Shown here piece by piece: positions 1 to 58,505 of a stretch of DNA of 58,505 nucleotides. Source of the DNA: Minisyncoccota bacterium (GTDB lineage Bacteria; Patescibacteriota; Minisyncoccia; UBA6257). Every line of letters begins with the position of its first letter. Within the stretch, counting starts at the first letter, position 1. The stretch is from positions 1-58,505 of the forward strand of contig JAQTTC010000001.1 of assembly GCA_028711005.1 (NCBI GenBank). Direction: 5' to 3'. Made by a program: the position numbers and the translations under genes. The notes below the pieces were generated by a model. It was given only the letters and a program-made list of their open reading frames with translations, was not told the origin of the DNA and ran no database searches.

Positions 1-15
1 AATTAAAGATAAATT

Positions 16-1215
16 TTATTTTAAATATTTTTTTCCTTTTAATTCCTGAGGTAAATATTCTTGCTCTTCTTTGTAGTTATAATTAGGACTATATTTATAT
101 CCTTTGCCGTAATTCAAGTTTTTCATTAATTTTGTTGGAGCATTACGAATATGCAAAGGAACTGAAAGATTGCCATATTTTTTAATATCAGAAACGACTT
201 TTTCATAAGCAACATACAAATCATTTGATTTCTTACATTTAGCCATATAGACAACCGCCTGAGCTAAAATAACGTTGCATTCTGGCATACCAATAAAATG
301 ACAGGCCTCATAAGCAGCTACTGCTTGATTTAAGGCCTGAGAATTAGCTAAACCAATATCCTCTGAAGCAAAACGAACTAGACGACGTGCAATATATAAA
401 GGATCTTCCCCTGCTTCTAGCATTCTAGCCAACCAATACAAGGCCGCATTAGCATCAGAACCTCTCATTGATTTATGAAGAGCAGAAATTATATTATAAT
501 GCTCTTCACCGTTTTTATCGTAAAATAAATTTGATTTTTGAAAAGCTTCCTTAATAATATCTGCCGTAATATTAGTTGACAAAGATACAGCATATTCAAG
601 AGCACCTAAAGCAATCCTAGCATCACCATTACTCATTTCTGCAATAAGTTTAATTATTTTATCATTAATTTTTATTTTTAATGCTCCCAATCCTTTTTCT
701 TTATCTTCAAGGGCTCTTTTAATAATTTTTAATAAATAAGGCTTTGCTAATTGTTTTAAAACAAAAACCCGACAACGAGAAAGTAAAGGACCAACGACTT
801 CAAAACTTGGATTTTCTGTTGTTGCTCCAATAAGAATAATTGCTCCATTTTCTATATGCGGAAGTAAGGCATCTTGTTGAGATTTATTCCAACGATGAAT
901 CTCATCAATGAAAAGAATCGTTTTTATCCCTAATCTTTTATTAGCTTCTGCCTCTGCTAAAATAACTCTTAAATCTTTTAATCCACTTGAAACAGCACTA
1001 ATTTGTTTAAATTCTGATTTAGTTTTTTTAGCAATGATATAAGCTAATGTAGTCTTCCCGCTTCCTGGCGGTCCCCAAAAAATCATTGAAGGCACTTTAT
1101 CTTCTTCAATTGCTTGTCTTAATAATTTTCCCTTACCAACTAGATCATCTTGACCAAAAAAGTCGCTTAGAGACTCAGGCCTCATTCTATCAGCTAAAGG
1201 TTTATTTTTATCCAT
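16..1215 (-). CDS. rarA: Replication-associated recombination protein A (RarA/MgsA), AAA+ ATPase
   Basis: Walker A 'GPPGSGKTT', Walker B 'ILFIDEIHRWNK', and a C-terminal MgsA-type region 'HYNIISALHKSMRGSDANAALYWLARM'. Confidence 0.9.
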   Translation of the reverse strand: MDKNKPLADRMRPESLSDFFGQDDLVGKGKLLRQAIEEDKVPSMIFWGPPGSGKTTLAYIIAKKTKSEFKQISAVSSGLKDLRVILAEAEANKRLGIKTILFIDEIHRWNKSQQDALLPHIENGAIILIGATTENPSFEVVGPLLSRCRVFVLKQLAKPYLLKIIKRALEDKEKGLGALKIKINDKIIKLIAEMSNGDARIALGALEYAVSLSTNITADIIKEAFQKSNLFYDKNGEEHYNIISALHKSMRGSDANAALYWLARMLEAGEDPLYIARRLVRFASEDIGLANSQALNQAVAAYEACHFIGMPECNVILAQAVVYMAKCKKSNDLYVAYEKVVSDIKKYGNLSVPLHIRNAPTKLMKNLNYGKGYKYSPNYNYKEEQEYLPQELKGKKYLK

Positions 1216-1335
1216 ATATTCTTAGATTTTAATCACTTTATTATATCATAAAACTAAGGATATTTTATAAACAAAACACCCTTCTCAGAGTGTTTATTGT
1301 TTATAGGTCTTTTTTGTTATTCTTTAGTTTACAAA

Positions 1336-1539
1336 TTATTTCTTTTTACTAAAAACAAAGATATAAATCATCTCTAAAACACCAACCGTATTTACAATCA
1401 ACAAAGGAATAAACCACCACTTATGATCGTTTTTAGCAGCTTTCCAAAGAGCGACTCCTTTCCAAGGTAACGACCAAGCAATGATCAAGAGAATAAACCA
1501 GGGATTCATTATTAAAAACTCTGCTATTTCTTCTATCAT
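1336..1539 (-). CDS. Small membrane protein (two predicted TM helices), function unknown
   Basis: 67-aa ORF with hydrophobic segments 'FLIMNPWFILLIIAWSL' and 'WWFIPLLIVNTVGVLEMIYIFVF'. It is tightly packed in a minus-strand gene string. Confidence 0.45.
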   Translation of the reverse strand: MIEEIAEFLIMNPWFILLIIAWSLPWKGVALWKAAKNDHKWWFIPLLIVNTVGVLEMIYIFVFSKKK

Positions 1540-1543
1540 ATTT

Positions 1544-1681
1544 TTATTTTTTATTACTTTTTCTTTGACCTTTTTTATTTTTTATACCAAACTTATGGGT
1601 TTCTCCTTCTAAACGAGGCGGCCGACGCAATGGTGAATCTTTTGTATTTTTTAATCTTTTATTTTTAATTCTTTTTTTCAT
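1544..1681 (-). CDS. Candidate unannotated small basic protein (45 aa)
   Basis: Hand translation gives MKKRIKNKRLKNTKDSPLRRPPRLEGETHKFGIKNKKGQRKSNKK*. The ATG lies 3 nt after the upstream stop (1685) and the stop lies 4 nt before the next ATG (1539). The core is locally GC-richer. It is below the ORF-track length cut-off. Confidence 0.3.
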   Translation of the reverse strand: MKKRIKNKRLKNTKDSPLRRPPRLEGETHKFGIKNKKGQRKSNKK

Positions 1682-1684
1682 ATA

Positions 1685-1924
1685 TTAAAGTTTATTATCT
1701 AAATTTTCCGAAACTGAAAAAATTTTATTAGTATGTCTAAAACCATTAATAATTCTTACTTTAGATTTTGGAACCTCAAAATATTCTGCTAAAACCTTAA
1801 TTGCTTCCTTATTCGCCTGACCTTGCAATGGTTTAGATTTTACTTGTATCTCAAAATTATCTTTTGATTTTTTAATCAATTTTTGCTTCTTGGCATTAGA
1901 AAAAACCTTAACTTTAATTAACAT
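1685..1924 (-). CDS. DUF167 (YggU-like) family protein
   Basis: The 79-aa sequence 'IKVKVFSNAKKQKL...IQVKSKPLQGQANKEAIKVLAEYFEVPKSKVRIINGFRHTNKIF' follows the YggU/DUF167 pattern. Confidence 0.7.
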   Translation of the reverse strand: MLIKVKVFSNAKKQKLIKKSKDNFEIQVKSKPLQGQANKEAIKVLAEYFEVPKSKVRIINGFRHTNKIFSVSENLDNKL

Positions 1925-2036
1925 TTTTATTTTCTAATTTCTTTCTTAAAGCTCTTTTAATTGCTATTTTCCTTCCAACAAAAATTCCGCAAAGGCCAAT
2001 AAAAAGAAAAACCAAGTATTGAAATGTTTTTTCCAT
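1914..2036 (-). CDS. Candidate unannotated small single-TM protein (40 aa)
   Basis: Hand translation gives MEKTFQYLVFLFIGLCGIFVGRKIAIKRALRKKLENKNVN*. It overlaps the next gene's start by 11 nt and has no recognisable family. Confidence 0.2.
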   Translation of the reverse strand: MEKTFQYLVFLFIGLCGIFVGRKIAIKRALRKKLENKNVN

Positions 2037-2043
2037 AAATAAT

Positions 2044-2334
2044 TTATTTTCTCTTAAAAATTAATCTTAATTCTTCTTTAGCTTTTTCTAGGATTTTAAT
2101 TTGTTTAGAATCTATTTTTTTACCTGCCCGATTGATATAAAAATTAAGCATTGACATTGCTGATTGAAAAGGAGAGCTCTTTCGTCTAGTACTTTTTTCA
2201 GCTGATTTTTTAAGGGATTGGGCTATTTTTTTAGGATCTTGCCAAGTAAAAACACCCCTTTCTAAATCCAAGGCATTACTTGTTGATGTTACTTTTTGAG
2301 CCCAATATTTTTTTGCGCTTCTTCCACTTCCCAT
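2044..2334 (-). CDS. DUF3175 domain protein
   Basis: The sequence 'KYWAQKVTSTSNALDLERGVFTWQDPKKIAQSLKKSAE...SPFQSAMSMLNFYINRAGKK' resembles the DUF3175 family pattern. Confidence 0.55.
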   Translation of the reverse strand: MGSGRSAKKYWAQKVTSTSNALDLERGVFTWQDPKKIAQSLKKSAEKSTRRKSSPFQSAMSMLNFYINRAGKKIDSKQIKILEKAKEELRLIFKRK

Positions 2335-2365
2335 TTAAACTTTATTTAAATTGGGTTTTAATTTT

Positions 2366-2587
2366 TTAAAGCTCTTCTTTTTGGAATTTTTCTTCTTGAG
2401 AAGCGTCTAATTTTCTTATTATCTTTACTAATTCAGCAACATGTTCTTTTTCATCGTCTCTGATATGAGCTAAAACTTTTTTTACTTCTTCATCATCAAT
2501 TTCATCAATATGAACTTGATATAAGTTAATGGCATCTAATTCTCCAACTAAATCCTCTCTTAAAGCTATTAATGTTTTGTTATCCAT
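2366..2587 (-). CDS. EncFtn-like (half-ferritin) ferritin-like protein
   Basis: 'GELDAINLYQVHIDEIDDEEVKKVLAHIRDDEKEHVAELVKIIRKLD' parallels the encapsulated-ferritin motif (E..A...Y ... H.RDEEKEH). Only 73 aa. Confidence 0.6.
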   Translation of the reverse strand: MDNKTLIALREDLVGELDAINLYQVHIDEIDDEEVKKVLAHIRDDEKEHVAELVKIIRKLDASQEEKFQKEEL

Positions 2588-2647
2588 ATTTTAAATTAAT
2601 TTTATTATTAACGACCTTTATGTTTCTAATTTTACTTGATTAATTAT

Positions 2648-3565
2648 TTATGGTTGAAATAATTCTTCTGGCATAAATTCAACTTTTTCGACACCATCAA
2701 ATTGTTTAGCAGTTTCTTCTATCTGAAACCATAAAATTCCTGCTCGACATGAACCACCAGAAGTTTTGTGCAAAGGATCTTCAAAAGTCAAAACTAGTGT
2801 TCCATCTGCTTTTAAATTAGCTCCGGAAAGAATCACCCCTTCAAGTGGAAATTCTGTTGTTATCCCTTCTGCTTCTTGTTCTGTGGATAAATTTTCTTTA
2901 CCTCTCAGCAAAAGACTTATAACATCTGGAATTGATGTTTTATTAACAGAAATTTCTTTTTCAATAGCTACTAAACCATCTCGACTACACTTAATATTCC
3001 CTTGCTCATCCTTGTCTTGCTCTGGATTATAATAATAAAGCAAAACACTTTGAGTCGGTTCTATAAGTTTAACTGGAACTTCAAAAGTTTTTTGATTTTC
3101 AGCTAAGCCTGAGGGATTAGCACTCAAAAATCTTAAAACCCCAGATGAAGTTATCTGCCCATGAAAATCCAAATCTCCTTCAAAAGCAACAAAATCTTCT
3201 GTCATCCAATCATCTTTTGCTGTTAAAATAGCTGTACCTAATAATTCATTATCATTGTTATAAAGTTCTGCTGAAAACTGAGCTTCAAAATACCAAGGAC
3301 CCTTAGCTTCACCAGTTATCTTTAAAGGAGTGCCTATTTCTTGATCTCTCTGAGGAGAAAAGACAAAAATACCTTTCTCTTCTCCTGGGCATAGTGCAAA
3401 TTCACAATCAGGAGGTATTCTGCCAACAAAAGAACCATCTGGACATTCTTTAGCATCCATAGTACAAACTATATCTGCTTTTTCTTTATTAAGAAAATAA
3501 TAGCCAGTCCCAAGTAAAATCAACCCTAAAATAAATATTATTATTAAAAGATAGGATTTATTCAT
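2648..3565 (-). CDS. Membrane-anchored Gmad2 Ig-like + GerMN domain protein
   Basis: N-terminal TM helix 'YLLIIIFILGLILLGTGYYF'. Gmad2-like segment 'ITGEAKGPWYFEAQFSAELYNNDNELLGTAILTAKDDWMTEDFVAFEG'. C-terminal GerMN-like segment 'LLYYYNPE...VISLLLRGKE...EFPLEGV'. Confidence 0.6.
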   Translation of the reverse strand: MNKSYLLIIIFILGLILLGTGYYFLNKEKADIVCTMDAKECPDGSFVGRIPPDCEFALCPGEEKGIFVFSPQRDQEIGTPLKITGEAKGPWYFEAQFSAELYNNDNELLGTAILTAKDDWMTEDFVAFEGDLDFHGQITSSGVLRFLSANPSGLAENQKTFEVPVKLIEPTQSVLLYYYNPEQDKDEQGNIKCSRDGLVAIEKEISVNKTSIPDVISLLLRGKENLSTEQEAEGITTEFPLEGVILSGANLKADGTLVLTFEDPLHKTSGGSCRAGILWFQIEETAKQFDGVEKVEFMPEELFQP

Positions 3566-3588
3566 GTTTTTTTATTTTTTAAAATTAA

Positions 3589-4620
3589 TTACTTGTTCTC
3601 TAAAAGAATACCAAAATTATCTATAAATTTCAAAGGGTCAATACTTGCTCCATTTATCTTAATAGAAAGATGTAAATGTGGACCGTTTGACCAACCAGTA
3701 TTTCCAGAAAAGCCAATTACTTCACCTCTGGACACCATTTCTCCTTCAAAAGTATTAAATTCAGATAAATGAAGGTATAAAGAATAAATACCTAACCCAT
3801 GATCAATAATTACTGTCTTACCAAAAACTGTCAATTCATCAACGAAGACCACTTTACCATTATTAATAGCATAGATTGACGTACCCTCAGCTGCATCTAA
3901 GTCTACTCCTAAATGCTGAATCGTAACTCCATTATCTTTTCTAATATTACCAAAGGCACCAACATTTATTATTTTATCTAAAGGATAAACAAAAGATTCA
4001 TTAAAATAAGCTTGTGGACTATAGCCTCTTGTAATTTCATAAATAATAACTCCATCTTCTGTAGAAATATTCTCTGATATATTCGAAGAAGTAAAACCTT
4101 TTTCTTCTAATTCTGGAGCTATTACTATTTTAGTAATATAAAAATCACTTTTTTCAACTTTTATTGTTTTTTCAACTATTAACTCGTCAGCAAGAAAAAT
4201 TGATACAAGATAATCTCCGGGGATTTTTTTGGCATCTATTCCTACAAGAGCTACTTTTTTCCCTAATGTTTCAATTGGAAAAAAATCAAATAATTGATTA
4301 TTAAATTTTCCAATAATTTTATCCTCTTTAGAAATATTTTCCGCAAAAATAATTAAGGTATCACCTTGCTTTAACTCAGTAGCAGAAAAGAAAAACAATG
4401 GTTCTACAATGCTCTCTTCAGATATTAAAGTTTCTTCTAGCGATTCAACTATTTCTTCCTTTACCAAAGTTTCGGAATTTAAAATTGTTTCTAAATATTT
4501 TTGCTCTTTTATACTAGCGTCCTGAGATGATAAATTTAAAATAAAAAAGAAGGTCCCTATCAAAAACAAAGAAATTATAAATATTAATATCTTTATTATA
4601 TTATTTGAAAAAAAATTCAT
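3589..4620 (-). CDS. M23 family metallopeptidase (LytM-like), N-terminal TM anchor
   Basis: M23 motifs 'HLGVDLDAAEGTSIYAINNGKVVF' and 'GNTGWSNGPHLHLSIKINGASIDP'. Confidence 0.85.
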   Translation of the reverse strand: MNFFSNNIIKILIFIISLFLIGTFFFILNLSSQDASIKEQKYLETILNSETLVKEEIVESLEETLISEESIVEPLFFFSATELKQGDTLIIFAENISKEDKIIGKFNNQLFDFFPIETLGKKVALVGIDAKKIPGDYLVSIFLADELIVEKTIKVEKSDFYITKIVIAPELEEKGFTSSNISENISTEDGVIIYEITRGYSPQAYFNESFVYPLDKIINVGAFGNIRKDNGVTIQHLGVDLDAAEGTSIYAINNGKVVFVDELTVFGKTVIIDHGLGIYSLYLHLSEFNTFEGEMVSRGEVIGFSGNTGWSNGPHLHLSIKINGASIDPLKFIDNFGILLENK

Positions 4621-4884
4621 TCTTTAAATAAACAATATTTTTATTATTCACTTCAGTAATGATTAACATGCCAATTAATCTAATAATATTTTAATACACA
4701 TTCATTGCTTTAACAATTGTTTCCCTTTTTCTGTAATAATAATTATTAGTATTATGTCTTTAATAAAAATTAAAATACTCCATTCTAATTTTGGAGTAAC
4801 TAATTAATCTTTCTATTATTCTTCTTTCTAAATTAATAAAACTAGATAATTTCTTGTTTTAACGATAAATTTTATACAATTCAG

Positions 4885-4957
4885 TCGGGGCACTGGGACT
4901 CGAACCCAGAATCACACGCACCCCATGCGTGCATGTTGGCCATTACACTATGCCCCG
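4885..4957 (-). tRNA. tRNA-Pro (anticodon GGG), CCA not encoded
   Basis: Hand fold of the minus strand: acceptor CGGGGCA/UGCCCCG, D-arm GUGU-AAUGGCCA-ACAU, anticodon arm CACGC-AUGGGGU-GCGUG (GGG, G37), T-arm CUGGG-UUCGAGU-CCCAG, discriminator A. Length 73 nt. Confidence 0.9.
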
Positions 4958-4977
4958 AAAGTTTTAAAATTTAAAGC

Positions 4978-5580
4978 CTACTCTAAAATACCATCTAAAT
5001 TAACATCATATAATATTGACTCCCCAACTAAAGAATATTGTATTAATTCTTCTGGTTTAAACCAAAGGGATATTTCCTTTTCTGCTTCCAAAGGAGTTCC
5101 TGATGCATGAACTAAATTCCTAACTGCTCGATCGTCAACATCAGCTACAGTACAAGAATCAAGTGTAAAATCCCCACGAATAGTGCCAACATTAGAAGCC
5201 AAAGGGTCTGTTCCTCCAGTAATTTTTTTTATTACCCCTACAGCATTCATTCCCTGCCAAACCATTGCCACTACTGGACCACAAGAAAGATATTTTTTTA
5301 ATCTTTCTAAAATTACCTCTCCCATTTTTTCTGCTTCTTTGTATGGAGGCTCTAAATTTTTTACTTTATATGCTTGAATTGATTTTTCACCTGCATTAAT
5401 TTTCCAATTAGGATCCACTGAATAATGTTTTTCTACCAAATCTTCTGTTGGTAAAACAAACTTTAAAGCTAATAATTTAAGCCCTGTTCTCTCATAGCGA
5501 GAGATAATTTCACCGATTAAACTACGCTGGATTCCATCAGGTTTAATTAAAACAAGAGCACATTCATTTTTAAAACTCAT
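4978..5580 (-). CDS. ndk: Nucleoside diphosphate kinase, long form
   Basis: 'ECALVLIKPDGIQRSLIGEIISRYERTGLKLLALK', 'GPVVAMVWQG', 'GTIRGDF' and catalytic His in 'NLVHASGT'. Start trimmed to M30 of the track ORF (cat at 5578-5580), because the track's N-terminus overlaps rpmB. Confidence 0.8.
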   Translation of the reverse strand: MSFKNECALVLIKPDGIQRSLIGEIISRYERTGLKLLALKFVLPTEDLVEKHYSVDPNWKINAGEKSIQAYKVKNLEPPYKEAEKMGEVILERLKKYLSCGPVVAMVWQGMNAVGVIKKITGGTDPLASNVGTIRGDFTLDSCTVADVDDRAVRNLVHASGTPLEAEKEISLWFKPEELIQYSLVGESILYDVNLDGILE

Positions 5581-5624
5581 ACGATAAAAACTCAAGTCAA
5601 AACTTGATAAATTATAATTTATAA

Positions 5625-5816
5625 TTAAGAAATTGTTTTTGAGAGACGCTTGCGACAAGTTGAACAAACTAAAATCCTTTTTCCATCAGGCATCCTGAAC
5701 CATTGTAAATTAGGTTTTTGATGATGACGAGAAACAGGATTATAAGCAGAGCGTACTTTTTTATAATGCGTTGCTTTTTGGTATGTTTTTCCGCAAATTG
5801 AACAAATTCGAGCCAT
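5625..5816 (-). CDS. rpmB: 50S ribosomal protein L28 (Cys-containing form)
   Basis: 'MARICSICGK...PNLQW' is the L28 signature. Two CxxC pairs are present (CSIC, CSTC). Confidence 0.85.
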   Translation of the reverse strand: MARICSICGKTYQKATHYKKVRSAYNPVSRHHQKPNLQWFRMPDGKRILVCSTCRKRLSKTIS

Positions 5817-5858
5817 ATTTAAATAATTTTAATTGAATATAAGGAATAGTTAATAGAA

Positions 5859-5991
5859 GGTCCTGCCCGCAACTAAGGTCGAATCAGCTAATAGTCAAGT
5901 GGGTGCTCGCACCCTTATCCCAAGAGATAAAAGATATAAAACTCCCTTACTAAACAAAATGTCCTGACTCGTTCCTTAATCCGGCAAGACC
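5859..5991 (-). ncRNA. Unassigned structured RNA candidate (stacked helices closing a multi-hairpin apex)
   Basis: GC-enriched island in a 200-nt gap between aspS and rpmB. Helices are 5983-5991/5859-5867 (9 bp), 5974-5980/5872-5878 (7 bp) and 5964-5971/5880-5887 (8 bp). Each contains one G-U that would be a C-A mismatch on the plus strand. An inner hairpin GGGUG-CGAG-CACCC lies at about 5901-5914. Confidence 0.4.
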
Positions 5992-6015
5992 TAGAGAGAA
6001 TTATACCACAAACTT

Positions 6016-7446
6016 TTAGGAATTAAAAGTCTTCAAATGAAGTTCTTTAAGCTGCTTAGAATCTATTGTGGAAGGAGCTTCCATCATTAAATCTCTGCCA
6101 TCACCTGTTTTTGGAAAAGCAATTACTTCTCTAATACTTGGTTCATTTTGAAGGATCATTATTATTCTATCTAAACCTAATGCAATACCTCCATGAGGAG
6201 GGACTCCATAACTAAAAGCTTTCAACAAATGACCAAATTTTGCAGAAATTTCTTCAGACTGATGACCTAATATTTCAAAAATAGCTTCTAGTAATTTAGG
6301 TTCTGAAATTCTTAATGAACCACCACCGACTTCATTACCATTTAAGACACAATCATATTGATCTGCCAAAGGAATACCAGGGTCTTTTTTAATTCTCTCT
6401 ATTGTTTGAGAAATCGTTTCTCCTGATTCTAATTTAGGTCGTGTAAATGGATGATGAACTGCTCCCCATCGTTTTTCTTCTTTCTTCCATTCAAAAAGAG
6501 GAAAATCAACAACAAAAGCAAAAGCTAATTCATTTGGGTCCTTTTCTCCTTTGTCGTTTTCTTCTCTAAGATCAGGTCTATCAGAATTATATCTTTCCAT
6601 TGCTTCTTGATAAGAAATTCTTGGAAAAGGAAATTCTTTAATCCTTTTATCTGGATAAATTTTTATTATCAATTCTTTAAAAAGATTTTCTATTAATTGT
6701 AAAATATCATTTTGAGTAGGAAAATCCATCTCTAAGTCTAGCTGAGTAAATTCAGGCTGCCTGTCTCCACGAGTATCTTCATCTCGAAAGCAACGAGCAA
6801 TCTGAAAATATCTTTCAATGCCAGAAACCATTAAAAGTTGTTTATACTGTTGAGGGCTCTGAGGCAAAGCATAAAACTTACCTGCTTCTAAACGGGAAGG
6901 AACAACATAGTCTCTCGCTCCTTCTGGTGTAGATTTTGTTAAAATTGGTGTTTCTATTTCTATAAAATTATTATCTGAAAGAAAGTCTCTAATTAATTTA
7001 ATTATTCTATGTCGATTTACTAAATTTTGATATAAGCGCTGGCGACGTAAATCTAAATATCTATATTTTAGACGCACTTCTTCATTAACAGATTCACTCT
7101 TATTAGATATATCAAAAGGCAAAGAATTAGCTTGACTAAAAATCTTTAAACCAGTTGCCTCAATTTCTATTTTTCCTGTAGCTATCTTTGGGTTTTGCAT
7201 ATTTTCAGGTCGAGGATTAACTTTTCCTTTAATCTCAATTACCCATTCTGAACGAAGCTTTCCAGCTAAATCATATATCTCTTCTTTATCAGGAGAAAAA
7301 ACAACTTGAACTTTGTCTGTTTTATCCCTTAAATCAATAAAAATAATCTTCCCATGATCTCGACGAGAATCCACCCAACCATAAAGACTTATTTCTTTAT
7401 TTAAATATTCTGGAGTTTTCTCTATCCAAATTCTAGACATAAACAA
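6016..7446 (-). CDS. aspS: Aspartyl-tRNA synthetase, bacterial-type core without the GAD insertion domain
   Basis: OB-fold N-terminus, motif 2 'FQIARCFRDEDTRGDRQPEFTQLDLEM', 'HHPFTRP' and motif 3 'GGIALGLDRIIMIL'. Only 476 aa. Confidence 0.9.
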   Translation of the reverse strand: MFMSRIWIEKTPEYLNKEISLYGWVDSRRDHGKIIFIDLRDKTDKVQVVFSPDKEEIYDLAGKLRSEWVIEIKGKVNPRPENMQNPKIATGKIEIEATGLKIFSQANSLPFDISNKSESVNEEVRLKYRYLDLRRQRLYQNLVNRHRIIKLIRDFLSDNNFIEIETPILTKSTPEGARDYVVPSRLEAGKFYALPQSPQQYKQLLMVSGIERYFQIARCFRDEDTRGDRQPEFTQLDLEMDFPTQNDILQLIENLFKELIIKIYPDKRIKEFPFPRISYQEAMERYNSDRPDLREENDKGEKDPNELAFAFVVDFPLFEWKKEEKRWGAVHHPFTRPKLESGETISQTIERIKKDPGIPLADQYDCVLNGNEVGGGSLRISEPKLLEAIFEILGHQSEEISAKFGHLLKAFSYGVPPHGGIALGLDRIIMILQNEPSIREVIAFPKTGDGRDLMMEAPSTIDSKQLKELHLKTFNS

Positions 7447-7500
7447 ATATTTTAACTATTAATCTTAAATTATTGTATAATAAAAGGCTTATAAAAGCAA

Positions 7501-8322
7501 CTATTCAATTTTAAAACGAATTGTTCCATCTAAATCAGTACGTAAAATTTCAGAACCTATCTTTTCTAAACGCTGAAGAGTGTCAGGGTGAGGGTGATTA
7601 TAACTGTTATGACCAACCTCAATAACAGAAATATGAGGCATAAAAGACTCGAGAAATAGCTCAGAAGACGCATAGCGAGAACCATGATGAGCCACCTTTA
7701 AGACCCGAAATTTATTATCTCTTGATAAAAAAGAAATTATTTCTTTTTCTTCAACGTCGCTAATGTCTCCAGTAAAAAGAAATTGGTTCTTTTCTAAGCA
7801 TAAAGACAATACTAGACTAAATTTATTTGGATCTTCATTTAAGGAAACCATTGTTTTTGGATACAAAACAGATAAAATATCATTTTTTCCTAAATCAACT
7901 TTAACTCCGTTAAAACCTTTCAATATCAAAATATTTCTTTTTTCAAATTCTTGGAGTAATTTCTGATACTGAACATCAGAATAAAAAACATTATTAAGCA
8001 TTACTGCTCTTATTTTATATTTATCCAATATTTCAAAAATACCATAAAAATGATCCTTATTAGGATGAGAAAGAATAAAAAGATCAATAGTTCTATCAAA
8101 AAAAGGCAAAGAATTATTCAATTCCCTAACAAGACTTGCATCAGGACCAGCATCAATTAAAATATTGCCCAAGTAAGTTTGAACTAATTCCGCATCTCCT
8201 TGACCAACATCAAGAAAATTCACTATCCCCCTACCAAGATAAAAATATTCAAAAATAATCCAATAAGTAAAAATATTTACACAAATCAAAATAATTAAAG
8301 AATATTTAAAATATTTATTCAT
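7501..8322 (-). CDS. MBL-fold metallo-hydrolase equivalent to the ComEC C-terminal domain (stand-alone)
   Basis: 'VNFLDVGQGDAELV', 'ILIDAGP', 'LFILSHPNKDHFYG' and 'VAHHGS' are the ComEC beta-lactamase-like domain motifs. Lies directly downstream of the ComEC channel ORF. Confidence 0.75.
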   Translation of the reverse strand: MNKYFKYSLIILICVNIFTYWIIFEYFYLGRGIVNFLDVGQGDAELVQTYLGNILIDAGPDASLVRELNNSLPFFDRTIDLFILSHPNKDHFYGIFEILDKYKIRAVMLNNVFYSDVQYQKLLQEFEKRNILILKGFNGVKVDLGKNDILSVLYPKTMVSLNEDPNKFSLVLSLCLEKNQFLFTGDISDVEEKEIISFLSRDNKFRVLKVAHHGSRYASSELFLESFMPHISVIEVGHNSYNHPHPDTLQRLEKIGSEILRTDLDGTIRFKIE

Positions 8323-8333
8323 AATAATTTAAA

Positions 8334-9755
8334 TTAAATTTTATTCTTGCGTAAATAGATAAAAATAAAAATATAATATGGGATAATTACCCAACGAAAA
8401 ATATCTGGAATGTAAATTTCTGCCCAAGATAAAGAAGAAAAAAAGGAGATTACTTTAAGAGCATAAGAAAGAATAAAATCAAGAAAAATGCTACAAAATA
8501 AACCAAAAGGGTAAAATAGAAAAGAAACAATAGCTGTTAACGCTCCACCACCAATTATTAGAGGAACCAAGGGAATAATCAAAATATTAGTAAAAGGAGC
8601 AACTAATGAAAAATTCTGGGTTTTAAATATTAACCAAGGAACAACTAAAACCAAAGCTGAAAAACAAGCAAGAACTGTCTGCTTAATAATTATCATTCCT
8701 TTAAGATTAAAAAAACTATGTTGCCAAAACGAAGATTGTTCCCATCTAGAATAGAAAAATAATATACCTGCTGTAGATAAAAAAGAAAGCTGAAAACCTA
8801 AATCCCAAAAGAGAAGAAAAGGATTAAACCAAACCATTATCAAGCAAGCTAAAAGCAAAGCATTTAAGGGATTATAAAGACGGTAACTAAAATGAGCTAA
8901 AACCAATAAAAAAGACATAATTGCAGCTCGAATAATTGATGATGTTAAACCAGCCATAAAAGCAAATCCTAATAAAAACAAACAAAGAAAAACAAAATTT
9001 AAAAGATTACCTAAACAAAAAAGAGCCAAGAGACTAGAAAACATTTTGGTAATAATTGAAAGATGAAGCCCAGAAGCAACAACAATATGAGATAAACCTG
9101 CTTTTTGAATTTCTTTTTCCAAAGAAATTGATAAATTATTTTTACCGCCAAAAATAATACTATTTAAAAGACTTACTTGAGGCTCAGAAATAATTTTCTG
9201 GAGAGCTCCAGTTATTTTATTTTTAAAAGATAGCGCAATTTTTTTTAAAGAAAATCTCCCAGAAGAGATAAACTCTATCTTGGGATAGCTTATTTTTCCA
9301 GAAATAATTATTGAACTATAAGAACGAAAATTTTCAAAGGGTTGAACCTTCCCCTTGATTCTTATTAAATCTCCATAATGATAAAGAGGGTATCTATCTG
9401 TATAAATAACTGTATTAGGAATAATAATCCTTTGGTAATTATCTTTTAAAATTGGTTCTGTAATAATAGAAGCCTCAACCTCAATTTTCTGCTCTTCTTT
9501 TATTGCTGTTTTATTTAATTGATCAAAAGAGTAAATATAGTGACTTTGCCCTATAAAAAAACTCAGCAAAATAAAAAATAAAAAAGCAGATCTTCGTTTG
9601 TAACAAAACCAAAAACAAATTAATAAAAAAATAAAAGTGCTTAAAAAAGAAAAGGAAATATGAAAAGGAAAATAATGAGAAAAAATTATTCCAATTAAAA
9701 AAGACGCCCCACATTGACGGAAAACTCTTGAAGAAGAGAGCGTCATATTTAACAA
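8334..9755 (-). CDS. comEC: ComEC/Rec2 DNA internalisation channel (DUF4131 + Competence domains)
   Basis: Polytopic membrane protein. OB-like N-terminal region 'YHYGDLIRIKGKV'. Competence-domain segment 'KAGLSHIVVASGLHLSII...AGLTSSIIRAAIM'. Confidence 0.8.
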   Translation of the reverse strand: MLNMTLSSSRVFRQCGASFLIGIIFSHYFPFHISFSFLSTFIFLLICFWFCYKRRSAFLFFILLSFFIGQSHYIYSFDQLNKTAIKEEQKIEVEASIITEPILKDNYQRIIIPNTVIYTDRYPLYHYGDLIRIKGKVQPFENFRSYSSIIISGKISYPKIEFISSGRFSLKKIALSFKNKITGALQKIISEPQVSLLNSIIFGGKNNLSISLEKEIQKAGLSHIVVASGLHLSIITKMFSSLLALFCLGNLLNFVFLCLFLLGFAFMAGLTSSIIRAAIMSFLLVLAHFSYRLYNPLNALLLACLIMVWFNPFLLFWDLGFQLSFLSTAGILFFYSRWEQSSFWQHSFFNLKGMIIIKQTVLACFSALVLVVPWLIFKTQNFSLVAPFTNILIIPLVPLIIGGGALTAIVSFLFYPFGLFCSIFLDFILSYALKVISFFSSLSWAEIYIPDIFRWVIIPYYIFIFIYLRKNKI

Positions 9756-9880
9756 AGATTACATTCAAAAAAAGGTTTTATTCTTTTATTAAGATTCTAC
9801 TTTTTACTCAGTTCAACTATATAAAATACATAGAGATAGAATGCAAAAAAACAAATCTATTAATTATTTTCTTATTTACT

Positions 9881-11146
9881 TTAATCTTTTTTCTTTTTCC
9901 TTCTAAGAAAGGCGGGAATTTCAAATTCTTCTCTTTCCTTTTCTTCTTCTTCCTGTTTTTTTTCTTTTTCTTCTTGCTCTTGTTGTTCCTTATTAATTGG
10001 TACTTTAATTTCTAAAGGTAAGACTGAACTTAATTCCCTATATTCTTCTCCAAAGCCCCCAGCAATAACAGTAACCTTTATTTCTCCTTTATGAAGGTCA
10101 TTATCAAAACTAGCTCCAAAAATTACTTGAGCATCCTTAGCTATTGATTGAGTGATTACTCTAGCAGCATTATGAATTTCTACTAAAGACATATCTTTTG
10201 TCCCTGCAACATTAAATAAAACTCGTTTAGCTCCCTCAATTGAAATATCTAATAAAGGAGAAGAAATTGCTAATTCAGCAGCTTTCTTTGCTCTATCTTG
10301 TCCTTTAAAAACTCCTATCCCCAATAAAGCACTACCTGCCTCTGTAAGAGTTGAACGAACATTAGCAAAATCTAAATTAATTAAGCCAGGATAAGCTATT
10401 AAATTAACCATTGCTTCAACTCCTTGCCTTAATATATCATCAACTTTACCAAAAGCATCTAAGATTGGTGTTTCTTCATCAATAATGTTAAAAATTCTAT
10501 CATTAGGAATAGTTACCAGGGCATCAACTTCATTAAAAAGTTTTTGCCAGGCATCATCAGCTATATCTAGTCTTTTTTCCCCTTCAAAAGTAAAAGGCTT
10601 TGTTACCACTCCAATAACTAAAGCTCCTGCTTGTTTTGCTAAATTAGCAACAACAGGAGAAGCACCTGAACCAGTCCCTCCACCTAATCCGCAGGTAAGA
10701 AAAATCATATCTGCTCCCTGGACCGATTGATTAATTTCCTCAAGGCTTTCTTCTGCTGATTCTCTCCCTCGATTTGGATCCATTCCAGCACCTAGCCCTC
10801 GACAAATTTCTTTTCCTATTTGAATCTTTAAATCTGCTTTTGTGTGTTGCAATCCTTGAATATCTGTATTAAGAGCTATAAATTCAACTCCTTCAGTTCT
10901 CTTCTCTTTCATCCTAGCAATAACATTTCCACCAGCCCCTCCAACGCCTATTATCTTAACACAAATACTCTTATTAAGAGGTGACTTTTTTTCCTTTTGT
11001 TTTGCCTTTGGTTTTTTTTGAACTAAAAAAGCTTTCTTTTCTTTTTTTTTCGAACTTGTTTTCTTTCGAGGCTTTACTTTTTTTGTTTTTTTAATAGGAT
11101 TATTCTTTTTAAGAATTTTCCTTGTATTTTTTTTCTTCATACTCAC
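9881..11146 (-). CDS. ftsZ: Cell division GTPase FtsZ with a Lys-rich N-terminal extension
   Basis: 'IKIIGVGGAGGNVIARM', tubulin signature 'GLGGGTGSGASPVVA', 'NLDFANV' and the C-terminal FtsA-binding peptide 'EIPAFLRR'. Confidence 0.95.
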   Translation of the reverse strand: MSMKKKNTRKILKKNNPIKKTKKVKPRKKTSSKKKEKKAFLVQKKPKAKQKEKKSPLNKSICVKIIGVGGAGGNVIARMKEKRTEGVEFIALNTDIQGLQHTKADLKIQIGKEICRGLGAGMDPNRGRESAEESLEEINQSVQGADMIFLTCGLGGGTGSGASPVVANLAKQAGALVIGVVTKPFTFEGEKRLDIADDAWQKLFNEVDALVTIPNDRIFNIIDEETPILDAFGKVDDILRQGVEAMVNLIAYPGLINLDFANVRSTLTEAGSALLGIGVFKGQDRAKKAAELAISSPLLDISIEGAKRVLFNVAGTKDMSLVEIHNAARVITQSIAKDAQVIFGASFDNDLHKGEIKVTVIAGGFGEEYRELSSVLPLEIKVPINKEQQEQEEKEKKQEEEEKEREEFEIPAFLRRKKKKD

Positions 11147-11150
11147 TAAA

Positions 11151-12371
11151 TTAAATAGAAAATGAATTTTTAAAAAAATTGATCAATTTTTGCATTGCCC
11201 CTTCTCCTGAAGGCAAAGAGATTCCTGGTCTCTGGTTTTGAAATTTTAGAGATAAAAGACCTAAAGCAGGAACAAAACTAAGATCTGGAGAGTCCTTATA
11301 CCAATCAATCTCTGGCTTCGCTACTCTAACAGGAAGATTGAGCCTTTCTTTTGCCAACTCTGTAATAAAAGGCATTTTTGCACCTCCTCCATAAATAACT
11401 ATCCCACCAGGTAATTTTTCAAAACGATCTATTTCTTTTAATCTTTTTGCTACTAAATCAAATATCTCAGAAAGACGAGCTTCTATTATTTCAGCTAAAA
11501 ATTTCTTACTCACCTTATCGCCTGATATATCTTCTTCATAATAAGAAGCCCAATCAATATTATCATTTTTTGCTACTTTTTTTCTAGAAGCTAATCCTTC
11601 ATTAAGCTTTATTTTTTCTGCTATATCAACGCTTGTCTTTAAACCAACTGCAATATCATTAGTAATAGCATTCCCCCCGACAGGAAAAACTTTTAAATCA
11701 AGAATTTCATTATTTTCATAGACACAAAGACTAGTAGTACCAGCTCCTAAATCTAAAGCTAGAGCCCCTAAGTCTTTGTCTTGGGGAGTAAGAGCTATTT
11801 CAGCTCCAGCATAAGGAAGAACGAATTTAGGATTAAATTTTAAATTAACCATTTCCCCTAAACGATCAATAGAGCTAACAAAAGGAGTAAAGGCATCAAT
11901 CAAAAGGCACTCTGTTTCTATCTTTAATCCTTTCATTCCTATTGGATTCTTTACTTTTGCCACTCCATCAACAATGTAGCTTCTCAAAGCAGTATCAATT
12001 AAGCTCCTATTAGAAGGAAGAGCAAAGGCTTCAGCTGCTTTATTTGCTCTTTGTATATCATCTTCACATATTTCTTGATCAGGACGAGAAACAACTGCTA
12101 CTCCTTTAGAAAGACGAGTTTCCAGATGAGACCCTCCAACACCAGTTGCTGCTTCTTTAAAAACAACATTTTTAAGTGTTGACTCTATTTCCATCATTAG
12201 ATTATCAAGCTCTTCAGTAGCTTCTTCTAAATTATTTATTACTCCTTCTTTGATCCCTCTTGATTTTCTACAAGTTGGCAAAACAATTTTCCAACCTTGA
12301 TCATCAATTTTAGCAACCAATGCCTTGATGCTTGATGAACCTAAGTCTATGGCTAAAAAAGGAGATTTCAT
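11151..12371 (-). CDS. ftsA: Cell division protein FtsA (actin-like ATPase)
   Basis: 'LAIDLGSSSIKALVA', 'ALDLGAGTTSLCVY' and 'GIVIYGGGAKMP'. Lies immediately upstream of ftsZ. Confidence 0.9.
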   Translation of the reverse strand: MKSPFLAIDLGSSSIKALVAKIDDQGWKIVLPTCRKSRGIKEGVINNLEEATEELDNLMMEIESTLKNVVFKEAATGVGGSHLETRLSKGVAVVSRPDQEICEDDIQRANKAAEAFALPSNRSLIDTALRSYIVDGVAKVKNPIGMKGLKIETECLLIDAFTPFVSSIDRLGEMVNLKFNPKFVLPYAGAEIALTPQDKDLGALALDLGAGTTSLCVYENNEILDLKVFPVGGNAITNDIAVGLKTSVDIAEKIKLNEGLASRKKVAKNDNIDWASYYEEDISGDKVSKKFLAEIIEARLSEIFDLVAKRLKEIDRFEKLPGGIVIYGGGAKMPFITELAKERLNLPVRVAKPEIDWYKDSPDLSFVPALGLLSLKFQNQRPGISLPSGEGAMQKLINFFKNSFSI

Positions 12372-12372
12372 G

Positions 12373-12831
12373 TTATTTGTTATTAATAAATCTAAGAATT
12401 TTATTTTCTAAACGCTCCATCTTCTTACTATCTTTTTCTTTTTCATGAGTATATCCATAGAGATGAAGCAGACTATGAATTACTATTTTTGTATAGAAGG
12501 AAGGAAGTAAAATTTTAAATTCTCGAGCTTGGTTTTCTATTTTTTCAGGACAAAGAAAAATATCCCCAAGAACCTTTTCTTTTTCTTTAATTTTTACTGG
12601 AAAGCTTTGATGAAAAGGAAATGAAAGAACCGAAGCAACGATATTTTTATTGCGCCAATAATTATTAAGTCTTTTACTGTCTTGAGCATCAATAAAAATT
12701 AATGATAAATTTACTTTTTTCTTTTCACCCAAAACTACTAAGCTTTTCTCAACCAATTTCTGAAAAAATCTCTGGGAAGGAATTTCTTTCTTTACTAAAT
12801 TATATATTAAAATTTCAGTTTTGGGAATCAT
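12373..12831 (-). CDS. ybeY: rRNA maturation endoribonuclease YbeY
   Basis: Zn-binding motif 'HSLLHLYGYTHE' (H..LH..G..H). Confidence 0.85.
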   Translation of the reverse strand: MIPKTEILIYNLVKKEIPSQRFFQKLVEKSLVVLGEKKKVNLSLIFIDAQDSKRLNNYWRNKNIVASVLSFPFHQSFPVKIKEKEKVLGDIFLCPEKIENQAREFKILLPSFYTKIVIHSLLHLYGYTHEKEKDSKKMERLENKILRFINNK

Positions 12832-12836
12832 TAACT

Positions 12837-13052
12837 TTAAAGGATACCTTTCTTTCTTTTTCTTTCTACTTCTTGAAGCACCTTTTTTTTATGAAGGGCT
12901 GAGGATTTCTCTGTTCTTTTATTAGGCTTAGAAACATAAGACTTTCTTTTCCGAGCTTCTAAAAGAATTCCACTTTTCTTTATTACCTTAAAAGTACGAC
13001 TAAGAAAAGAATTTAAATTTTCACCCCTCCTTCTTTTTACTGTAATTGGCAT
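12837..13052 (-). CDS. rpsU: 30S ribosomal protein S21
   Basis: A 71-aa basic protein, 'MPITVKRRRGENLNSFLSRTFKVIKKSGILLEARKRKSYVSKPNKR', matching the S21 pattern. Confidence 0.8.
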   Translation of the reverse strand: MPITVKRRRGENLNSFLSRTFKVIKKSGILLEARKRKSYVSKPNKRTEKSSALHKKKVLQEVERKRKKGIL

Positions 13053-13083
13053 AATTTATAAATAACTTTTAAAAATTAATTTT

Positions 13084-14418
13084 TTAGTTTTTTAATCTTT
13101 TTTTAACTTCTGAGACTATCTTCTCCCAGGGAATTAATTCTTGAAGACCTGAATTCATATCCTTTAAAATTATCATACCATCTAGAACCTCTTGTTGTCC
13201 AAGAATCAAAACATATTTTACCCCAAGACGATCAGCTATTTTTAATTGTGATTTTAAATTTTCTTTACCTAAATTTTCCCCTAGCAAAATCTTTTCTTTG
13301 CGAAATTGTTCTAAAATCTTAAAAGACATTTTTTGTGCCGCTTCTCCAATTTGAACTAAGAAAACTTTTGGAACAGTTGGTTTAAATTTTTTACCTTGCC
13401 GAACCATCTCTTGCATTAATCTTTCAACACCAAAAGCTACACCAACTGCTGGTTTTTTAATTCCTCCTATGGTTTCTGTTAGTTCATCATATCGACCTCC
13501 TCCACCTAAAGAGATCCTACCTGTTTCATTCTCTAAACAAAATTCAAAAACAGTTTTTGTGTAATAATCCAACCCTCGAACTAAGGTTTTATCTAAAATA
13601 TATGGAATATTCAAATAATCAAGAAGTTCTAGAAGAGCTTTAAAATGATCGCGACATTCTGGACAAAGATAGTCTAAAATAGGAGGTGCTCCTTGTTTAA
13701 CAAGAGAACACTTTTCATTTTTACAATCCAATACCCTCAAGGGATTTTCTTTTATCCTTCGACGACAATCAGAACAAATTTGTTTGTCTAGTTTTTTGTA
13801 ATATTTTTTTAATTCTTTTATATAGAGAGGTCGACAATTTGGACAACCAATACTATTTATAAGCAAGAAAATATTTTTTTTAGAAAAACCTAAATTCTCT
13901 AAAAAAAGTTTTGAAAGAAGAATAATTTCTGCATCAGCAACTACATCTCCTCCTCCAATCATCTCTGCTCCTAATTGATAAAATTGACGATAACGTCCAG
14001 CTTGAGGTTTCTCATGACGGAAAAAAGGACCAAAATAATAAAATTTTACTGGCTGGGTTAAATTAAACATTCCTTTTTCTATATAAGATCTTACTATAGA
14101 AGCAGTTCCTTCTGGGCGTAAAGCTAATAATTCTTTATTTTCTTTTGCTTTCAAAATATACATTTCCTTTTCAATAACATCTGTTTTTTCACCTACTCCT
14201 TTTTCAAATAATTCTGCTTTTTCTAGAATAGGGGTTTCTATTCTTTGAAAATTATAAAATTCAAAAATCTTTTTAGCATTATTTAAGATTAAATCATAAT
14301 AAAACCAATCTTTTGCTAAAACATCTTTCATTCCACGAAGAGTTTGAACTGTTTTTTTCCCTTTTTTAATTGAAAGTTTTTTATCTTTTTTTATTCCTTT
14401 TTTATAAACCATAAGCAA
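13084..14418 (-). CDS. hisS: Histidyl-tRNA synthetase
   Basis: 'RGMKDVL', 'RIETPILEKAELF', 'LRPEGTASIVR', motif 2 'YYFGPFFRHEKPQAGRYRQFYQLGAE' and 'GGGRYD'. Contains a Cys-rich insertion. The start may be M1 or M3. Confidence 0.9.
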   Translation of the reverse strand: MLMVYKKGIKKDKKLSIKKGKKTVQTLRGMKDVLAKDWFYYDLILNNAKKIFEFYNFQRIETPILEKAELFEKGVGEKTDVIEKEMYILKAKENKELLALRPEGTASIVRSYIEKGMFNLTQPVKFYYFGPFFRHEKPQAGRYRQFYQLGAEMIGGGDVVADAEIILLSKLFLENLGFSKKNIFLLINSIGCPNCRPLYIKELKKYYKKLDKQICSDCRRRIKENPLRVLDCKNEKCSLVKQGAPPILDYLCPECRDHFKALLELLDYLNIPYILDKTLVRGLDYYTKTVFEFCLENETGRISLGGGGRYDELTETIGGIKKPAVGVAFGVERLMQEMVRQGKKFKPTVPKVFLVQIGEAAQKMSFKILEQFRKEKILLGENLGKENLKSQLKIADRLGVKYVLILGQQEVLDGMIILKDMNSGLQELIPWEKIVSEVKKRLKN

Positions 14419-14932
14419 CTATTTTTTGAAAAGGCCAAAGACGGAGCCAAACCCGACCTATTATTAAACTCTCTTCTACCGGACCCCAATTCCGAGAATC
14501 ATAAGAAGCTACACGATTATCACCCAAGACAAAATATTGATTTTTATTAAGCGTTAGCTCAAGACTTCCAGCAGTATTAACGCCTTCTGGAAGAAAATCT
14601 TCCTGAAGAGAAAAAGATCCTCCTTCAGTATTGGTTATTGTTATTTGACCATTCTTAATTTCTATAGTTTCAAATGGTAAACCAATAACTCTTTTAATAT
14701 AATATTGATCAAGATGATTAGGAGCTTTAAAAACGATTACCTCATATCTACTAGGATTACGAAAACGATAAGTTAATTCATCAATAATAAGATAGTCTTG
14801 TGTATTAAAATTTGGTTCCATGCTGCTTCCATGAACTATAAATGGTTGAATTAAAAAATATCTTATAGGAACAACTATAAGAATAGCAATGAATATCATT
14901 TCTAGATTTTCCCAAAAAATTTTTCGCCACAT
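14402..14932 (-). CDS. lepB: Signal peptidase I
   Basis: Catalytic Ser box 'GSSMEPNF', Lys box 'YIKRVIGLP' and 'VLGDNRVASYDSRNWGPV'. Start placed at M18 to leave a divergent promoter region; this choice is uncertain. Confidence 0.85.
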   Translation of the reverse strand: MWRKIFWENLEMIFIAILIVVPIRYFLIQPFIVHGSSMEPNFNTQDYLIIDELTYRFRNPSRYEVIVFKAPNHLDQYYIKRVIGLPFETIEIKNGQITITNTEGGSFSLQEDFLPEGVNTAGSLELTLNKNQYFVLGDNRVASYDSRNWGPVEESLIIGRVWLRLWPFQKIVAYGL

Positions 14933-15003
14933 ATCGAGTATAAATATCTTAAGGATAATACCACAATTGAACCATGAAAGCAAATATGGTAAATTAAATA
15001 AAC

Positions 15004-16011
15004 ATGAAATTTCCTCTTAAAAAAGCAGCTCTTGGAATAATTATCGTTAGCATAATTTTAGCGCTGTTTTTTTTATTCTTTAGTCAAATAGAATCAAAAG
15101 AATATCATTTTTCATCTAATTTTTTAGAAGGAGACTCTGCTAATAATTTACTAGAATCAAAAAACCCTCCTTTAAACATTCTTTTTTTAGGGATTGTCGG
15201 CGAAGAATCTCGAGGATCGTTTCTAACTGATAGCATTTTTGTTATTCATCTTGCTCCTGATGCTAAAAAAATTGCCATGATTTCTATCCCAAGAGATTTA
15301 TGGATTCAAATACCAAATCTCTCTCAAGAAATGAAAATTAATAATCTTTATGCACTAGAAAATAAAGGCAGAACCTTTCTTAAGGCAACGGATTCTAATT
15401 TAATAAGTCAAAAGGCAGAAGAGATAACGGGACTCAAAATTGATCACACTGTAATTTTAGAATTAGAAGGATTCGGAAAATTAATAGATGCTATTGGTGG
15501 AATAGATATTTGGTTAGAACAAGATATTTTTGACCCTCAGCTAGTTAATCCTCATAATCCATCTGAAATTTTTCATCTAGCTGCTGGGTGGCGACACCTA
15601 GACGGAGATACAGCCATTAAGTTTGTTAGAACTCGTTATGCCCCTGAAGGAGATTTTAATAGAATGCAACACCAACAATTAATAATTGCCGCTTTAAAGG
15701 ATAAATTAAGTAAATTAGCAGATATCTGGAACTTAATGACTTGGCTCAAAATATGGCAATCTCTTAATAACCACTTTATTGTTGATTTAGATTTTAATGC
15801 TCTTTGGCAAATTTTTAATCTTGTAAAAGATATTTCTGCTGATCAAATAGAATATATTAGAATTACTAATCGACCCCCTGACGAACTATTACAAACTACA
15901 ACTTTTTTTGATCCCTCTTTTGAGCAAGATGTTTATGTTTTAATTCCTAAAAAAGGCTTTGAAGAATATCAAGAAATTCAAAATTACATAAAAGAAAAAA
16001 TTTCTTTTTAA
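15004..16011 (+). CDS. LCP (LytR-CpsA-Psr) family cell-envelope phosphotransferase
   Basis: N-terminal TM helix. 'NILFLGIVGEE...LTDSIFVIHLAPDAKKIAMISIPRDLW' and 'FVRTRYAPEGDFNRMQHQQ'. Confidence 0.8.
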   Translation: MKFPLKKAALGIIIVSIILALFFLFFSQIESKEYHFSSNFLEGDSANNLLESKNPPLNILFLGIVGEESRGSFLTDSIFVIHLAPDAKKIAMISIPRDLWIQIPNLSQEMKINNLYALENKGRTFLKATDSNLISQKAEEITGLKIDHTVILELEGFGKLIDAIGGIDIWLEQDIFDPQLVNPHNPSEIFHLAAGWRHLDGDTAIKFVRTRYAPEGDFNRMQHQQLIIAALKDKLSKLADIWNLMTWLKIWQSLNNHFIVDLDFNALWQIFNLVKDISADQIEYIRITNRPPDELLQTTTFFDPSFEQDVYVLIPKKGFEEYQEIQNYIKEKISF

Positions 16012-16017
16012 TACACT

Positions 16018-16590
16018 ATGACTTATCATAATACAAAAAATAATTCCATTTTGATCATTGGACTAGGAAATCCTGAACCATCTTATAAAAACAATCTTCA
16101 TAATATTGGCTATCATTTTATTGATTATTTAGCAAATAAATGGCAAGGAAATGATTGGAAAGAAAATAAGAAATGCTTTGCCAATATTAGCTTAATTAAT
16201 ATTAATGATCAGAATATAATTTTAGCTAAATCCTTAATTTTTATGAACGAATCAGGAAAAGCTTTAAACTTACTTAAAAAATTTTATTCTTTAACTCTTC
16301 AAAATATTTATATTGCTCACGATGATACTGATATCAGTATAGGTAATTTTAAAATAAGTTATGGCCGAGGATCAGCTGGTCATAAAGGAATTGAATCTAT
16401 TATTAAGCATCTACGATCAAAGAATTTTAATCGAATAAGAATCGGGGCTCGCTCTCCTTTCTTGAAAAATAAAAAAGCAGAGGAATTGGTTCTTAAAAAT
16501 TTAAGCCCTCAAGAAAATCAAGCAATAAAAGATATTTTTCCTATAATAGAGGAACAATTAAAAAATATTTATTTTTGTAAAGATAAATAA
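16018..16590 (+). CDS. pth: Peptidyl-tRNA hydrolase
   Basis: 'LIIGLGNPEPSYKNNLHNIGY', 'FMNESGKA', 'HDDTDISIG' and 'GSAGHKGIESI'. Confidence 0.85.
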   Translation: MTYHNTKNNSILIIGLGNPEPSYKNNLHNIGYHFIDYLANKWQGNDWKENKKCFANISLININDQNIILAKSLIFMNESGKALNLLKKFYSLTLQNIYIAHDDTDISIGNFKISYGRGSAGHKGIESIIKHLRSKNFNRIRIGARSPFLKNKKAEELVLKNLSPQENQAIKDIFPIIEEQLKNIYFCKDK

Positions 16591-17254
16591 AAAGACGAAA
16601 AACCAAAAGCGATAGAATACTTAAATACAAAACGCTTAAGGAAAGATAATTTAATAAAAAGAAAAACTCTGAATTAATTAAAATTAAAACTAAAAAAGAG
16701 AGCCAAAAATTTAAAAAAGAAATATTCAAGAAAAGAAAATACAAATAAGAAAAAAGCGTTAATCCTAGCATATATATTAAAAAGCTAACACCAAAAGAAT
16801 AATTTAGGAAAAAATAAGAACCATAAGAAATTACTATCCAGCCTAAAAAAAGATAGTAAAAAATAATTGCTCGCCAGTATTTTGATTTTTCTGAAGAAGC
16901 AAAAGAAATTAATTTATTACCATTGCCCCGAAAGCTATGGTTTTTTATTTCATCTGAAAAACATCTTTTCCAAAAAAAGAATAAAAATAATAAAATGAAA
17001 ATTATAGCCCACAATGGCTTAATAAAAGAATTTATAATATTAGCCTCTAAAAAACATAAAAAAATAAAATAAAAATTAACCCAAGACATTCCTAGAAGGG
17101 CTTTCCAAAGAAAAATTATTAATAAACCAATTAAAATAGCGTAAACAAAGCGCAAAGAAAAAATAACACTCCCCAAAAGAAAACTAGAGTAAATAAGAAA
17201 AAAACTAAATGCCTTAAGTTCTAAAGAAGAAAAAAAATTCTTTATCTTTGACAT
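16541..17254 (-). CDS. Polytopic membrane protein, unknown function
   Basis: 237-aa ORF rich in F/L/I with at least six hydrophobic segments. Its start overlaps the clpB stop by 13 nt. No recognisable motif. Confidence 0.4.
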   Translation of the reverse strand: MSKIKNFFSSLELKAFSFFLIYSSFLLGSVIFSLRFVYAILIGLLIIFLWKALLGMSWVNFYFIFLCFLEANIINSFIKPLWAIIFILLFLFFFWKRCFSDEIKNHSFRGNGNKLISFASSEKSKYWRAIIFYYLFLGWIVISYGSYFFLNYSFGVSFLIYMLGLTLFSYLYFLFLNISFLNFWLSFLVLILINSEFFFLLNYLSLSVLYLSILSLLVFRLFIYLYKNKYFLIVPLL

Positions 17255-19869
17255 AAACTTAAGCTATCTTTTTTAAAACCAACTGAGATCTTTTTTCCTT
17301 CTTTTATCTCTCCAATAATAATTTCATCAGCTAGATGATCAAGAATCTCCTTCTCAATCAATCTTTTTAAAGGACGAGCTCCATAATCTGGACTAAATCC
17401 TTTTTGAGCTAAATATTTTTTAGCTTCTCGAGTTAATTGAATAAAAATCTTTTTATCAGACAACCGATGATTTATTTTTTCTATTTGTAAGTCTACTATC
17501 TTTTCTATATCGCGACTGCTTAATGAATTAAAGATAATAATTTCATCTATTCGATTAAGAAACTCTGGGCGAAATCTTTCTGTTAAAGATTCATGGATTT
17601 TCTCTTTTAATTCTTCCTTCTGCTGCTCTAATCTATTTTTCTTGTTCATAGTAAAACCTAAAGAAGCCATTTCGTGAATATATTCACCTCCTAAGTTAGA
17701 AGTCATAATAATAATCGTATTCTTAAAATTAATTGCTCTTCCTTTACCATCAGTTAAACGACCATTATCTAGTATTTGCAAAAGAATATTAAACACTTCT
17801 GGATGCGCTTTTTCTATCTCATCAAATAAAATCAAACTATATGGTCTATGTTTTACTGCTTCGGTTAATTGACCACCGGTTTCATAGCCAACATATCCAG
17901 GAGGCGAGCCAATCAAGCGAGCAACACTGTGTTTTTCCATATACTCTGACATATCAACTCTAATCATTGCTTTTTCATTAGAGAACATAAATTCTGCTAA
18001 AGCTCTAGCAAGCTCTGTTTTCCCTACTCCAGTTGGACCTAGAAACATAAATGATCCAATTGGTCTTTCTTCTTCTGAAATACCAGCTCTAGCCCTTTTA
18101 ATTGCTCTACTTATTGCATGAACAGCTTCTTCTTGACCAACAACTCTTTTTGTTAACTCCTTTTCTATTCGCATTAATTTTTTGCTTTCTTCCTCTAGCA
18201 TTCTTGCCACTGGAACCCCTGTCCAATTAGACACCACTCTAGCAATATCTTCAGCCATTACTTCTTCCTTTAAAAACCTTTCTTTCTCAGGCATTTTTTC
18301 TAATTCTCTTTCTTTCGCTTTAAGCATTTTTTTTAATTGAGGAATTTTTCCATAATTAATCTCTGCTACCTTATCTAATTGGCCTGCTTTTTCATACTCT
18401 TGAGATTCTTTGTATAATTGTTCAATGTTTTTCTTTATCTTTCCTACTTCAGTAAACACCTCTTTTTCTTTCTGCCATCTAAGATTAAGCACTTTGAATT
18501 TTTTCTTTAATGCTTTCAATTCATTTTCTAACTTTTTATTTTGATAATTCTTTTTCTTTTTTCCATTGTCCCTTTTTATTGCTTGCTGCTCTAGCTCTAA
18601 AGATTTTATTTTATTTTTCAAATCACTAATCAGCAAAGGAATACTACCAATCTCTAAGCTTAAGACTGAAGCAGCTTCATCTATTAAATCAATTGCTTTG
18701 TCTGGTAAAAAACGTGAAGTAATATAACGACTCGATAACTGAACTGCTGTTACGATAGCTTCCTCAGAAATTTTTAAACCATGATGAGTTTCATATCTAG
18801 ATTTTAATCCTCTTAAAATTTCTATTGCTTCTTCAAAAGACGGTTCTTCTACAGAAATCGGCTGAAAACGACGCTCTAAAGCAGAATCTTTTTCAATATA
18901 TTCTCTAAAGTCTTTAAAAGTAGCCGCTCCTATCGCTCTTAGCTCCCCTCTGGCTAAAGCTGGCTTTAATAAATTTGAAGCATCAATTGCCCCTTCAGCT
19001 GCCCCAGCTCCAACTAAAGTATGAACCTCATCAATGAATATAATAATATCTCCAGCTTTTTTAATTTCTTTTAATAAATTCTTTAATCTTTCTTCAAATT
19101 CTCCACGGAAACGAGTACCAGCTATTAAAGCCCCTAAATCTAAAGAAATAATTCTTTTATTGACTAGGCTCTCAGGAACTTCACTAGAAGAAATTCGCTG
19201 AGCCAACCCTTCAACAATAGCTGTTTTTCCAACTCCTGCTTCTCCAATTAAAATTGGATTATTTTTAGTACGCCGAGATAAAATTTGCATTACTCGCCTT
19301 AATTCTTCTTCTCTACCAATAACTGGATCAAGCTTATTCTCTTCAGCTAGTTGAGTTAAATCTTGAGTATATTTTTCTATTGCTGTTCCTGCTTCTTGAA
19401 ATTCATCAACTATTTTTTCTCCTTTGGTATATTGATTAAGAGCTTCTAGAAAATTATCTTTTTTAATATTGTATTTATTAATTAATTCTTGGGTGGAATT
19501 TTTAGTTGCTAGAATTCCATAAAATAAATATTCAGGTGAGATATATTCATTCTTGTCTTCAATAGCTTTTTTTGCTGCTACTTCTACCATTTGCATCATT
19601 TCTTGAGAAAGATACATTTGACCAAAACCACTACCAACATTAAAGATTCTTGGTAATTTTATAATCTCCTCTAATGTTTCCTTGAGAAGGCTACCAACAT
19701 CAACATCCATTATTTGTTCTAATATCTCTCTTACTCCAGAGCCACTTTCATCTAATAAGACATATAAAAGATGAAGAGCGCGCATCTCTCCTTGATTTCT
19801 TTCTAAAGCCATCTGTTGAGCTTTTTCTATTGCCGACTGAGCTTTTGAAGTGAATCTTCCTAAAGACAT
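17242..19869 (-). CDS. clpB: Chaperone disaggregase ClpB
   Basis: Clp_N repeats. D1 '[15 protein letters not shown]' and '[14 protein letters not shown]'. Long M-domain coiled coil. D2 '[15 protein letters not shown]', '[11 protein letters not shown]' and 'GARPLKRLI'. Confidence 0.95.
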
Positions 19870-19905
19870 TTTCTTAAATAATTAGTTTAATAAAGTTTTC
19901 CGAAA

Positions 19906-21120
19906 TTAATCCATTAAATGCTCCCCTAAAACAACCTCCTTAGTAAAAGTTTGATCATCTCGTAATATTTTTAAGACAATTGTGTCTCCGATATTATATT
20001 GCCTAATTAAAGTTGCTAAATGATTATTTTGATCTATCTTTTGATTATCAAATTCTAAAATTATATCTCCTTCTTGAAGCCCTGCTTGCCAAGCAGCTGA
20101 GCCTTCTTCTACTGCTGGTTCATCATTTTCTCCTTTTAATAACAAAGCTCCATAATTAACTGATAAACTTCTTTCTTCTTGAATTGCTGAATTTATTAGA
20201 ACATATCTTATTCCTAAATAAGGAATTTTAATTTCTCCTGTTTCTATTACTTGTTCTGCTACATTTTTAATTTTATTAATTGGAACTGCAAATCCAATAT
20301 TTTGAGCGCCGGAAACCATCGCTGTATTCACCCCTATTACCTCACCATTAAGATTAAGTAAAGGACCGCCAGAATTACCTTTGTTAATCGCAGCATCTGT
20401 TTGAATAACATCATTAAGCATAATACCTTGACCATAACTATCATTTACCTGAATTGAACGAGATAAGCCAGAAATTACTCCATGAGAAACAGTATTCTGA
20501 AATTCACCTAAAGCATTGCCAATTGCAATAACCGTTTGGCCCAAAAGAATTTTACTAGAATCACCTAATGGTAAGGATTTTAAACCTGTTTTCTCTATCT
20601 TCAAAATGGCAAAATCTTCAATCGTATCACGAGCAATTACTTCAGCCGGATATTTTTTCCCATCATTCATCAAAACTGTATAGCTAGCTGCTGTATCTTC
20701 AACCACATGACGATTGGTAATTATATAACCATGAGAATCAATAATAAATCCACTGCCAGAACTCACTTCCTGAGGCTCAGTTCCTTTTTGGCGATATTGA
20801 GGAATTTGAAAATAGAAATCAAAGGGACCAAGATAATCAAACTCTTCAAATGGATCAATATAATATTCTTCAATCACTGGTAAGTCTTTTGTTGCAATCA
20901 CGCTTACCACTGAATCGTCACTTTCTTGAATTACTTGAATTACTCTTTCCTCATAATCACTTTTTCCTAAAACAACCTCCGTTTGATTTTCTTTTTCTGA
21001 AAACAGTTCCTTATTTAAATAATTTAAGGAAAAAATACCACCAAGAAAACCAAACACAAAGGAACCAGTGATTCCAATAATAAGAAAAACCGTTAAAAGT
21101 TTTCGTGTTTCTTTTTCCAT
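19906..21120 (-). CDS. htrA: HtrA/DegP-family serine protease with PDZ domain
   Basis: Catalytic triad contexts 'ITNRHVV', 'DFAILKI' and 'GNSGGPLLN'. C-terminal PDZ 'GLQEGDIILEFDNQKI'. Start trimmed to M13 (cat at 21118-21120), before the TM anchor. Confidence 0.9.
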   Translation of the reverse strand: MEKETRKLLTVFLIIGITGSFVFGFLGGIFSLNYLNKELFSEKENQTEVVLGKSDYEERVIQVIQESDDSVVSVIATKDLPVIEEYYIDPFEEFDYLGPFDFYFQIPQYRQKGTEPQEVSSGSGFIIDSHGYIITNRHVVEDTAASYTVLMNDGKKYPAEVIARDTIEDFAILKIEKTGLKSLPLGDSSKILLGQTVIAIGNALGEFQNTVSHGVISGLSRSIQVNDSYGQGIMLNDVIQTDAAINKGNSGGPLLNLNGEVIGVNTAMVSGAQNIGFAVPINKIKNVAEQVIETGEIKIPYLGIRYVLINSAIQEERSLSVNYGALLLKGENDEPAVEEGSAAWQAGLQEGDIILEFDNQKIDQNNHLATLIRQYNIGDTIVLKILRDDQTFTKEVVLGEHLMD

Positions 21121-21145
21121 TGTTTTAATTATACAACAATTTTGT

Positions 21146-21850
21146 CTATTTTCCAAAACGACGCTGTCTTCTTTGAAATTCCTTTAAAGCAAGGTCAAAT
21201 TGTTTTTTATTAAAATCTGGCCAACAAATTTTTGGAAAATATAATTCTGCATAAGTTCCCTGAAAAGGCAAAAAATTAGAAAGCCGCATTTCACCTGAAG
21301 TTCTAATGATCAAATCCGCTTCTGGTAATCCTTTAGTATCTAGATTATTCATTATCACTTTTTCATTTACTTTATCAGCTGATATTTTCTTTTTAATAAT
21401 TTTTTGAACAGCTCTTACTATTTCGTCTCTCCCTCCATAGCTTAAGGCAATATTCAAAAACATTTTATTATTATTTTTCGTCAATTTTTGAGCCTTCTTT
21501 AATTCTTTTTGAAGAGTTTTAGGTAGTTTTTCCATATTACCCAAATGACGAAATTGAATTCCTTTTTTCTTAAAAGAAGGAGCATACTTTCTCGCAAATT
21601 CAGTAAAAAGATTCATTAGATAGCTAACTTCTTCTTCTGATCTTTTCCAATTTTCAGTAGAAAAACCATATAAAGATAAAACTTTAATTTTTTTAGTAAA
21701 AGCATAATCTATCGTCTCAATGACTCTTTCAATTCCTTTTTTATGACCAAAAAAACTAGAAATTTTTCTTGCCTTTGCCCAACGACGATTTCCATCAATC
21801 ATAATGCCGATATGTTGAGGCAATGAATTTTTTGATTGTTTTATCTTCAC
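21146..21850 (-). CDS. uppS: Undecaprenyl-diphosphate synthase (cis-prenyltransferase)
   Basis: 'HIGIMIDGNRRWA', 'FSTENWKRS', 'YGGRDEI' and 'IRTSGEMRLSNFLPFQGTYAELYF'. Confidence 0.9.
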   Translation of the reverse strand: MKIKQSKNSLPQHIGIMIDGNRRWAKARKISSFFGHKKGIERVIETIDYAFTKKIKVLSLYGFSTENWKRSEEEVSYLMNLFTEFARKYAPSFKKKGIQFRHLGNMEKLPKTLQKELKKAQKLTKNNNKMFLNIALSYGGRDEIVRAVQKIIKKKISADKVNEKVIMNNLDTKGLPEADLIIRTSGEMRLSNFLPFQGTYAELYFPKICWPDFNKKQFDLALKEFQRRQRRFGK

Positions 21851-21858
21851 TACGTTAA

Positions 21859-24800
21859 TTAATTTAATAATTTTGGTTTTTCTCTGAATCCTGTTCCTGC
21901 AGGAATTAATCTACCAATAATCACATTTTCTTTAAGGCCTTTCAAATAATCCTTTTGGCCTTCAAGTGCTGCGCGAATTAATATTCGAGAAGTTTCTTGG
22001 AACGAAGCTGCTGAAAGAAAACTTTCTGAATTTAAAGCAACATTCTTTACACCCATTAATATTTCTTCTGCTTTGGGTGGTTGTTTTTTTAATTCCTTCA
22101 TTTTTTGAATTGTTTCTTGAAAAGATTTCTTAGGAACTATCTCACCAGGAATAAATTCACTATCTCCTTTATTAACTATTTTAACCTGAGAAAACATTTG
22201 TTTAACAATAATTTCAAAATGTTTATCACTAATATCTTCTCCTGCGATTTTATAAACCTTTTTTACTTCCTTTAAAATATGCTGCTGGCAAACTTCCCTT
22301 CCAGAAACTTTTAAAAGTTTTTTTAAATTAACATTTCCTTCACAAAGTTGATCTCCTTTTTTTACAGTATCTCCTTTTTTAACCCATAAAGTGACTACCT
22401 CTGGAACTGCATATTCAACTAAACGAGATTTCTTTTCTTTGGGTTTGATTTGAATTATCTTTTGATGATTTATTTTGTTTATTTCCATCACAGTTCCTTC
22501 AACTTCACTAATTGGTGCTTCTCCTTTAGGAATACGTGCTTCAAAAATTTCTTCTACTCGAGGTAAACCTTGAGTAATATCAATTGCTTGGGCAACACCA
22601 CCGGTATGAAAAGTTCTTAAGGTTAGCTGAGTTCCTGGTTCTCCAATTGATTGAGCAGCAATAACTCCTACTGCTTCTCCTTTATCAATTGGTTTTCTCC
22701 AAGCTAGATCAAGTCCATAACATTTTTGGCAAACACCATTCAAGCTCTCACAAGTTAAAGGAGAGCGAATATTTACTATTTCAACTGAAGAATCTAATAT
22801 TTTTTCAATATTCTTTTCATCAATTAATTCTCCTGCTTTTAAAACAATCTTCCCTTTTTCATCAACGGCATCTTGAGCTAAATATCTTCCCCAAATTTTT
22901 CTTTCAAAATTATCACCCTCTTCTTTACACTCTTTTTTACTAACAATCAAACCCTTTTTAGTTTGACAATCTTCTTCCTGCACAAGAATATCTTGAGCAA
23001 CATCTACCAATCTCCTAGTAAGATAACCAGCAAAAGAAGTTTTTAAAGCAGTATCTGCTAAACCTTTTCTTCCTCCATGAGAAGCAGCAAAATACTCAAG
23101 AACATTAAATCCTTCTTGGTGAGAAGATAAAATAGGCATTTCAATCAAACGGCCAAGAGGATTGACAACTAATCCTTTTATTCCCATGATCTGAGAAGCA
23201 ACTCCCCAATTCCCTTTAGCGCCAGAATTGAAAAATATGTAGATCGAATCTTCTTTTTCTAAAGCATTTGGAACCAAGCTTGAAATTTGATTAACTGCAT
23301 GCCTCCATTGAGTTTCAGTCAAAGTTTTCCTTTCCTTTGAAGTCAAAAGCCCTTCTTCATACTGATTAATAATTTCTTCTACTTTCTTTGAAGTTTCATC
23401 TAAAATAGACTGCTTTTCTTTAGGAACCTTTAGATCGCTAAGCCCCCAAGACACACCAGATAAAGTTGCATAATAAAAACCTAATTCTTTTATAGCATCC
23501 AAAACTTCAGCACTCTTTTTAAAATCATCGTAATGATGAATAATTTCTTTTGTAATTTGCTTGATTTCTTTTGTTGTTAACTGATCATTAAAGAATGGAA
23601 AATTTTCTGGTAATACTTCATTAAAAATAATTCTACCAACTGTGGTAATAACTAATTCATTATTTTCTTTTGGAAGACGAACTTTAATTGCTTCCTGAAG
23701 ACTAACCTTTTGATATTCGTAAGCTAACAAAGCCTCCCTAGGACTAGAAAAAATTTTATTCATCGGGATTTCTTTTTCTATCTTTTCTTCATTTTTCATT
23801 GTTAACCAATAGATACCTGCCACCATTTCATGTCGAGGCAACATCGCTGGTTCACCATTAGCTGGTTTTAATAATCCTAAATTCGCCAACATTCTTCCTT
23901 TACTTTCTCTTTGAGCTTCTTCTGATAAAGGAAGATGAACTGCCATTTGGTCTCCATCAAAATCAGCATTAAAAGGAGGTGTTACTAAAGCAGGAATTTG
24001 AATAGCTAACCCTTCAACTAATTTTGGTTTAAAAGCTTGAATACTTAATCGATGAAGAGTTGGTGCCCTATTGAGAAGAACATACTTATCTTTTACTATA
24101 TTTTCTAAAATTTCCCAAACAACATCTGGCCCTTCTTCTATTAAACGATTAGCTGCCCTGGGATTAAAAACAATTTCTCTTTTTATTAACTCTCCAGCAA
24201 CAAAAGGCTTAAACAACTCTAAGGCCATTTTTTTAGGAAGACCACATTCATGAATTTTTAATTCTGGTCCAATAACAATAACTGAGCGACCTGAATAATC
24301 AACTCTTTTCCCTAGAAGATTTTGACGAAAACGACCTTGTTTCCCTTGTAAAATATCAGCTAAAGATCGTAAAGGACGATGCTGAGCTGAATGCATTGGA
24401 GTAGTTCCAGATGTTTTTCTAATTGAATTATCAATTAATGCATCTACTGCTTCCTGTAGCATCCTTTTTTCATTTTTAACAATTACTTCTGGAGCCTTAA
24501 GTTCTAATAATTTTTTTAAACGATTGTTACGATTAATCACCCGGCGATAAAGATCATTAAGATCAGAAGTAGCAAATTTTCCTCCATCCAATTGAACCAT
24601 TGGTCTCAAATCTGGTGGTAAAACAGGAAGCACTGTTAAAAACATCCATTCTGGACGTGATTGAGAATTCAAAAAACCTTTTGCTAATTTTAAACGAGCA
24701 AGAATCTTTTTATCAATATTTTTAGCCGGAGATTTTTTGGCAGATTTTTTATCTATTTCTTTCTCCAACTCTTTTACTAATTTTTTTAAATCTATTTGTT

Positions 24801-25494
24801 CTAAAAATCTTTTTACTGGCTCGCTACCTGTTTCTGCTGTAAAAACTTCACCATATTTTCTAGATAAACTTATATAATCAACTTCAGAAAAAATAGCCTT
24901 TGGTTTTATCGAATCTAATTCTGATTTTGCTTGATTACGAGAATCACTTAATTCCTTTTTCTTTTTAGAAGGCCAGTTTTTTAATTTTGATTGATATTCT
25001 GACTCAATTTCCTCTAAAGTCCTTTTCTTTGCTTCTTCATCAACTGAAGTGACAATATAACTGTTATAATAAATAACTCTTTCTAAAGCAAGCATTGGAG
25101 TGTTTAACATTAATCCAATTCTTGAAGGAATGCTTCTTAAAAACCAAATATGAACAACTGGAGTTGCTAATTTAATATGCCCCATTTTTTCACGCCGGAC
25201 AAAAGAACGAGTTACCTCTACTCCACAACGGTCACAAACTATTCCTTTATAATGAGCTCCTCTATATTTTCCACAAGCGCATTCATAATCTTTTACTGGA
25301 CCAAAAATTTGCTCAGAAAATAAACCTTCTTTTTCTGGCTTTTGAGTTCGATAATTAATCGTTTCTGCTTTAGTAATCTCTCCATAAGATTTTGTATTTT
25401 CATTATATGACCATGACAAAATCTCTTCTGGAGAAGCTATCTTTAATCCTAGGGCTTCAAAATCACTGATTTTTACCTCTGCATCTTGTTTCAT
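21859..25494 (-). CDS. rpoC: DNA-directed RNA polymerase subunit beta'
   Basis: Zn-binding 'CACGKY...CDRCGVEV', catalytic '[12 protein letters not shown]' and the bridge-helix and trigger-loop regions. Confidence 0.97.
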
Positions 25495-25503
25495 ATAAAT
25501 TAT

Positions 25504-28500
25504 CTATTTATTTTTTTCTTCATCAGCTATCAAATTTTTCTTTTCATCAACTGTTTTAACTCCAATAAGATTGACTGACAAACCTAGAGATTGTAATTCT
25601 TTAAGGATAACACTAAAAGCAGCAGGAATATTTGGGCTTTTTATTTTTTCTCCTTTTATAATTGCCTCATATGCCGAGCCTCTTCCTAAAACATCATCTG
25701 ATTTAATAGTTAACATTTCTTGTAAAGTATAAGCAGAGCCATATCCTTCTAAAGCCCAAACTTCCATTTCTCCAAGTCTTTGGCCTCCATGATGAGCCCT
25801 TCCTCCCAAAGGTTGCTGTGTGATCAAAGAATAAGAACCAATGGCTCGCATATGAACTTTGTCTTTAACCATGTGCTCTAATTTCATAATATACATCATG
25901 CCAACAGCTACTTTTTTATCAAATGATTCTCCTGTTTTTCCATTATATAAAACAACTTTGCCATCTTCTGGTAAACCTGCTTTTACTAATTCATTTTTAA
26001 TATCTTCTTCAGTGGCTCCATCTAAAGAAGGAGTGACTGCTCGATATCCTAATTTATGAGCTGCTAATCCTAAATGATTTTCAAAAACTTGTCCCAAATT
26101 CATTCGGCTACCAATTCCTAAGGGATTTAAAATTACATCAACTGGAGTTCCATCCTCTAAGTAAGGCATATCTTCTTCTGGAACAATAACAGAAATAACT
26201 CCTTTATTTCCATGGCGTCCAGCCAATTTATCTCCAGCCATAATATTTCTTAATTCAGCAATTTCTACACTTATTCTTTTTATTACACCAACATTTAATT
26301 TATCTCCATCTTTTCGTGAAAGAATTTTTGTTCTTATTACTCTTCCTTGCCGAGAAGGCTCTAAAGTTAAAGAACTGTCTTTAATATCTTTCATTTGCTC
26401 TCCAAAAATTGCTTGTAACAATCTTTCTTCTGAGGTTAATTCTGCCTTGCCTTTAGGAGAAATTTTTCCTACTAAAAGATCTCCTCCTCTTACTTCAGCT
26501 CCAACCCTAACGATACCTTCTTCATCTAAGTTCTTTAATTTTTCTTCAGAAACATTAGGAATATCTCGAGTAGTTACTTCTGGGCCTAATTTAGTCTCCA
26601 CTACATCACAAGTAAATTCTTCTAAATAAACTGAGGTAAAATTATCATTTTTTAATACTCTTTCTGAAATTACAATTGCATCTTCATAATTTGACCCAAA
26701 AAAAGGCATAAAAGCAACAAGAAGGTTTTGACCAAGAGCTAAAACACCATTTTCTGTAGCAGCTCCATCAGCTAGAATATCTCCTTTTTTTACTCTATCT
26801 CCTTTTTTAACAATTGGTTTGTGCATTAACCAACTATTTTTATTACTACGACCAAAATTAGTTAATTCATAAACTTTATTATTTTTTCCTTCGGTCGTTT
26901 TAATTGCAATATGACTGGCATCAACTTCATCTATAACCCCATCTACTTCGCTAATCAAGCATTGACCTGACTCAAGAGCAACTTTAGATTCAATTCCAGT
27001 CCCTACTAAAGGCGCCTGAGTTCTAACACAAGGAACTGCTTGCCTTTGCATATTAGCCCCCATTAAAGCTCTATTAGATTCATCATGCTCTAAGAAAGGA
27101 ATTAAACTTACTGCCACTGAAATAATTTGCTGACAAGAAACATCCATTAAATCTATTTCATTGCTTTGAATTAAAGTTGGTTCACCTTTTACCCTTGCCC
27201 CAATCCACTCTTCTTTTATTTTCCATTTCTCATCAAGATCAATTGTTCCATGAGCAATTTTATATTTTGATTCTTCAAAAGCATTTAACCAAACTATTTC
27301 TCCACTAACTTGAGCGTTTTTTACTTTAATATATGGAGTTTCAATAAAACCAAACTCATTTAATCTAGCATAAAGAGACAAAGAAAGAACTAATCCAATA
27401 TTCTGCCCTTCTGGAGTTTGAATAGGACACAAGCGACCATAATGACTTACATGAATGTCTCTAACTTCCAACCCAGCTCTTTCTCTTATTAAACCTCCTG
27501 GCCCCATACAAGTCATTCTTCTCTTATGTTCAACCTCTGAAAGCATATTCATTTGTTCCATGAATTGACAAAGCTGAGAAACATTAAAAAATTCTCTTAA
27601 CACTGCTACTAATTGATGAGGATTTATTAATTGCGCTGGTGTTAAAATTTCAGGATCCAAAATGGCCATTCTATCTTGAATGGTTCTTCTCATTCTCATT
27701 AAACCAACTCTTAATCTTTCTGTTAAAATTTCTCCTACTGCTTTCACCCTTCGATTGCCTAAATGATCAATATCGTCACCAAGGGCTTCTTCATCATTAT
27801 TAAGATGAATAATTTCTTTTATAATAGCTACCAAATCTTCTTGAGATAAAGTTCTTTGTTCAAAAGAGGTATTTAAATCAAGACGCTGATTAATTTTATA
27901 TCTACCAACTCTAGCTAAATCATATCTATCAAGTCTGAAAAACATATTATTAATTAAATCATGAGCATTATCATAAGTTGCTAATTCTCCTGGCCTTAAA
28001 TGTCTATAAATTTCAATATAACCTTCCTCTTTATTTGAGGATAAATCTTTTTTTAAAGTATTTTCAATATACTTAACTGATGATTTTTCTTCTTCTTTTT
28101 TAAAAATCTTTTTTATATCTTCATCTTTTTCTAAACCAAAAATTCTCAAAAGTGTAGTTACTGCAATTTTTCTCTTTCGATCTATCTTTACATTTATAAC
28201 TCCATCATTATCAGTTTCAATTTCTAACCAAGCCCCATGGTTTGGAATTAATTTAGCATTAAAAAGTCTTTTTCCTCTTAAGTTTACTAAAGAAAAATAT
28301 ACCCCTGGAGAACGATTTATTTGAGAGATAACAACTTTTTCAACTCCATTAATAATAAAAGTCCCCCTGGGAGTCATTGTGGGAATTTCTCCAAAATAAA
28401 CTTCTTGTTCTTTAACAGCGCCTGATTTTTTATGAGTCAATCTTAACTTTACTCTTAAAGTTGACTCATAATTTAAACCTTTCTCTTTTGCTTGATTTTC

Positions 28501-28716
28501 AGATATCTTTGGATCTTCTAAATAATAATCTAAAAAATCTAATTCTAAATCTTTTCTGGTATAATCTTTTATCGGTAATAATTCCTTAAAAACTTCCTTA
28601 ATCCCTGTCTCTAAAAACCATTTAAAAGAATCGGTTTGAAACTGGGTCAAACGCGGTGCCTCTAAAATTTCCCGGGAATAACGGGAAAAATTTTTTATTG
28701 TTGGCTGGCTAGACAT
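25504..28716 (-). CDS. rpoB: DNA-directed RNA polymerase subunit beta
   Basis: 'GPGGL', 'RDIHVSHYGRLCPIQTPEGQNIGL', 'GANMQRQAVP', 'HGNKGVIS' and 'GGQRLGEMEVWALE'. Lies 9 nt upstream of rpoC. Confidence 0.97.
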   Translation of the reverse strand: MSSQPTIKNFSRYSREILEAPRLTQFQTDSFKWFLETGIKEVFKELLPIKDYTRKDLELDFLDYYLEDPKISENQAKEKGLNYESTLRVKLRLTHKKSGAVKEQEVYFGEIPTMTPRGTFIINGVEKVVISQINRSPGVYFSLVNLRGKRLFNAKLIPNHGAWLEIETDNDGVINVKIDRKRKIAVTTLLRIFGLEKDEDIKKIFKKEEEKSSVKYIENTLKKDLSSNKEEGYIEIYRHLRPGELATYDNAHDLINNMFFRLDRYDLARVGRYKINQRLDLNTSFEQRTLSQEDLVAIIKEIIHLNNDEEALGDDIDHLGNRRVKAVGEILTERLRVGLMRMRRTIQDRMAILDPEILTPAQLINPHQLVAVLREFFNVSQLCQFMEQMNMLSEVEHKRRMTCMGPGGLIRERAGLEVRDIHVSHYGRLCPIQTPEGQNIGLVLSLSLYARLNEFGFIETPYIKVKNAQVSGEIVWLNAFEESKYKIAHGTIDLDEKWKIKEEWIGARVKGEPTLIQSNEIDLMDVSCQQIISVAVSLIPFLEHDESNRALMGANMQRQAVPCVRTQAPLVGTGIESKVALESGQCLISEVDGVIDEVDASHIAIKTTEGKNNKVYELTNFGRSNKNSWLMHKPIVKKGDRVKKGDILADGAATENGVLALGQNLLVAFMPFFGSNYEDAIVISERVLKNDNFTSVYLEEFTCDVVETKLGPEVTTRDIPNVSEEKLKNLDEEGIVRVGAEVRGGDLLVGKISPKGKAELTSEERLLQAIFGEQMKDIKDSSLTLEPSRQGRVIRTKILSRKDGDKLNVGVIKRISVEIAELRNIMAGDKLAGRHGNKGVISVIVPEEDMPYLEDGTPVDVILNPLGIGSRMNLGQVFENHLGLAAHKLGYRAVTPSLDGATEEDIKNELVKAGLPEDGKVVLYNGKTGESFDKKVAVGMMYIMKLEHMVKDKVHMRAIGSYSLITQQPLGGRAHHGGQRLGEMEVWALEGYGSAYTLQEMLTIKSDDVLGRGSAYEAIIKGEKIKSPNIPAAFSVILKELQSLGLSVNLIGVKTVDEKKNLIADEEKNK

Positions 28717-28755
28717 TAAATAAACATTAAAAATAAAAAACTTCCTAAACTATAT

Positions 28756-28971
28756 CTAGGTTGCAATTTTTAAAGCGTGTAAAATAGATTGTGCGATTCT
28801 TTTAGAAATAATACTTTTTTCTTGAAAAAACTCTAATTGCCAGTTTTTAATACTCGCATATTTTATTCTATTCTTTTTTAAAAATTTGTCAAGAGCAATA
28901 AGCAGTTCTTCCCCTCTTTCTACTTTAATTGCATGCTTTTGTTTATCTTTTTTAAAATAAAGAATAATCAT
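28756..28971 (-). CDS. Hypothetical 71-aa protein
   Basis: ORF only. It fills the gap between trmD and rpoB on the same strand and has no recognisable motif. Confidence 0.3.
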   Translation of the reverse strand: MIILYFKKDKQKHAIKVERGEELLIALDKFLKKNRIKYASIKNWQLEFFQEKSIISKRIAQSILHALKIAT

Positions 28972-28989
28972 ATATAAGCATTTTATTTT

Positions 28990-29691
28990 TTACTTTTTGA
29001 TTTTTTTAAAATGTTTTAATTTCCAGTCTTGAATTTTTTTATGATTTCCTGAAATCAAAATCTTTGGAACTCGCCAAGCGACTTTTTTATCTTTTTCAGG
29101 GTAAAATATTTCTGGTCTTGTATATTGCGGGTATTCTCCCAAAAACTCTTTATTCGAAGACTTAGAAGTAAAGGAAAATGACTCTTCTATAAGTGACTCT
29201 TTTTTAATAACCCCTGGCACAAAACGACTAACAGCATCAACTAAAACCATTGCCGGTAACTCCCCTCCGGTAAGAACATATTCTCCAATTGAAATTTCTT
29301 CATCAGCAATGTATTTTGCTACTCTTTCATCAACTCCTTCATAACGCGGACAAATAAGTATTAACTGATTATATTGAGAAAGTTTTTTTACTCTTGACTG
29401 ATTCAATTTTTTTCCCTTAGCAGAAAAAAGGATTACTCGACATTTATTGCCTTTTTTATCCTTTTTTTTAATTTTTTTAACTGCTTTTAAGATAGGCTCA
29501 ACTTTAAAAATCATTCCTTTTCCTCCACCATAAGGAGAGTCATCTACACTTTGATGACGATCAGTCGTCCAGTCTCGAAGATTATGAATATTAATATCTA
29601 TTAATTTTTTTGCTTGAGCTCTTTTAATAATAGAAGTACTAAAATAACTATCAAAAATCTCTGGGAAAATTGTAATAATATCAAAACGCAT
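28990..29691 (-). CDS. trmD: tRNA (guanine37-N1)-methyltransferase
   Basis: 'MRFDIITIFPEIF', 'DDSPYGGGKGM', 'LICPRYEGVDERV', 'SIGEYVLTGGELPAMV' and 'VPKILISGNHKKI'. Start trimmed to M19 (cat at 29689-29691). Confidence 0.9.
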   Translation of the reverse strand: MRFDIITIFPEIFDSYFSTSIIKRAQAKKLIDINIHNLRDWTTDRHQSVDDSPYGGGKGMIFKVEPILKAVKKIKKKDKKGNKCRVILFSAKGKKLNQSRVKKLSQYNQLILICPRYEGVDERVAKYIADEEISIGEYVLTGGELPAMVLVDAVSRFVPGVIKKESLIEESFSFTSKSSNKEFLGEYPQYTRPEIFYPEKDKKVAWRVPKILISGNHKKIQDWKLKHFKKIKK

Positions 29692-29753
29692 AATAATAAA
29701 AATCGCGGTGTTATAAATAATACCGCGATTTTTGATTGTTTTCAACCGAAGGG

Positions 29754-30074
29754 TTAAATCTTCAAATCATCTACAATACCGTCTGCCATTTTTTCTGCCT
29801 CTCGGTTTTCTCTAGAAGAACCAGCTGGTTCTTCAATCTTGAGATTTACTCGAGCTTTGTTTTTAGCTCCAGCCACTTTAAGAATAGTTCTTAAGGCTTT
29901 AGCCATTGAACCTTGGCGGCCAATGATTTGAGCCATATCATTAGGGTCTACTTTTAAAGAAAGTAGCACTCCCATTTCATCAACTTTTCTTTCTACTTGA
30001 ACTGCATCTGGATTGCTAACAACACTTTTAACTATAAACTCAAGCAATTTTTGATCAACAGGTGAATCTACCAT
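29754..30074 (-). CDS. KH-domain RNA-binding protein (YlqC/UPF0109-like)
   Basis: 'IIGRQGSMAKALRTIL' carries the GxxG KH motif. Its position upstream of trmD matches the conserved rpsP-KH-rimM-trmD neighbourhood. Confidence 0.75.
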   Translation of the reverse strand: MVDSPVDQKLLEFIVKSVVSNPDAVQVERKVDEMGVLLSLKVDPNDMAQIIGRQGSMAKALRTILKVAGAKNKARVNLKIEEPAGSSRENREAEKMADGIVDDLKI

Positions 30075-30153
30075 ATTACCAGAATTAATATTTTCTTGAT
30101 TTAATAACTAAGTAGCCGTCGACCCTTCATTTCATCAGCTACTGTATAGATTA

Positions 30154-30182
30154 ATGATAAATTAGTAAGATTTAAAAGTCAA
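30154..30182 (-). promoter_or_regulatory. Candidate sigma70-type promoter for the KH-trmD string
   Basis: The minus strand reads TTGACT (30177-30182), a 17-nt spacer, then TATCAT (30154-30159), starting just after the smc stop. Such motifs arise easily by chance in AT-rich DNA. Confidence 0.3.
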
Positions 30183-30184
30183 CC

Positions 30185-32293
30185 CTATTCTGCTAAAGCC
30201 TCAGCTTCTTCTAATTTTAAGGAAAGAAGTTGGGAACTATTATCTGATGATAAAGTTATTCCATAGATAACTTGAACTGCACTCATTGTCAATCGATTAT
30301 GAGTAATTATAATAAACTGTGTTTGCTTATTTAAAGCTTTTAAAATTTCAGAAAAACGTCGACTATTATCCTCGTCTAAAGCAGCATCAATCTCGTCGAC
30401 TACTAATAAAGGAATTTTTGATTGCTCTACTAAAGCAAAAAGCAAACAAATAGCTACTAATGTTTTCTCTCCTCCAGAAAGCATTTCTAATCCTTTTAAC
30501 TGAGTCTTGGGAATATTAAGCTGAATATCAACTCCCCAAGATAAGTTATCATTGTTTGTTTTTTCTTTTCTTTGAATTAATCTAGCAGAACCACCATTAA
30601 ATATTAATCGGAAGTAATCATTGAACTGATGGTTTATCTTCTTTATTGCTTCATTGAATTTCCCTTCAATTTGCTCTTCTAACTCCTTAATAAGAACCTT
30701 TAGATCTTCCATGCCTTTATTTAAATCGCTAATTTGTTGAGTCAGAAAATCATAACGCTCAGAAACTTCTTTATATTCCTCTATAATGTTCTGGTCTTGA
30801 ACACCGATTTCTGCTAACCCTTGTTTTCCTCTCATAATCTTTTTTTCTAAATCAGAAAATTCCTCCATCGAAATTAATTCAGTTTCTTTATTAGCTTGAT
30901 AATCTTGTTTAATCTCTTCAAATTGAAAGCCTGATTCTTCTAATCGACGCTTAAAATCTTCTAAATGAAGCTCAAATTTCTCATTTAATATTTCTTCTCT
31001 TTGTAATTCCCGATACAATCTTTCTTTTTCTGCTCTTTTAGATTCTATCTCTTTGAATTTTAATTTAAAATCTAAGCTCTTTGCGTTTTGCTGTTCTTGC
31101 AATTGATTTAATAGCCTGTTTTTTCCATTGATTTCAACATCAATTTTTTCTAGAATAGATTTAATCTCTTTAACTTTTTCATCTTCTTTTTTCTCGCTTA
31201 AATTATCCTCAGGGTTTATAAAAGAATCTATATCATTAATAATTACTTGAATTTTCTGCTTAATTTTTTCTAAATCAACAAAAGACAATAAGAGCTGTAA
31301 TTCTTCTTTTAATGAAATAACTTTTTTTTCTAAAGGCTCCCGAACAACAGCTAAATTACTACTAGCTTCTCTTTGCCCTAAATCTTTTAACAGAGATGAT
31401 TTTTTGTTTTGAAGCTCAATAATTTCTCCAGTTAAGTTTCTGATTTCAATTTCTAAACTTTTATCATTTTGTTCATCTAATAATCCTATCTTCCTGCTTT
31501 CATCTTCAATAAATCTCTCTATACTTTTTATCTCTTGTTTTATTTTATTAAAATCAACATTTGGTTGAATTCTTTCTTTTAAAATTTGATTGTAAACATT
31601 AATAAAATATTTCTTCTCCAATAAAACTAATTCCTCTTTCATCTTTTCCATTTTTTCCCATCGAACAACTTGCCGTTTTAAAGATCTTAAATGAGGAAGA
31701 ACCTCTTGACGTAAAGATTGAATCTTATCAAGGTTGATTAATGTATTCTCTAATTTTCTTTTTGCTTCTTCTTTTTTTATCTCTAGATTTTTTAAACCTA
31801 AATTCTCCTCAAGCATTATTCTTCTCTCTTGAGCAGAAACTTTTAAAATATTTTCTACTGACCCTTGATTTATAATTGAAAAACCTTTTAAGCCAAGCTT
31901 TGCCGCTGCTGAAGTTTCAATAATATCTTTTAATCGACAGGGCTGATGATTAAGGAAATAACTATTATTATCTTCCTTATCAATTCTTCTTAAAAGGCTA
32001 ACTTCTGAAAACTCTAAAGGGAAAAACCCTTTCGTATTATCAAAAACTAATTCTACTTCAGCAAAACCAGCTGAAGAATTTTTTTTATTACTAGAAAAAA
32101 TTAAATCACTCCCTTTACCTGCTCTTAGATTTTTAAAACTTTGTTCTCCTAAAGCCCAACGAATAGCATCAACAATATTAGACTTTCCTGAACCATTTGG
32201 ACCAACAATAGCTGTAAAAAAAACAGGGAAATCTAAAACTGTCTTTCCAGCAAAAGATTTAAAGTTTTTTAAGATAATCTGCTTTAAAAACAC
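30185..32293 (-). CDS. smc: SMC-family chromosome segregation ATPase, short form without a recognisable hinge
   Basis: N-terminal head 'IVGPNGSGKSNIVDAIRWALGEQS'. C-terminal head 'LSGGEKTLVAICLLFAL...LLVVDEIDAALD...FIIITH'. The middle is continuous heptad-like Lys/Glu/Leu sequence. Total 702 aa. Confidence 0.8.
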   Translation of the reverse strand: MFLKQIILKNFKSFAGKTVLDFPVFFTAIVGPNGSGKSNIVDAIRWALGEQSFKNLRAGKGSDLIFSSNKKNSSAGFAEVELVFDNTKGFFPLEFSEVSLLRRIDKEDNNSYFLNHQPCRLKDIIETSAAAKLGLKGFSIINQGSVENILKVSAQERRIMLEENLGLKNLEIKKEEAKRKLENTLINLDKIQSLRQEVLPHLRSLKRQVVRWEKMEKMKEELVLLEKKYFINVYNQILKERIQPNVDFNKIKQEIKSIERFIEDESRKIGLLDEQNDKSLEIEIRNLTGEIIELQNKKSSLLKDLGQREASSNLAVVREPLEKKVISLKEELQLLLSFVDLEKIKQKIQVIINDIDSFINPEDNLSEKKEDEKVKEIKSILEKIDVEINGKNRLLNQLQEQQNAKSLDFKLKFKEIESKRAEKERLYRELQREEILNEKFELHLEDFKRRLEESGFQFEEIKQDYQANKETELISMEEFSDLEKKIMRGKQGLAEIGVQDQNIIEEYKEVSERYDFLTQQISDLNKGMEDLKVLIKELEEQIEGKFNEAIKKINHQFNDYFRLIFNGGSARLIQRKEKTNNDNLSWGVDIQLNIPKTQLKGLEMLSGGEKTLVAICLLFALVEQSKIPLLVVDEIDAALDEDNSRRFSEILKALNKQTQFIIITHNRLTMSAVQVIYGITLSSDNSSQLLSLKLEEAEALAE

Positions 32294-32314
32294 GTTAATT
32301 AAATCTTTAATACT

Positions 32315-33013
32315 TTATTTCCATCCCTTTTTTAAAAGCGCTTTCTCAGCTGCCTTGGTTTCAGCTTCGTGCTTAGAAAACCCTTCGCCTTCAGCAATTA
32401 ATTTTTCTTTTAAATAAACCCCTGTTTTAAATTGCCTTGAGTGATCTGGTCCCCAAGATTCTAAAAATTTATAAATTGGAGTAATTCCTAAAAGTTCTTG
32501 GCTCTTTTCTTGAAAAACACTTTTAGAATCTCTATGACTTCCAGTTTTTAAAATTTGATCTGCTTTTACTAAAATATGCTTTTCAATAAATTCACTAGTT
32601 TCCTCAAGCCCTTGGTCCAAATAAATAGCCCCTACAATTGATTCAACTGCATTAGCTAGAAAATATGGATGAGCTTTCTTTAGTTCTTTTTTTTCTCCTT
32701 TGGAAACTAAAAGATATTTTTTAATTTCTAATTTATCAGCTACTTCTAACAAAGAATTACTATTAATCAATGCTGCCCTTAAGCTAGTTAATTCTCCTTC
32801 CTTAAGTTTAGGATATTTTCTAAAAAGATACTCTGCTGCAATAAGACCAAAAACTGCATCACCTAAAAATTCTAATCTTTCATTTTGACCTATTTTAAAC
32901 CACTCCTTGTTTTCATTTAAAAAAGAGCGATGAGTTAACGCTCGTTTTAATAAATCTATATTATTGAATTTTAATCCTAATTTTTTTTCAATTTTATGAA
33001 AGTCTAAATCCAT
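32315..33013 (-). CDS. rnc: Ribonuclease III
   Basis: Signature 'NERLEFLGDAV' and a C-terminal dsRBD 'GPDHSRQFKTGVYL...GEGFSKHEAETKAAEKAL'. Start trimmed to M11 (cat at 33011-33013), 1 nt after the nusB stop. Confidence 0.9.
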   Translation of the reverse strand: MDLDFHKIEKKLGLKFNNIDLLKRALTHRSFLNENKEWFKIGQNERLEFLGDAVFGLIAAEYLFRKYPKLKEGELTSLRAALINSNSLLEVADKLEIKKYLLVSKGEKKELKKAHPYFLANAVESIVGAIYLDQGLEETSEFIEKHILVKADQILKTGSHRDSKSVFQEKSQELLGITPIYKFLESWGPDHSRQFKTGVYLKEKLIAEGEGFSKHEAETKAAEKALLKKGWK

Positions 33014-33014
33014 T

Positions 33015-33467
33015 TTAATTATTATCTTTCTTTTTTTTATCAAAAACTTCTTCCATCTCTCTGTAAACTGTCCCTAAAACTCCATTTACAAAGCGACGAG
33101 AAGAATCACCTCCAAAAGTCTTTGCCAATTCTACTGCTTCATTAATAGCAACCTTAGGAGGAACCTCCTTTAAGTCACTGAATAATAACTCAAAAATACC
33201 AATTCGCAATATATTTCTGTCTATAGCATTTATTTGGTTTAATGGCCACTCTGGAGCACCTGAAACAATTAGCTTATTCAACTCGTCCCAATGTTCTAAA
33301 ACCCCTTTTAAAAGTTCTTGAGGATATTTTTGATCAAATAAACCGTCCCCTAAGGATTTTAAATTTCTTTGAAAAATCTTTTCTACCTCAGTTCCCTTTC
33401 CTTCCCAAAAATCCCATTCATAAAGTGTCTGCAAAACAATAGAACGAGAAAGATGACGAGAGCCCAT
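33015..33467 (-). CDS. nusB: Transcription antitermination factor NusB
   Basis: '[18 protein letters not shown]', '[15 protein letters not shown]' and '[30 protein letters not shown]'. Confidence 0.85.
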
Positions 33468-33485
33468 AAATTAACAAATTAAATT

Positions 33486-33719
33486 TTATTTTTCTTCTTC
33501 GATTTCTTTTTGTTTCTGCTTTTTTTCTTTCTTATTTAATCCTTTAAAAACATCAATAACTTCTTTATCTTTATAATAACCACAGAAAGGACAAATTTTG
33601 TGAGAGGGAATCATTTCTCCACAATGAGAACACTTTATTAAACTAAGCGGCTTAAGAGCTGCGTGAGAACGACGCTTATCAACGCGAGAACGAGTATGAT
33701 GACGTGCAGGAACACCCAT
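33486..33719 (-). CDS. rpmF: 50S ribosomal protein L32 (zinc-ribbon form)
   Basis: 'MGVPARHHTRSRVDKRRSH' and 'CSHCGE...CPFCGYY'. Confidence 0.85.
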   Translation of the reverse strand: MGVPARHHTRSRVDKRRSHAALKPLSLIKCSHCGEMIPSHKICPFCGYYKDKEVIDVFKGLNKKEKKQKQKEIEEEK

Positions 33720-33787
33720 AATAATAAATTTATTAAGTTTAGCCTTAAAAGATTAACATAAAGCCTCTTAGAGAGCAAGGATTTTAA

Positions 33788-36688
33788 CTAATTAACCTTC
33801 TTTAAAAAAATCGTAATGTTGTTACTATCCAAAAATATATCACTCTTAAACTCAAAATTATTAACTTTATTCCAACTAATTTCTTTAATTTTTAATTCTT
33901 TTTTGATCTGATTTTCGTTCTTTTTAAATAATTGCAATATTGAATCATCTCCTTGGAAAGAAACAATTATTTCATCGGTCGGTAATAAATTAGCTTTTTT
34001 ACGAATAACCTGAATTTGTCTCAAACCCTCGCGCATCATTCCTTCTTCTTTTAATTCTGGAGTAATATTTTTATCAATCTCCATCTCTTTTTTTAATTTA
34101 TCATCGAAGACAACTTTTTTAACATTAACTTCATCTTTAATTAATTGTAACAATTCTTCCTTATCTTTTAATTCATCATTCTTGATCCTTAATTCACCTA
34201 ATGGTTGTCTTACCTTTAGCCCTTCTTGAGCTCTTTCTGCTAATGCTAAAGAAATGATTTCTCTAACTATTTCCATCTCTTTTTCAATTTTTTTATCTAT
34301 TAATTCTTCATCAAATTTTGGATAATCACAAAGATGAACTGATATTAAATCATCTTCATTTTTTAAACTTTGATATAATTGCTCACTTATAAAAGGAACA
34401 AAAGGACTAATTAATTTACTTAAGGTAAAAAGCACGTGTTTTAAAACTGGAGAAGCCTTTTGACTGTTTTCTGTATCCTTAAATCTTTGACGAGATCTTC
34501 TTAAATACCAGATAGATAGATCGTCAATAAATTGTTCTATCGGTTTTACTGCTTGAGATAAATCATATTTTTCCATTGCTTCTGTTATTGCTTTATTTAA
34601 AGCATTCATTTTAGATAAAATCCATTTATCTAAAACATGCAAAGACTGATATTGGTTTTTTTGAAAACTTTCTTTAGTCTTTAAAGCGTATAATTTGTAA
34701 AAACCAAAAACGTTCCATAAAATAATTAAATTTTTCTTAAGCATTTGATCTACTCCTTTTTCAGAAAAACACAAATCATCAGCTTTAATTGCTGGACTAT
34801 TTAATAAATAAAGTCGCATTGCATCAGCACCATACTTATCAATAATTTTCATTGGTTCAGGGTAATTTTTCAAACGCTTGCTCATCTTTTGCCCATCTTC
34901 AGTTAAAATAATGCCATTAACAATATTATTAAGAAATGCTGGCTGGTCAAATAAAGCAGTAGACAAAACCATTAAAGTGTAAAACCAACCTCTTGTTTGA
35001 TCAATTCCTTCTGCAACAAATTGTGCTGGAAAATTCTTTTCAAAATTTTCTTTATTTTCAAAAGGGTAATGAGCCTGAGCATAAGGCATTGAGCCTGATT
35101 CAAACCAACAATCTAAAACTTCTGGGATTCTTTTCATTGTTCCTCCACATTTTTCACACTTAAAAGTAACTTCATCTATATAAGGACGATGAAGATCTTC
35201 TATTTTTTTGCCGCTCAACTCTTCTAATTCTTTAACTGAGCCAATAACCTTAATATTATCACAATTTTGACCTTTATCGTTTTGACATCGCCAAATAGGG
35301 ATTGGCGTTCCCCAATAACGAGAACGAGAAATTGACCAATCTGGAGCTTCTTCTAACAATTTACCAAAACGACCATCTTTAATATGATCTGGAACCCAAT
35401 TAATCTTTTGATTATTCTTAATAATCTTATCTTTTATCGCTGTCACTTTTACAAACCACGAAGAAGTAGCATAGTTTAGAAGAGGAGAATCGCAACGCCA
35501 ACAAAACGGATATTTATGAACTACTTCCTCCTGATTAAATAGTTTACCTTGGTTTTTTAACCATTGAATAATTTTTTTATCAGTTTTTAATATGTCTTCC
35601 TTAGGTTTAACTTCTTCTTCCGCCCATTCCCTTACTTCTTTAATAAAGCACCCATCTCCTCCAACATGTTGGATAAAGGGTAATTTTTCTTTTCTTCCAA
35701 GAGCCAGGTCGTCTTCACCAAAAGCTGGAGCAATATGAACTACGCCAGTCCCTTCTTCAATAGAGACAAATTCTCCACTATAAATCTTCCAGCCATTTTG
35801 TTTGTTTTCCAAAGCATCTTGCTTACTAAAATAATCAAATAAAGGTTCATATTCAAGGCCAATTAAATCTTTACCTTTAATTTTTTCTATAACCCGGTAC
35901 TCATCTTTAACAACTTCTAATCTTTTTTCTGCCAAAATATAGTATTCATTCCCAACTTGAATTTTTACATAATCAATATCCTTCCCTACTGCCAAAGCCA
36001 CATTGCCTGGTAAAGTCCAAGGAGTTGTTGTCCAAGCTAAAATAAAAGTATTTTCTTGGTCTTTTAATTTAAATTTTAGAGTAATTGATATATCCTTGGT
36101 CTCTTTATACCCTAGACTAACTTCAAAATTAGAAAGTGTCGTGCCACAACGAGGGCAAATATGCATACTTTTATAACCTTCATAAATTAATCCTTTATCC
36201 CATAACTGCTTAAACACCCACCAAATAGATTCCATATATTTAAAATCCATTGTTTTATATGAGTGCTCCATATCAACCCAGCGACCGATTCGAGGAATAA
36301 CTTTTTTCCATTCATCAACATATCGCAAAACGCTTTCTTTACAAGCTTGATTAAATTTATCAACACCAATTTCCTCAATATCTTTTTTGTTTTTAAGATT
36401 TAATTCTTGTTCTATTAAGTTTTCTACAGGTAAACCATGACAATCCCATCCCCAAACACGTTCTATCCGAAAACCCCTCATTGCCCAATAACGAGGGACC
36501 GCATCTTTTATTAAAGAAGCTAAAATATGGCCATAATGAGGCAACCCTGTTGCAAAAGGAGGTCCGTCATAAAAAACATAAGATTTGTCTTCTGATCTTT
36601 GTTTTATTGATTTTTCAAAAACTTTATTTTTTTGCCAAAAGTCTAAAATCTCTTTTTCCTTTTCAACAAATTCTAAACATTTATCCAT
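33788..36688 (-). CDS. ileS: Isoleucyl-tRNA synthetase (type 2 / eukaryote-like architecture)
   Basis: 'FYDGPPFATGLPHYGHIL' (HIGH), 'WDCHGLPVE', the CP1 editing region 'TTTPWTLPGNVA' and 'KMSKRLKNYP' (KMSKS). Confidence 0.95.
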   Translation of the reverse strand: MDKCLEFVEKEKEILDFWQKNKVFEKSIKQRSEDKSYVFYDGPPFATGLPHYGHILASLIKDAVPRYWAMRGFRIERVWGWDCHGLPVENLIEQELNLKNKKDIEEIGVDKFNQACKESVLRYVDEWKKVIPRIGRWVDMEHSYKTMDFKYMESIWWVFKQLWDKGLIYEGYKSMHICPRCGTTLSNFEVSLGYKETKDISITLKFKLKDQENTFILAWTTTPWTLPGNVALAVGKDIDYVKIQVGNEYYILAEKRLEVVKDEYRVIEKIKGKDLIGLEYEPLFDYFSKQDALENKQNGWKIYSGEFVSIEEGTGVVHIAPAFGEDDLALGRKEKLPFIQHVGGDGCFIKEVREWAEEEVKPKEDILKTDKKIIQWLKNQGKLFNQEEVVHKYPFCWRCDSPLLNYATSSWFVKVTAIKDKIIKNNQKINWVPDHIKDGRFGKLLEEAPDWSISRSRYWGTPIPIWRCQNDKGQNCDNIKVIGSVKELEELSGKKIEDLHRPYIDEVTFKCEKCGGTMKRIPEVLDCWFESGSMPYAQAHYPFENKENFEKNFPAQFVAEGIDQTRGWFYTLMVLSTALFDQPAFLNNIVNGIILTEDGQKMSKRLKNYPEPMKIIDKYGADAMRLYLLNSPAIKADDLCFSEKGVDQMLKKNLIILWNVFGFYKLYALKTKESFQKNQYQSLHVLDKWILSKMNALNKAITEAMEKYDLSQAVKPIEQFIDDLSIWYLRRSRQRFKDTENSQKASPVLKHVLFTLSKLISPFVPFISEQLYQSLKNEDDLISVHLCDYPKFDEELIDKKIEKEMEIVREIISLALAERAQEGLKVRQPLGELRIKNDELKDKEELLQLIKDEVNVKKVVFDDKLKKEMEIDKNITPELKEEGMMREGLRQIQVIRKKANLLPTDEIIVSFQGDDSILQLFKKNENQIKKELKIKEISWNKVNNFEFKSDIFLDSNNITIFLKKVN

Positions 36689-36833
36689 AATAATCTAAAT
36701 ACAATTTATTATTTGTTTCTAGTTTACTTCAAAATAAACAAAAAATCCACCCCATTAAAGACTTTTTTTGATAAGGACAAATTTTAATTTTATTGATATA
36801 ATAAAAATATATTAATAAACCCCAAAAGAAAAG

Positions 36834-38006
36834 ATGAAAGATAAAGCAAAAATAACAACCATCAAAGACTTTTATCAAGAAATGAATAGCCTTAAAAAAA
36901 CTAGAGAATTGATTTTAAATTTATTAATTCAAGACAAAAAACCTCCAAAAAAGCTGATTGACTCACTTAACTCTCATTTGAAAAGATTAAAATCTATTAA
37001 AAAAGAAAACGGTAATTTTATTCTTGTTTCTAATCAAATTAATTTAAGTTTTAAACTCTATTATGAAATTTCAGAATTAGAAAAAGACATTATTTTCTTA
37101 AAAAAAGGAGAGAAAGCTCTTTTAGAATATTTTAAAAAAATCCATAAAAATTTTAAAAAACAAAGTCAAAAATTAATAAATTATCTTAAAAACCAAAAAA
37201 TTGATTTTTTCATCACAGATAGAGATGGAACAATTAATAATTATTGTGAAACTTATTTATCATCTATCCAATCTGTTTATAACGCATTTTTTCTCTATAA
37301 ATTTTCAGAAAAAATTAAAAAATCAATAATTTTAACTTCAGGTCCCCTTAATGATTTTCAAAAAGTAAATATTCTTTCAAAGGGTAATTTTATTTTTGCA
37401 GGCTCTAAAGCAAGAGAATTCAAATATTTAAAAGGAAAAATACATCGCCTTAAAATTCCTAAAAACGAAAAAAAGCTTATTAATTCCCTGGAAAAATCAA
37501 TAAGAAAAGTTCTTCTTAAAAAAAGATTTAGAATATTTAAGTTTATAGGTTCAGGTTTTCAAAAAAAGCATGGGGAAATTACAATTGCCAGGCAAAATAT
37601 ACTTAATTCAATTCCCAGAAAACAAAGCCTTGAGTTTCTTTCTAAAATTAAACAGATTGCAAAAAACCTAGACCCAAGTCAAAGGTTTTTAGAAATTAAT
37701 GATACAAAACTTGATATTGAAATATTACTTAAATCTAATTTTAAAACTTTTGACAAAGGAAAAGGACTTATGTTTTTATTAAATAAATCAAACATTCATC
37801 TTTCTAATGTTTTAATTTCTGGAGATGCTAGCTCAGATTTATCATTATTAGAATCATCAAAAGCCTTAAGCAAAAAAGTATATTGTATATTCGTAACTCA
37901 AAACAAGCAGCTGAAAACTAAGATTAAAAAAATACATAAAAATTCAATTTTTGTTTCAAGCCCTGACGTCTTGATATATAGTATTCACCAAATTTCAAAA
38001 ACCTAA
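36834..38006 (+). CDS. HAD-IIB phosphatase, trehalose-phosphatase-like, with a ~120-aa Lys-rich N-terminal extension
   Basis: HAD motif I 'FITDRDGTI' (D129/D131), motif II 'LTSGP', motif III 'FDKGKG' and motif IV 'ISGDASSDL'. The spacing resembles the OtsB/TPP family. Substrate not determinable by eye. Confidence 0.5.
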   Translation: MKDKAKITTIKDFYQEMNSLKKTRELILNLLIQDKKPPKKLIDSLNSHLKRLKSIKKENGNFILVSNQINLSFKLYYEISELEKDIIFLKKGEKALLEYFKKIHKNFKKQSQKLINYLKNQKIDFFITDRDGTINNYCETYLSSIQSVYNAFFLYKFSEKIKKSIILTSGPLNDFQKVNILSKGNFIFAGSKAREFKYLKGKIHRLKIPKNEKKLINSLEKSIRKVLLKKRFRIFKFIGSGFQKKHGEITIARQNILNSIPRKQSLEFLSKIKQIAKNLDPSQRFLEINDTKLDIEILLKSNFKTFDKGKGLMFLLNKSNIHLSNVLISGDASSDLSLLESSKALSKKVYCIFVTQNKQLKTKIKKIHKNSIFVSSPDVLIYSIHQISKT

Positions 38007-38008
38007 TT

Positions 38009-41000
38009 ATGGATTTTAAAGGAGCAATATTCGATTTAGATGGAGTTATCACTGATACTGCAAAAATACATGCCGAAGCATGGAAACTTGTCTTTGATGA
38101 ATTTTTAGAAAATTATAATAAAAATCACTTTGTTCCCTTTGATAAACAAAAGGATTATTTAAAGTATGTTGATGGAAAACCAAGAAAAAAAGGAGCCACA
38201 GATTTTCTTGAATCAAGAAATATCTTTTTAGGCCCAGGAAAGCCTTTTGACCTTTCATCAAAAAAGACGATTTGGGGTATTACTAATAAAAAAAATCATA
38301 TCTTTCTTAAATTACTTAATAAGAAAAAACCGATCGTTTATGAAAATGCTATTTCTTTAATAAAAAAATTAAAGGCAAAAAAAATAAAAGTAGGAGTTAT
38401 TTCCTCAAGTAAAAATTGCAGAAGAATTTTAAAAACATGCAATTTAACATCTGTATTTGACATAATTGTCGATGGAAAAACTTCTGAACAAATAGGTCTT
38501 TCTGGCAAACCAGATCCAGATATCTTTTTATATGCTTCTAGAAAACTCAAACTAAACCCTGAAGATTGTATTATTTTTGAAGATGCTTTTTCAGGGGTTG
38601 AAGCAGGCAAAAAAGGCAACTTTGGTTTAGTAATAGGAATCTCAAGAAATAATAATATTAACTTAAAAAGTGCTCATTTTATTGTTAAAAGCCTTAAAGA
38701 ATTATCTACTAATAAATTAAATAGACTATTTAAAAAAGAAAATGAAAAGAATAATTGGAATTTAAATTATTACTATTTTATCCCGGAAGAAGAAAAATTA
38801 AGGGAAGCCTTAACAACAACAGGAAACGGATTTATGGGAACCAGGGGATGCTTCGAAACCCAAAGTGATTCACAAAATCATTATCCAGGCTGCTATATAG
38901 CAGGAATTTATAATACTCTTAAAACAAAAATTGGTAAAAAGGAGTCTATAAATAACTCTCTTGTTAATTGTCCTAACTGGCTTTTAATTAAAATAAAAAT
39001 TAATGGTGATTTTATAGATCCTTTTAAGCAAGAAATTATTGAATATGAAAAAAAACTTAATTACAAAAAAGCAATTCTTTGTCATAAAATAATTTTTAAA
39101 GATAGAGAGAATAGAATAACTAAGATTACTAGTAAAAGGTTTTCTTCTATGAAAAATCCTCATTTATCTATTCTTGATTTTAAGATAACTCCCTTAAATT
39201 ACTCCGGAGAAATATCTCTTCAATCATTAATTGATGGAAGTATAGAAAATAATAATGTAGCTAGATATCGAGGACTAAAATCAAAACATCTTAAAATAGT
39301 TTCTACTAAAAAAATAAATAACTTGTTAACGCTTCATGCTAAAACAAGTCAATCTAAATATGATTTAATTTTCTCTGCAAAAAATATTACAAAAAAATAT
39401 ACAGAATCTAAATTTATAAAATCAGCAAAGTTAATCGGTGAAGAATTTCTCTACCATCAAAAAAGAAATCAAACAATTAATCTAAAGAAAATTATTTCAA
39501 TTTTCACTTCAAGAGAAAGCGCTAATCCACAAAAAGATTCTTTAAATTTACTTAAAAAAACTAGCTCTACTAATTCAGCTTTTCAATCTCATTTAAAACA
39601 ATGGAAAAAATTATGGGAAAAATGCGATCTTTTTATTAAAGGAGATTTGTTTTCACAAAATGCATTAAGATTTCATATTTACCATCTTTTATCAACTTAT
39701 TCTCCAAATGTTATCGGCTTAGATGTCAGTGTTCCTGCTAGAGGCCTTACTGGAGAATCATATCATGGACATATTTTCTGGGATGAAATTTATATCACTC
39801 CCTTTTTCTATCATCATTTTCCAGAAGTATCAAAAGAATCTTTAATTTATCGGTATAATCGACTTAAACAAGCCCAAGAATACGCTAAAAAAAATGGATA
39901 TAAAGGAGCAATGTACCCATGGCAAAGCGCAGATACTGGAAAAGAAGAAACTCAAAAAATACATTTGAATCCAATGGATAATTCTTGGGGACCTGATTTT
40001 AGTCGTCACCAGCGACACGTCTCTATCGCTATTTTTTATAATTTTTATAAATATATCTATCATGCAAAAGATTTACAATTTTTGCATGATTATGGAGCTG
40101 AAGTAATGATTGAAATTGCAAGGTTTTGGGAAAGCATTGCTGAATATGATAAAAAAACAGATAAATACCATATCAAAGGAGTTGTTGGACCTGATGAATT
40201 TCACGAAAAATATCCATGGTCAAATAAACCAGGCTTCATAGATAACGCCTATACAAATATTATGGTTTCTTGGTTATTACAAAAAACTGCTGTTTTAAGC
40301 GAACAACTGCCTAAAAATTTAATTAAAAAATTTAAGCTTACAAAAGAAGAGATTAATAAATGGAAAGGCATAAGTAAGAAAATAAATGTTGTGGTCAAAA
40401 ATGAAATTATTATGCAATTCAAAGATTTTGATAAGCTAAAAAAAATAAATTTTGAGAAGTATAAGAAAAAATATTCAAACATTGAAAGAATGGACAGAAT
40501 TTTAAAAGCAGAAGGAAAGTCCCCTAATGAATATAAAGTAATAAAGCAACCTGATGTTTTAATGATTTTTTATGTTTTAGAATTTCAAGAAGCAATAAAA
40601 ATTTTAAGAAAGCTTGGAATCAAAATAAAAAAGCCAAAAAGCTTTATTAAAAAAAACTATAACTACTATGCTTCGATAACAACCCATGGTTCCACTTTAA
40701 GTAAGTTTATTCACAATGCAATACTCTCTAATCTAAAGCAAGACAATCATATGGTCTGGAAATGGTTTAAAAACGCTCTAGAAAGCGATATTTACGACTC
40801 TCAAAGAGGAACAACAAAGGAAGGGATCCATTGTGGGCTGATGGCAGGGACTATTGAAATAGTAAGAAAATATTTTGCTGGAGTTAAGACTCATAAAAAA
40901 GGGCTTTCTCTTAGACCTTGGCTTCCTGCTCACTGGAAAAAATTAAGATTTAGAATTGAACATCAAAAAAAACAATATCTTTTTGATTTTAATTTACAAG

Positions 41001-41125
41001 ATAAGAGATTAAAGATTACCCTTGAAAAAGGGAGAGGAGACTCTTCTATTGAATACCAAAGAAATAAATATTTACTCAAAAAATCAAAAACTAAATCTAT
41101 TAAATTGAAGAAATGCAATTTTTAA
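38009..41125 (+). CDS. Fusion protein: beta-phosphoglucomutase (HAD-IA) + glycoside hydrolase family 65 disaccharide phosphorylase
   Basis: N-terminus 'AIFDLDGVITDT' (D9/D11), 'SSSKN', 'GKPDPDIFL' and 'FEDAFSGVEAGKKG' indicate beta-PGM. From about aa 245 the sequence is GH65: 'TTGNGFMGTRG', 'ARGLTGESYHGHIFWD', 'GAMYPWQS' and the catalytic-acid context 'VVGPDEFHE' (E730, codon 40196-40198). Starts 2 nt after the upstream HAD gene. Confidence 0.85.
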   Translation: MDFKGAIFDLDGVITDTAKIHAEAWKLVFDEFLENYNKNHFVPFDKQKDYLKYVDGKPRKKGATDFLESRNIFLGPGKPFDLSSKKTIWGITNKKNHIFLKLLNKKKPIVYENAISLIKKLKAKKIKVGVISSSKNCRRILKTCNLTSVFDIIVDGKTSEQIGLSGKPDPDIFLYASRKLKLNPEDCIIFEDAFSGVEAGKKGNFGLVIGISRNNNINLKSAHFIVKSLKELSTNKLNRLFKKENEKNNWNLNYYYFIPEEEKLREALTTTGNGFMGTRGCFETQSDSQNHYPGCYIAGIYNTLKTKIGKKESINNSLVNCPNWLLIKIKINGDFIDPFKQEIIEYEKKLNYKKAILCHKIIFKDRENRITKITSKRFSSMKNPHLSILDFKITPLNYSGEISLQSLIDGSIENNNVARYRGLKSKHLKIVSTKKINNLLTLHAKTSQSKYDLIFSAKNITKKYTESKFIKSAKLIGEEFLYHQKRNQTINLKKIISIFTSRESANPQKDSLNLLKKTSSTNSAFQSHLKQWKKLWEKCDLFIKGDLFSQNALRFHIYHLLSTYSPNVIGLDVSVPARGLTGESYHGHIFWDEIYITPFFYHHFPEVSKESLIYRYNRLKQAQEYAKKNGYKGAMYPWQSADTGKEETQKIHLNPMDNSWGPDFSRHQRHVSIAIFYNFYKYIYHAKDLQFLHDYGAEVMIEIARFWESIAEYDKKTDKYHIKGVVGPDEFHEKYPWSNKPGFIDNAYTNIMVSWLLQKTAVLSEQLPKNLIKKFKLTKEEINKWKGISKKINVVVKNEIIMQFKDFDKLKKINFEKYKKKYSNIERMDRILKAEGKSPNEYKVIKQPDVLMIFYVLEFQEAIKILRKLGIKIKKPKSFIKKNYNYYASITTHGSTLSKFIHNAILSNLKQDNHMVWKWFKNALESDIYDSQRGTTKEGIHCGLMAGTIEIVRKYFAGVKTHKKGLSLRPWLPAHWKKLRFRIEHQKKQYLFDFNLQDKRLKITLEKGRGDSSIEYQRNKYLLKKSKTKSIKLKKCNF

Positions 41126-41600
41126 GAACTCTCTTCCTGAATTTTACACTATAATCATGTCCAGCATTCTTTTTATAAATTGATAAAAATTCTAAAGTTT
41201 CGTCCCCATTATTTATTGTTCGATGAGCATAATTTTCTGGAACTTTTATCTTTTTATTCTTTTTTAAACTAATTACCTTGGAATTTTCCTTATCTTCCAT
41301 TAAAACTACTCCCTTTCCTCTTGTTAAAATATAATATTCCTTTGAAGGGATCTGATGAATATGTCCTTTTGTCATATAGCATTCTTTGCCAACATTCCCT
41401 TTTTTAATTACTGTTAAGGTTATAAAAAAATCTTTATCGAAATCCTTAGTATATGTTTTATAAATTATAGGATTATTGTTCTTTAATATCCTATTCACTT
41501 CTTCCTGATTAAAATAGTCTTTTTCCATATCTTTTAATCTTCTCTCCCCTTTTTTACTATAATTTTTCTTAAGATCTTGTGCTATTTTTTGCCAATCCAT
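41100..41600 (-). CDS. Cupin-type glucose-6-phosphate isomerase (archaeal cPGI-like)
   Basis: Cupin metal motifs 'TKGHIHQIPSKEYYILTRGKG' and 'VPENYAHRTINNGDETLEFLSIY' match the cPGI pattern (T.GH.H...E.Y / P...H...N). Its 3' end overlaps the GH65 gene convergently by 26 nt. Confidence 0.65.
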   Translation of the reverse strand: MDWQKIAQDLKKNYSKKGERRLKDMEKDYFNQEEVNRILKNNNPIIYKTYTKDFDKDFFITLTVIKKGNVGKECYMTKGHIHQIPSKEYYILTRGKGVVLMEDKENSKVISLKKNKKIKVPENYAHRTINNGDETLEFLSIYKKNAGHDYSVKFRKRVLKNCISSI

Positions 41601-41680
41601 TTTAAAATATTGAATTACTGTTTTTCCTCAGTTTACTTTAAGGTAAACCAAAAATCAATGTTTTATGATATAATATTTTT

Positions 41681-42130
41681 ATGGAAACTTTAGTAACAAA
41701 TAAAAAAGCTTATTTTGATTATGAAATTCTGGAAAAATTTGAAGCAGGAATTGTATTGTCAGGAATAGAAATAAAAGCTGCAAAAACAGGAAAAGCCAAT
41801 TTATCAGGCAGTTTTGCTATTGTTAAAAACAATGAAGCTTATATCTTAAATCTTTCTATTGCACCCTATCAGCCAAAAAATATTAATTTTACATATATCC
41901 CTGATAAAACTAGAAAACTCTTGCTTCATAAAAAACAAATAACATATCTTTTAAGCAAAAAACGACAGAAAAACTTGACTTTAATACCCTTAAGAATGTA
42001 TAATAAAAACGGTTTGATAAAGATAGAATTAGGTCTTGCAAAAGGAAAAAAGAAATTTGATAAAAGAGAAACATTAAAAAAGAAAGAAATTAAAAGAAAG
42101 ATAGATAGGGCTAAAAGAGGAGATATTTAA
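41681..42130 (+). CDS. smpB: SsrA-binding protein SmpB
   Basis: 'NKKAYFDYEILEKFEAGIVLSGIEIK' and 'RKLLLHKKQI' with a basic C-terminal tail. Lies directly upstream of the tmRNA. Confidence 0.9.
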   Translation: METLVTNKKAYFDYEILEKFEAGIVLSGIEIKAAKTGKANLSGSFAIVKNNEAYILNLSIAPYQPKNINFTYIPDKTRKLLLHKKQITYLLSKKRQKNLTLIPLRMYNKNGLIKIELGLAKGKKKFDKRETLKKKEIKRKIDRAKRGDI

Positions 42131-42132
42131 AT

Positions 42133-42507
42133 GGGGATGACGGGATTCGATAAAAAGAAAATTTTTAAATAAGCAAGTCGAGGAGTTCTTGTTAGCTCGT
42201 AAAAAACAAGAAAGCATTAATAAATGCTAATCTCAAACCTGCTTATGCCTATGCTTAATCGCTTAGGCTAAGCCATTCCCTTTTAAGGGAAATCCTTCGG
42301 CAGATTCTCGGTAAGCCAAAAGGATCAAAAACATCGAGATAGATCAGCTTTTAGCTTTTCCGACTAATAACTGATTGAATCTTTTCGGAAATTTTTAAGA
42401 AAAGTTTGTTCATTTTCCTTTTCTTAAAAAAACAAAAATGAACTAAACTTGTAGTGTTGTTTAAAGAGATCTTTTTAGACGTGGGTTCAACTCCCACCTT
42501 CTCCACC
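42133..42507 (+). ncRNA. ssrA: tmRNA (SsrA), standard one-piece form
   Basis: 5' 'GGGGAUGACGGGAUUCGA' and 3' 'GGACGUGGGUUCAACUCCCACCUUCUCCACC', with an acceptor stem carrying G3-U (Ala identity). Internal tag frame 42214-42258 reads gca tta ata aat gct aat ctc aaa cct gct tat gcc tat gct taa = (ALIN)ANLKPAYAYA*. Confidence 0.9.
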
Positions 42508-42539
42508 TTAACTCATAAAACTTCTAATAAATATTTAAT

Positions 42540-43013
42540 TTGATACCAAAAGAAATTCGTCTTATTGACGAAAAAGGAAAACAACTCGGTATTTTTTCTT
42601 TCCAGGAAGCTTCTCAAAAAGCTCAAGAGAGAGGCTTGGATTTGGTCCCTGTTACAACCAAAACCACTCCTCCTATTTACAAGTTAGGAGATTATGGAAA
42701 ATTAAAATACCAAAAAGAAAAAGAATTAAAGAAAAAGAAACTTCAAGAAAGACACACTGCACCAAAATCTGTTCGCTTAGGTTTTAATGAAGGAGAGCAT
42801 GATCTTAATACAAAAATTAAAAAAGTAGAAAAGTTTCTTAAAGAAGAAAAACCAGTCACAATTGAAATGAAGCTAAGAGGAAGACAAAAAGCTCATTTTG
42901 ATTTAGCTAAAGAAAAAATAGAATACTTTTGTCAAAAAATTACAACAGAACATAAAGTAATCCAACCACTTAAAAAAGTTCCCCGAGGATTGATTATTGT
43001 CTTAAAAAAATGA
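42540..43013 (+). CDS. infC: Translation initiation factor IF-3, non-AUG start
   Basis: 'EIRLIDEKGKQLGIFSFQEASQKAQERGLDLV' is the IF3 N-domain, followed by the C-domain 'KSVRLGFNEGEHDLNTK'. The frame opens at 42531 after a TAA and contains no ATG or GTG before the conserved motif; candidate starts are ATA 42531, TTG 42540 and ATA 42543. Confidence 0.9.
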   Translation: MIPKEIRLIDEKGKQLGIFSFQEASQKAQERGLDLVPVTTKTTPPIYKLGDYGKLKYQKEKELKKKKLQERHTAPKSVRLGFNEGEHDLNTKIKKVEKFLKEEKPVTIEMKLRGRQKAHFDLAKEKIEYFCQKITTEHKVIQPLKKVPRGLIIVLKK

Positions 43014-43186
43014 AAATAAAATTATTTAGTAAAAGACTTAAACAAACAAAACAAGGAAAAATTATTAGAAGATCTAGTAACCTTGGACACACAAAAGCAA
43101 AAGACGCTACTAAAGTGAAAAGAAGAAGGAAAAGAACCATTTCCGTAGAAACACAAAAAAAATTAATTCTTCAACATTCACAATAA
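43010..43186 (+). CDS. rpmI: 50S ribosomal protein L35 (58 aa; absent from the ORF track)
   Basis: Hand translation gives MKIKLFSKRLKQTKQGKIIRRSSNLGHTKAKDATKVKRRRKRTISVETQKKLILQHSQ*. ATGA overlap with the infC stop. Canonical infC-rpmI-rplT order. Confidence 0.8.
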   Translation: MKIKLFSKRLKQTKQGKIIRRSSNLGHTKAKDATKVKRRRKRTISVETQKKLILQHSQ

Positions 43187-43213
43187 AAACTTCTTTGAAG
43201 TAATTTTAATATT

Positions 43214-43558
43214 ATGGCTAGAGTAAAAAGAGGTACCATTGCAAACAAAAGAAGAAAAAATCTTTTAAAAAATACTAAAGGATTTAGATATGGTAGGAAA
43301 ACTAAATACCGTTTAGCTAAAGAAGCCTTATTACATGCATGGACAAAAGCCTTTAAAGATAGAAAAATTAAAAAAAGAGAAGCCAGAAAACTTTGGCAAG
43401 TAAAAATTAATGCTGCCCTAAAAGCAGAAGGATTTAATTATAATAAATTTATAAAAGGATTAAAAGATAAAAAGATTAATTTAGATAGAAAAATTTTAGC
43501 TGAATTAGCTGAAAAACATCCTTCTATTTTTAAACAAATAACAAAGGAGGTATTCTAA
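43214..43558 (+). CDS. rplT: 50S ribosomal protein L20
   Basis: 'MARVKRGTIANKRRKNLLKNTKGFRYGRK' and 'RKLWQVKINAA'. Confidence 0.95.
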   Translation: MARVKRGTIANKRRKNLLKNTKGFRYGRKTKYRLAKEALLHAWTKAFKDRKIKKREARKLWQVKINAALKAEGFNYNKFIKGLKDKKINLDRKILAELAEKHPSIFKQITKEVF

Positions 43559-46107
43559 ATATTATTTATTTTTGTCTTCAATTCTCCTTCTTCTAAGGTA
43601 AAAAATATTTGGCTATTAGAGCCAATTTTTTCTTTTAAAATGGCTCTGGCTAAATTATCTTTTATATAATGTCTAATAACGGAATCTAGGGGTCTTGCTC
43701 CAAAAATTGGATTGTACCCTAATTGAGCTAATTTCTCGACTACTCCTTCGCCAAAAGACAGCTCAATCTTTTTGTTTTTCATTAAGGACTCAGATAAAGC
43801 CCTTAATTTTAATTTTACAATTTCTGTAAGATGCTCTTGGGTTAAAGGTCTAAAAACAACTACTTCATTAAATCTATTTAAAAGTTCTGGCTTAAAGAAA
43901 TTAGTTAATTTATTTTTTAATACATCTGAAAGTTTTTGAGGTTCAGTTCCTTTTTCTATTTCGTCTTTAATAAAATCTGATAAAGCATTAGAAGTCGCAA
44001 TAATGATCGTATTTGTAAAATCAATTGTTTCTCCAATGTTATCTGTCAACCTTCCTTCATCAAAAAGAGCTAAGAAAATATTTAAAACATCTTGATGAGC
44101 TTTTTCAAATTCATCTAAAAGAATTAGAGAAAAAGGATTACTTTTTACCGCCTCTGTTAAAACTCCTCCACTTTCTCCTTCAGGACTACCAATAAAACGA
44201 TATATGCTTCTTTTATCCTGGTATTCAGCCATATCAAAACGAATCATTGTTTTTTCACTACCAAAATAAATTTTGGCTAAAGTTTTAGCTAATTCAGTCT
44301 TTCCTACTCCAGTTGGACCTACAAAAAGAAAAACTGAAATTGGCTTATTAATATTAACTAACCCTGTACGATATTGCCTTAGAGCCGAAGACACTAATTG
44401 AACCGCATGCTCTTGATTAATTAATTGTTCGTGAATTAACTTTTCTAAATTTAATAATTTTTCTTTTTCTTCTTCGGAAGAAATATCTAGAGGAATCTGA
44501 GTTTTCAAACTTACTAAATCCACAATATCTTGCTCTTTAACTATTTTTTTACCTTGACGACGAGCGCCTTCAAGGGCTTCTGTTAAAAGTGATTCTGCTG
44601 AAGAAGGTAAAGGAATAGAGCCCAAAAATCTCTGAGCCAAATTAACAGCTCTCTTTATTGCTTTAAAACTAATTTTTATCCTTGTTTTACGTTGTAGCTC
44701 TAAAGAACGAAATGATAAAAAAGTGATTGATTCTTCAGTAGTTAATTCCTTAACTCTAATAATTTCAAAGTTTTCTTTAACAATTGAATCAGTTTCTAGA
44801 TAGCGACGATAATCTTCTGGTGTTGCAGCTGCAATAATTGGAACCCAAGAAGCATTTACCAAAGATTGAAAAGTATCTAAAGCATTAAACCCTCCTTTCT
44901 GAGCTAAGGATTTATAATTATGAAATTGAGGTAGATAAAGAACAATATCTCTATTCACTAAAAGTTCTTTAGTGATTTTAGTTAATCGATTGAATACCTC
45001 TAAAGGCTCTTGAATGTCTTCAAAAAGAGAAGAAAGGGGAAGACTAATAAGACGATAATCCCGTAACCCTGCAGGTATTCTATCCTTTGACAAGTTTAAA
45101 GCTAGATAAGAAACAAGTGTATCCTTACCTACTCCTGCAGGACCAACCAAAAGAATGTTTCTTTTGCCTTGCCTATTTAAAATATCTACCAAGCTCTGGT
45201 ATTCTTGCTGATGGCCAATCATAACTCCAATTTTTAATTTTAAAGCCAATTCTGTAAAATCAGTTCCATAAAGATCTAAAAATGGAGTTGGCCTAGAAGT
45301 AAAAGATCTATTAACTTTAATTCTTTTAGGTTGAAAACTAATTTCTTTCTTATCAGCCAAACCTTTTAAAACTTCCATGCCTTTTTCATTATAAAGACGA
45401 TTCATTTCAAGCGCTGTTCTTAAATCGTTTTTATCAAGATGAAAAAGATTAAAAACACTAATTACTTGTGGATCTTGAGATAAATACAAAGAAAGAATTA
45501 AAGCCTCTGTTTTAATTGAATTTCTTTTAAGGCTCTGTGCTTCAATAAACGCTCCATAACAGATTTTTTCTAAAAATGCTTGGTAGTCTTGTTTTGATAT
45601 TTTTTTTCTTTCTTTTAATTTTTCTTGATTAAGACATTTTTCCATTTCTTGAATTTCTGGAGAAAAAATATCTAGAAAAGCCAATGATTCAATTACTTCT
45701 CTTTGAAAAATAAGAATGGACAAAAGAGCTGCCGGTAAAGATAAATCATTATTAATGGCAACATTTTTTGTCTCTAAAAGAATACTCTTTGCTTTTGGTG
45801 AAAGAAATTGAGCTAGATTAATTTCTTTCTTATTTAAATTTTTTTCTGATAAAGAAAGATCAGCAAAATTTTGTTTAATAAAAACATAAACAAAAAACAA
45901 AAAGAAAATAATTGCTAAATTATACCAACGTTCTATTCGAAGAACTAACAAAAAAAAGAAAAAAATCAATCCTAAATAAAGAAAGGTATTAAAGATTACT
46001 CTATATAAAAATCCTTGCCAAATAGACCAGAAAAAAGAATCATCTTTAAAAACAAAAATAGATTCTTTATTTATTTTTTTATTAATATTGTTTTGTTTTT
46101 TATTCAT
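43555..46107 (-). CDS. Membrane-anchored Clp/Hsp100-like double AAA+ protein with a degenerate D1
   Basis: N-terminal TM helices (about aa 25-78) followed by Clp_N-like repeats. D1 has 'LLVGPAGVGKDTL', with Asp in place of the Walker A Ser/Thr, and 'IVLYLPQFH' where ClpB has 'ILFIDEIH'. D2 is intact: '[14 protein letters not shown]', 'LILLDEFEKAH', 'ATSN', 'GARPL'. Confidence 0.75.
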   Translation of the reverse strand: MNKKQNNINKKINKESIFVFKDDSFFWSIWQGFLYRVIFNTFLYLGLIFFFFLLVLRIERWYNLAIIFFLFFVYVFIKQNFADLSLSEKNLNKKEINLAQFLSPKAKSILLETKNVAINNDLSLPAALLSILIFQREVIESLAFLDIFSPEIQEMEKCLNQEKLKERKKISKQDYQAFLEKICYGAFIEAQSLKRNSIKTEALILSLYLSQDPQVISVFNLFHLDKNDLRTALEMNRLYNEKGMEVLKGLADKKEISFQPKRIKVNRSFTSRPTPFLDLYGTDFTELALKLKIGVMIGHQQEYQSLVDILNRQGKRNILLVGPAGVGKDTLVSYLALNLSKDRIPAGLRDYRLISLPLSSLFEDIQEPLEVFNRLTKITKELLVNRDIVLYLPQFHNYKSLAQKGGFNALDTFQSLVNASWVPIIAAATPEDYRRYLETDSIVKENFEIIRVKELTTEESITFLSFRSLELQRKTRIKISFKAIKRAVNLAQRFLGSIPLPSSAESLLTEALEGARRQGKKIVKEQDIVDLVSLKTQIPLDISSEEEKEKLLNLEKLIHEQLINQEHAVQLVSSALRQYRTGLVNINKPISVFLFVGPTGVGKTELAKTLAKIYFGSEKTMIRFDMAEYQDKRSIYRFIGSPEGESGGVLTEAVKSNPFSLILLDEFEKAHQDVLNIFLALFDEGRLTDNIGETIDFTNTIIIATSNALSDFIKDEIEKGTEPQKLSDVLKNKLTNFFKPELLNRFNEVVVFRPLTQEHLTEIVKLKLRALSESLMKNKKIELSFGEGVVEKLAQLGYNPIFGARPLDSVIRHYIKDNLARAILKEKIGSNSQIFFTLEEGELKTKINNI

Positions 46108-46112
46108 TACTT

Positions 46113-46466
46113 TTATGGTAAAAGTGTTTTAAAAATTAAATAAAAAGGTAATAAAAACCATAAAAGATAAATTATTCCAAAAAACAAGGTTAAAATTGTT
46201 AAAATTATTATCCCAATAATTATCTTTATTATCCTATAAGGAATACTTAATAAATAAGCGGGGATTGAATGCTCTTGCCAAAGAGGAATCGTAAAATAAC
46301 GAAAATTTACAATTAAACCAGTTTTGTATTCTAATTTAGCAAACCAATTTTGATAAATTCCAAAAATAAAATATCGCCCATCAACAAAATAAGTTTTTAA
46401 AAAACCTAAAGCATAAAAGCCTACTTTTTTTAGAAAATATCCTGGCAATGTTTTATTTATAATCAT
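46113..46466 (-). CDS. Small membrane protein, unknown function
   Basis: 117-aa ORF with a C-terminal hydrophobic block 'IIKIIIGIIILTILTLFFGIIYLLWFLLPFYLIF'. Lies 5 nt upstream of the AAA+ gene on the same strand. Confidence 0.4.
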   Translation of the reverse strand: MIINKTLPGYFLKKVGFYALGFLKTYFVDGRYFIFGIYQNWFAKLEYKTGLIVNFRYFTIPLWQEHSIPAYLLSIPYRIIKIIIGIIILTILTLFFGIIYLLWFLLPFYLIFKTLLP

Positions 46467-46478
46467 TATTAAGAATTA

Positions 46479-47753
46479 TTAAAAAAGTTTATTCTGGGCT
46501 TTAATTTTTCTTTCTTCTTCTTGAAATATTTTTACTTTTCCAAACTCACCATCATATCCAGGTTCTATGATTAATTCCCCTTTTCTAACCCTTTCTATAC
46601 CTTGAACAATTTCAGGAAGAGTAAAAGCACTTAAATCTTTTAAAGACACATCTAATAAAATAGCAAATTCATTAGAAAATCTTTCTATTAGCTTTTTATA
46701 ATATTCATCTACGGTTTTCGTACGAGATTGAACCCCTAAAGCTTCAGCAATAATTTCTGGCAAAGGAACTAAACTTTTATACGGAATAGCATTTTTAGGC
46801 TTAAAACCTGTTTCTCTGTCAGCCAACTCATCTACCCGAGACAAAACACCAACAGTTAGTTTTTTACCACATTTAGGACAAATCCCTTTATTTTCTTTGG
46901 TTTGCTGTGGAGACATTCTTACCTGACACAAACGGTGACCATCGTAATGATATTTTCCTTCTTCAGGAAAAAACTCAATTGTATATAAGAATTTTAAAGG
47001 ATCCTTCTCTCTAATCGCCTTACTAATTGATGAGTAATTTAATTCTGTATCGAAAATATTAACTTCTCTACCCAACTTAGCTGGACTATGAGCATCTGAA
47101 TTAGATATTAAAGTAAAATTATCTAAAGCTGAAAGACGCCAATTCATTAAAGGATCACTGCTTAACCCTGTTTCTAAAGCTGCTAACTGTTTTACATTTT
47201 CCCCAAAAGCATCTTCTAGTGAATCAAATCCTGACATTGAGCCAAGAACTCCAAACCAAGGAGTCCAAATATGCGCTGGAATAAATAAAGCTCGAGGATC
47301 AGATTCCATCACAATTTTTAAAAGTTCTTCTGAGTCCATCCCTAGAATAGGGCGTCCATCTGATTTAATATTTCCTTGCCAAGAAAGTATATTGCTTATC
47401 TTTTCTGCTGCTTTTAGAGAAGATAAAATAATAAGATTATGAACTCTACGGCCTCTTCCATTTCGTCTGTAGATATTTGAAATCTCTCCAGTGACTACAA
47501 ATCTTACTAAATTTTGTTTTGTATTTGTTAACTGATTAACTCCGATTTGATTTTTAAGTTTATACAATCCTTCTTCTGCTGGCTCTAATTTATTTTTTAA
47601 TTCTTTAAACCATTCTGGATGAGTAAAATCCCCAGTTCCTACTACATTAATTCCCTTCTCTTGAGCTACTTGAAAAATATGCTCTAAATCCATATCCCGA
47701 GAAGTCGCCCTTGAATATTTAGAATGAATGTGAAAATCAGCAATAATTTTCAT
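46479..47753 (-). CDS. Endonuclease Q family protein (PHP domain + Zn finger)
   Basis: 'ADFHIHSKYSRATS', 'VGTGDFTHPEW', 'RRVHNLII', 'IPAHIWTPW', 'SNSDAHSP', 'GKYHYDGHRLC...CPKCGKKLTVGVLSRVDELADR' and a C-terminal 'EPGYDGEFGKVKIF'. Overall layout and length (424 aa) match EndoQ. Confidence 0.75.
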   Translation of the reverse strand: MKIIADFHIHSKYSRATSRDMDLEHIFQVAQEKGINVVGTGDFTHPEWFKELKNKLEPAEEGLYKLKNQIGVNQLTNTKQNLVRFVVTGEISNIYRRNGRGRRVHNLIILSSLKAAEKISNILSWQGNIKSDGRPILGMDSEELLKIVMESDPRALFIPAHIWTPWFGVLGSMSGFDSLEDAFGENVKQLAALETGLSSDPLMNWRLSALDNFTLISNSDAHSPAKLGREVNIFDTELNYSSISKAIREKDPLKFLYTIEFFPEEGKYHYDGHRLCQVRMSPQQTKENKGICPKCGKKLTVGVLSRVDELADRETGFKPKNAIPYKSLVPLPEIIAEALGVQSRTKTVDEYYKKLIERFSNEFAILLDVSLKDLSAFTLPEIVQGIERVRKGELIIEPGYDGEFGKVKIFQEEERKIKAQNKLF

Positions 47754-47762
47754 AAAAAATAT

Positions 47763-48929
47763 TTAATAAACCAAAAATGTCTGACAAAGAGCTCCAATAA
47801 TAAAAGCTGTAATCAAAACTACTACTAAAGCTGTATTTAAAGGAACTTGGTATGGTGGTTCTAGATCACTTTGTTTTTTAGCTTGTTTTAAAACTAAAAG
47901 AATCATTATTCCTTCAAACCCTCCTAACATCCCTCCAGTAAAAGAAATTAATTTTACTAAATTTTCTAATTGTAGAAAATAAATTAACAAAGGACCAACA
48001 ATTACAAGAAAATAACTAATAAAAGGGGTCCATTTAAAATCATTAATAAAACTATTCTTTATATAAGAAGCAAAAATTAAATACGAAGTGACAACTGCTA
48101 AAAACCCTAAACCAGCTCCTAACAAGATAATACTCTCACCTAAAATACCTTTCAACCCTTGAACTGTTTCTAAAGTAGTTGCCGAACCGCTTACTCCCAC
48201 AACTGTAACCATAAATGCTAAATAGCACAAAACAGGAAGAATTGTCCCAATGATAATAACTTTTTTAAGCTTCTTCTTGTCTTCTTTTCTTTTCTCTAAA
48301 ACCTTAGCTGCTTCAGGAATAGCTACCATCCCATTAAGAGCAAAAAAGATTGCCCCATAAGGAATCAACCACCCCCATTTATTACTAAACTCAAAAAAGT
48401 TTAAATTTTCTATTTCAAAATGAAGAGAAGAAAAAACGACAATAACTAAAAGTAAAAACAGAAGAAGGAAAGACAAATAAAAATTAATTTTTGAAAGTTT
48501 TTTACCATTAGTTAAAACTATTAAACTTAGAAAAAGCCAGATCAAGATAACTAAAAAACCCTGGGGAAAAGTAACTCCTGAAAAAAAGAAATCAATGATT
48601 ACTCCTAAAAATTGACTTCCTAATAAAAGAAATATTAAAAGAGAAAAAGCAAAAGTTAAAAAAGTAATTAAAAGAACGAACCTTTTAGCTGAAGAGTTTA
48701 AATAATGACCAATATATCCTGGCAAGCGATAATCTTCTTTTGTTCTTAAAACTATTTCTCCAAAACTTAAATGAAGAAACATGATTATAAAACTAACAAT
48801 AACCAACCAAGTTATTGTTATTACTATTCCAGAATTAGCAGCTATATAAGGCAAGGTGAAAACACCTGCCCCAATAATTGTTCCCACCAAAACAGCAATA
48901 GCTTCAAATACAGCTAATTTTTTCATCAT
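47763..48929 (-). CDS. Amino acid permease-like transporter (about 11 TM)
   Basis: Polytopic membrane protein. The N-terminus 'FEAIAVLVGTIIGAGVFTLPYIAANSG' resembles aromatic/hydroxy amino acid permease families. Substrate unknown. Confidence 0.5.
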   Translation of the reverse strand: MMKKLAVFEAIAVLVGTIIGAGVFTLPYIAANSGIVITITWLVIVSFIIMFLHLSFGEIVLRTKEDYRLPGYIGHYLNSSAKRFVLLITFLTFAFSLLIFLLLGSQFLGVIIDFFFSGVTFPQGFLVILIWLFLSLIVLTNGKKLSKINFYLSFLLLFLLLVIVVFSSLHFEIENLNFFEFSNKWGWLIPYGAIFFALNGMVAIPEAAKVLEKRKEDKKKLKKVIIIGTILPVLCYLAFMVTVVGVSGSATTLETVQGLKGILGESIILLGAGLGFLAVVTSYLIFASYIKNSFINDFKWTPFISYFLVIVGPLLIYFLQLENLVKLISFTGGMLGGFEGIMILLVLKQAKKQSDLEPPYQVPLNTALVVVLITAFIIGALCQTFLVY

Positions 48930-48947
48930 TTCTTATAAAAAAATTTT

Positions 48948-49202
48948 CTAAGGAAGAATTAAATAAACCTCATCACCTTCTCTTACTTTTTCGTCTACTT
49001 TTAACCCAATTGCATCTCCTTTTTTTGCTTTTTCTACATCAACACGATCGATTTGCATAGAAGTAATGTCTTGCTCAAAATCAGTATTATGACCTTTAAT
49101 ATGAATCTTATCGCCTATTTTAATTTCTCCTGTTAATTCAATAATAGCAACTTGAATCTTACTAAAATAATGAGTAATTTTACCAATAAGTTTTTCTTCC
49201 AT
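48948..49202 (-). CDS. EF-Tu domain-2-like beta-barrel protein (translation elongation factor-like)
   Basis: 84 aa. The pattern 'IGKITHYFSKIQVAIIELTGEIKIGDKIHIKG...KGDAIGLKV...REGDEVY' recalls the translation-factor domain II barrel. Confidence 0.45.
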   Translation of the reverse strand: MEEKLIGKITHYFSKIQVAIIELTGEIKIGDKIHIKGHNTDFEQDITSMQIDRVDVEKAKKGDAIGLKVDEKVREGDEVYLILP

Positions 49203-49375
49203 AATAATTTATATAATTTAATAATTTAATCGACCTTATAAAATAATATCATAAAAAGAGCTTAATAAAAAGATATCTTTTTCCTTTTATAGTACCAAAT
49301 ACCCAACCAAACCACTTTTTGAATAAACCATTACTTTCACGGCCTTATCAATACTTTAGTCTATTTATGGTAATC

Positions 49376-49402
49376 AAAAAAAGCCCCAAAAAGGGGCTTT
49401 TT
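49376..49402 (-). terminator. Rho-independent terminator downstream of rpsT (symmetrical, potentially bidirectional)
   Basis: aaaaaaaGCCCCaaaaaGGGGCttttt: GC stem 49383-49387/49393-49397 extendable by A-U pairs, a 5-nt loop and T/A runs on both sides. Lies 16 nt after the rpsT stop. Confidence 0.7.
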
Positions 49403-49417
49403 ATTATTAATCTATAA

Positions 49418-49684
49418 TTATTTCTTTTCTTTCTTTAGTTTTTTTGTTAGTCTTGATTTTTCTCGACTAGTTTTATTCTTTTTCATTAAATTAGTTTTTG
49501 CTGCCTTATCTAAGATTTTATATAGCTGGGATTCCATCTTTTTTGCTTCGTCTATTTTTCCATTTTCAATAAGCTTTAAAAATTCCTTCTTTGTTTTTTT
49601 AAAGACGGTCATTCTTCTTAAATTAGATTTTCTATTACGAGAATTCTTTTTTATAGATTGTTTTGCAGATTTAGTAATCGGCAT
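49418..49684 (-). CDS. rpsT: 30S ribosomal protein S20
   Basis: 'MPITKSAKQSIKKNSRNRKSN...LDKAAKTNLMKKNKTSREKSRL'. Start trimmed to M31 of the track ORF (cat at 49682-49684), because the track's N-terminus overlaps holA. Confidence 0.85.
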   Translation of the reverse strand: MPITKSAKQSIKKNSRNRKSNLRRMTVFKKTKKEFLKLIENGKIDEAKKMESQLYKILDKAAKTNLMKKNKTSREKSRLTKKLKKEKK

Positions 49685-49688
49685 ATGA

Positions 49689-50654
49689 TTATTTGTTAAT
49701 TGCTTTGACAGTATTACATTTTTTATTAAAAAAATCAACCAAGAACATTTCCAAACCCATCCTACCCTCAACACTCCCGCCTTTTATTCTCCTATCATAA
49801 TATAGAAGATCTTCATATACTAACTTTAATACTTCAAAAGAAATTATCTTGGATAAAGGTAATAATTTTCTAAAAACATATGGATGGATCGATGCTGGCT
49901 TGGTTGAACTTGTTTTAATCATTAATAAATTACGTATTTGAAAAATAATCATTTTAAGAATATACAAAGGATGGAGTCCTTGATTTATCAATGTTTCTAG
50001 TAGCAAAAAGGCTTTTTTATTATTACCTTGAATTAAGTAATCTAAAAAAATAAAAATAGTACTAGTTACTGGCAAAAATAAATTATTTTCAACAGTTTCT
50101 CTGTCAAAATTTCCTTTTTTAACTAAAGAAAGCTTTTTCAAAGAATGGTAAATTGATCCAGTGTCTGAAGAAAAACTAAACATTATTACTTGACGAGCTT
50201 CTGAAGAAAGCCTAATTCCAAGTTTTTGTTCTTCTTTCATTATCCATTTTTCTAATTCACTTCTTACTAGCAAAGGAAATTCTTTCATCCCTTTTGCTTT
50301 TTGCTTAAACCATTTTTGCAGAGAGCTAACAGGAACTTGATCGTCTTCATAAATAATAATCATCAAATCTTTTACTTTATCCGCTTCTTGATTTTTAAGA
50401 ATTTCCAAAAAATCATTGCGAAAGTGAATATCTGTGTTTTTAAAAATATTTTTTATTGCCACTGAACGACTATTAGCAAAAAGTGTATTACTTTTAAGAA
50501 TGTTTTCTAAAACAGAAATATTAGGAATTTCAGAGTCTTTATCAGAAAAATCATAATAAAAAAAAGAAGGAGTTTTACTTTGATAAAACTCTTTTACTTG
50601 TAAAAAATATCTTTGAGAACGGAAAGAATCTTTACCGTAAATAAAATATATCAT
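49689..50654 (-). CDS. holA: DNA polymerase III delta subunit
   Basis: 'IYFIYGKDSFRSQRY' N-terminus, the usual ~320-aa length and helical C-terminal domains. Start trimmed to M30 (cat at 50652-50654), just after the mutM stop. Confidence 0.6.
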   Translation of the reverse strand: MIYFIYGKDSFRSQRYFLQVKEFYQSKTPSFFYYDFSDKDSEIPNISVLENILKSNTLFANSRSVAIKNIFKNTDIHFRNDFLEILKNQEADKVKDLMIIIYEDDQVPVSSLQKWFKQKAKGMKEFPLLVRSELEKWIMKEEQKLGIRLSSEARQVIMFSFSSDTGSIYHSLKKLSLVKKGNFDRETVENNLFLPVTSTIFIFLDYLIQGNNKKAFLLLETLINQGLHPLYILKMIIFQIRNLLMIKTSSTKPASIHPYVFRKLLPLSKIISFEVLKLVYEDLLYYDRRIKGGSVEGRMGLEMFLVDFFNKKCNTVKAINK

Positions 50655-50656
50655 AC

Positions 50657-51493
50657 TTATTTTTTTTGACACCGAGGACAGTAAAAAGTAGAACGACCTT
50701 TTTGTGAAGCTTTTTTTATCAAGGTTTTGCAACGAGGGCATTTTTCCTGATGATAAACCTTGATCATCTTTCCATAATTTCCAAAATTTCCTTGCGTGTC
50801 TCTATACATTTCATCAGCAATAGTAGAACCTTTTAATTTTATCGCTTTTAACAAAATTCTCTTTATTGCTTTATAAATCTTTTTCTTTTCCCCTAGAGTC
50901 AACAAATTAATATCTTTAAAAGGATTCACTCTCGCCTCCCATAAAATCTCATTTGCATAAATATTTCCAATCCCGGCAATAACATTTTGATTCATTAAAA
51001 CCTCTTTAATTGCACCTTTCTTTTTTTTATCTAGTGCTTCATTAAATTTCTGGAAAGTAAAATTATTAGCTAAAGGATTCAATCCTAATTCTTTAATTTC
51101 TTTCAAATCTTTTATCTTTTCTGTCTTTTCTAAGATAATTTTTGCAAATTTTCTTAAGTCAGAAAGAGCTAATATCTTGTTATCATTTAACTCAAGTTTA
51201 AAATGAATATATGGATCTTTAGAAATAAATTCTTCTGTTCCTACTAATATTCTACCTGTCAATTTTAAATGGATTAAACAAGTCCAACCATCGCTTAAAT
51301 TAATTATAATATTTTTACCTTTTCTACCAACTTTTAAGATTGTCTTACCTTTAATTATTTCCTTAAATTTATGCTCACTAATTTTATCTCTTAATAGTTT
51401 TGGCCACCCAAACCAAGCTTTCTTAATTTTAAAACCTTTAACTTTTCTATTTAATTGACGAGTAATAGTTTCTACCTCTGGTAATTCAGGCAT
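50657..51493 (-). CDS. mutM: Formamidopyrimidine-DNA glycosylase (Fpg/MutM)
   Basis: Catalytic N-terminus 'MPELPEVETI', H2TH 'LMNQNVIAGIGNIYANEILW' and a C-terminal zinc finger 'CPRCKTLI...STFYCPRCQ'. Confidence 0.9.
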   Translation of the reverse strand: MPELPEVETITRQLNRKVKGFKIKKAWFGWPKLLRDKISEHKFKEIIKGKTILKVGRKGKNIIINLSDGWTCLIHLKLTGRILVGTEEFISKDPYIHFKLELNDNKILALSDLRKFAKIILEKTEKIKDLKEIKELGLNPLANNFTFQKFNEALDKKKKGAIKEVLMNQNVIAGIGNIYANEILWEARVNPFKDINLLTLGEKKKIYKAIKRILLKAIKLKGSTIADEMYRDTQGNFGNYGKMIKVYHQEKCPRCKTLIKKASQKGRSTFYCPRCQKK

Positions 51494-51508
51494 AAATACG
51501 TTTTAAAA

Positions 51509-52825
51509 TTACTGGGAAGGAATGTAGTCAGGATCTATTGGCAAGGAAAATGTAAAGAGAGACCCTCTCTTTAATGCCGATTTAACCCAAATTTTTCCAC
51601 CATGTCTCTCAATAATATTTTTAGCTAGATAAAGTCCTAAACCAATTCCACTTGTTTGATCTTTCAAAGCTGCCTGAGATCTGAAGAATTTAGTGAATAG
51701 TCGCTGTAAATCTTCTGGTGAAATTCCAACCCCTGTATCTTCAACTGAAATTAAAATAAATGGTTTATCATCCATTGGATCGATCCTAATTCTTATCTCT
51801 CCGTTTTTAACATTATACTTTACAGCATTATCAACTAAAATTTCTAAAACTAATTTTATTCTTAAAGGATCCATTACAAAAGGCTTCAGCCCAAAGCTAG
51901 GACGATGAAATATTAATTTAATATTATCTTTTTGAGCTACTGGTTCAAACTTAGTTAATGTTTCTTCAATAATTTTTTCTAAATCAGAGATAATAAATTG
52001 AAAACCAAACCTCCCCTCTTCAATCTGAGCAACATTTAATAAATCCTCTACTGTTTTTAAACTTTCTTTTAACGCTTTTTGACCATCATTTAATAGTTTT
52101 TCTTGTTCAGCAGTCAAAGAACCTGTTTCTTCATTAGCCAAAATTTCTAAAATCCAAGCTAACCCAGACATTGGAGTGCGCAACTGATGAGCAACAATAG
52201 TAATAAAATCTGATTGGGTCTTTTTTAACATCTCTTCTTTAGTCAAATCATGAATTATTCTTAGAAAACCATAGGTTTTCCCTTTTTCATCAATAACTTT
52301 AGTTGTTACTATTTCTAGAATTGATTCCCTGGGTTGAAAAAACTTTATTTTAATCTTTTCTGGATAAGTATCTACTGTTTTTTCTAAAACCATCGGAGCT
52401 AAACTTGGAAAAATTAATTTAGTTAAAACGCCATAATGAGGATCATTGCTTAATTCTGGGGTAATAATTTTTCCAATCAATTCTTTTTTATTTAAACCTA
52501 AAAACTTTTCCATTGCTCCATTGACTAAAACAATTTCAAAATTCTGACCATAAGAAATTGCTGGGTCATCGATACTACCTATAATCGCATTTATTTGGTT
52601 TCTTTCCATATTCAAGCGTTCAGCACTATCAACTGCATTCAATAAAATAATCCCTATAACAGAATAAAAAGCTGATAATCCTAAGCTAATAATTAAATTC
52701 AGGGGCCAATCAACCCAGAAAAAATTAAAAACTATTTGGGTAATAAGAATTCCACCAAAAAACCAAAAAACTAATAACTGTGATGAAAAAAAATGTTTTC
52801 TTAATTTTTGAAAAAATTTAAACAT
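51509..52825 (-). CDS. Sensor histidine kinase (2 TM + PAS + HisKA + HATPase_c)
   Basis: H-box 'FITIVAHQLRTPMSGL', N-box 'LVDNAVKYN', G1 'VEDTGVGI' and G2 'GIGLGLYLAK'. Confidence 0.85.
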   Translation of the reverse strand: MFKFFQKLRKHFFSSQLLVFWFFGGILITQIVFNFFWVDWPLNLIISLGLSAFYSVIGIILLNAVDSAERLNMERNQINAIIGSIDDPAISYGQNFEIVLVNGAMEKFLGLNKKELIGKIITPELSNDPHYGVLTKLIFPSLAPMVLEKTVDTYPEKIKIKFFQPRESILEIVTTKVIDEKGKTYGFLRIIHDLTKEEMLKKTQSDFITIVAHQLRTPMSGLAWILEILANEETGSLTAEQEKLLNDGQKALKESLKTVEDLLNVAQIEEGRFGFQFIISDLEKIIEETLTKFEPVAQKDNIKLIFHRPSFGLKPFVMDPLRIKLVLEILVDNAVKYNVKNGEIRIRIDPMDDKPFILISVEDTGVGISPEDLQRLFTKFFRSQAALKDQTSGIGLGLYLAKNIIERHGGKIWVKSALKRGSLFTFSLPIDPDYIPSQ

Positions 52826-52858
52826 ATTTTATATAAAACACCTTGAAGAATATTTAAA

Positions 52859-55495
52859 TTAATAATCCAATTTTTTCATTTCTCCCCATGTTGTTCCTAT
52901 TCTAATATCTGCTCTTAAGGGAACTGTTAATTGAGCTGCATTTTCCATTGCTTCTTTTAAACAAGGGGATATATCATTTATTATCTCAGATTTAACCTCT
53001 AGTATCAACTCATCATGAATCTGCAATAATATCTTTACTTTCTCTTCAAAACGCTCTTCATTAGCAAGTTTTTGTATTCTAATCATTGCCATTTTAATAA
53101 TATCTGCTGCCAATCCTTGAATTGGCATATTTAAAGCTATTCTTTCTTGCTCCTTAGCTGTACGACCGAAACCACCTAGCAAAGGTAAGTATCTTTTACG
53201 ACCAAAAAGAGTTTCTACATAACCTGTTCTTTTTGCTTTATCTAAAACATCGTCCAGATATTTTTTTAATCCTGAAAACTTAGAAAAATATTTTTCTCTA
53301 AAAATTTTTGCTTCTTTTAAAGAGATTGATGCAGTTTCGGCAAAAGCCTTGTTTCCCATTCCATAAATAATTCCAAAATTTAAAGCTTTAGCTTGGTTTC
53401 TCATTTCAGATGTTACTTCTTTTTCAGGGATATTATGAACATAACTAGCAGTAGCTAGATGAATATCCTTATCCTGACTAAATATTTTTATCATCTTTTC
53501 ATCTTGAGAAAGATGAGCTGCTAATCTTAATTCTATCTGAGAATAATCTAAAGAGACTAAAAGACAAGATTTTTCAGAAATAAAAGTTTTTCTTACTTGT
53601 TTTCCAATATCACCTTTTTGAGGAATATTTTGTAAATTAGGTTTTTCAGAAGAAAGACGACCAGTGGCTGTCCCTGTTTGATTCCAAATTGCATGAATCC
53701 TTTGTGTTTTTTCATTGATAAAGCCTGGTAAAACTTTAAGAAAAGAATTTCTTAATTTTTCTATTTTCCGATATTGAATAAATAAGGGTACTATTGAATG
53801 ATCGTTTGCTATCTTTAAAAGCTCATTTACATTAGTTGATATTTTTTTAGTAGATGTTTTTTTAAGATTTTTTGAAGAAATTCCTAGTTCTTCAAATAAA
53901 ATCATTGCTAATTGCTGTGGTGAATTAATATTAAATTCCTTTCCTGCTAATTGGTAGATCTGTTTTTCCAAGTTAGTTATTTCTTTTGTAGTTTCTTTTA
54001 ATAGCTTATCTAAACAACTTTGATCTACTAAAATACCATTTCTTTCCATTGGGGAAATAACAGGTATTAAAGGTTTTTCTATCTTATTCCAAATACCTTC
54101 TAGTTCCAAAGAAACCATTTTTTCTTGTATTACTTTCCAGAGCGGAATTAATTTAGCTAAAGAATTCTCAAAAGAATCTTCTGCCTCTTGTCTTAAAAAG
54201 AATTTCCCAAGTGAATTAATTTTATAATTTTTTCTATCAGGGTCTATTAACCAAGCTTGTATTTTGATATCTTCAAATAAAAATGAAGAAAATTCTTCTA
54301 CTTCCTCAAAGATAGTTTTTGTTTCAAAACTAATTAACGTTTTCTTTGACCAATTAATTTTAAGCTCAAAAAAATCTTTAAATAACTTTTTAGGAAGATA
54401 AAATAAACTATCATCTAAAAAACTAATTCCTAATCCTTTTGTCTCTCTCTCCCCCCACCTTTCTCCTTGAGTATCCAAAAAAATTCCAATTAATTTTTCC
54501 TGGGTAATTTTCTCATTTAACTTTTCTAAATCTGAAATAGCGTTAATAATCTTCAAAGAAACTTTTTTTTGATTTACAACTTTTTTTTCTGAAGAATCAA
54601 ATATTTTTGAAACTAAACTATGAAACCCTAATTTTCCTAATAAAGAAATTAATTTTTCTTTATCAGGAATTTCAAATTCAGCTTGTTTTAAAGTAAAATC
54701 TAGAGGTATATTTTTTTCAATTAATACTAAGTGACGACTAAAATAAGCTTGTTCTTCAAAATCCTTTAATTTTTTGAAAATTCTTGGAGATATTTTTGCT
54801 TTTTTATTATTTAAAGACAGTTCCTTAGTCGATTCTACCTCTTTCAATTGTTGGTATAGATTATCTAATGTACCAAAGGTTTTGATTAATTCCTGAGCAG
54901 TTTTTTCACCAACAGAAGGCACTCCTGGTACATTATCAGAAGGATCACCTCTTAAAGCTTTCCAGTCTATTAATTGCTCAGGTTCTATTTCAAATCTTTC
55001 TTTAACCTTTTCTATATCATAAATAAATCTATCTTGAAGACCTCGACGAAAAGTATAGACAGAAACTTTTTCATTAACTAGCTGAAGAGTATCTAAATCT
55101 CCAGTAACAATAACACATTCAACGTTTTTGTCTTTTATTGTTTCAACCACACTTCCAATAATATCATCTGCCTCATACCCTTCTTTTTCTAAAATCGGCA
55201 CTCCAAATTCTTTTAATAAATTTTTGATTATTTGAATTTGTTCATAAAAATTATCTGGCATTTTTTCTCTCTTCGCCTTGTACTCTTTATATTCTTTATG
55301 ACGAAAAGTAGGGGCAGCCATATCAAAAGTCGCAAGAACATAATCAGGATTTAAATCTTTAAGCATTCTTAAAAAAATCAGCATAAAACCATAGACACCA
55401 TTAACTAAAACACCTTCAGGTGATGTTAATGGAGGTAAAGCATGATAGGAGCGATGTGCCAAAGCATAAGAATCAATTATTGCTATTTTTTTCAT
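52859..55495 (-). CDS. polA: DNA polymerase I (5'-nuclease + degenerate 3'-5' exo-like + family A polymerase)
   Basis: 5'-nuclease 'GYEADDIIG' and 'LRGDPSDNVPGVPSVGEKTA'. Polymerase motif A 'LVSLDYSQIELRLAAHLS', motif B 'RNQAKALNFGIIYG' and motif C 'LQIHDELILEV'. Confidence 0.95.
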   Translation of the reverse strand: MKKIAIIDSYALAHRSYHALPPLTSPEGVLVNGVYGFMLIFLRMLKDLNPDYVLATFDMAAPTFRHKEYKEYKAKREKMPDNFYEQIQIIKNLLKEFGVPILEKEGYEADDIIGSVVETIKDKNVECVIVTGDLDTLQLVNEKVSVYTFRRGLQDRFIYDIEKVKERFEIEPEQLIDWKALRGDPSDNVPGVPSVGEKTAQELIKTFGTLDNLYQQLKEVESTKELSLNNKKAKISPRIFKKLKDFEEQAYFSRHLVLIEKNIPLDFTLKQAEFEIPDKEKLISLLGKLGFHSLVSKIFDSSEKKVVNQKKVSLKIINAISDLEKLNEKITQEKLIGIFLDTQGERWGERETKGLGISFLDDSLFYLPKKLFKDFFELKINWSKKTLISFETKTIFEEVEEFSSFLFEDIKIQAWLIDPDRKNYKINSLGKFFLRQEAEDSFENSLAKLIPLWKVIQEKMVSLELEGIWNKIEKPLIPVISPMERNGILVDQSCLDKLLKETTKEITNLEKQIYQLAGKEFNINSPQQLAMILFEELGISSKNLKKTSTKKISTNVNELLKIANDHSIVPLFIQYRKIEKLRNSFLKVLPGFINEKTQRIHAIWNQTGTATGRLSSEKPNLQNIPQKGDIGKQVRKTFISEKSCLLVSLDYSQIELRLAAHLSQDEKMIKIFSQDKDIHLATASYVHNIPEKEVTSEMRNQAKALNFGIIYGMGNKAFAETASISLKEAKIFREKYFSKFSGLKKYLDDVLDKAKRTGYVETLFGRKRYLPLLGGFGRTAKEQERIALNMPIQGLAADIIKMAMIRIQKLANEERFEEKVKILLQIHDELILEVKSEIINDISPCLKEAMENAAQLTVPLRADIRIGTTWGEMKKLDY

Positions 55496-55501
55496 AATAT
55501 A

Positions 55502-55975
55502 TCAATCAAATTTTTCAGGAATATTAAATTCTAATATCCTTTCCTTGTTTCCGACTACCTTAAATTTTATTGTAAAACGATGCTTTGATAAAACTTCTTT
55601 GATTCTATCTCCCCATTCAACAAAAATTAAATTCTCTGGATCCTCAGTAACCTCAAGAAAACCTAACTCTTTAATGTCTTTAATTTTTTTAAGACGATAA
55701 CAATCTAAATGCCATAGTGTTTTAAAAGGTTTTTTCCGAATCAAAGGAAAGCTTTTCATTATTAAAAAAGTAGGACTAAAAATCCTTTCTTTTAATTGCA
55801 AAAATTTAGCTACTCCTTTAAGAAATTCTGTTTTACCGCTTCCTAATGATCCTTCTAGAGAAACAATTAAAGCTTCCTGCTCTTTGAAATTTCTTTGCCT
55901 TAAAACAGATTCAGTAAAAAAGCTGGCTATTTTTTGAGTTTCTTCTGGGCTTTCACTAATAACTTTGATTTTCAT
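55502..55975 (-). CDS. tsaE: tRNA t6A37 biosynthesis ATPase TsaE (YjeE)
   Basis: 'LEGSLGSGKTEFLKGVAKFL', 'SPTFLIM', 'WHLDCYRL' and 'VEWGD'. Confidence 0.85.
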   Translation of the reverse strand: MKIKVISESPEETQKIASFFTESVLRQRNFKEQEALIVSLEGSLGSGKTEFLKGVAKFLQLKERIFSPTFLIMKSFPLIRKKPFKTLWHLDCYRLKKIKDIKELGFLEVTEDPENLIFVEWGDRIKEVLSKHRFTIKFKVVGNKERILEFNIPEKFD

Positions 55976-56049
55976 TAATTTATTTTATCATGAATTTATG
56001 CTTTTCTAAAGAACACTTGAATGATATAATAAAATTATATAATAAAAAC

Positions 56050-58505
56050 ATGGAAGATCTATCAAAAAAAAGAGAGCAAAGAATTAAAGCTCTCTGGCAA
56101 GAATCTAGAGAGAGAACTGCCCAAGAATTAGCTCAGAAACAAAATTATTTATATATTGATTTGAGAAAGGCGCCTATTGAAACTAGCGCTCTTGCTTATA
56201 TTCCTGAAAAAGCAGCTAAAGAAGCAAATGTTGCTGTTTTTCAAAAAGTAGGAAATACAATTAAAATTGCTCTTTCTGATCCTTCAAATACCAAGGCTTT
56301 ACAAATTATTGATGATTTTAAAAAGAAAGGGCACAAAGTAAGCATTTTTGTCGTCACTGAAGAAGGATTAAACCAGGCATGGAAAAATTATGCTTTTATT
56401 CATCCACGTTTAAAAGAATTATCAAATTTTATAGAAGTGACTGATACTGAACCAGTAGAATTTAATGATCTTCATGAAAAAATATTATCTTCTCCTGCAA
56501 AAGAAGTTACGCTTTTAGTTTCACTGATCTTAAAGTCTGCTGTCATTATAGATGCATCTGATATTCATCTTGAACCTCAAGAAGAGCATGCTTTAATTCG
56601 CTTTCGAATAGATGGAATTCTTTATGATGTCTGTGAAATAGAAAAAGCTAAATATCGTGTTATCAATCAAAGACTTAAATTGCTTGCTGGTTTAAAATTA
56701 AATATTGAAAATATATCCCAAAATGGGCGTTTTACTATTCAAAATGATGAGGATTTTATTGATGTTCGTGTCTCAAGCTTGCCTAGCCCTCAAGGAGAAT
56801 TTTTAGTCTTCAGGCTTTTAAATCCAAGGCGAGCAGCTTTAGGATTAAAAGATCTTGGAGTAAGTGAGAAAAATATTGAAACCTTTAACCATATTTTATC
56901 AGCCCCTAATGGAATGATTCTTGTAACTGGACCAACTGGCTCAGGAAAAACAACAACTCTTTATGCTTTTTTAAAAAAGAAAATTTCTCCAGGAATAAAA
57001 ATTATTACTTTAGAAGATCCAATTGAATATCAAATTTCCGGAGTAAACCAAACTCAAGTATCAAAGAAATATGACTTTGCTAATGGTTTAAAGTCAGTCC
57101 TCCGTCAAGATCCAGATGTTCTTATGGTTGGCGAAATAAGAGACTCGGAAACAGCTAAAACCGCTATCCAAGCATCTTTAACTGGTCATTTAGTCTTTTC
57201 TACTCTTCACACTAATGAAGCTTGCGGTACTATTGCTAGATTATTAGAATTAGGAGTTGAGCCCTCTGTTATTTCAAATTCATTAAAATTGATTGTTGCC
57301 CAAAGACTAGTCAGGCGTCTTTGCCCTTACTGTAGAGAAAGATATAAACCAACCCCAGAAGTCAAAGAACAATTAATTACAGCTTTAAGTGTTCTCTCTC
57401 CAAAAAGTAAGGTGAAAGTCCCTAAAGATATTCCTTATCTTTTTAGAGCAAAAGGATGCGAAAAATGTAACTGGCTAGGATATAAAGATCAAATCGGAAT
57501 TTTTGAACATTTTAAAATGACTCCTAGAATCATTAAGGCAATAAAAGAAGGAGCTGATCAAAATGAATTAAGAACAATTGCTATTGACGAAGGAATGATT
57601 CCACTTTTCCATGATGGCTTAATAAAAGCTATCGAAGGCGTTACTTCTTTAGAAGAAGTTCTTAGAGTTGCTGGAGACATCTCTTATGTTCAAGATTTAT
57701 ACAAAGACCTTTTTTCTCAAATCTTAGTCCGTGGAGTTAAAGTAAATAAACAAGAACAAAAACAAATAGAAAAATTACTTGAAGAGAATAAACCTCTTGA
57801 TTCTTTATTAAAAGACAAATCTTCTGAAAAACAAATTGCCTTAACATTAGCTACTGCTTTAAAATCGAGAGCAACTGATGTTCACTTTGAACCTGAAGAA
57901 CAAAAAAGCCAAGTTCGACAAAGGATTGATGGTGTTCTCCATCCTTTAACGTCTTTTAATCTGAAAGAACATCCTAAAATTATTAATGAATTAAAAACAA
58001 TTAGTGGATTAAAAACAGAAGAAACACAAAGAGTCCAAGAAAGCAGATTCCGTTTAATTCTTCCTGACCAATCATTTGATTTAAGGCTTTCAATTATTCC
58101 TGGAGGATATGGGGAAAGCGCTTCTTTAAGAATCTTAGGAGGAGAAACTTCTCTATTAGACTTAGAAAAATTAGGGTTCCTTCCAACCCAAAAAGAAAAA
58201 ATAGAAAAAGTTTTAGAAAAAAAGATTGGTTTAATTTTGGTTGCTGGGCCTACCTCTTCTGGAAAAACTACAACATTGTTTTCTCTACTTAAAAAGCTAT
58301 CCAGCCCTAATATCAAAATCATCACTGTTGAAGATCCAATTGAATATCGCTTACCTGGTATTATTCAAACTCAAGTTGATGAAGGAAAAGACTATACTTT
58401 TGCTAAAGCTCTTCGTAGCTTACTTCGTCAAAACCCTAATATTTTCTTAATTGGAGAGATTAGAGATAAAGAAACAGCTCAACTTGTTTGGGAAGCCTCT
58501 TCAAC
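56050..58505 (+). CDS. pilB: Type IV pilus / type II secretion ATPase (PilB/GspE family), tandem double-ATPase fusion, 3'-truncated by the window edge
   Basis: Translated codon by codon from ATG 56050 with no stop to 58505 (818 codons). Module 1: 'ASDIHLEP...RFRIDG', Walker A 'GPTGSGKTT' (56929-56955), 'LEDPIEY', 'VLMVGEIRD', 'TGHLVFSTLHTN', CPYC...CEKC. Module 2: 'TDVHFEP...RQRIDG', 'GPTSSGKTT' (58246-58272), 'VEDPIEY', 'IFLIGEIRD'. Confidence 0.85.
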   Translation, partial: MEDLSKKREQRIKALWQESRERTAQELAQKQNYLYIDLRKAPIETSALAYIPEKAAKEANVAVFQKVGNTIKIALSDPSNTKALQIIDDFKKKGHKVSIFVVTEEGLNQAWKNYAFIHPRLKELSNFIEVTDTEPVEFNDLHEKILSSPAKEVTLLVSLILKSAVIIDASDIHLEPQEEHALIRFRIDGILYDVCEIEKAKYRVINQRLKLLAGLKLNIENISQNGRFTIQNDEDFIDVRVSSLPSPQGEFLVFRLLNPRRAALGLKDLGVSEKNIETFNHILSAPNGMILVTGPTGSGKTTTLYAFLKKKISPGIKIITLEDPIEYQISGVNQTQVSKKYDFANGLKSVLRQDPDVLMVGEIRDSETAKTAIQASLTGHLVFSTLHTNEACGTIARLLELGVEPSVISNSLKLIVAQRLVRRLCPYCRERYKPTPEVKEQLITALSVLSPKSKVKVPKDIPYLFRAKGCEKCNWLGYKDQIGIFEHFKMTPRIIKAIKEGADQNELRTIAIDEGMIPLFHDGLIKAIEGVTSLEEVLRVAGDISYVQDLYKDLFSQILVRGVKVNKQEQKQIEKLLEENKPLDSLLKDKSSEKQIALTLATALKSRATDVHFEPEEQKSQVRQRIDGVLHPLTSFNLKEHPKIINELKTISGLKTEETQRVQESRFRLILPDQSFDLRLSIIPGGYGESASLRILGGETSLLDLEKLGFLPTQKEKIEKVLEKKIGLILVAGPTSSGKTTTLFSLLKKLSSPNIKIITVEDPIEYRLPGIIQTQVDEGKDYTFAKALRSLLRQNPNIFLIGEIRDKETAQLVWEASS

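What the first reader, a model, noticed from the sequence alone, without database searches (positions are those of the whole stretch)
56050..58505. Two complete PilB/GspE secretion-ATPase modules fused in one reading frame
The ORF track skips this gene because it runs off the window. Read by hand, the frame starting at ATG 56050 stays open for 818 codons. Residues 1-~540 form a full PilB/GspE protomer. They include an N-terminal GSPII/MshEN-like region, an N2 domain (ASDIHLEP..RFRIDG), Walker A at aa 294-301, the Asp box LEDPIEY, Walker B VLMVGEIRD, the His box TGHLVFSTLHTN and the tetracysteine CPYC(425-428)...CEKC(470-473). After a linker of about 50 aa rich in Lys, Glu and Gln (about 57690-57830), a second N2 domain and ATPase core begin. 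This second module has TDVHFEP..RQRIDG, RFRLILP..DLRLSIIP, Walker A GPTSSGKTT at aa 733-741, VEDPIEY and IFLIGEIRD. Both modules keep the catalytic Glu and Walker Lys, so neither looks like a dead copy. Characterised PilB/PilT/GspE motors are hexamers of single-ATPase protomers. A covalent tandem would instead build the ring from three dimers with hard-wired two-fold alternation. I do not know of a described tandem PilB. Together with the ComEC genes at 7.5-9.8 kb, it may belong to the DNA-uptake or pilus apparatus that reduced-genome bacteria depend on.
Basis: partly seen in the sequence, partly recalled or inferred. Interest (0 to 1): 0.75.

Follow-up and report, generated by a model that had tools for sequence, protein, structure and literature searches.

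The report
Tandem double PilB-like ATPase, Patescibacteria
The gene is real: it fuses two complete, apparently active PilB/GspE-type motor ATPase units in one protein, is conserved across many Parcubacteria-group genomes, and lies away from pilus genes, which suggests a ring built from three double subunits instead of six single ones.

Summary
Observation confirmed. From ATG 56050 the frame stays open for 818 codons to the window end. Near-identical contigs give a 964-aa protein. It reads N1/MshEN, then N2+ATPase core, an 18-aa junction, a 46-aa pre-N2 segment, then a second N2+ATPase core.

It is not an assembly artefact. Three independent assemblies match the window over 2606 nt with no indel. 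At least 119 homologue clusters (41-99% identity) and 57 non-redundant metagenome loci have the same architecture.

Walker A Lys, Asp box, Walker B Glu, both His-box histidines, N2 arginines and the four Cys are invariant in both modules. The junction length is fixed.

Module 2 forms one clade (bootstrap 49/60), indicating a single internal duplication.

The main correction concerns context. None of the 57 loci has pilC or a pilin gene nearby, whereas operon-type Patescibacteria pilB genes do (12/13 and 11/13). The tandem groups with a Patescibacteria-wide "orphan" single-module PilB-like paralogue that sits between tsaE and ruvB.

Literature searches found no description and the PDB holds no tandem chain. 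The trimer-of-dimers ring is plausible and would match the proposed trimeric two-domain platform, but it is untested. Verdict: new variant of a known kind.

The parts
56050..58505 (+). Tandem PilB/GspE-like ATPase gene. The first 818 of 964 codons lie in the window; the stop is about 439 nt beyond the window end.
   Evidence: Open frame. Full-length 99%-identical protein P0001 on three independent contigs. 98.2% nt identity with 0 gaps over 2606 nt.
56152..56385 (+). N1 / GSPII (MshEN) domain, aa 35-112. Present only in module 1.
   Evidence: Pfam PF05157, 31.1 bits against a cut-off of 23.1. Mean pairwise identity of the N1 region is 0.35 across 119 homologues.
56425..56556 (+). Pre-N2 segment of module 1, aa 126-169 (strand, helix, helix).
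   Evidence: AlphaFold2 secondary structure E147-149, H158-167, H173-186 in P0001 numbering, which is window numbering plus 20.
56557..56859 (+). N2 domain of module 1, aa 170-270. Carries the conserved N2 arginines (RFRIDG and others).
   Evidence: R206, R228, R260 and R275 (P0001 numbering) are invariant and R204 is nearly invariant in 60 homologues. T2SSE stretch 153-539.
56860..57678 (+). ATPase core (CTD) of module 1, aa 271-543. Walker A 294-302, Asp box 321-327, Walker B 358-365, His box 378-389, Cys4 at 425/428/470/473.
   Evidence: The Walker A Lys, Walker B Glu, both His-box histidines and all four Cys are invariant in 119 homologues; the Asp-box acidic residues are essentially invariant (Glu in 117-118 of 119, the rest alignment gaps; Asp 109, Asn 9). 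Foldseek TM 0.9 to PilB/PilF.
57679..57732 (+). Inter-module junction, aa 544-561. Fixed length, conserved Y..LY..L.SQ.L.RG pattern.
   Evidence: 18-19 aa in all 119 homologues, mean identity 0.43. This is the only stretch of reduced confidence between the modules: pLDDT 56-71 in the full model and about 60 in the sub-construct.
57733..57870 (+). Pre-N2 segment of module 2, aa 562-607.
   Evidence: 46-49 aa in all homologues. pLDDT 86-90, strand plus helices mirroring module 1.
57871..58176 (+). N2 domain of module 2, aa 608-709 (TDVHFEP, RQRIDG).
   Evidence: R643, R645, R686, R699 and R714 (P0001 numbering) are invariant. 42% identity to module 1.
58177..58505 (+). ATPase core (CTD) of module 2, aa 710-818 in the window. 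Walker A 733-741, Asp box 760-766, Walker B 799-806. His box and Cys4 lie beyond the window.
   Evidence: In full-length P0001 the His box TGHLVLSTIHTN and CPYC...CPKC follow; both histidines and all four Cys are invariant in 119 homologues.
55502..55975 (-). tsaE, divergently transcribed. It is the conserved upstream neighbour of the tandem family and of its single-module relatives.
   Evidence: Pfam TsaE on the identical gene in L001. TsaE is present in 22/57 tandem loci and 14/16 orphan single-module loci.

Best explanation
This is a genuine single polypeptide (964 aa) made of two complete PilB/GspE-type secretion-ATPase modules. Module 1 is N1-N2-CTD. Module 2 is N2-CTD. A junction of fixed length connects them.

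Shown here:
- Both modules keep every residue known to be needed for ATP binding and hydrolysis, and for zinc binding, across a family that has diverged to about 41% identity.
- The family arose once, by internal duplication, within a Patescibacteria-specific clade of 'orphan' PilB-like ATPases.
- Members of that clade are not encoded with pilC, pilM or pilin genes. They sit in a conserved housekeeping neighbourhood with tsaE divergent upstream and often ruvB-yebC-ruvC downstream.

Inferred:
- Like all characterised relatives it works as a ring motor. Three chains would give a six-module pseudo-hexamer in which module 1 and module 2 alternate.
- Such a ring has true three-fold symmetry and only three N1 domains.
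- It would dock onto a PilC/GspF-type platform encoded elsewhere. That platform is itself an internally duplicated protein, proposed to act as a trimer with six cytoplasmic domains, so each module type would always face the same platform half.

Which filament it serves (type IV pilus, competence pilus or something else) is not known.
For: - Reading frame and motifs.
- Not an artefact: three independent assemblies carry the intact ORF. Against the window there are 47 mismatches and 0 gaps over 2606 nt; within the 818 codons, 33 of the 43 differing codons are synonymous.
- Family size: at least 119 clusters at 90% identity, 957-1030 aa, 96-100% query coverage. About 13 clear full-length tandem representatives (978-1018 aa) among the best 150 of the 50%-identity library, which holds 15,051 hits at E<=1e-30. 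75 intact tandem ORFs among 88 loci scanned, 57 of them non-redundant.
- Both modules under selection: the Walker A Lys, Walker B Glu, both His-box histidines, all four Cys and the conserved N2 arginines are invariant in both modules, and the Asp-box acidic residues essentially so. Mean pairwise identity is 0.53/0.60 for N2/CTD of module 1 and 0.49/0.54 for module 2.
- Fixed geometry: the junction is 18-19 aa and the pre-N2 segment 46-49 aa in all 119 homologues.
- Single origin: module 2 is monophyletic with no intruders, bootstrap 49/60. The clade holding both modules plus 16 single-module Patescibacteria proteins has bootstrap 58/60.
- Orphan context: PilC 0/57, pilin-like ORFs 0/57, other T2SSE genes 0/57 and PilM 1/57 in tandem loci. 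Canonical Patescibacteria pilB loci show PilC 12/13, pilin-like 11/13 and PilM 7/13; Fisher P = 1e-12 and 4e-11.
- Shared synteny with single-module clade members: TsaE 14/16 and RuvB 13/16 there; TsaE 22/57 and RuvB 12/57 (8 immediately downstream on the same strand) in tandem loci.
- Fold: each module matches PilB/PilF/GspE with TM about 0.9.
- Ring logic: published structures show the N-terminal domain of one chain packing on the CTD of the next. An AlphaFold-based model proposes a hexamer docking on a platform trimer with six cytoplasmic domains (PMC10191384, read).
Against: - No oligomer was modelled or measured. AlphaFold2 on the full chain gave pTM 0.54, and on the CTD1-junction-N2(2) construct pTM 0.65 with junction pLDDT about 60. 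Neither shows a defined packing of the modules.
- No platform partner was identified, and no genome was surveyed completely, so I cannot say whether these organisms also carry an operon-type pilB.
- Sequence conservation shows selection on the catalytic residues, not activity.
- Module 1 is not monophyletic in the neighbour-joining tree (0/60). Secondary loss of module 2 in some lineages, or poor resolution, cannot be excluded.
- RuvB linkage in the tandem family as a whole is not significantly above canonical loci (11/44 vs 2/13, P = 0.71), and it is absent in the window's own lineage.
Confidence: 0.6

Rival explanations
1. Two adjacent paralogous genes were wrongly joined by a missed stop, a frameshift or a chimeric assembly.
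For: The window alone cannot exclude this. A few metagenome contigs do show interrupted versions: L103 has many stops, and L111, L117, L121 and L144 each have one in-frame TGA.
Against: The same uninterrupted ORF occurs in three independent assemblies with 0 gaps relative to the window. It also occurs in at least 119 homologue clusters and 75 metagenome loci. The junction has conserved sequence and invariant length. The interruptions seen in a few contigs lie inside module 1, not at the module boundary.
Confidence: 0.01
2. Six chains assemble into two coaxial stacked hexameric rings, one of module 1 and one of module 2, as in ClpB, p97, NSF or KaiC. This would replace the planar ring of three chains.
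For: Most known tandem P-loop ring ATPases stack their two rings (my own knowledge). The 18-aa junction plus 46-aa pre-N2 segment could span between rings. AlphaFold2 gave no confident packing of N2(2) on CTD(1).
Against: In this superfamily the ring is held together by N2 of one chain packing on the CTD of the neighbour (PMC10191384). A covalent CTD1-N2(2) link fits that packing unit naturally. No stacked T2SSE ring appears among PDB matches. The proposed trimeric platform with six cytoplasmic domains fits a 3x2 ring.
Confidence: 0.2
3. Only one module is the working motor. The other is a nucleotide-binding, regulatory or structural position, as with the alternating alpha and beta subunits of F1-ATPase.
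For: An unrelated tandem T2SSE protein, P0136 (T2SSF-like N-terminus plus two T2SSE domains), has Lys replaced by Thr in the Walker A of its first module. This shows such degeneration does occur. Module 2 evolves slightly faster, and its Walker A has Ser instead of Gly at position 4 in 82/119 homologues.
Against: In the family studied here, every catalytic residue checked (Walker A Lys, Asp-box acidic residues, Walker B Glu, both His-box histidines, N2 arginines) is invariant or essentially invariant in both modules over divergence down to 41% identity.
Confidence: 0.12
4. It does not drive a pilus-type filament at all. The orphan clade has a different job, linked to DNA processing or uptake, as hinted by neighbours such as ruvB/ruvC, recG, polA, fpg, uvrA, translin and RNase HII.
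For: No pilC, pilin or pilT gene lies near any of 57 tandem or 16 single-module clade members. RuvB is immediately downstream on the same strand in 13/16 single-module and 8/57 tandem loci. Other DNA-repair genes are frequent neighbours. In Saccharibacteria a pilus locus includes recA/recX (PMC11623550).
Against: Patescibacteria genomes are small and rich in information-processing genes, so such neighbours are expected by chance. The neighbourhood also holds tsaE, tRNA synthetases and dnaA/dnaN. Both modules keep the PilB/GspE-specific Cys4 zinc site and module 1 keeps the N1 domain, features tied to platform or PilM/GspL-type partners. Motor ATPases such as pilT/pilU are often encoded away from pilus operons (PMC6668835).
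Confidence: 0.15

Closest known systems
PilB, type IVa pilus extension ATPase (e.g. Geobacter metallireducens PilB 5TSG/5TSH; Thermus thermophilus PilF core 5IT5/5OIU)
   Same: Each module has the N2 + CTD fold (Foldseek TM about 0.9, 40-42% identity). Each has Walker A/B, Asp box, His box and the Cys4 zinc site. Module 1 has an N1/MshEN domain.
   Different: There are two ATPase cores per chain instead of one. Scores fall below the TIGR02538 equivalog cut-off (661.9 for the whole protein, 443.5 and 343.7 per module, against 675.65). The gene is not encoded with pilC, pilM or pilins (0/57 loci).
GspE/EpsE, type II secretion ATPase (4PHT, 4KSR, 1P9R)
   Same: Best NCBIfam model by score and the top Foldseek hits. 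Same motif set.
   Different: The whole-protein score of 694 passes the 630.25 cut-off only because two modules add up. Each module alone scores 454 or 361. No T2SS genes lie nearby. The family's named members are Patescibacteria, reported to lack the outer-membrane secretin PilQ and a Gram-negative-type envelope (PMC6744442).
Single-module 'orphan' PilB-like ATPases of Patescibacteria (clade defined here: L007, L009, L010, L012, L014, L019-L021, L023-L025, L027-L029, L032, L045)
   Same: Same clade in the tree (bootstrap 58/60). Same neighbourhood, with tsaE upstream and ruvB downstream. Same absence of pilus genes.
   Different: They have one ATPase module (433-710 aa). The tandem form adds a second N2+CTD after a fixed junction, and so far it appears only under Parcubacteria-group names (Paceibacterota, Minisyncoccia, Moranbacteria).
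Long PilB/PilF-type proteins with repeated N1 (GSPII/MshEN) domains
   Same: Similar overall length of about 1000 aa, with a PilB-type core.
   Different: Their length comes from three to four MshEN domains in front of one T2SSE domain (P0238 and P0245), not from a second ATPase.
Tandem-module ring ATPases (ClpB/Hsp104, p97, NSF, KaiC) and alternating rings (F1 alpha3beta3, Pex1/Pex6)
   Same: Two P-loop ATPase modules per functional unit, with possible division of labour between non-equivalent sites. This is an analogy drawn from my own knowledge.
   Different: These belong to different fold families (AAA+, RecA-like). Whether the protein here stacks or alternates its modules is unknown.
PilC/GspF platform protein
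   Same: It is also an internally duplicated protein, proposed to act as a trimer presenting six cytoplasmic domains to the ATPase ring (PMC10191384; PMC6668835). The tandem ATPase would mirror that 3x2 logic.
   Different: It is a membrane protein, not an ATPase, and is unrelated in sequence. No platform gene was found near the tandem gene.
P0136-type protein (T2SSF-like domains + two T2SSE domains, 1047 aa, high GC)
   Same: An independent example of two T2SSE domains in one chain.
   Different: It has an N-terminal T2SSF-like region, and its first module has Walker A GPTGSGTT (Lys replaced by Thr) and Asp box AEDPVQL, so that module is probably inactive. It does not belong to the family studied here.

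Membership tests
T2SSE superfamily (Pfam PF00437: PilB/GspE/PilT-type secretion ATPases) | T2SSE domain above the gathering score | tested here: met
   587.4 bits against a cut-off of 24.9, in two separate stretches.
T2SSE superfamily (Pfam PF00437: PilB/GspE/PilT-type secretion ATPases) | Walker A, Asp box, Walker B with catalytic Glu, and His box | tested here: met
   Present in both modules. The Walker A Lys, Walker B Glu and both His-box histidines are invariant in 119 homologues; the Asp-box acidic residues are essentially invariant.
PilB, type IVa pilus extension ATPase (NCBIfam TIGR02538 equivalog) | Score at or above the curated cut-off of 675.65 | tested here: not met
   Whole protein (818 aa in the window) 661.9; module 1 alone 443.5; module 2 alone 343.7.
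PilB, type IVa pilus extension ATPase (NCBIfam TIGR02538 equivalog) | N1 + N2 + CTD layout with a Cys4 zinc site | tested here: met
   Module 1 has the full layout. Module 2 has N2 + CTD + Cys4 but no N1.
PilB, type IVa pilus extension ATPase (NCBIfam TIGR02538 equivalog) | One ATPase core per chain, assembling as a homo-hexamer | tested here: not met
   There are two cores per chain. The oligomeric state cannot be tested with these tools.
PilB, type IVa pilus extension ATPase (NCBIfam TIGR02538 equivalog) | Encoded with pilus machinery genes (pilC, pilM, pilins, pilT) | tested here: not met
   PilC 0/57, pilin-like 0/57, second T2SSE gene 0/57, PilM 1/57. Positive control: canonical Patescibacteria pilB loci show 12/13, 11/13 and 7/13. 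Many T4aP systems are multi-locus, so this weakens membership but does not exclude it.
GspE, type II secretion ATPase (TIGR02533 equivalog) | Score at or above the curated cut-off of 630.25 | tested here: inconclusive
   The whole protein scores 694, but only as the sum of two stretches. Single modules score 454.4 and 361.4, both below the cut-off.
GspE, type II secretion ATPase (TIGR02533 equivalog) | T2SS gene context (GspF, GspL/M, secretin, pseudopilins) | tested here: not met
   No GspF/PilC-type gene or pseudopilin-like ORF in 57 loci or in the 58.5-kb window.
ComGA, competence pilus ATPase (NF041000) | Score at or above the cut-off of 300, and a comG operon context | tested here: not met
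   Each module scores 243.4. There is no pilin or platform neighbour.
PilT/PilU retraction ATPases (TIGR01420) | Score at or above the cut-off of 319.1, with no N1 domain and no Cys4 site | tested here: not met
   Scores are 164.1 and 149.9. Both modules carry Cys4 and module 1 carries N1.
   Neighbour-joining tree. The clade of module 1, module 2 and 16 single-module proteins has bootstrap 58/60.
   tsaE at window 55502-55975 (-). Present in 22/57 tandem and 14/16 single-module loci.
   In the window's lineage (L001) the next gene is a convergent Wzy_C/TPR gene. ruvB follows in 12/57 tandem and 13/16 single-module loci.
Stacked-ring tandem ATPases (ClpB/p97/NSF/KaiC type) | Two ATPase modules per chain forming two coaxial rings | not testable with these tools
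   Two modules are present, but the fold is T2SSE, not AAA+ or KaiC. No multimer prediction or coordinates were available. Monomer pTM was 0.54 and 0.65.

The most novel reading that the evidence does not exclude
The tandem protein assembles as a three-chain, six-module ring with true C3 symmetry. That ring pairs one-to-one with a trimeric, internally duplicated PilC-type platform. If so, the two positions that are chemically identical in ordinary PilB hexamers have become genetically distinct here. This would be a natural 'covalently linked' motor. It would show that the ATPase-platform machine is fundamentally 3x2 rather than 6x1, and it would allow site-specific dissection of the firing order. 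A further possibility is that the orphan clade, tandem form included, powers a DNA-uptake or other apparatus distinct from the operon-encoded type IV pilus of Patescibacteria.
Probability: 0.3. Interest if true: 0.8.

Novelty: new variant of a known kind. Interest (0 to 1): 0.62.

Why it matters
PilB/GspE/PilT motors are understood as rings of six identical chains. How the ring's ATP cycle couples to the membrane platform is still open, as is the ATPase-to-platform stoichiometry (PMC10191384).

A naturally fused double module, kept intact with both active sites across a large radiation, offers two things. It hints that neighbouring ring positions can take fixed, non-equivalent roles. It also gives a ready-made system in which alternate sites can be mutated independently, something that otherwise needs engineered linked constructs.

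The work also separates two PilB-like lineages in Patescibacteria: one encoded in pilus operons, and an orphan lineage near tsaE and ruvB. This matters for reading pilus and competence potential from genomes of these host-dependent bacteria.

There is a practical annotation point too. Two modules add up to pass the GspE equivalog cut-off, so such proteins can be misnamed.

Tried and rejected
- **GTDB genome scan with the full-length alignment.** Only one further tandem locus (L004) came back; the rest were ordinary pilB or pilB-pilT loci. These still served as controls.
- **Matches of 2.4-4.3 kb in other phyla.** They looked like possible tandems but turned out to be separate adjacent pilB, pilT and pilB genes.
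- **Equal 'longest contig' lengths for P0004/P0089 and P0044/P0090.** This suggested two tandem paralogues on one contig. The contigs were different.
- **A conserved upstream partner in Moranbacteria-type loci.** The upstream genes of L084 and L086 are unrelated. A 326-aa polytopic membrane protein lies upstream in 22/57 loci. It has no Pfam match and no homologue in the window.
- **AlphaFold2 for module packing.** The full chain gave pTM 0.54. A CTD1-junction-N2(2) construct gave pTM 0.65, about what the larger domain alone would give. No coordinates or PAE were available, so the result is inconclusive.
- **Promoter and terminator scan of the gene.** Counts were at shuffle level, and no internal promoter stood out before module 2.
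- **c-di-GMP-binding MshEN motif.** I saw no RLGxx-type motif in the N-terminus by eye. This was not tested formally.
- **Literature.** Seven searches and four papers read gave no description of a tandem PilB/GspE. The library does not cover most subscription journals, so absence is not proof.


Full report
**1.
Translating 56050-58503 on the + strand gives 818 codons with no stop. The mechanical ORF list omits the gene only because it runs off the window. Pfam reports two separate T2SSE stretches (587 bits in total) and an MshEN/N1 domain at aa 35-112. NCBIfam's best models are GspE and PilB, each matched in two stretches. The two halves are 42% identical over 388 aa (E = 1e-92).

**2. It is not an assembly artefact.**
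A 99%-identical full-length protein (P0001) is encoded as one ORF on three independent assemblies: one ENA contig of 248 kb and two Logan contigs. These come from a slightly different strain. Over 2606 nt they differ from the window at 47 positions with no gap. Within the 818 codons, 33 of the 43 differing codons are synonymous. From the ATG at 56050 the protein is 964 aa, the modal length of close homologues. Gene callers used an ATG 60 nt upstream and report 984 aa. By collinearity the stop lies about 439 nt beyond the window.

**3. It is a conserved family.**
The homologue search returned 120 clusters. Of these, 119 are 925-1030 aa long and cover 96-100% of the query at 41-99% identity. Sources name them only 'GspE/PulE family protein' or 'PilB', from Paceibacterota, Minisyncoccia, the Parcubacteria group and Moranbacteria.

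In the 50%-identity representative library, about 13 full-length tandem representatives (978-1018 aa) head the list of the best 150. Scores then fall to fragments and single-module proteins. The library holds 15,051 hits at E<=1e-30.

A metagenome scan with a junction-specific alignment gave 80 loci. Among the 88 loci scanned (including earlier ones), 75 carry an intact two-Walker-A ORF. Of these, 57 are non-redundant at 90% identity.

**4. Anatomy (window numbering).**
- N1: aa 1-125
- Pre-N2 segment: aa 126-169
- N2: aa 170-270
- CTD: aa 271-543
- Junction: aa 544-561
- Second pre-N2 segment: aa 562-607
- Second N2: aa 608-709
- Second CTD: aa 710-964

AlphaFold2 on the full chain gives mean pLDDT 88. 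Between the modules only the junction region falls in confidence (pLDDT 56-71). It mirrors the element that precedes N2 in module 1.

Across 119 homologues the junction is always 18-19 aa, with a conserved Y..LY..L.SQ.L.RG pattern. The second pre-N2 segment is always 46-49 aa. A connection this constant in length argues for a defined geometry and against a loose tether.

**5. Both modules look catalytically competent.**
In 119 homologues the Walker A Lys, the Walker B Glu, both His-box histidines and all four zinc-site Cys are invariant in both modules. The Asp-box acidic residues are invariant in module 2. In module 1 they depart only by alignment gaps in one or two sequences and by Asn for Asp in 9. 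The conserved N2 arginines are also invariant in both. Mean pairwise identity is 0.53/0.60 for N2/CTD of module 1 and 0.49/0.54 for module 2. Each module matches solved PilB, PilF and GspE structures with TM about 0.9. No PDB chain spans both modules.

**6. Origin.**
I built a neighbour-joining tree of N2+CTD cores. It used 60 tandem proteins split into modules plus 102 T2SSE-type ATPase ORFs (PilB- and PilT-like) from the GTDB scan. All module-2 sequences form one clade with no intruders, with bootstrap 49/60. Module 1, module 2 and 16 single-module Patescibacteria proteins together form a clade with bootstrap 58/60. Module 1 is interleaved with the single-module proteins, so its monophyly scores 0/60. 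The simplest reading is a single internal duplication of N2+CTD, including the pre-N2 segment, within a Patescibacteria-specific PilB-like lineage, followed by vertical inheritance.

**7.
The window itself is housekeeping. It carries rpoB/C-size genes, aminoacyl-tRNA synthetases, ftsA/Z, smc, two clpB-like genes and trehalose-related genes. It has no second T2SSE gene and no pilus component. ComEC lies 46 kb away.

| Neighbour within about 10 kb | 57 tandem loci (854 kb) | 13 canonical single-module pilB loci | 16 single-module loci inside the tandem clade |
|---|---|---|---|
| Second T2SSE gene | 0 | 4 (cluster member at +1; PilT inferred) | not counted |
| Pilin-like N-terminus | 0 | 11 | 0 |
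| PilC | 0 | 12 (next door) | 0 |
| PilM | 1 (eight genes away) | 7 | 0 |
| TsaE | 22 (12 immediately upstream, divergent) | 1 | 14 |
| RuvB | 12 (8 immediately downstream, same strand) | 2 (distant) | 13 (+1/+2, same strand) |
| PolA | 20 | not counted | not counted |

Sources. The canonical loci are those that fall outside the clade, among general PilBs. Fisher P for tandem against canonical is 1e-12 for PilC and 4e-11 for pilin-like ORFs.

The 16 single-module proteins inside the clade come from Saccharibacteria, Doudnabacteria, Paceibacterota, Minisyncoccia, Falkowbacteria and others. They also have RuvC (11/16), YebC (9/16) and DnaA/DnaN (10-11/16) nearby.

So the tandem gene is the positional and phylogenetic counterpart of an 'orphan' PilB-like paralogue. 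That paralogue is distinct from the operon-encoded PilB of these bacteria.

In the window's own lineage, tsaE-polA-histidine kinase-fpg lie upstream. A convergent Wzy_C/TPR gene replaces ruvB downstream.

**8. Mechanism: what is shown and what is inferred.**
Shown: two intact PilB/GspE-type modules in one chain, strong selection on both active sites, a junction of fixed length, a single origin, and an orphan context.

Inferred: ring assembly. In solved relatives the main inter-chain contact is the N-terminal domain of one chain packing on the CTD of the next. A recent AlphaFold-based model has the hexamer docking on a trimer of the internally duplicated platform protein, one cytoplasmic domain per ATPase subunit (PMC10191384).

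Three tandem chains would give a six-module ring with strict alternation, only three N1 domains, and a symmetry that matches such a platform. I rate this the most likely architecture.

I could not test it. The tool folds single chains and returns no coordinates. The pTM values (0.54 for the full chain; 0.65 for CTD1-junction-N2(2)) do not show a defined packing. A stacked double ring and a regulatory second site remain open.

The partner platform and the filament served are unknown. The frequent DNA-repair and recombination neighbours are suggestive, but they are weak evidence in small genomes rich in information-processing genes. RuvB linkage in the tandem family as a whole is not above canonical loci (11/44 vs 2/13, P = 0.71).

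**9. Comparison with known families.**
The protein belongs to the T2SSE superfamily. Neither module reaches the curated cut-off for PilB, GspE, ComGA or PilT. The whole-protein GspE score passes its cut-off only because two modules add up. Long PilB-like proteins of about 1000 aa normally owe their length to repeated N1 domains, as in P0238 and P0245. One unrelated tandem turned up, P0136. It has a T2SSF-like N-terminus and a Walker A Lys-to-Thr change in its first module. Two T2SSE domains in one chain are therefore rare but not unique.

**10. Novelty.**
Seven full-text searches and four papers, including CPR protein-family and pilus studies and two reviews of type IV filaments, gave no mention of a tandem PilB/GspE. 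One CPR study pools PilB and PilT into a single family (PMC6744442). The Saccharibacteria work describes only operon-encoded PilB1 and PilB2 (PMC11623550). The sequences are public but carry generic names.

I class this as a new variant of a known kind, of moderate to high interest. It is a natural covalently linked secretion-ATPase motor. Alongside it comes an orphan PilB-like lineage in Patescibacteria that I did not find described in the literature searched.

Noticed in passing
L111 (codon 341 of the ORF starting at 8861), L117 (codon 481 of the ORF at 841), L121 (codon 481 of the ORF at 597), L144 (codon 350 of the ORF at 2406): Four distinct metagenomic tandem genes carry exactly one in-frame TGA at the same site of module 1, just after the second CxxC (GCEKC[HN]*LGY.GQ). 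The frame stays open through module 2. Homologues have Trp (43/119) or Gly (30/119) in that column, and the window gene has TGG (W475). Other ORFs on L111 do not look TGA-recoded. Readthrough, local recoding or a decaying lineage are all possible and this is unresolved.
   Followed up: partly
P0136 (from; not in the window): A 1047-aa, high-GC protein with T2SSF-like N-terminal domains followed by two T2SSE domains. Its first module has Walker A GPTGSGTT (Lys replaced by Thr) and Asp box AEDPVQL. It is an independent tandem with a probably inactive first module, fused to a platform-type domain.
   Followed up: partly
window 56043-57010 versus 57011-58505: All 47 differences between the window and the L001-L003 strain within the gene region fall in 56043-57010 (N1, N2 and the start of CTD of module 1, about 4.9% divergence). 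The next 1.5 kb is identical. A second cluster of 16 differences lies at 53.5-54.0 kb in polA. The pattern looks like recombination tracts between strains.
   Followed up: partly
window 7504-8322 (-) and 8337-9755 (-): ComEC is split. The Competence-domain (plus DUF4131) protein and the metallo-beta-lactamase domain are separate adjacent ORFs. This fits the report that the ComEC form fused to a metallo-beta-lactamase domain is essentially absent from CPR bacteria (PMC6744442).
   Followed up: no
L123-L169 subset (22 of 57 non-redundant tandem loci, the 1003-1008-aa type), e.g. L135 gene at offset -1: A polytopic membrane protein of about 326 aa with no Pfam match lies 5-70 nt upstream on the same strand as the tandem ATPase. 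Downstream follow a Translin-family protein, a Metallophos_2 phosphoesterase and a convergent gene that looks like UvrA by sequence (not run through Pfam). The membrane protein could be a lineage-specific partner. It has no homologue in the window.
   Followed up: partly
whole-protein NCBIfam scores for window 56050-58503: TIGR02533 (GspE) scores 694 against a cut-off of 630 only because the two modules' scores add up; single modules score 454 and 361. The ComGA model likewise scores 423 against 300 for the whole protein and 243 per module. Tandem proteins can therefore be misnamed by equivalog rules.
   Followed up: yes
L001 13172-19160 (downstream of the window end): Convergent to the tandem gene are a 761-aa Wzy_C (O-antigen-ligase-like) plus TPR protein and two large PG_binding_1 proteins. 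Wzy_C-type enzymes include pilin glycosylases (my own knowledge). This was not examined.
   Followed up: no
window 17245-19869 (-) and 43555-46107 (-): There are two ClpB-type double-AAA chaperone genes (875 and 850 aa) within 27 kb in a small, 30% GC genome.
   Followed up: no
window 36834-38003 (+) and 38009-41122 (+): A trehalose-6-phosphate phosphatase is followed by a 1038-aa fusion of a HAD hydrolase domain with a complete GH65 phosphorylase (N, central and C domains). This is an unusual fused sugar-phosphorylase module for a reduced genome.
   Followed up: no
window 4981-5667 (-) and 16544-17254 (-): The nucleoside diphosphate kinase ORF is long (229 aa, TTG start), with the NDK domain matched in two stretches. 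The 237-aa ORF at 16544-17254 has no Pfam match.
   Followed up: no
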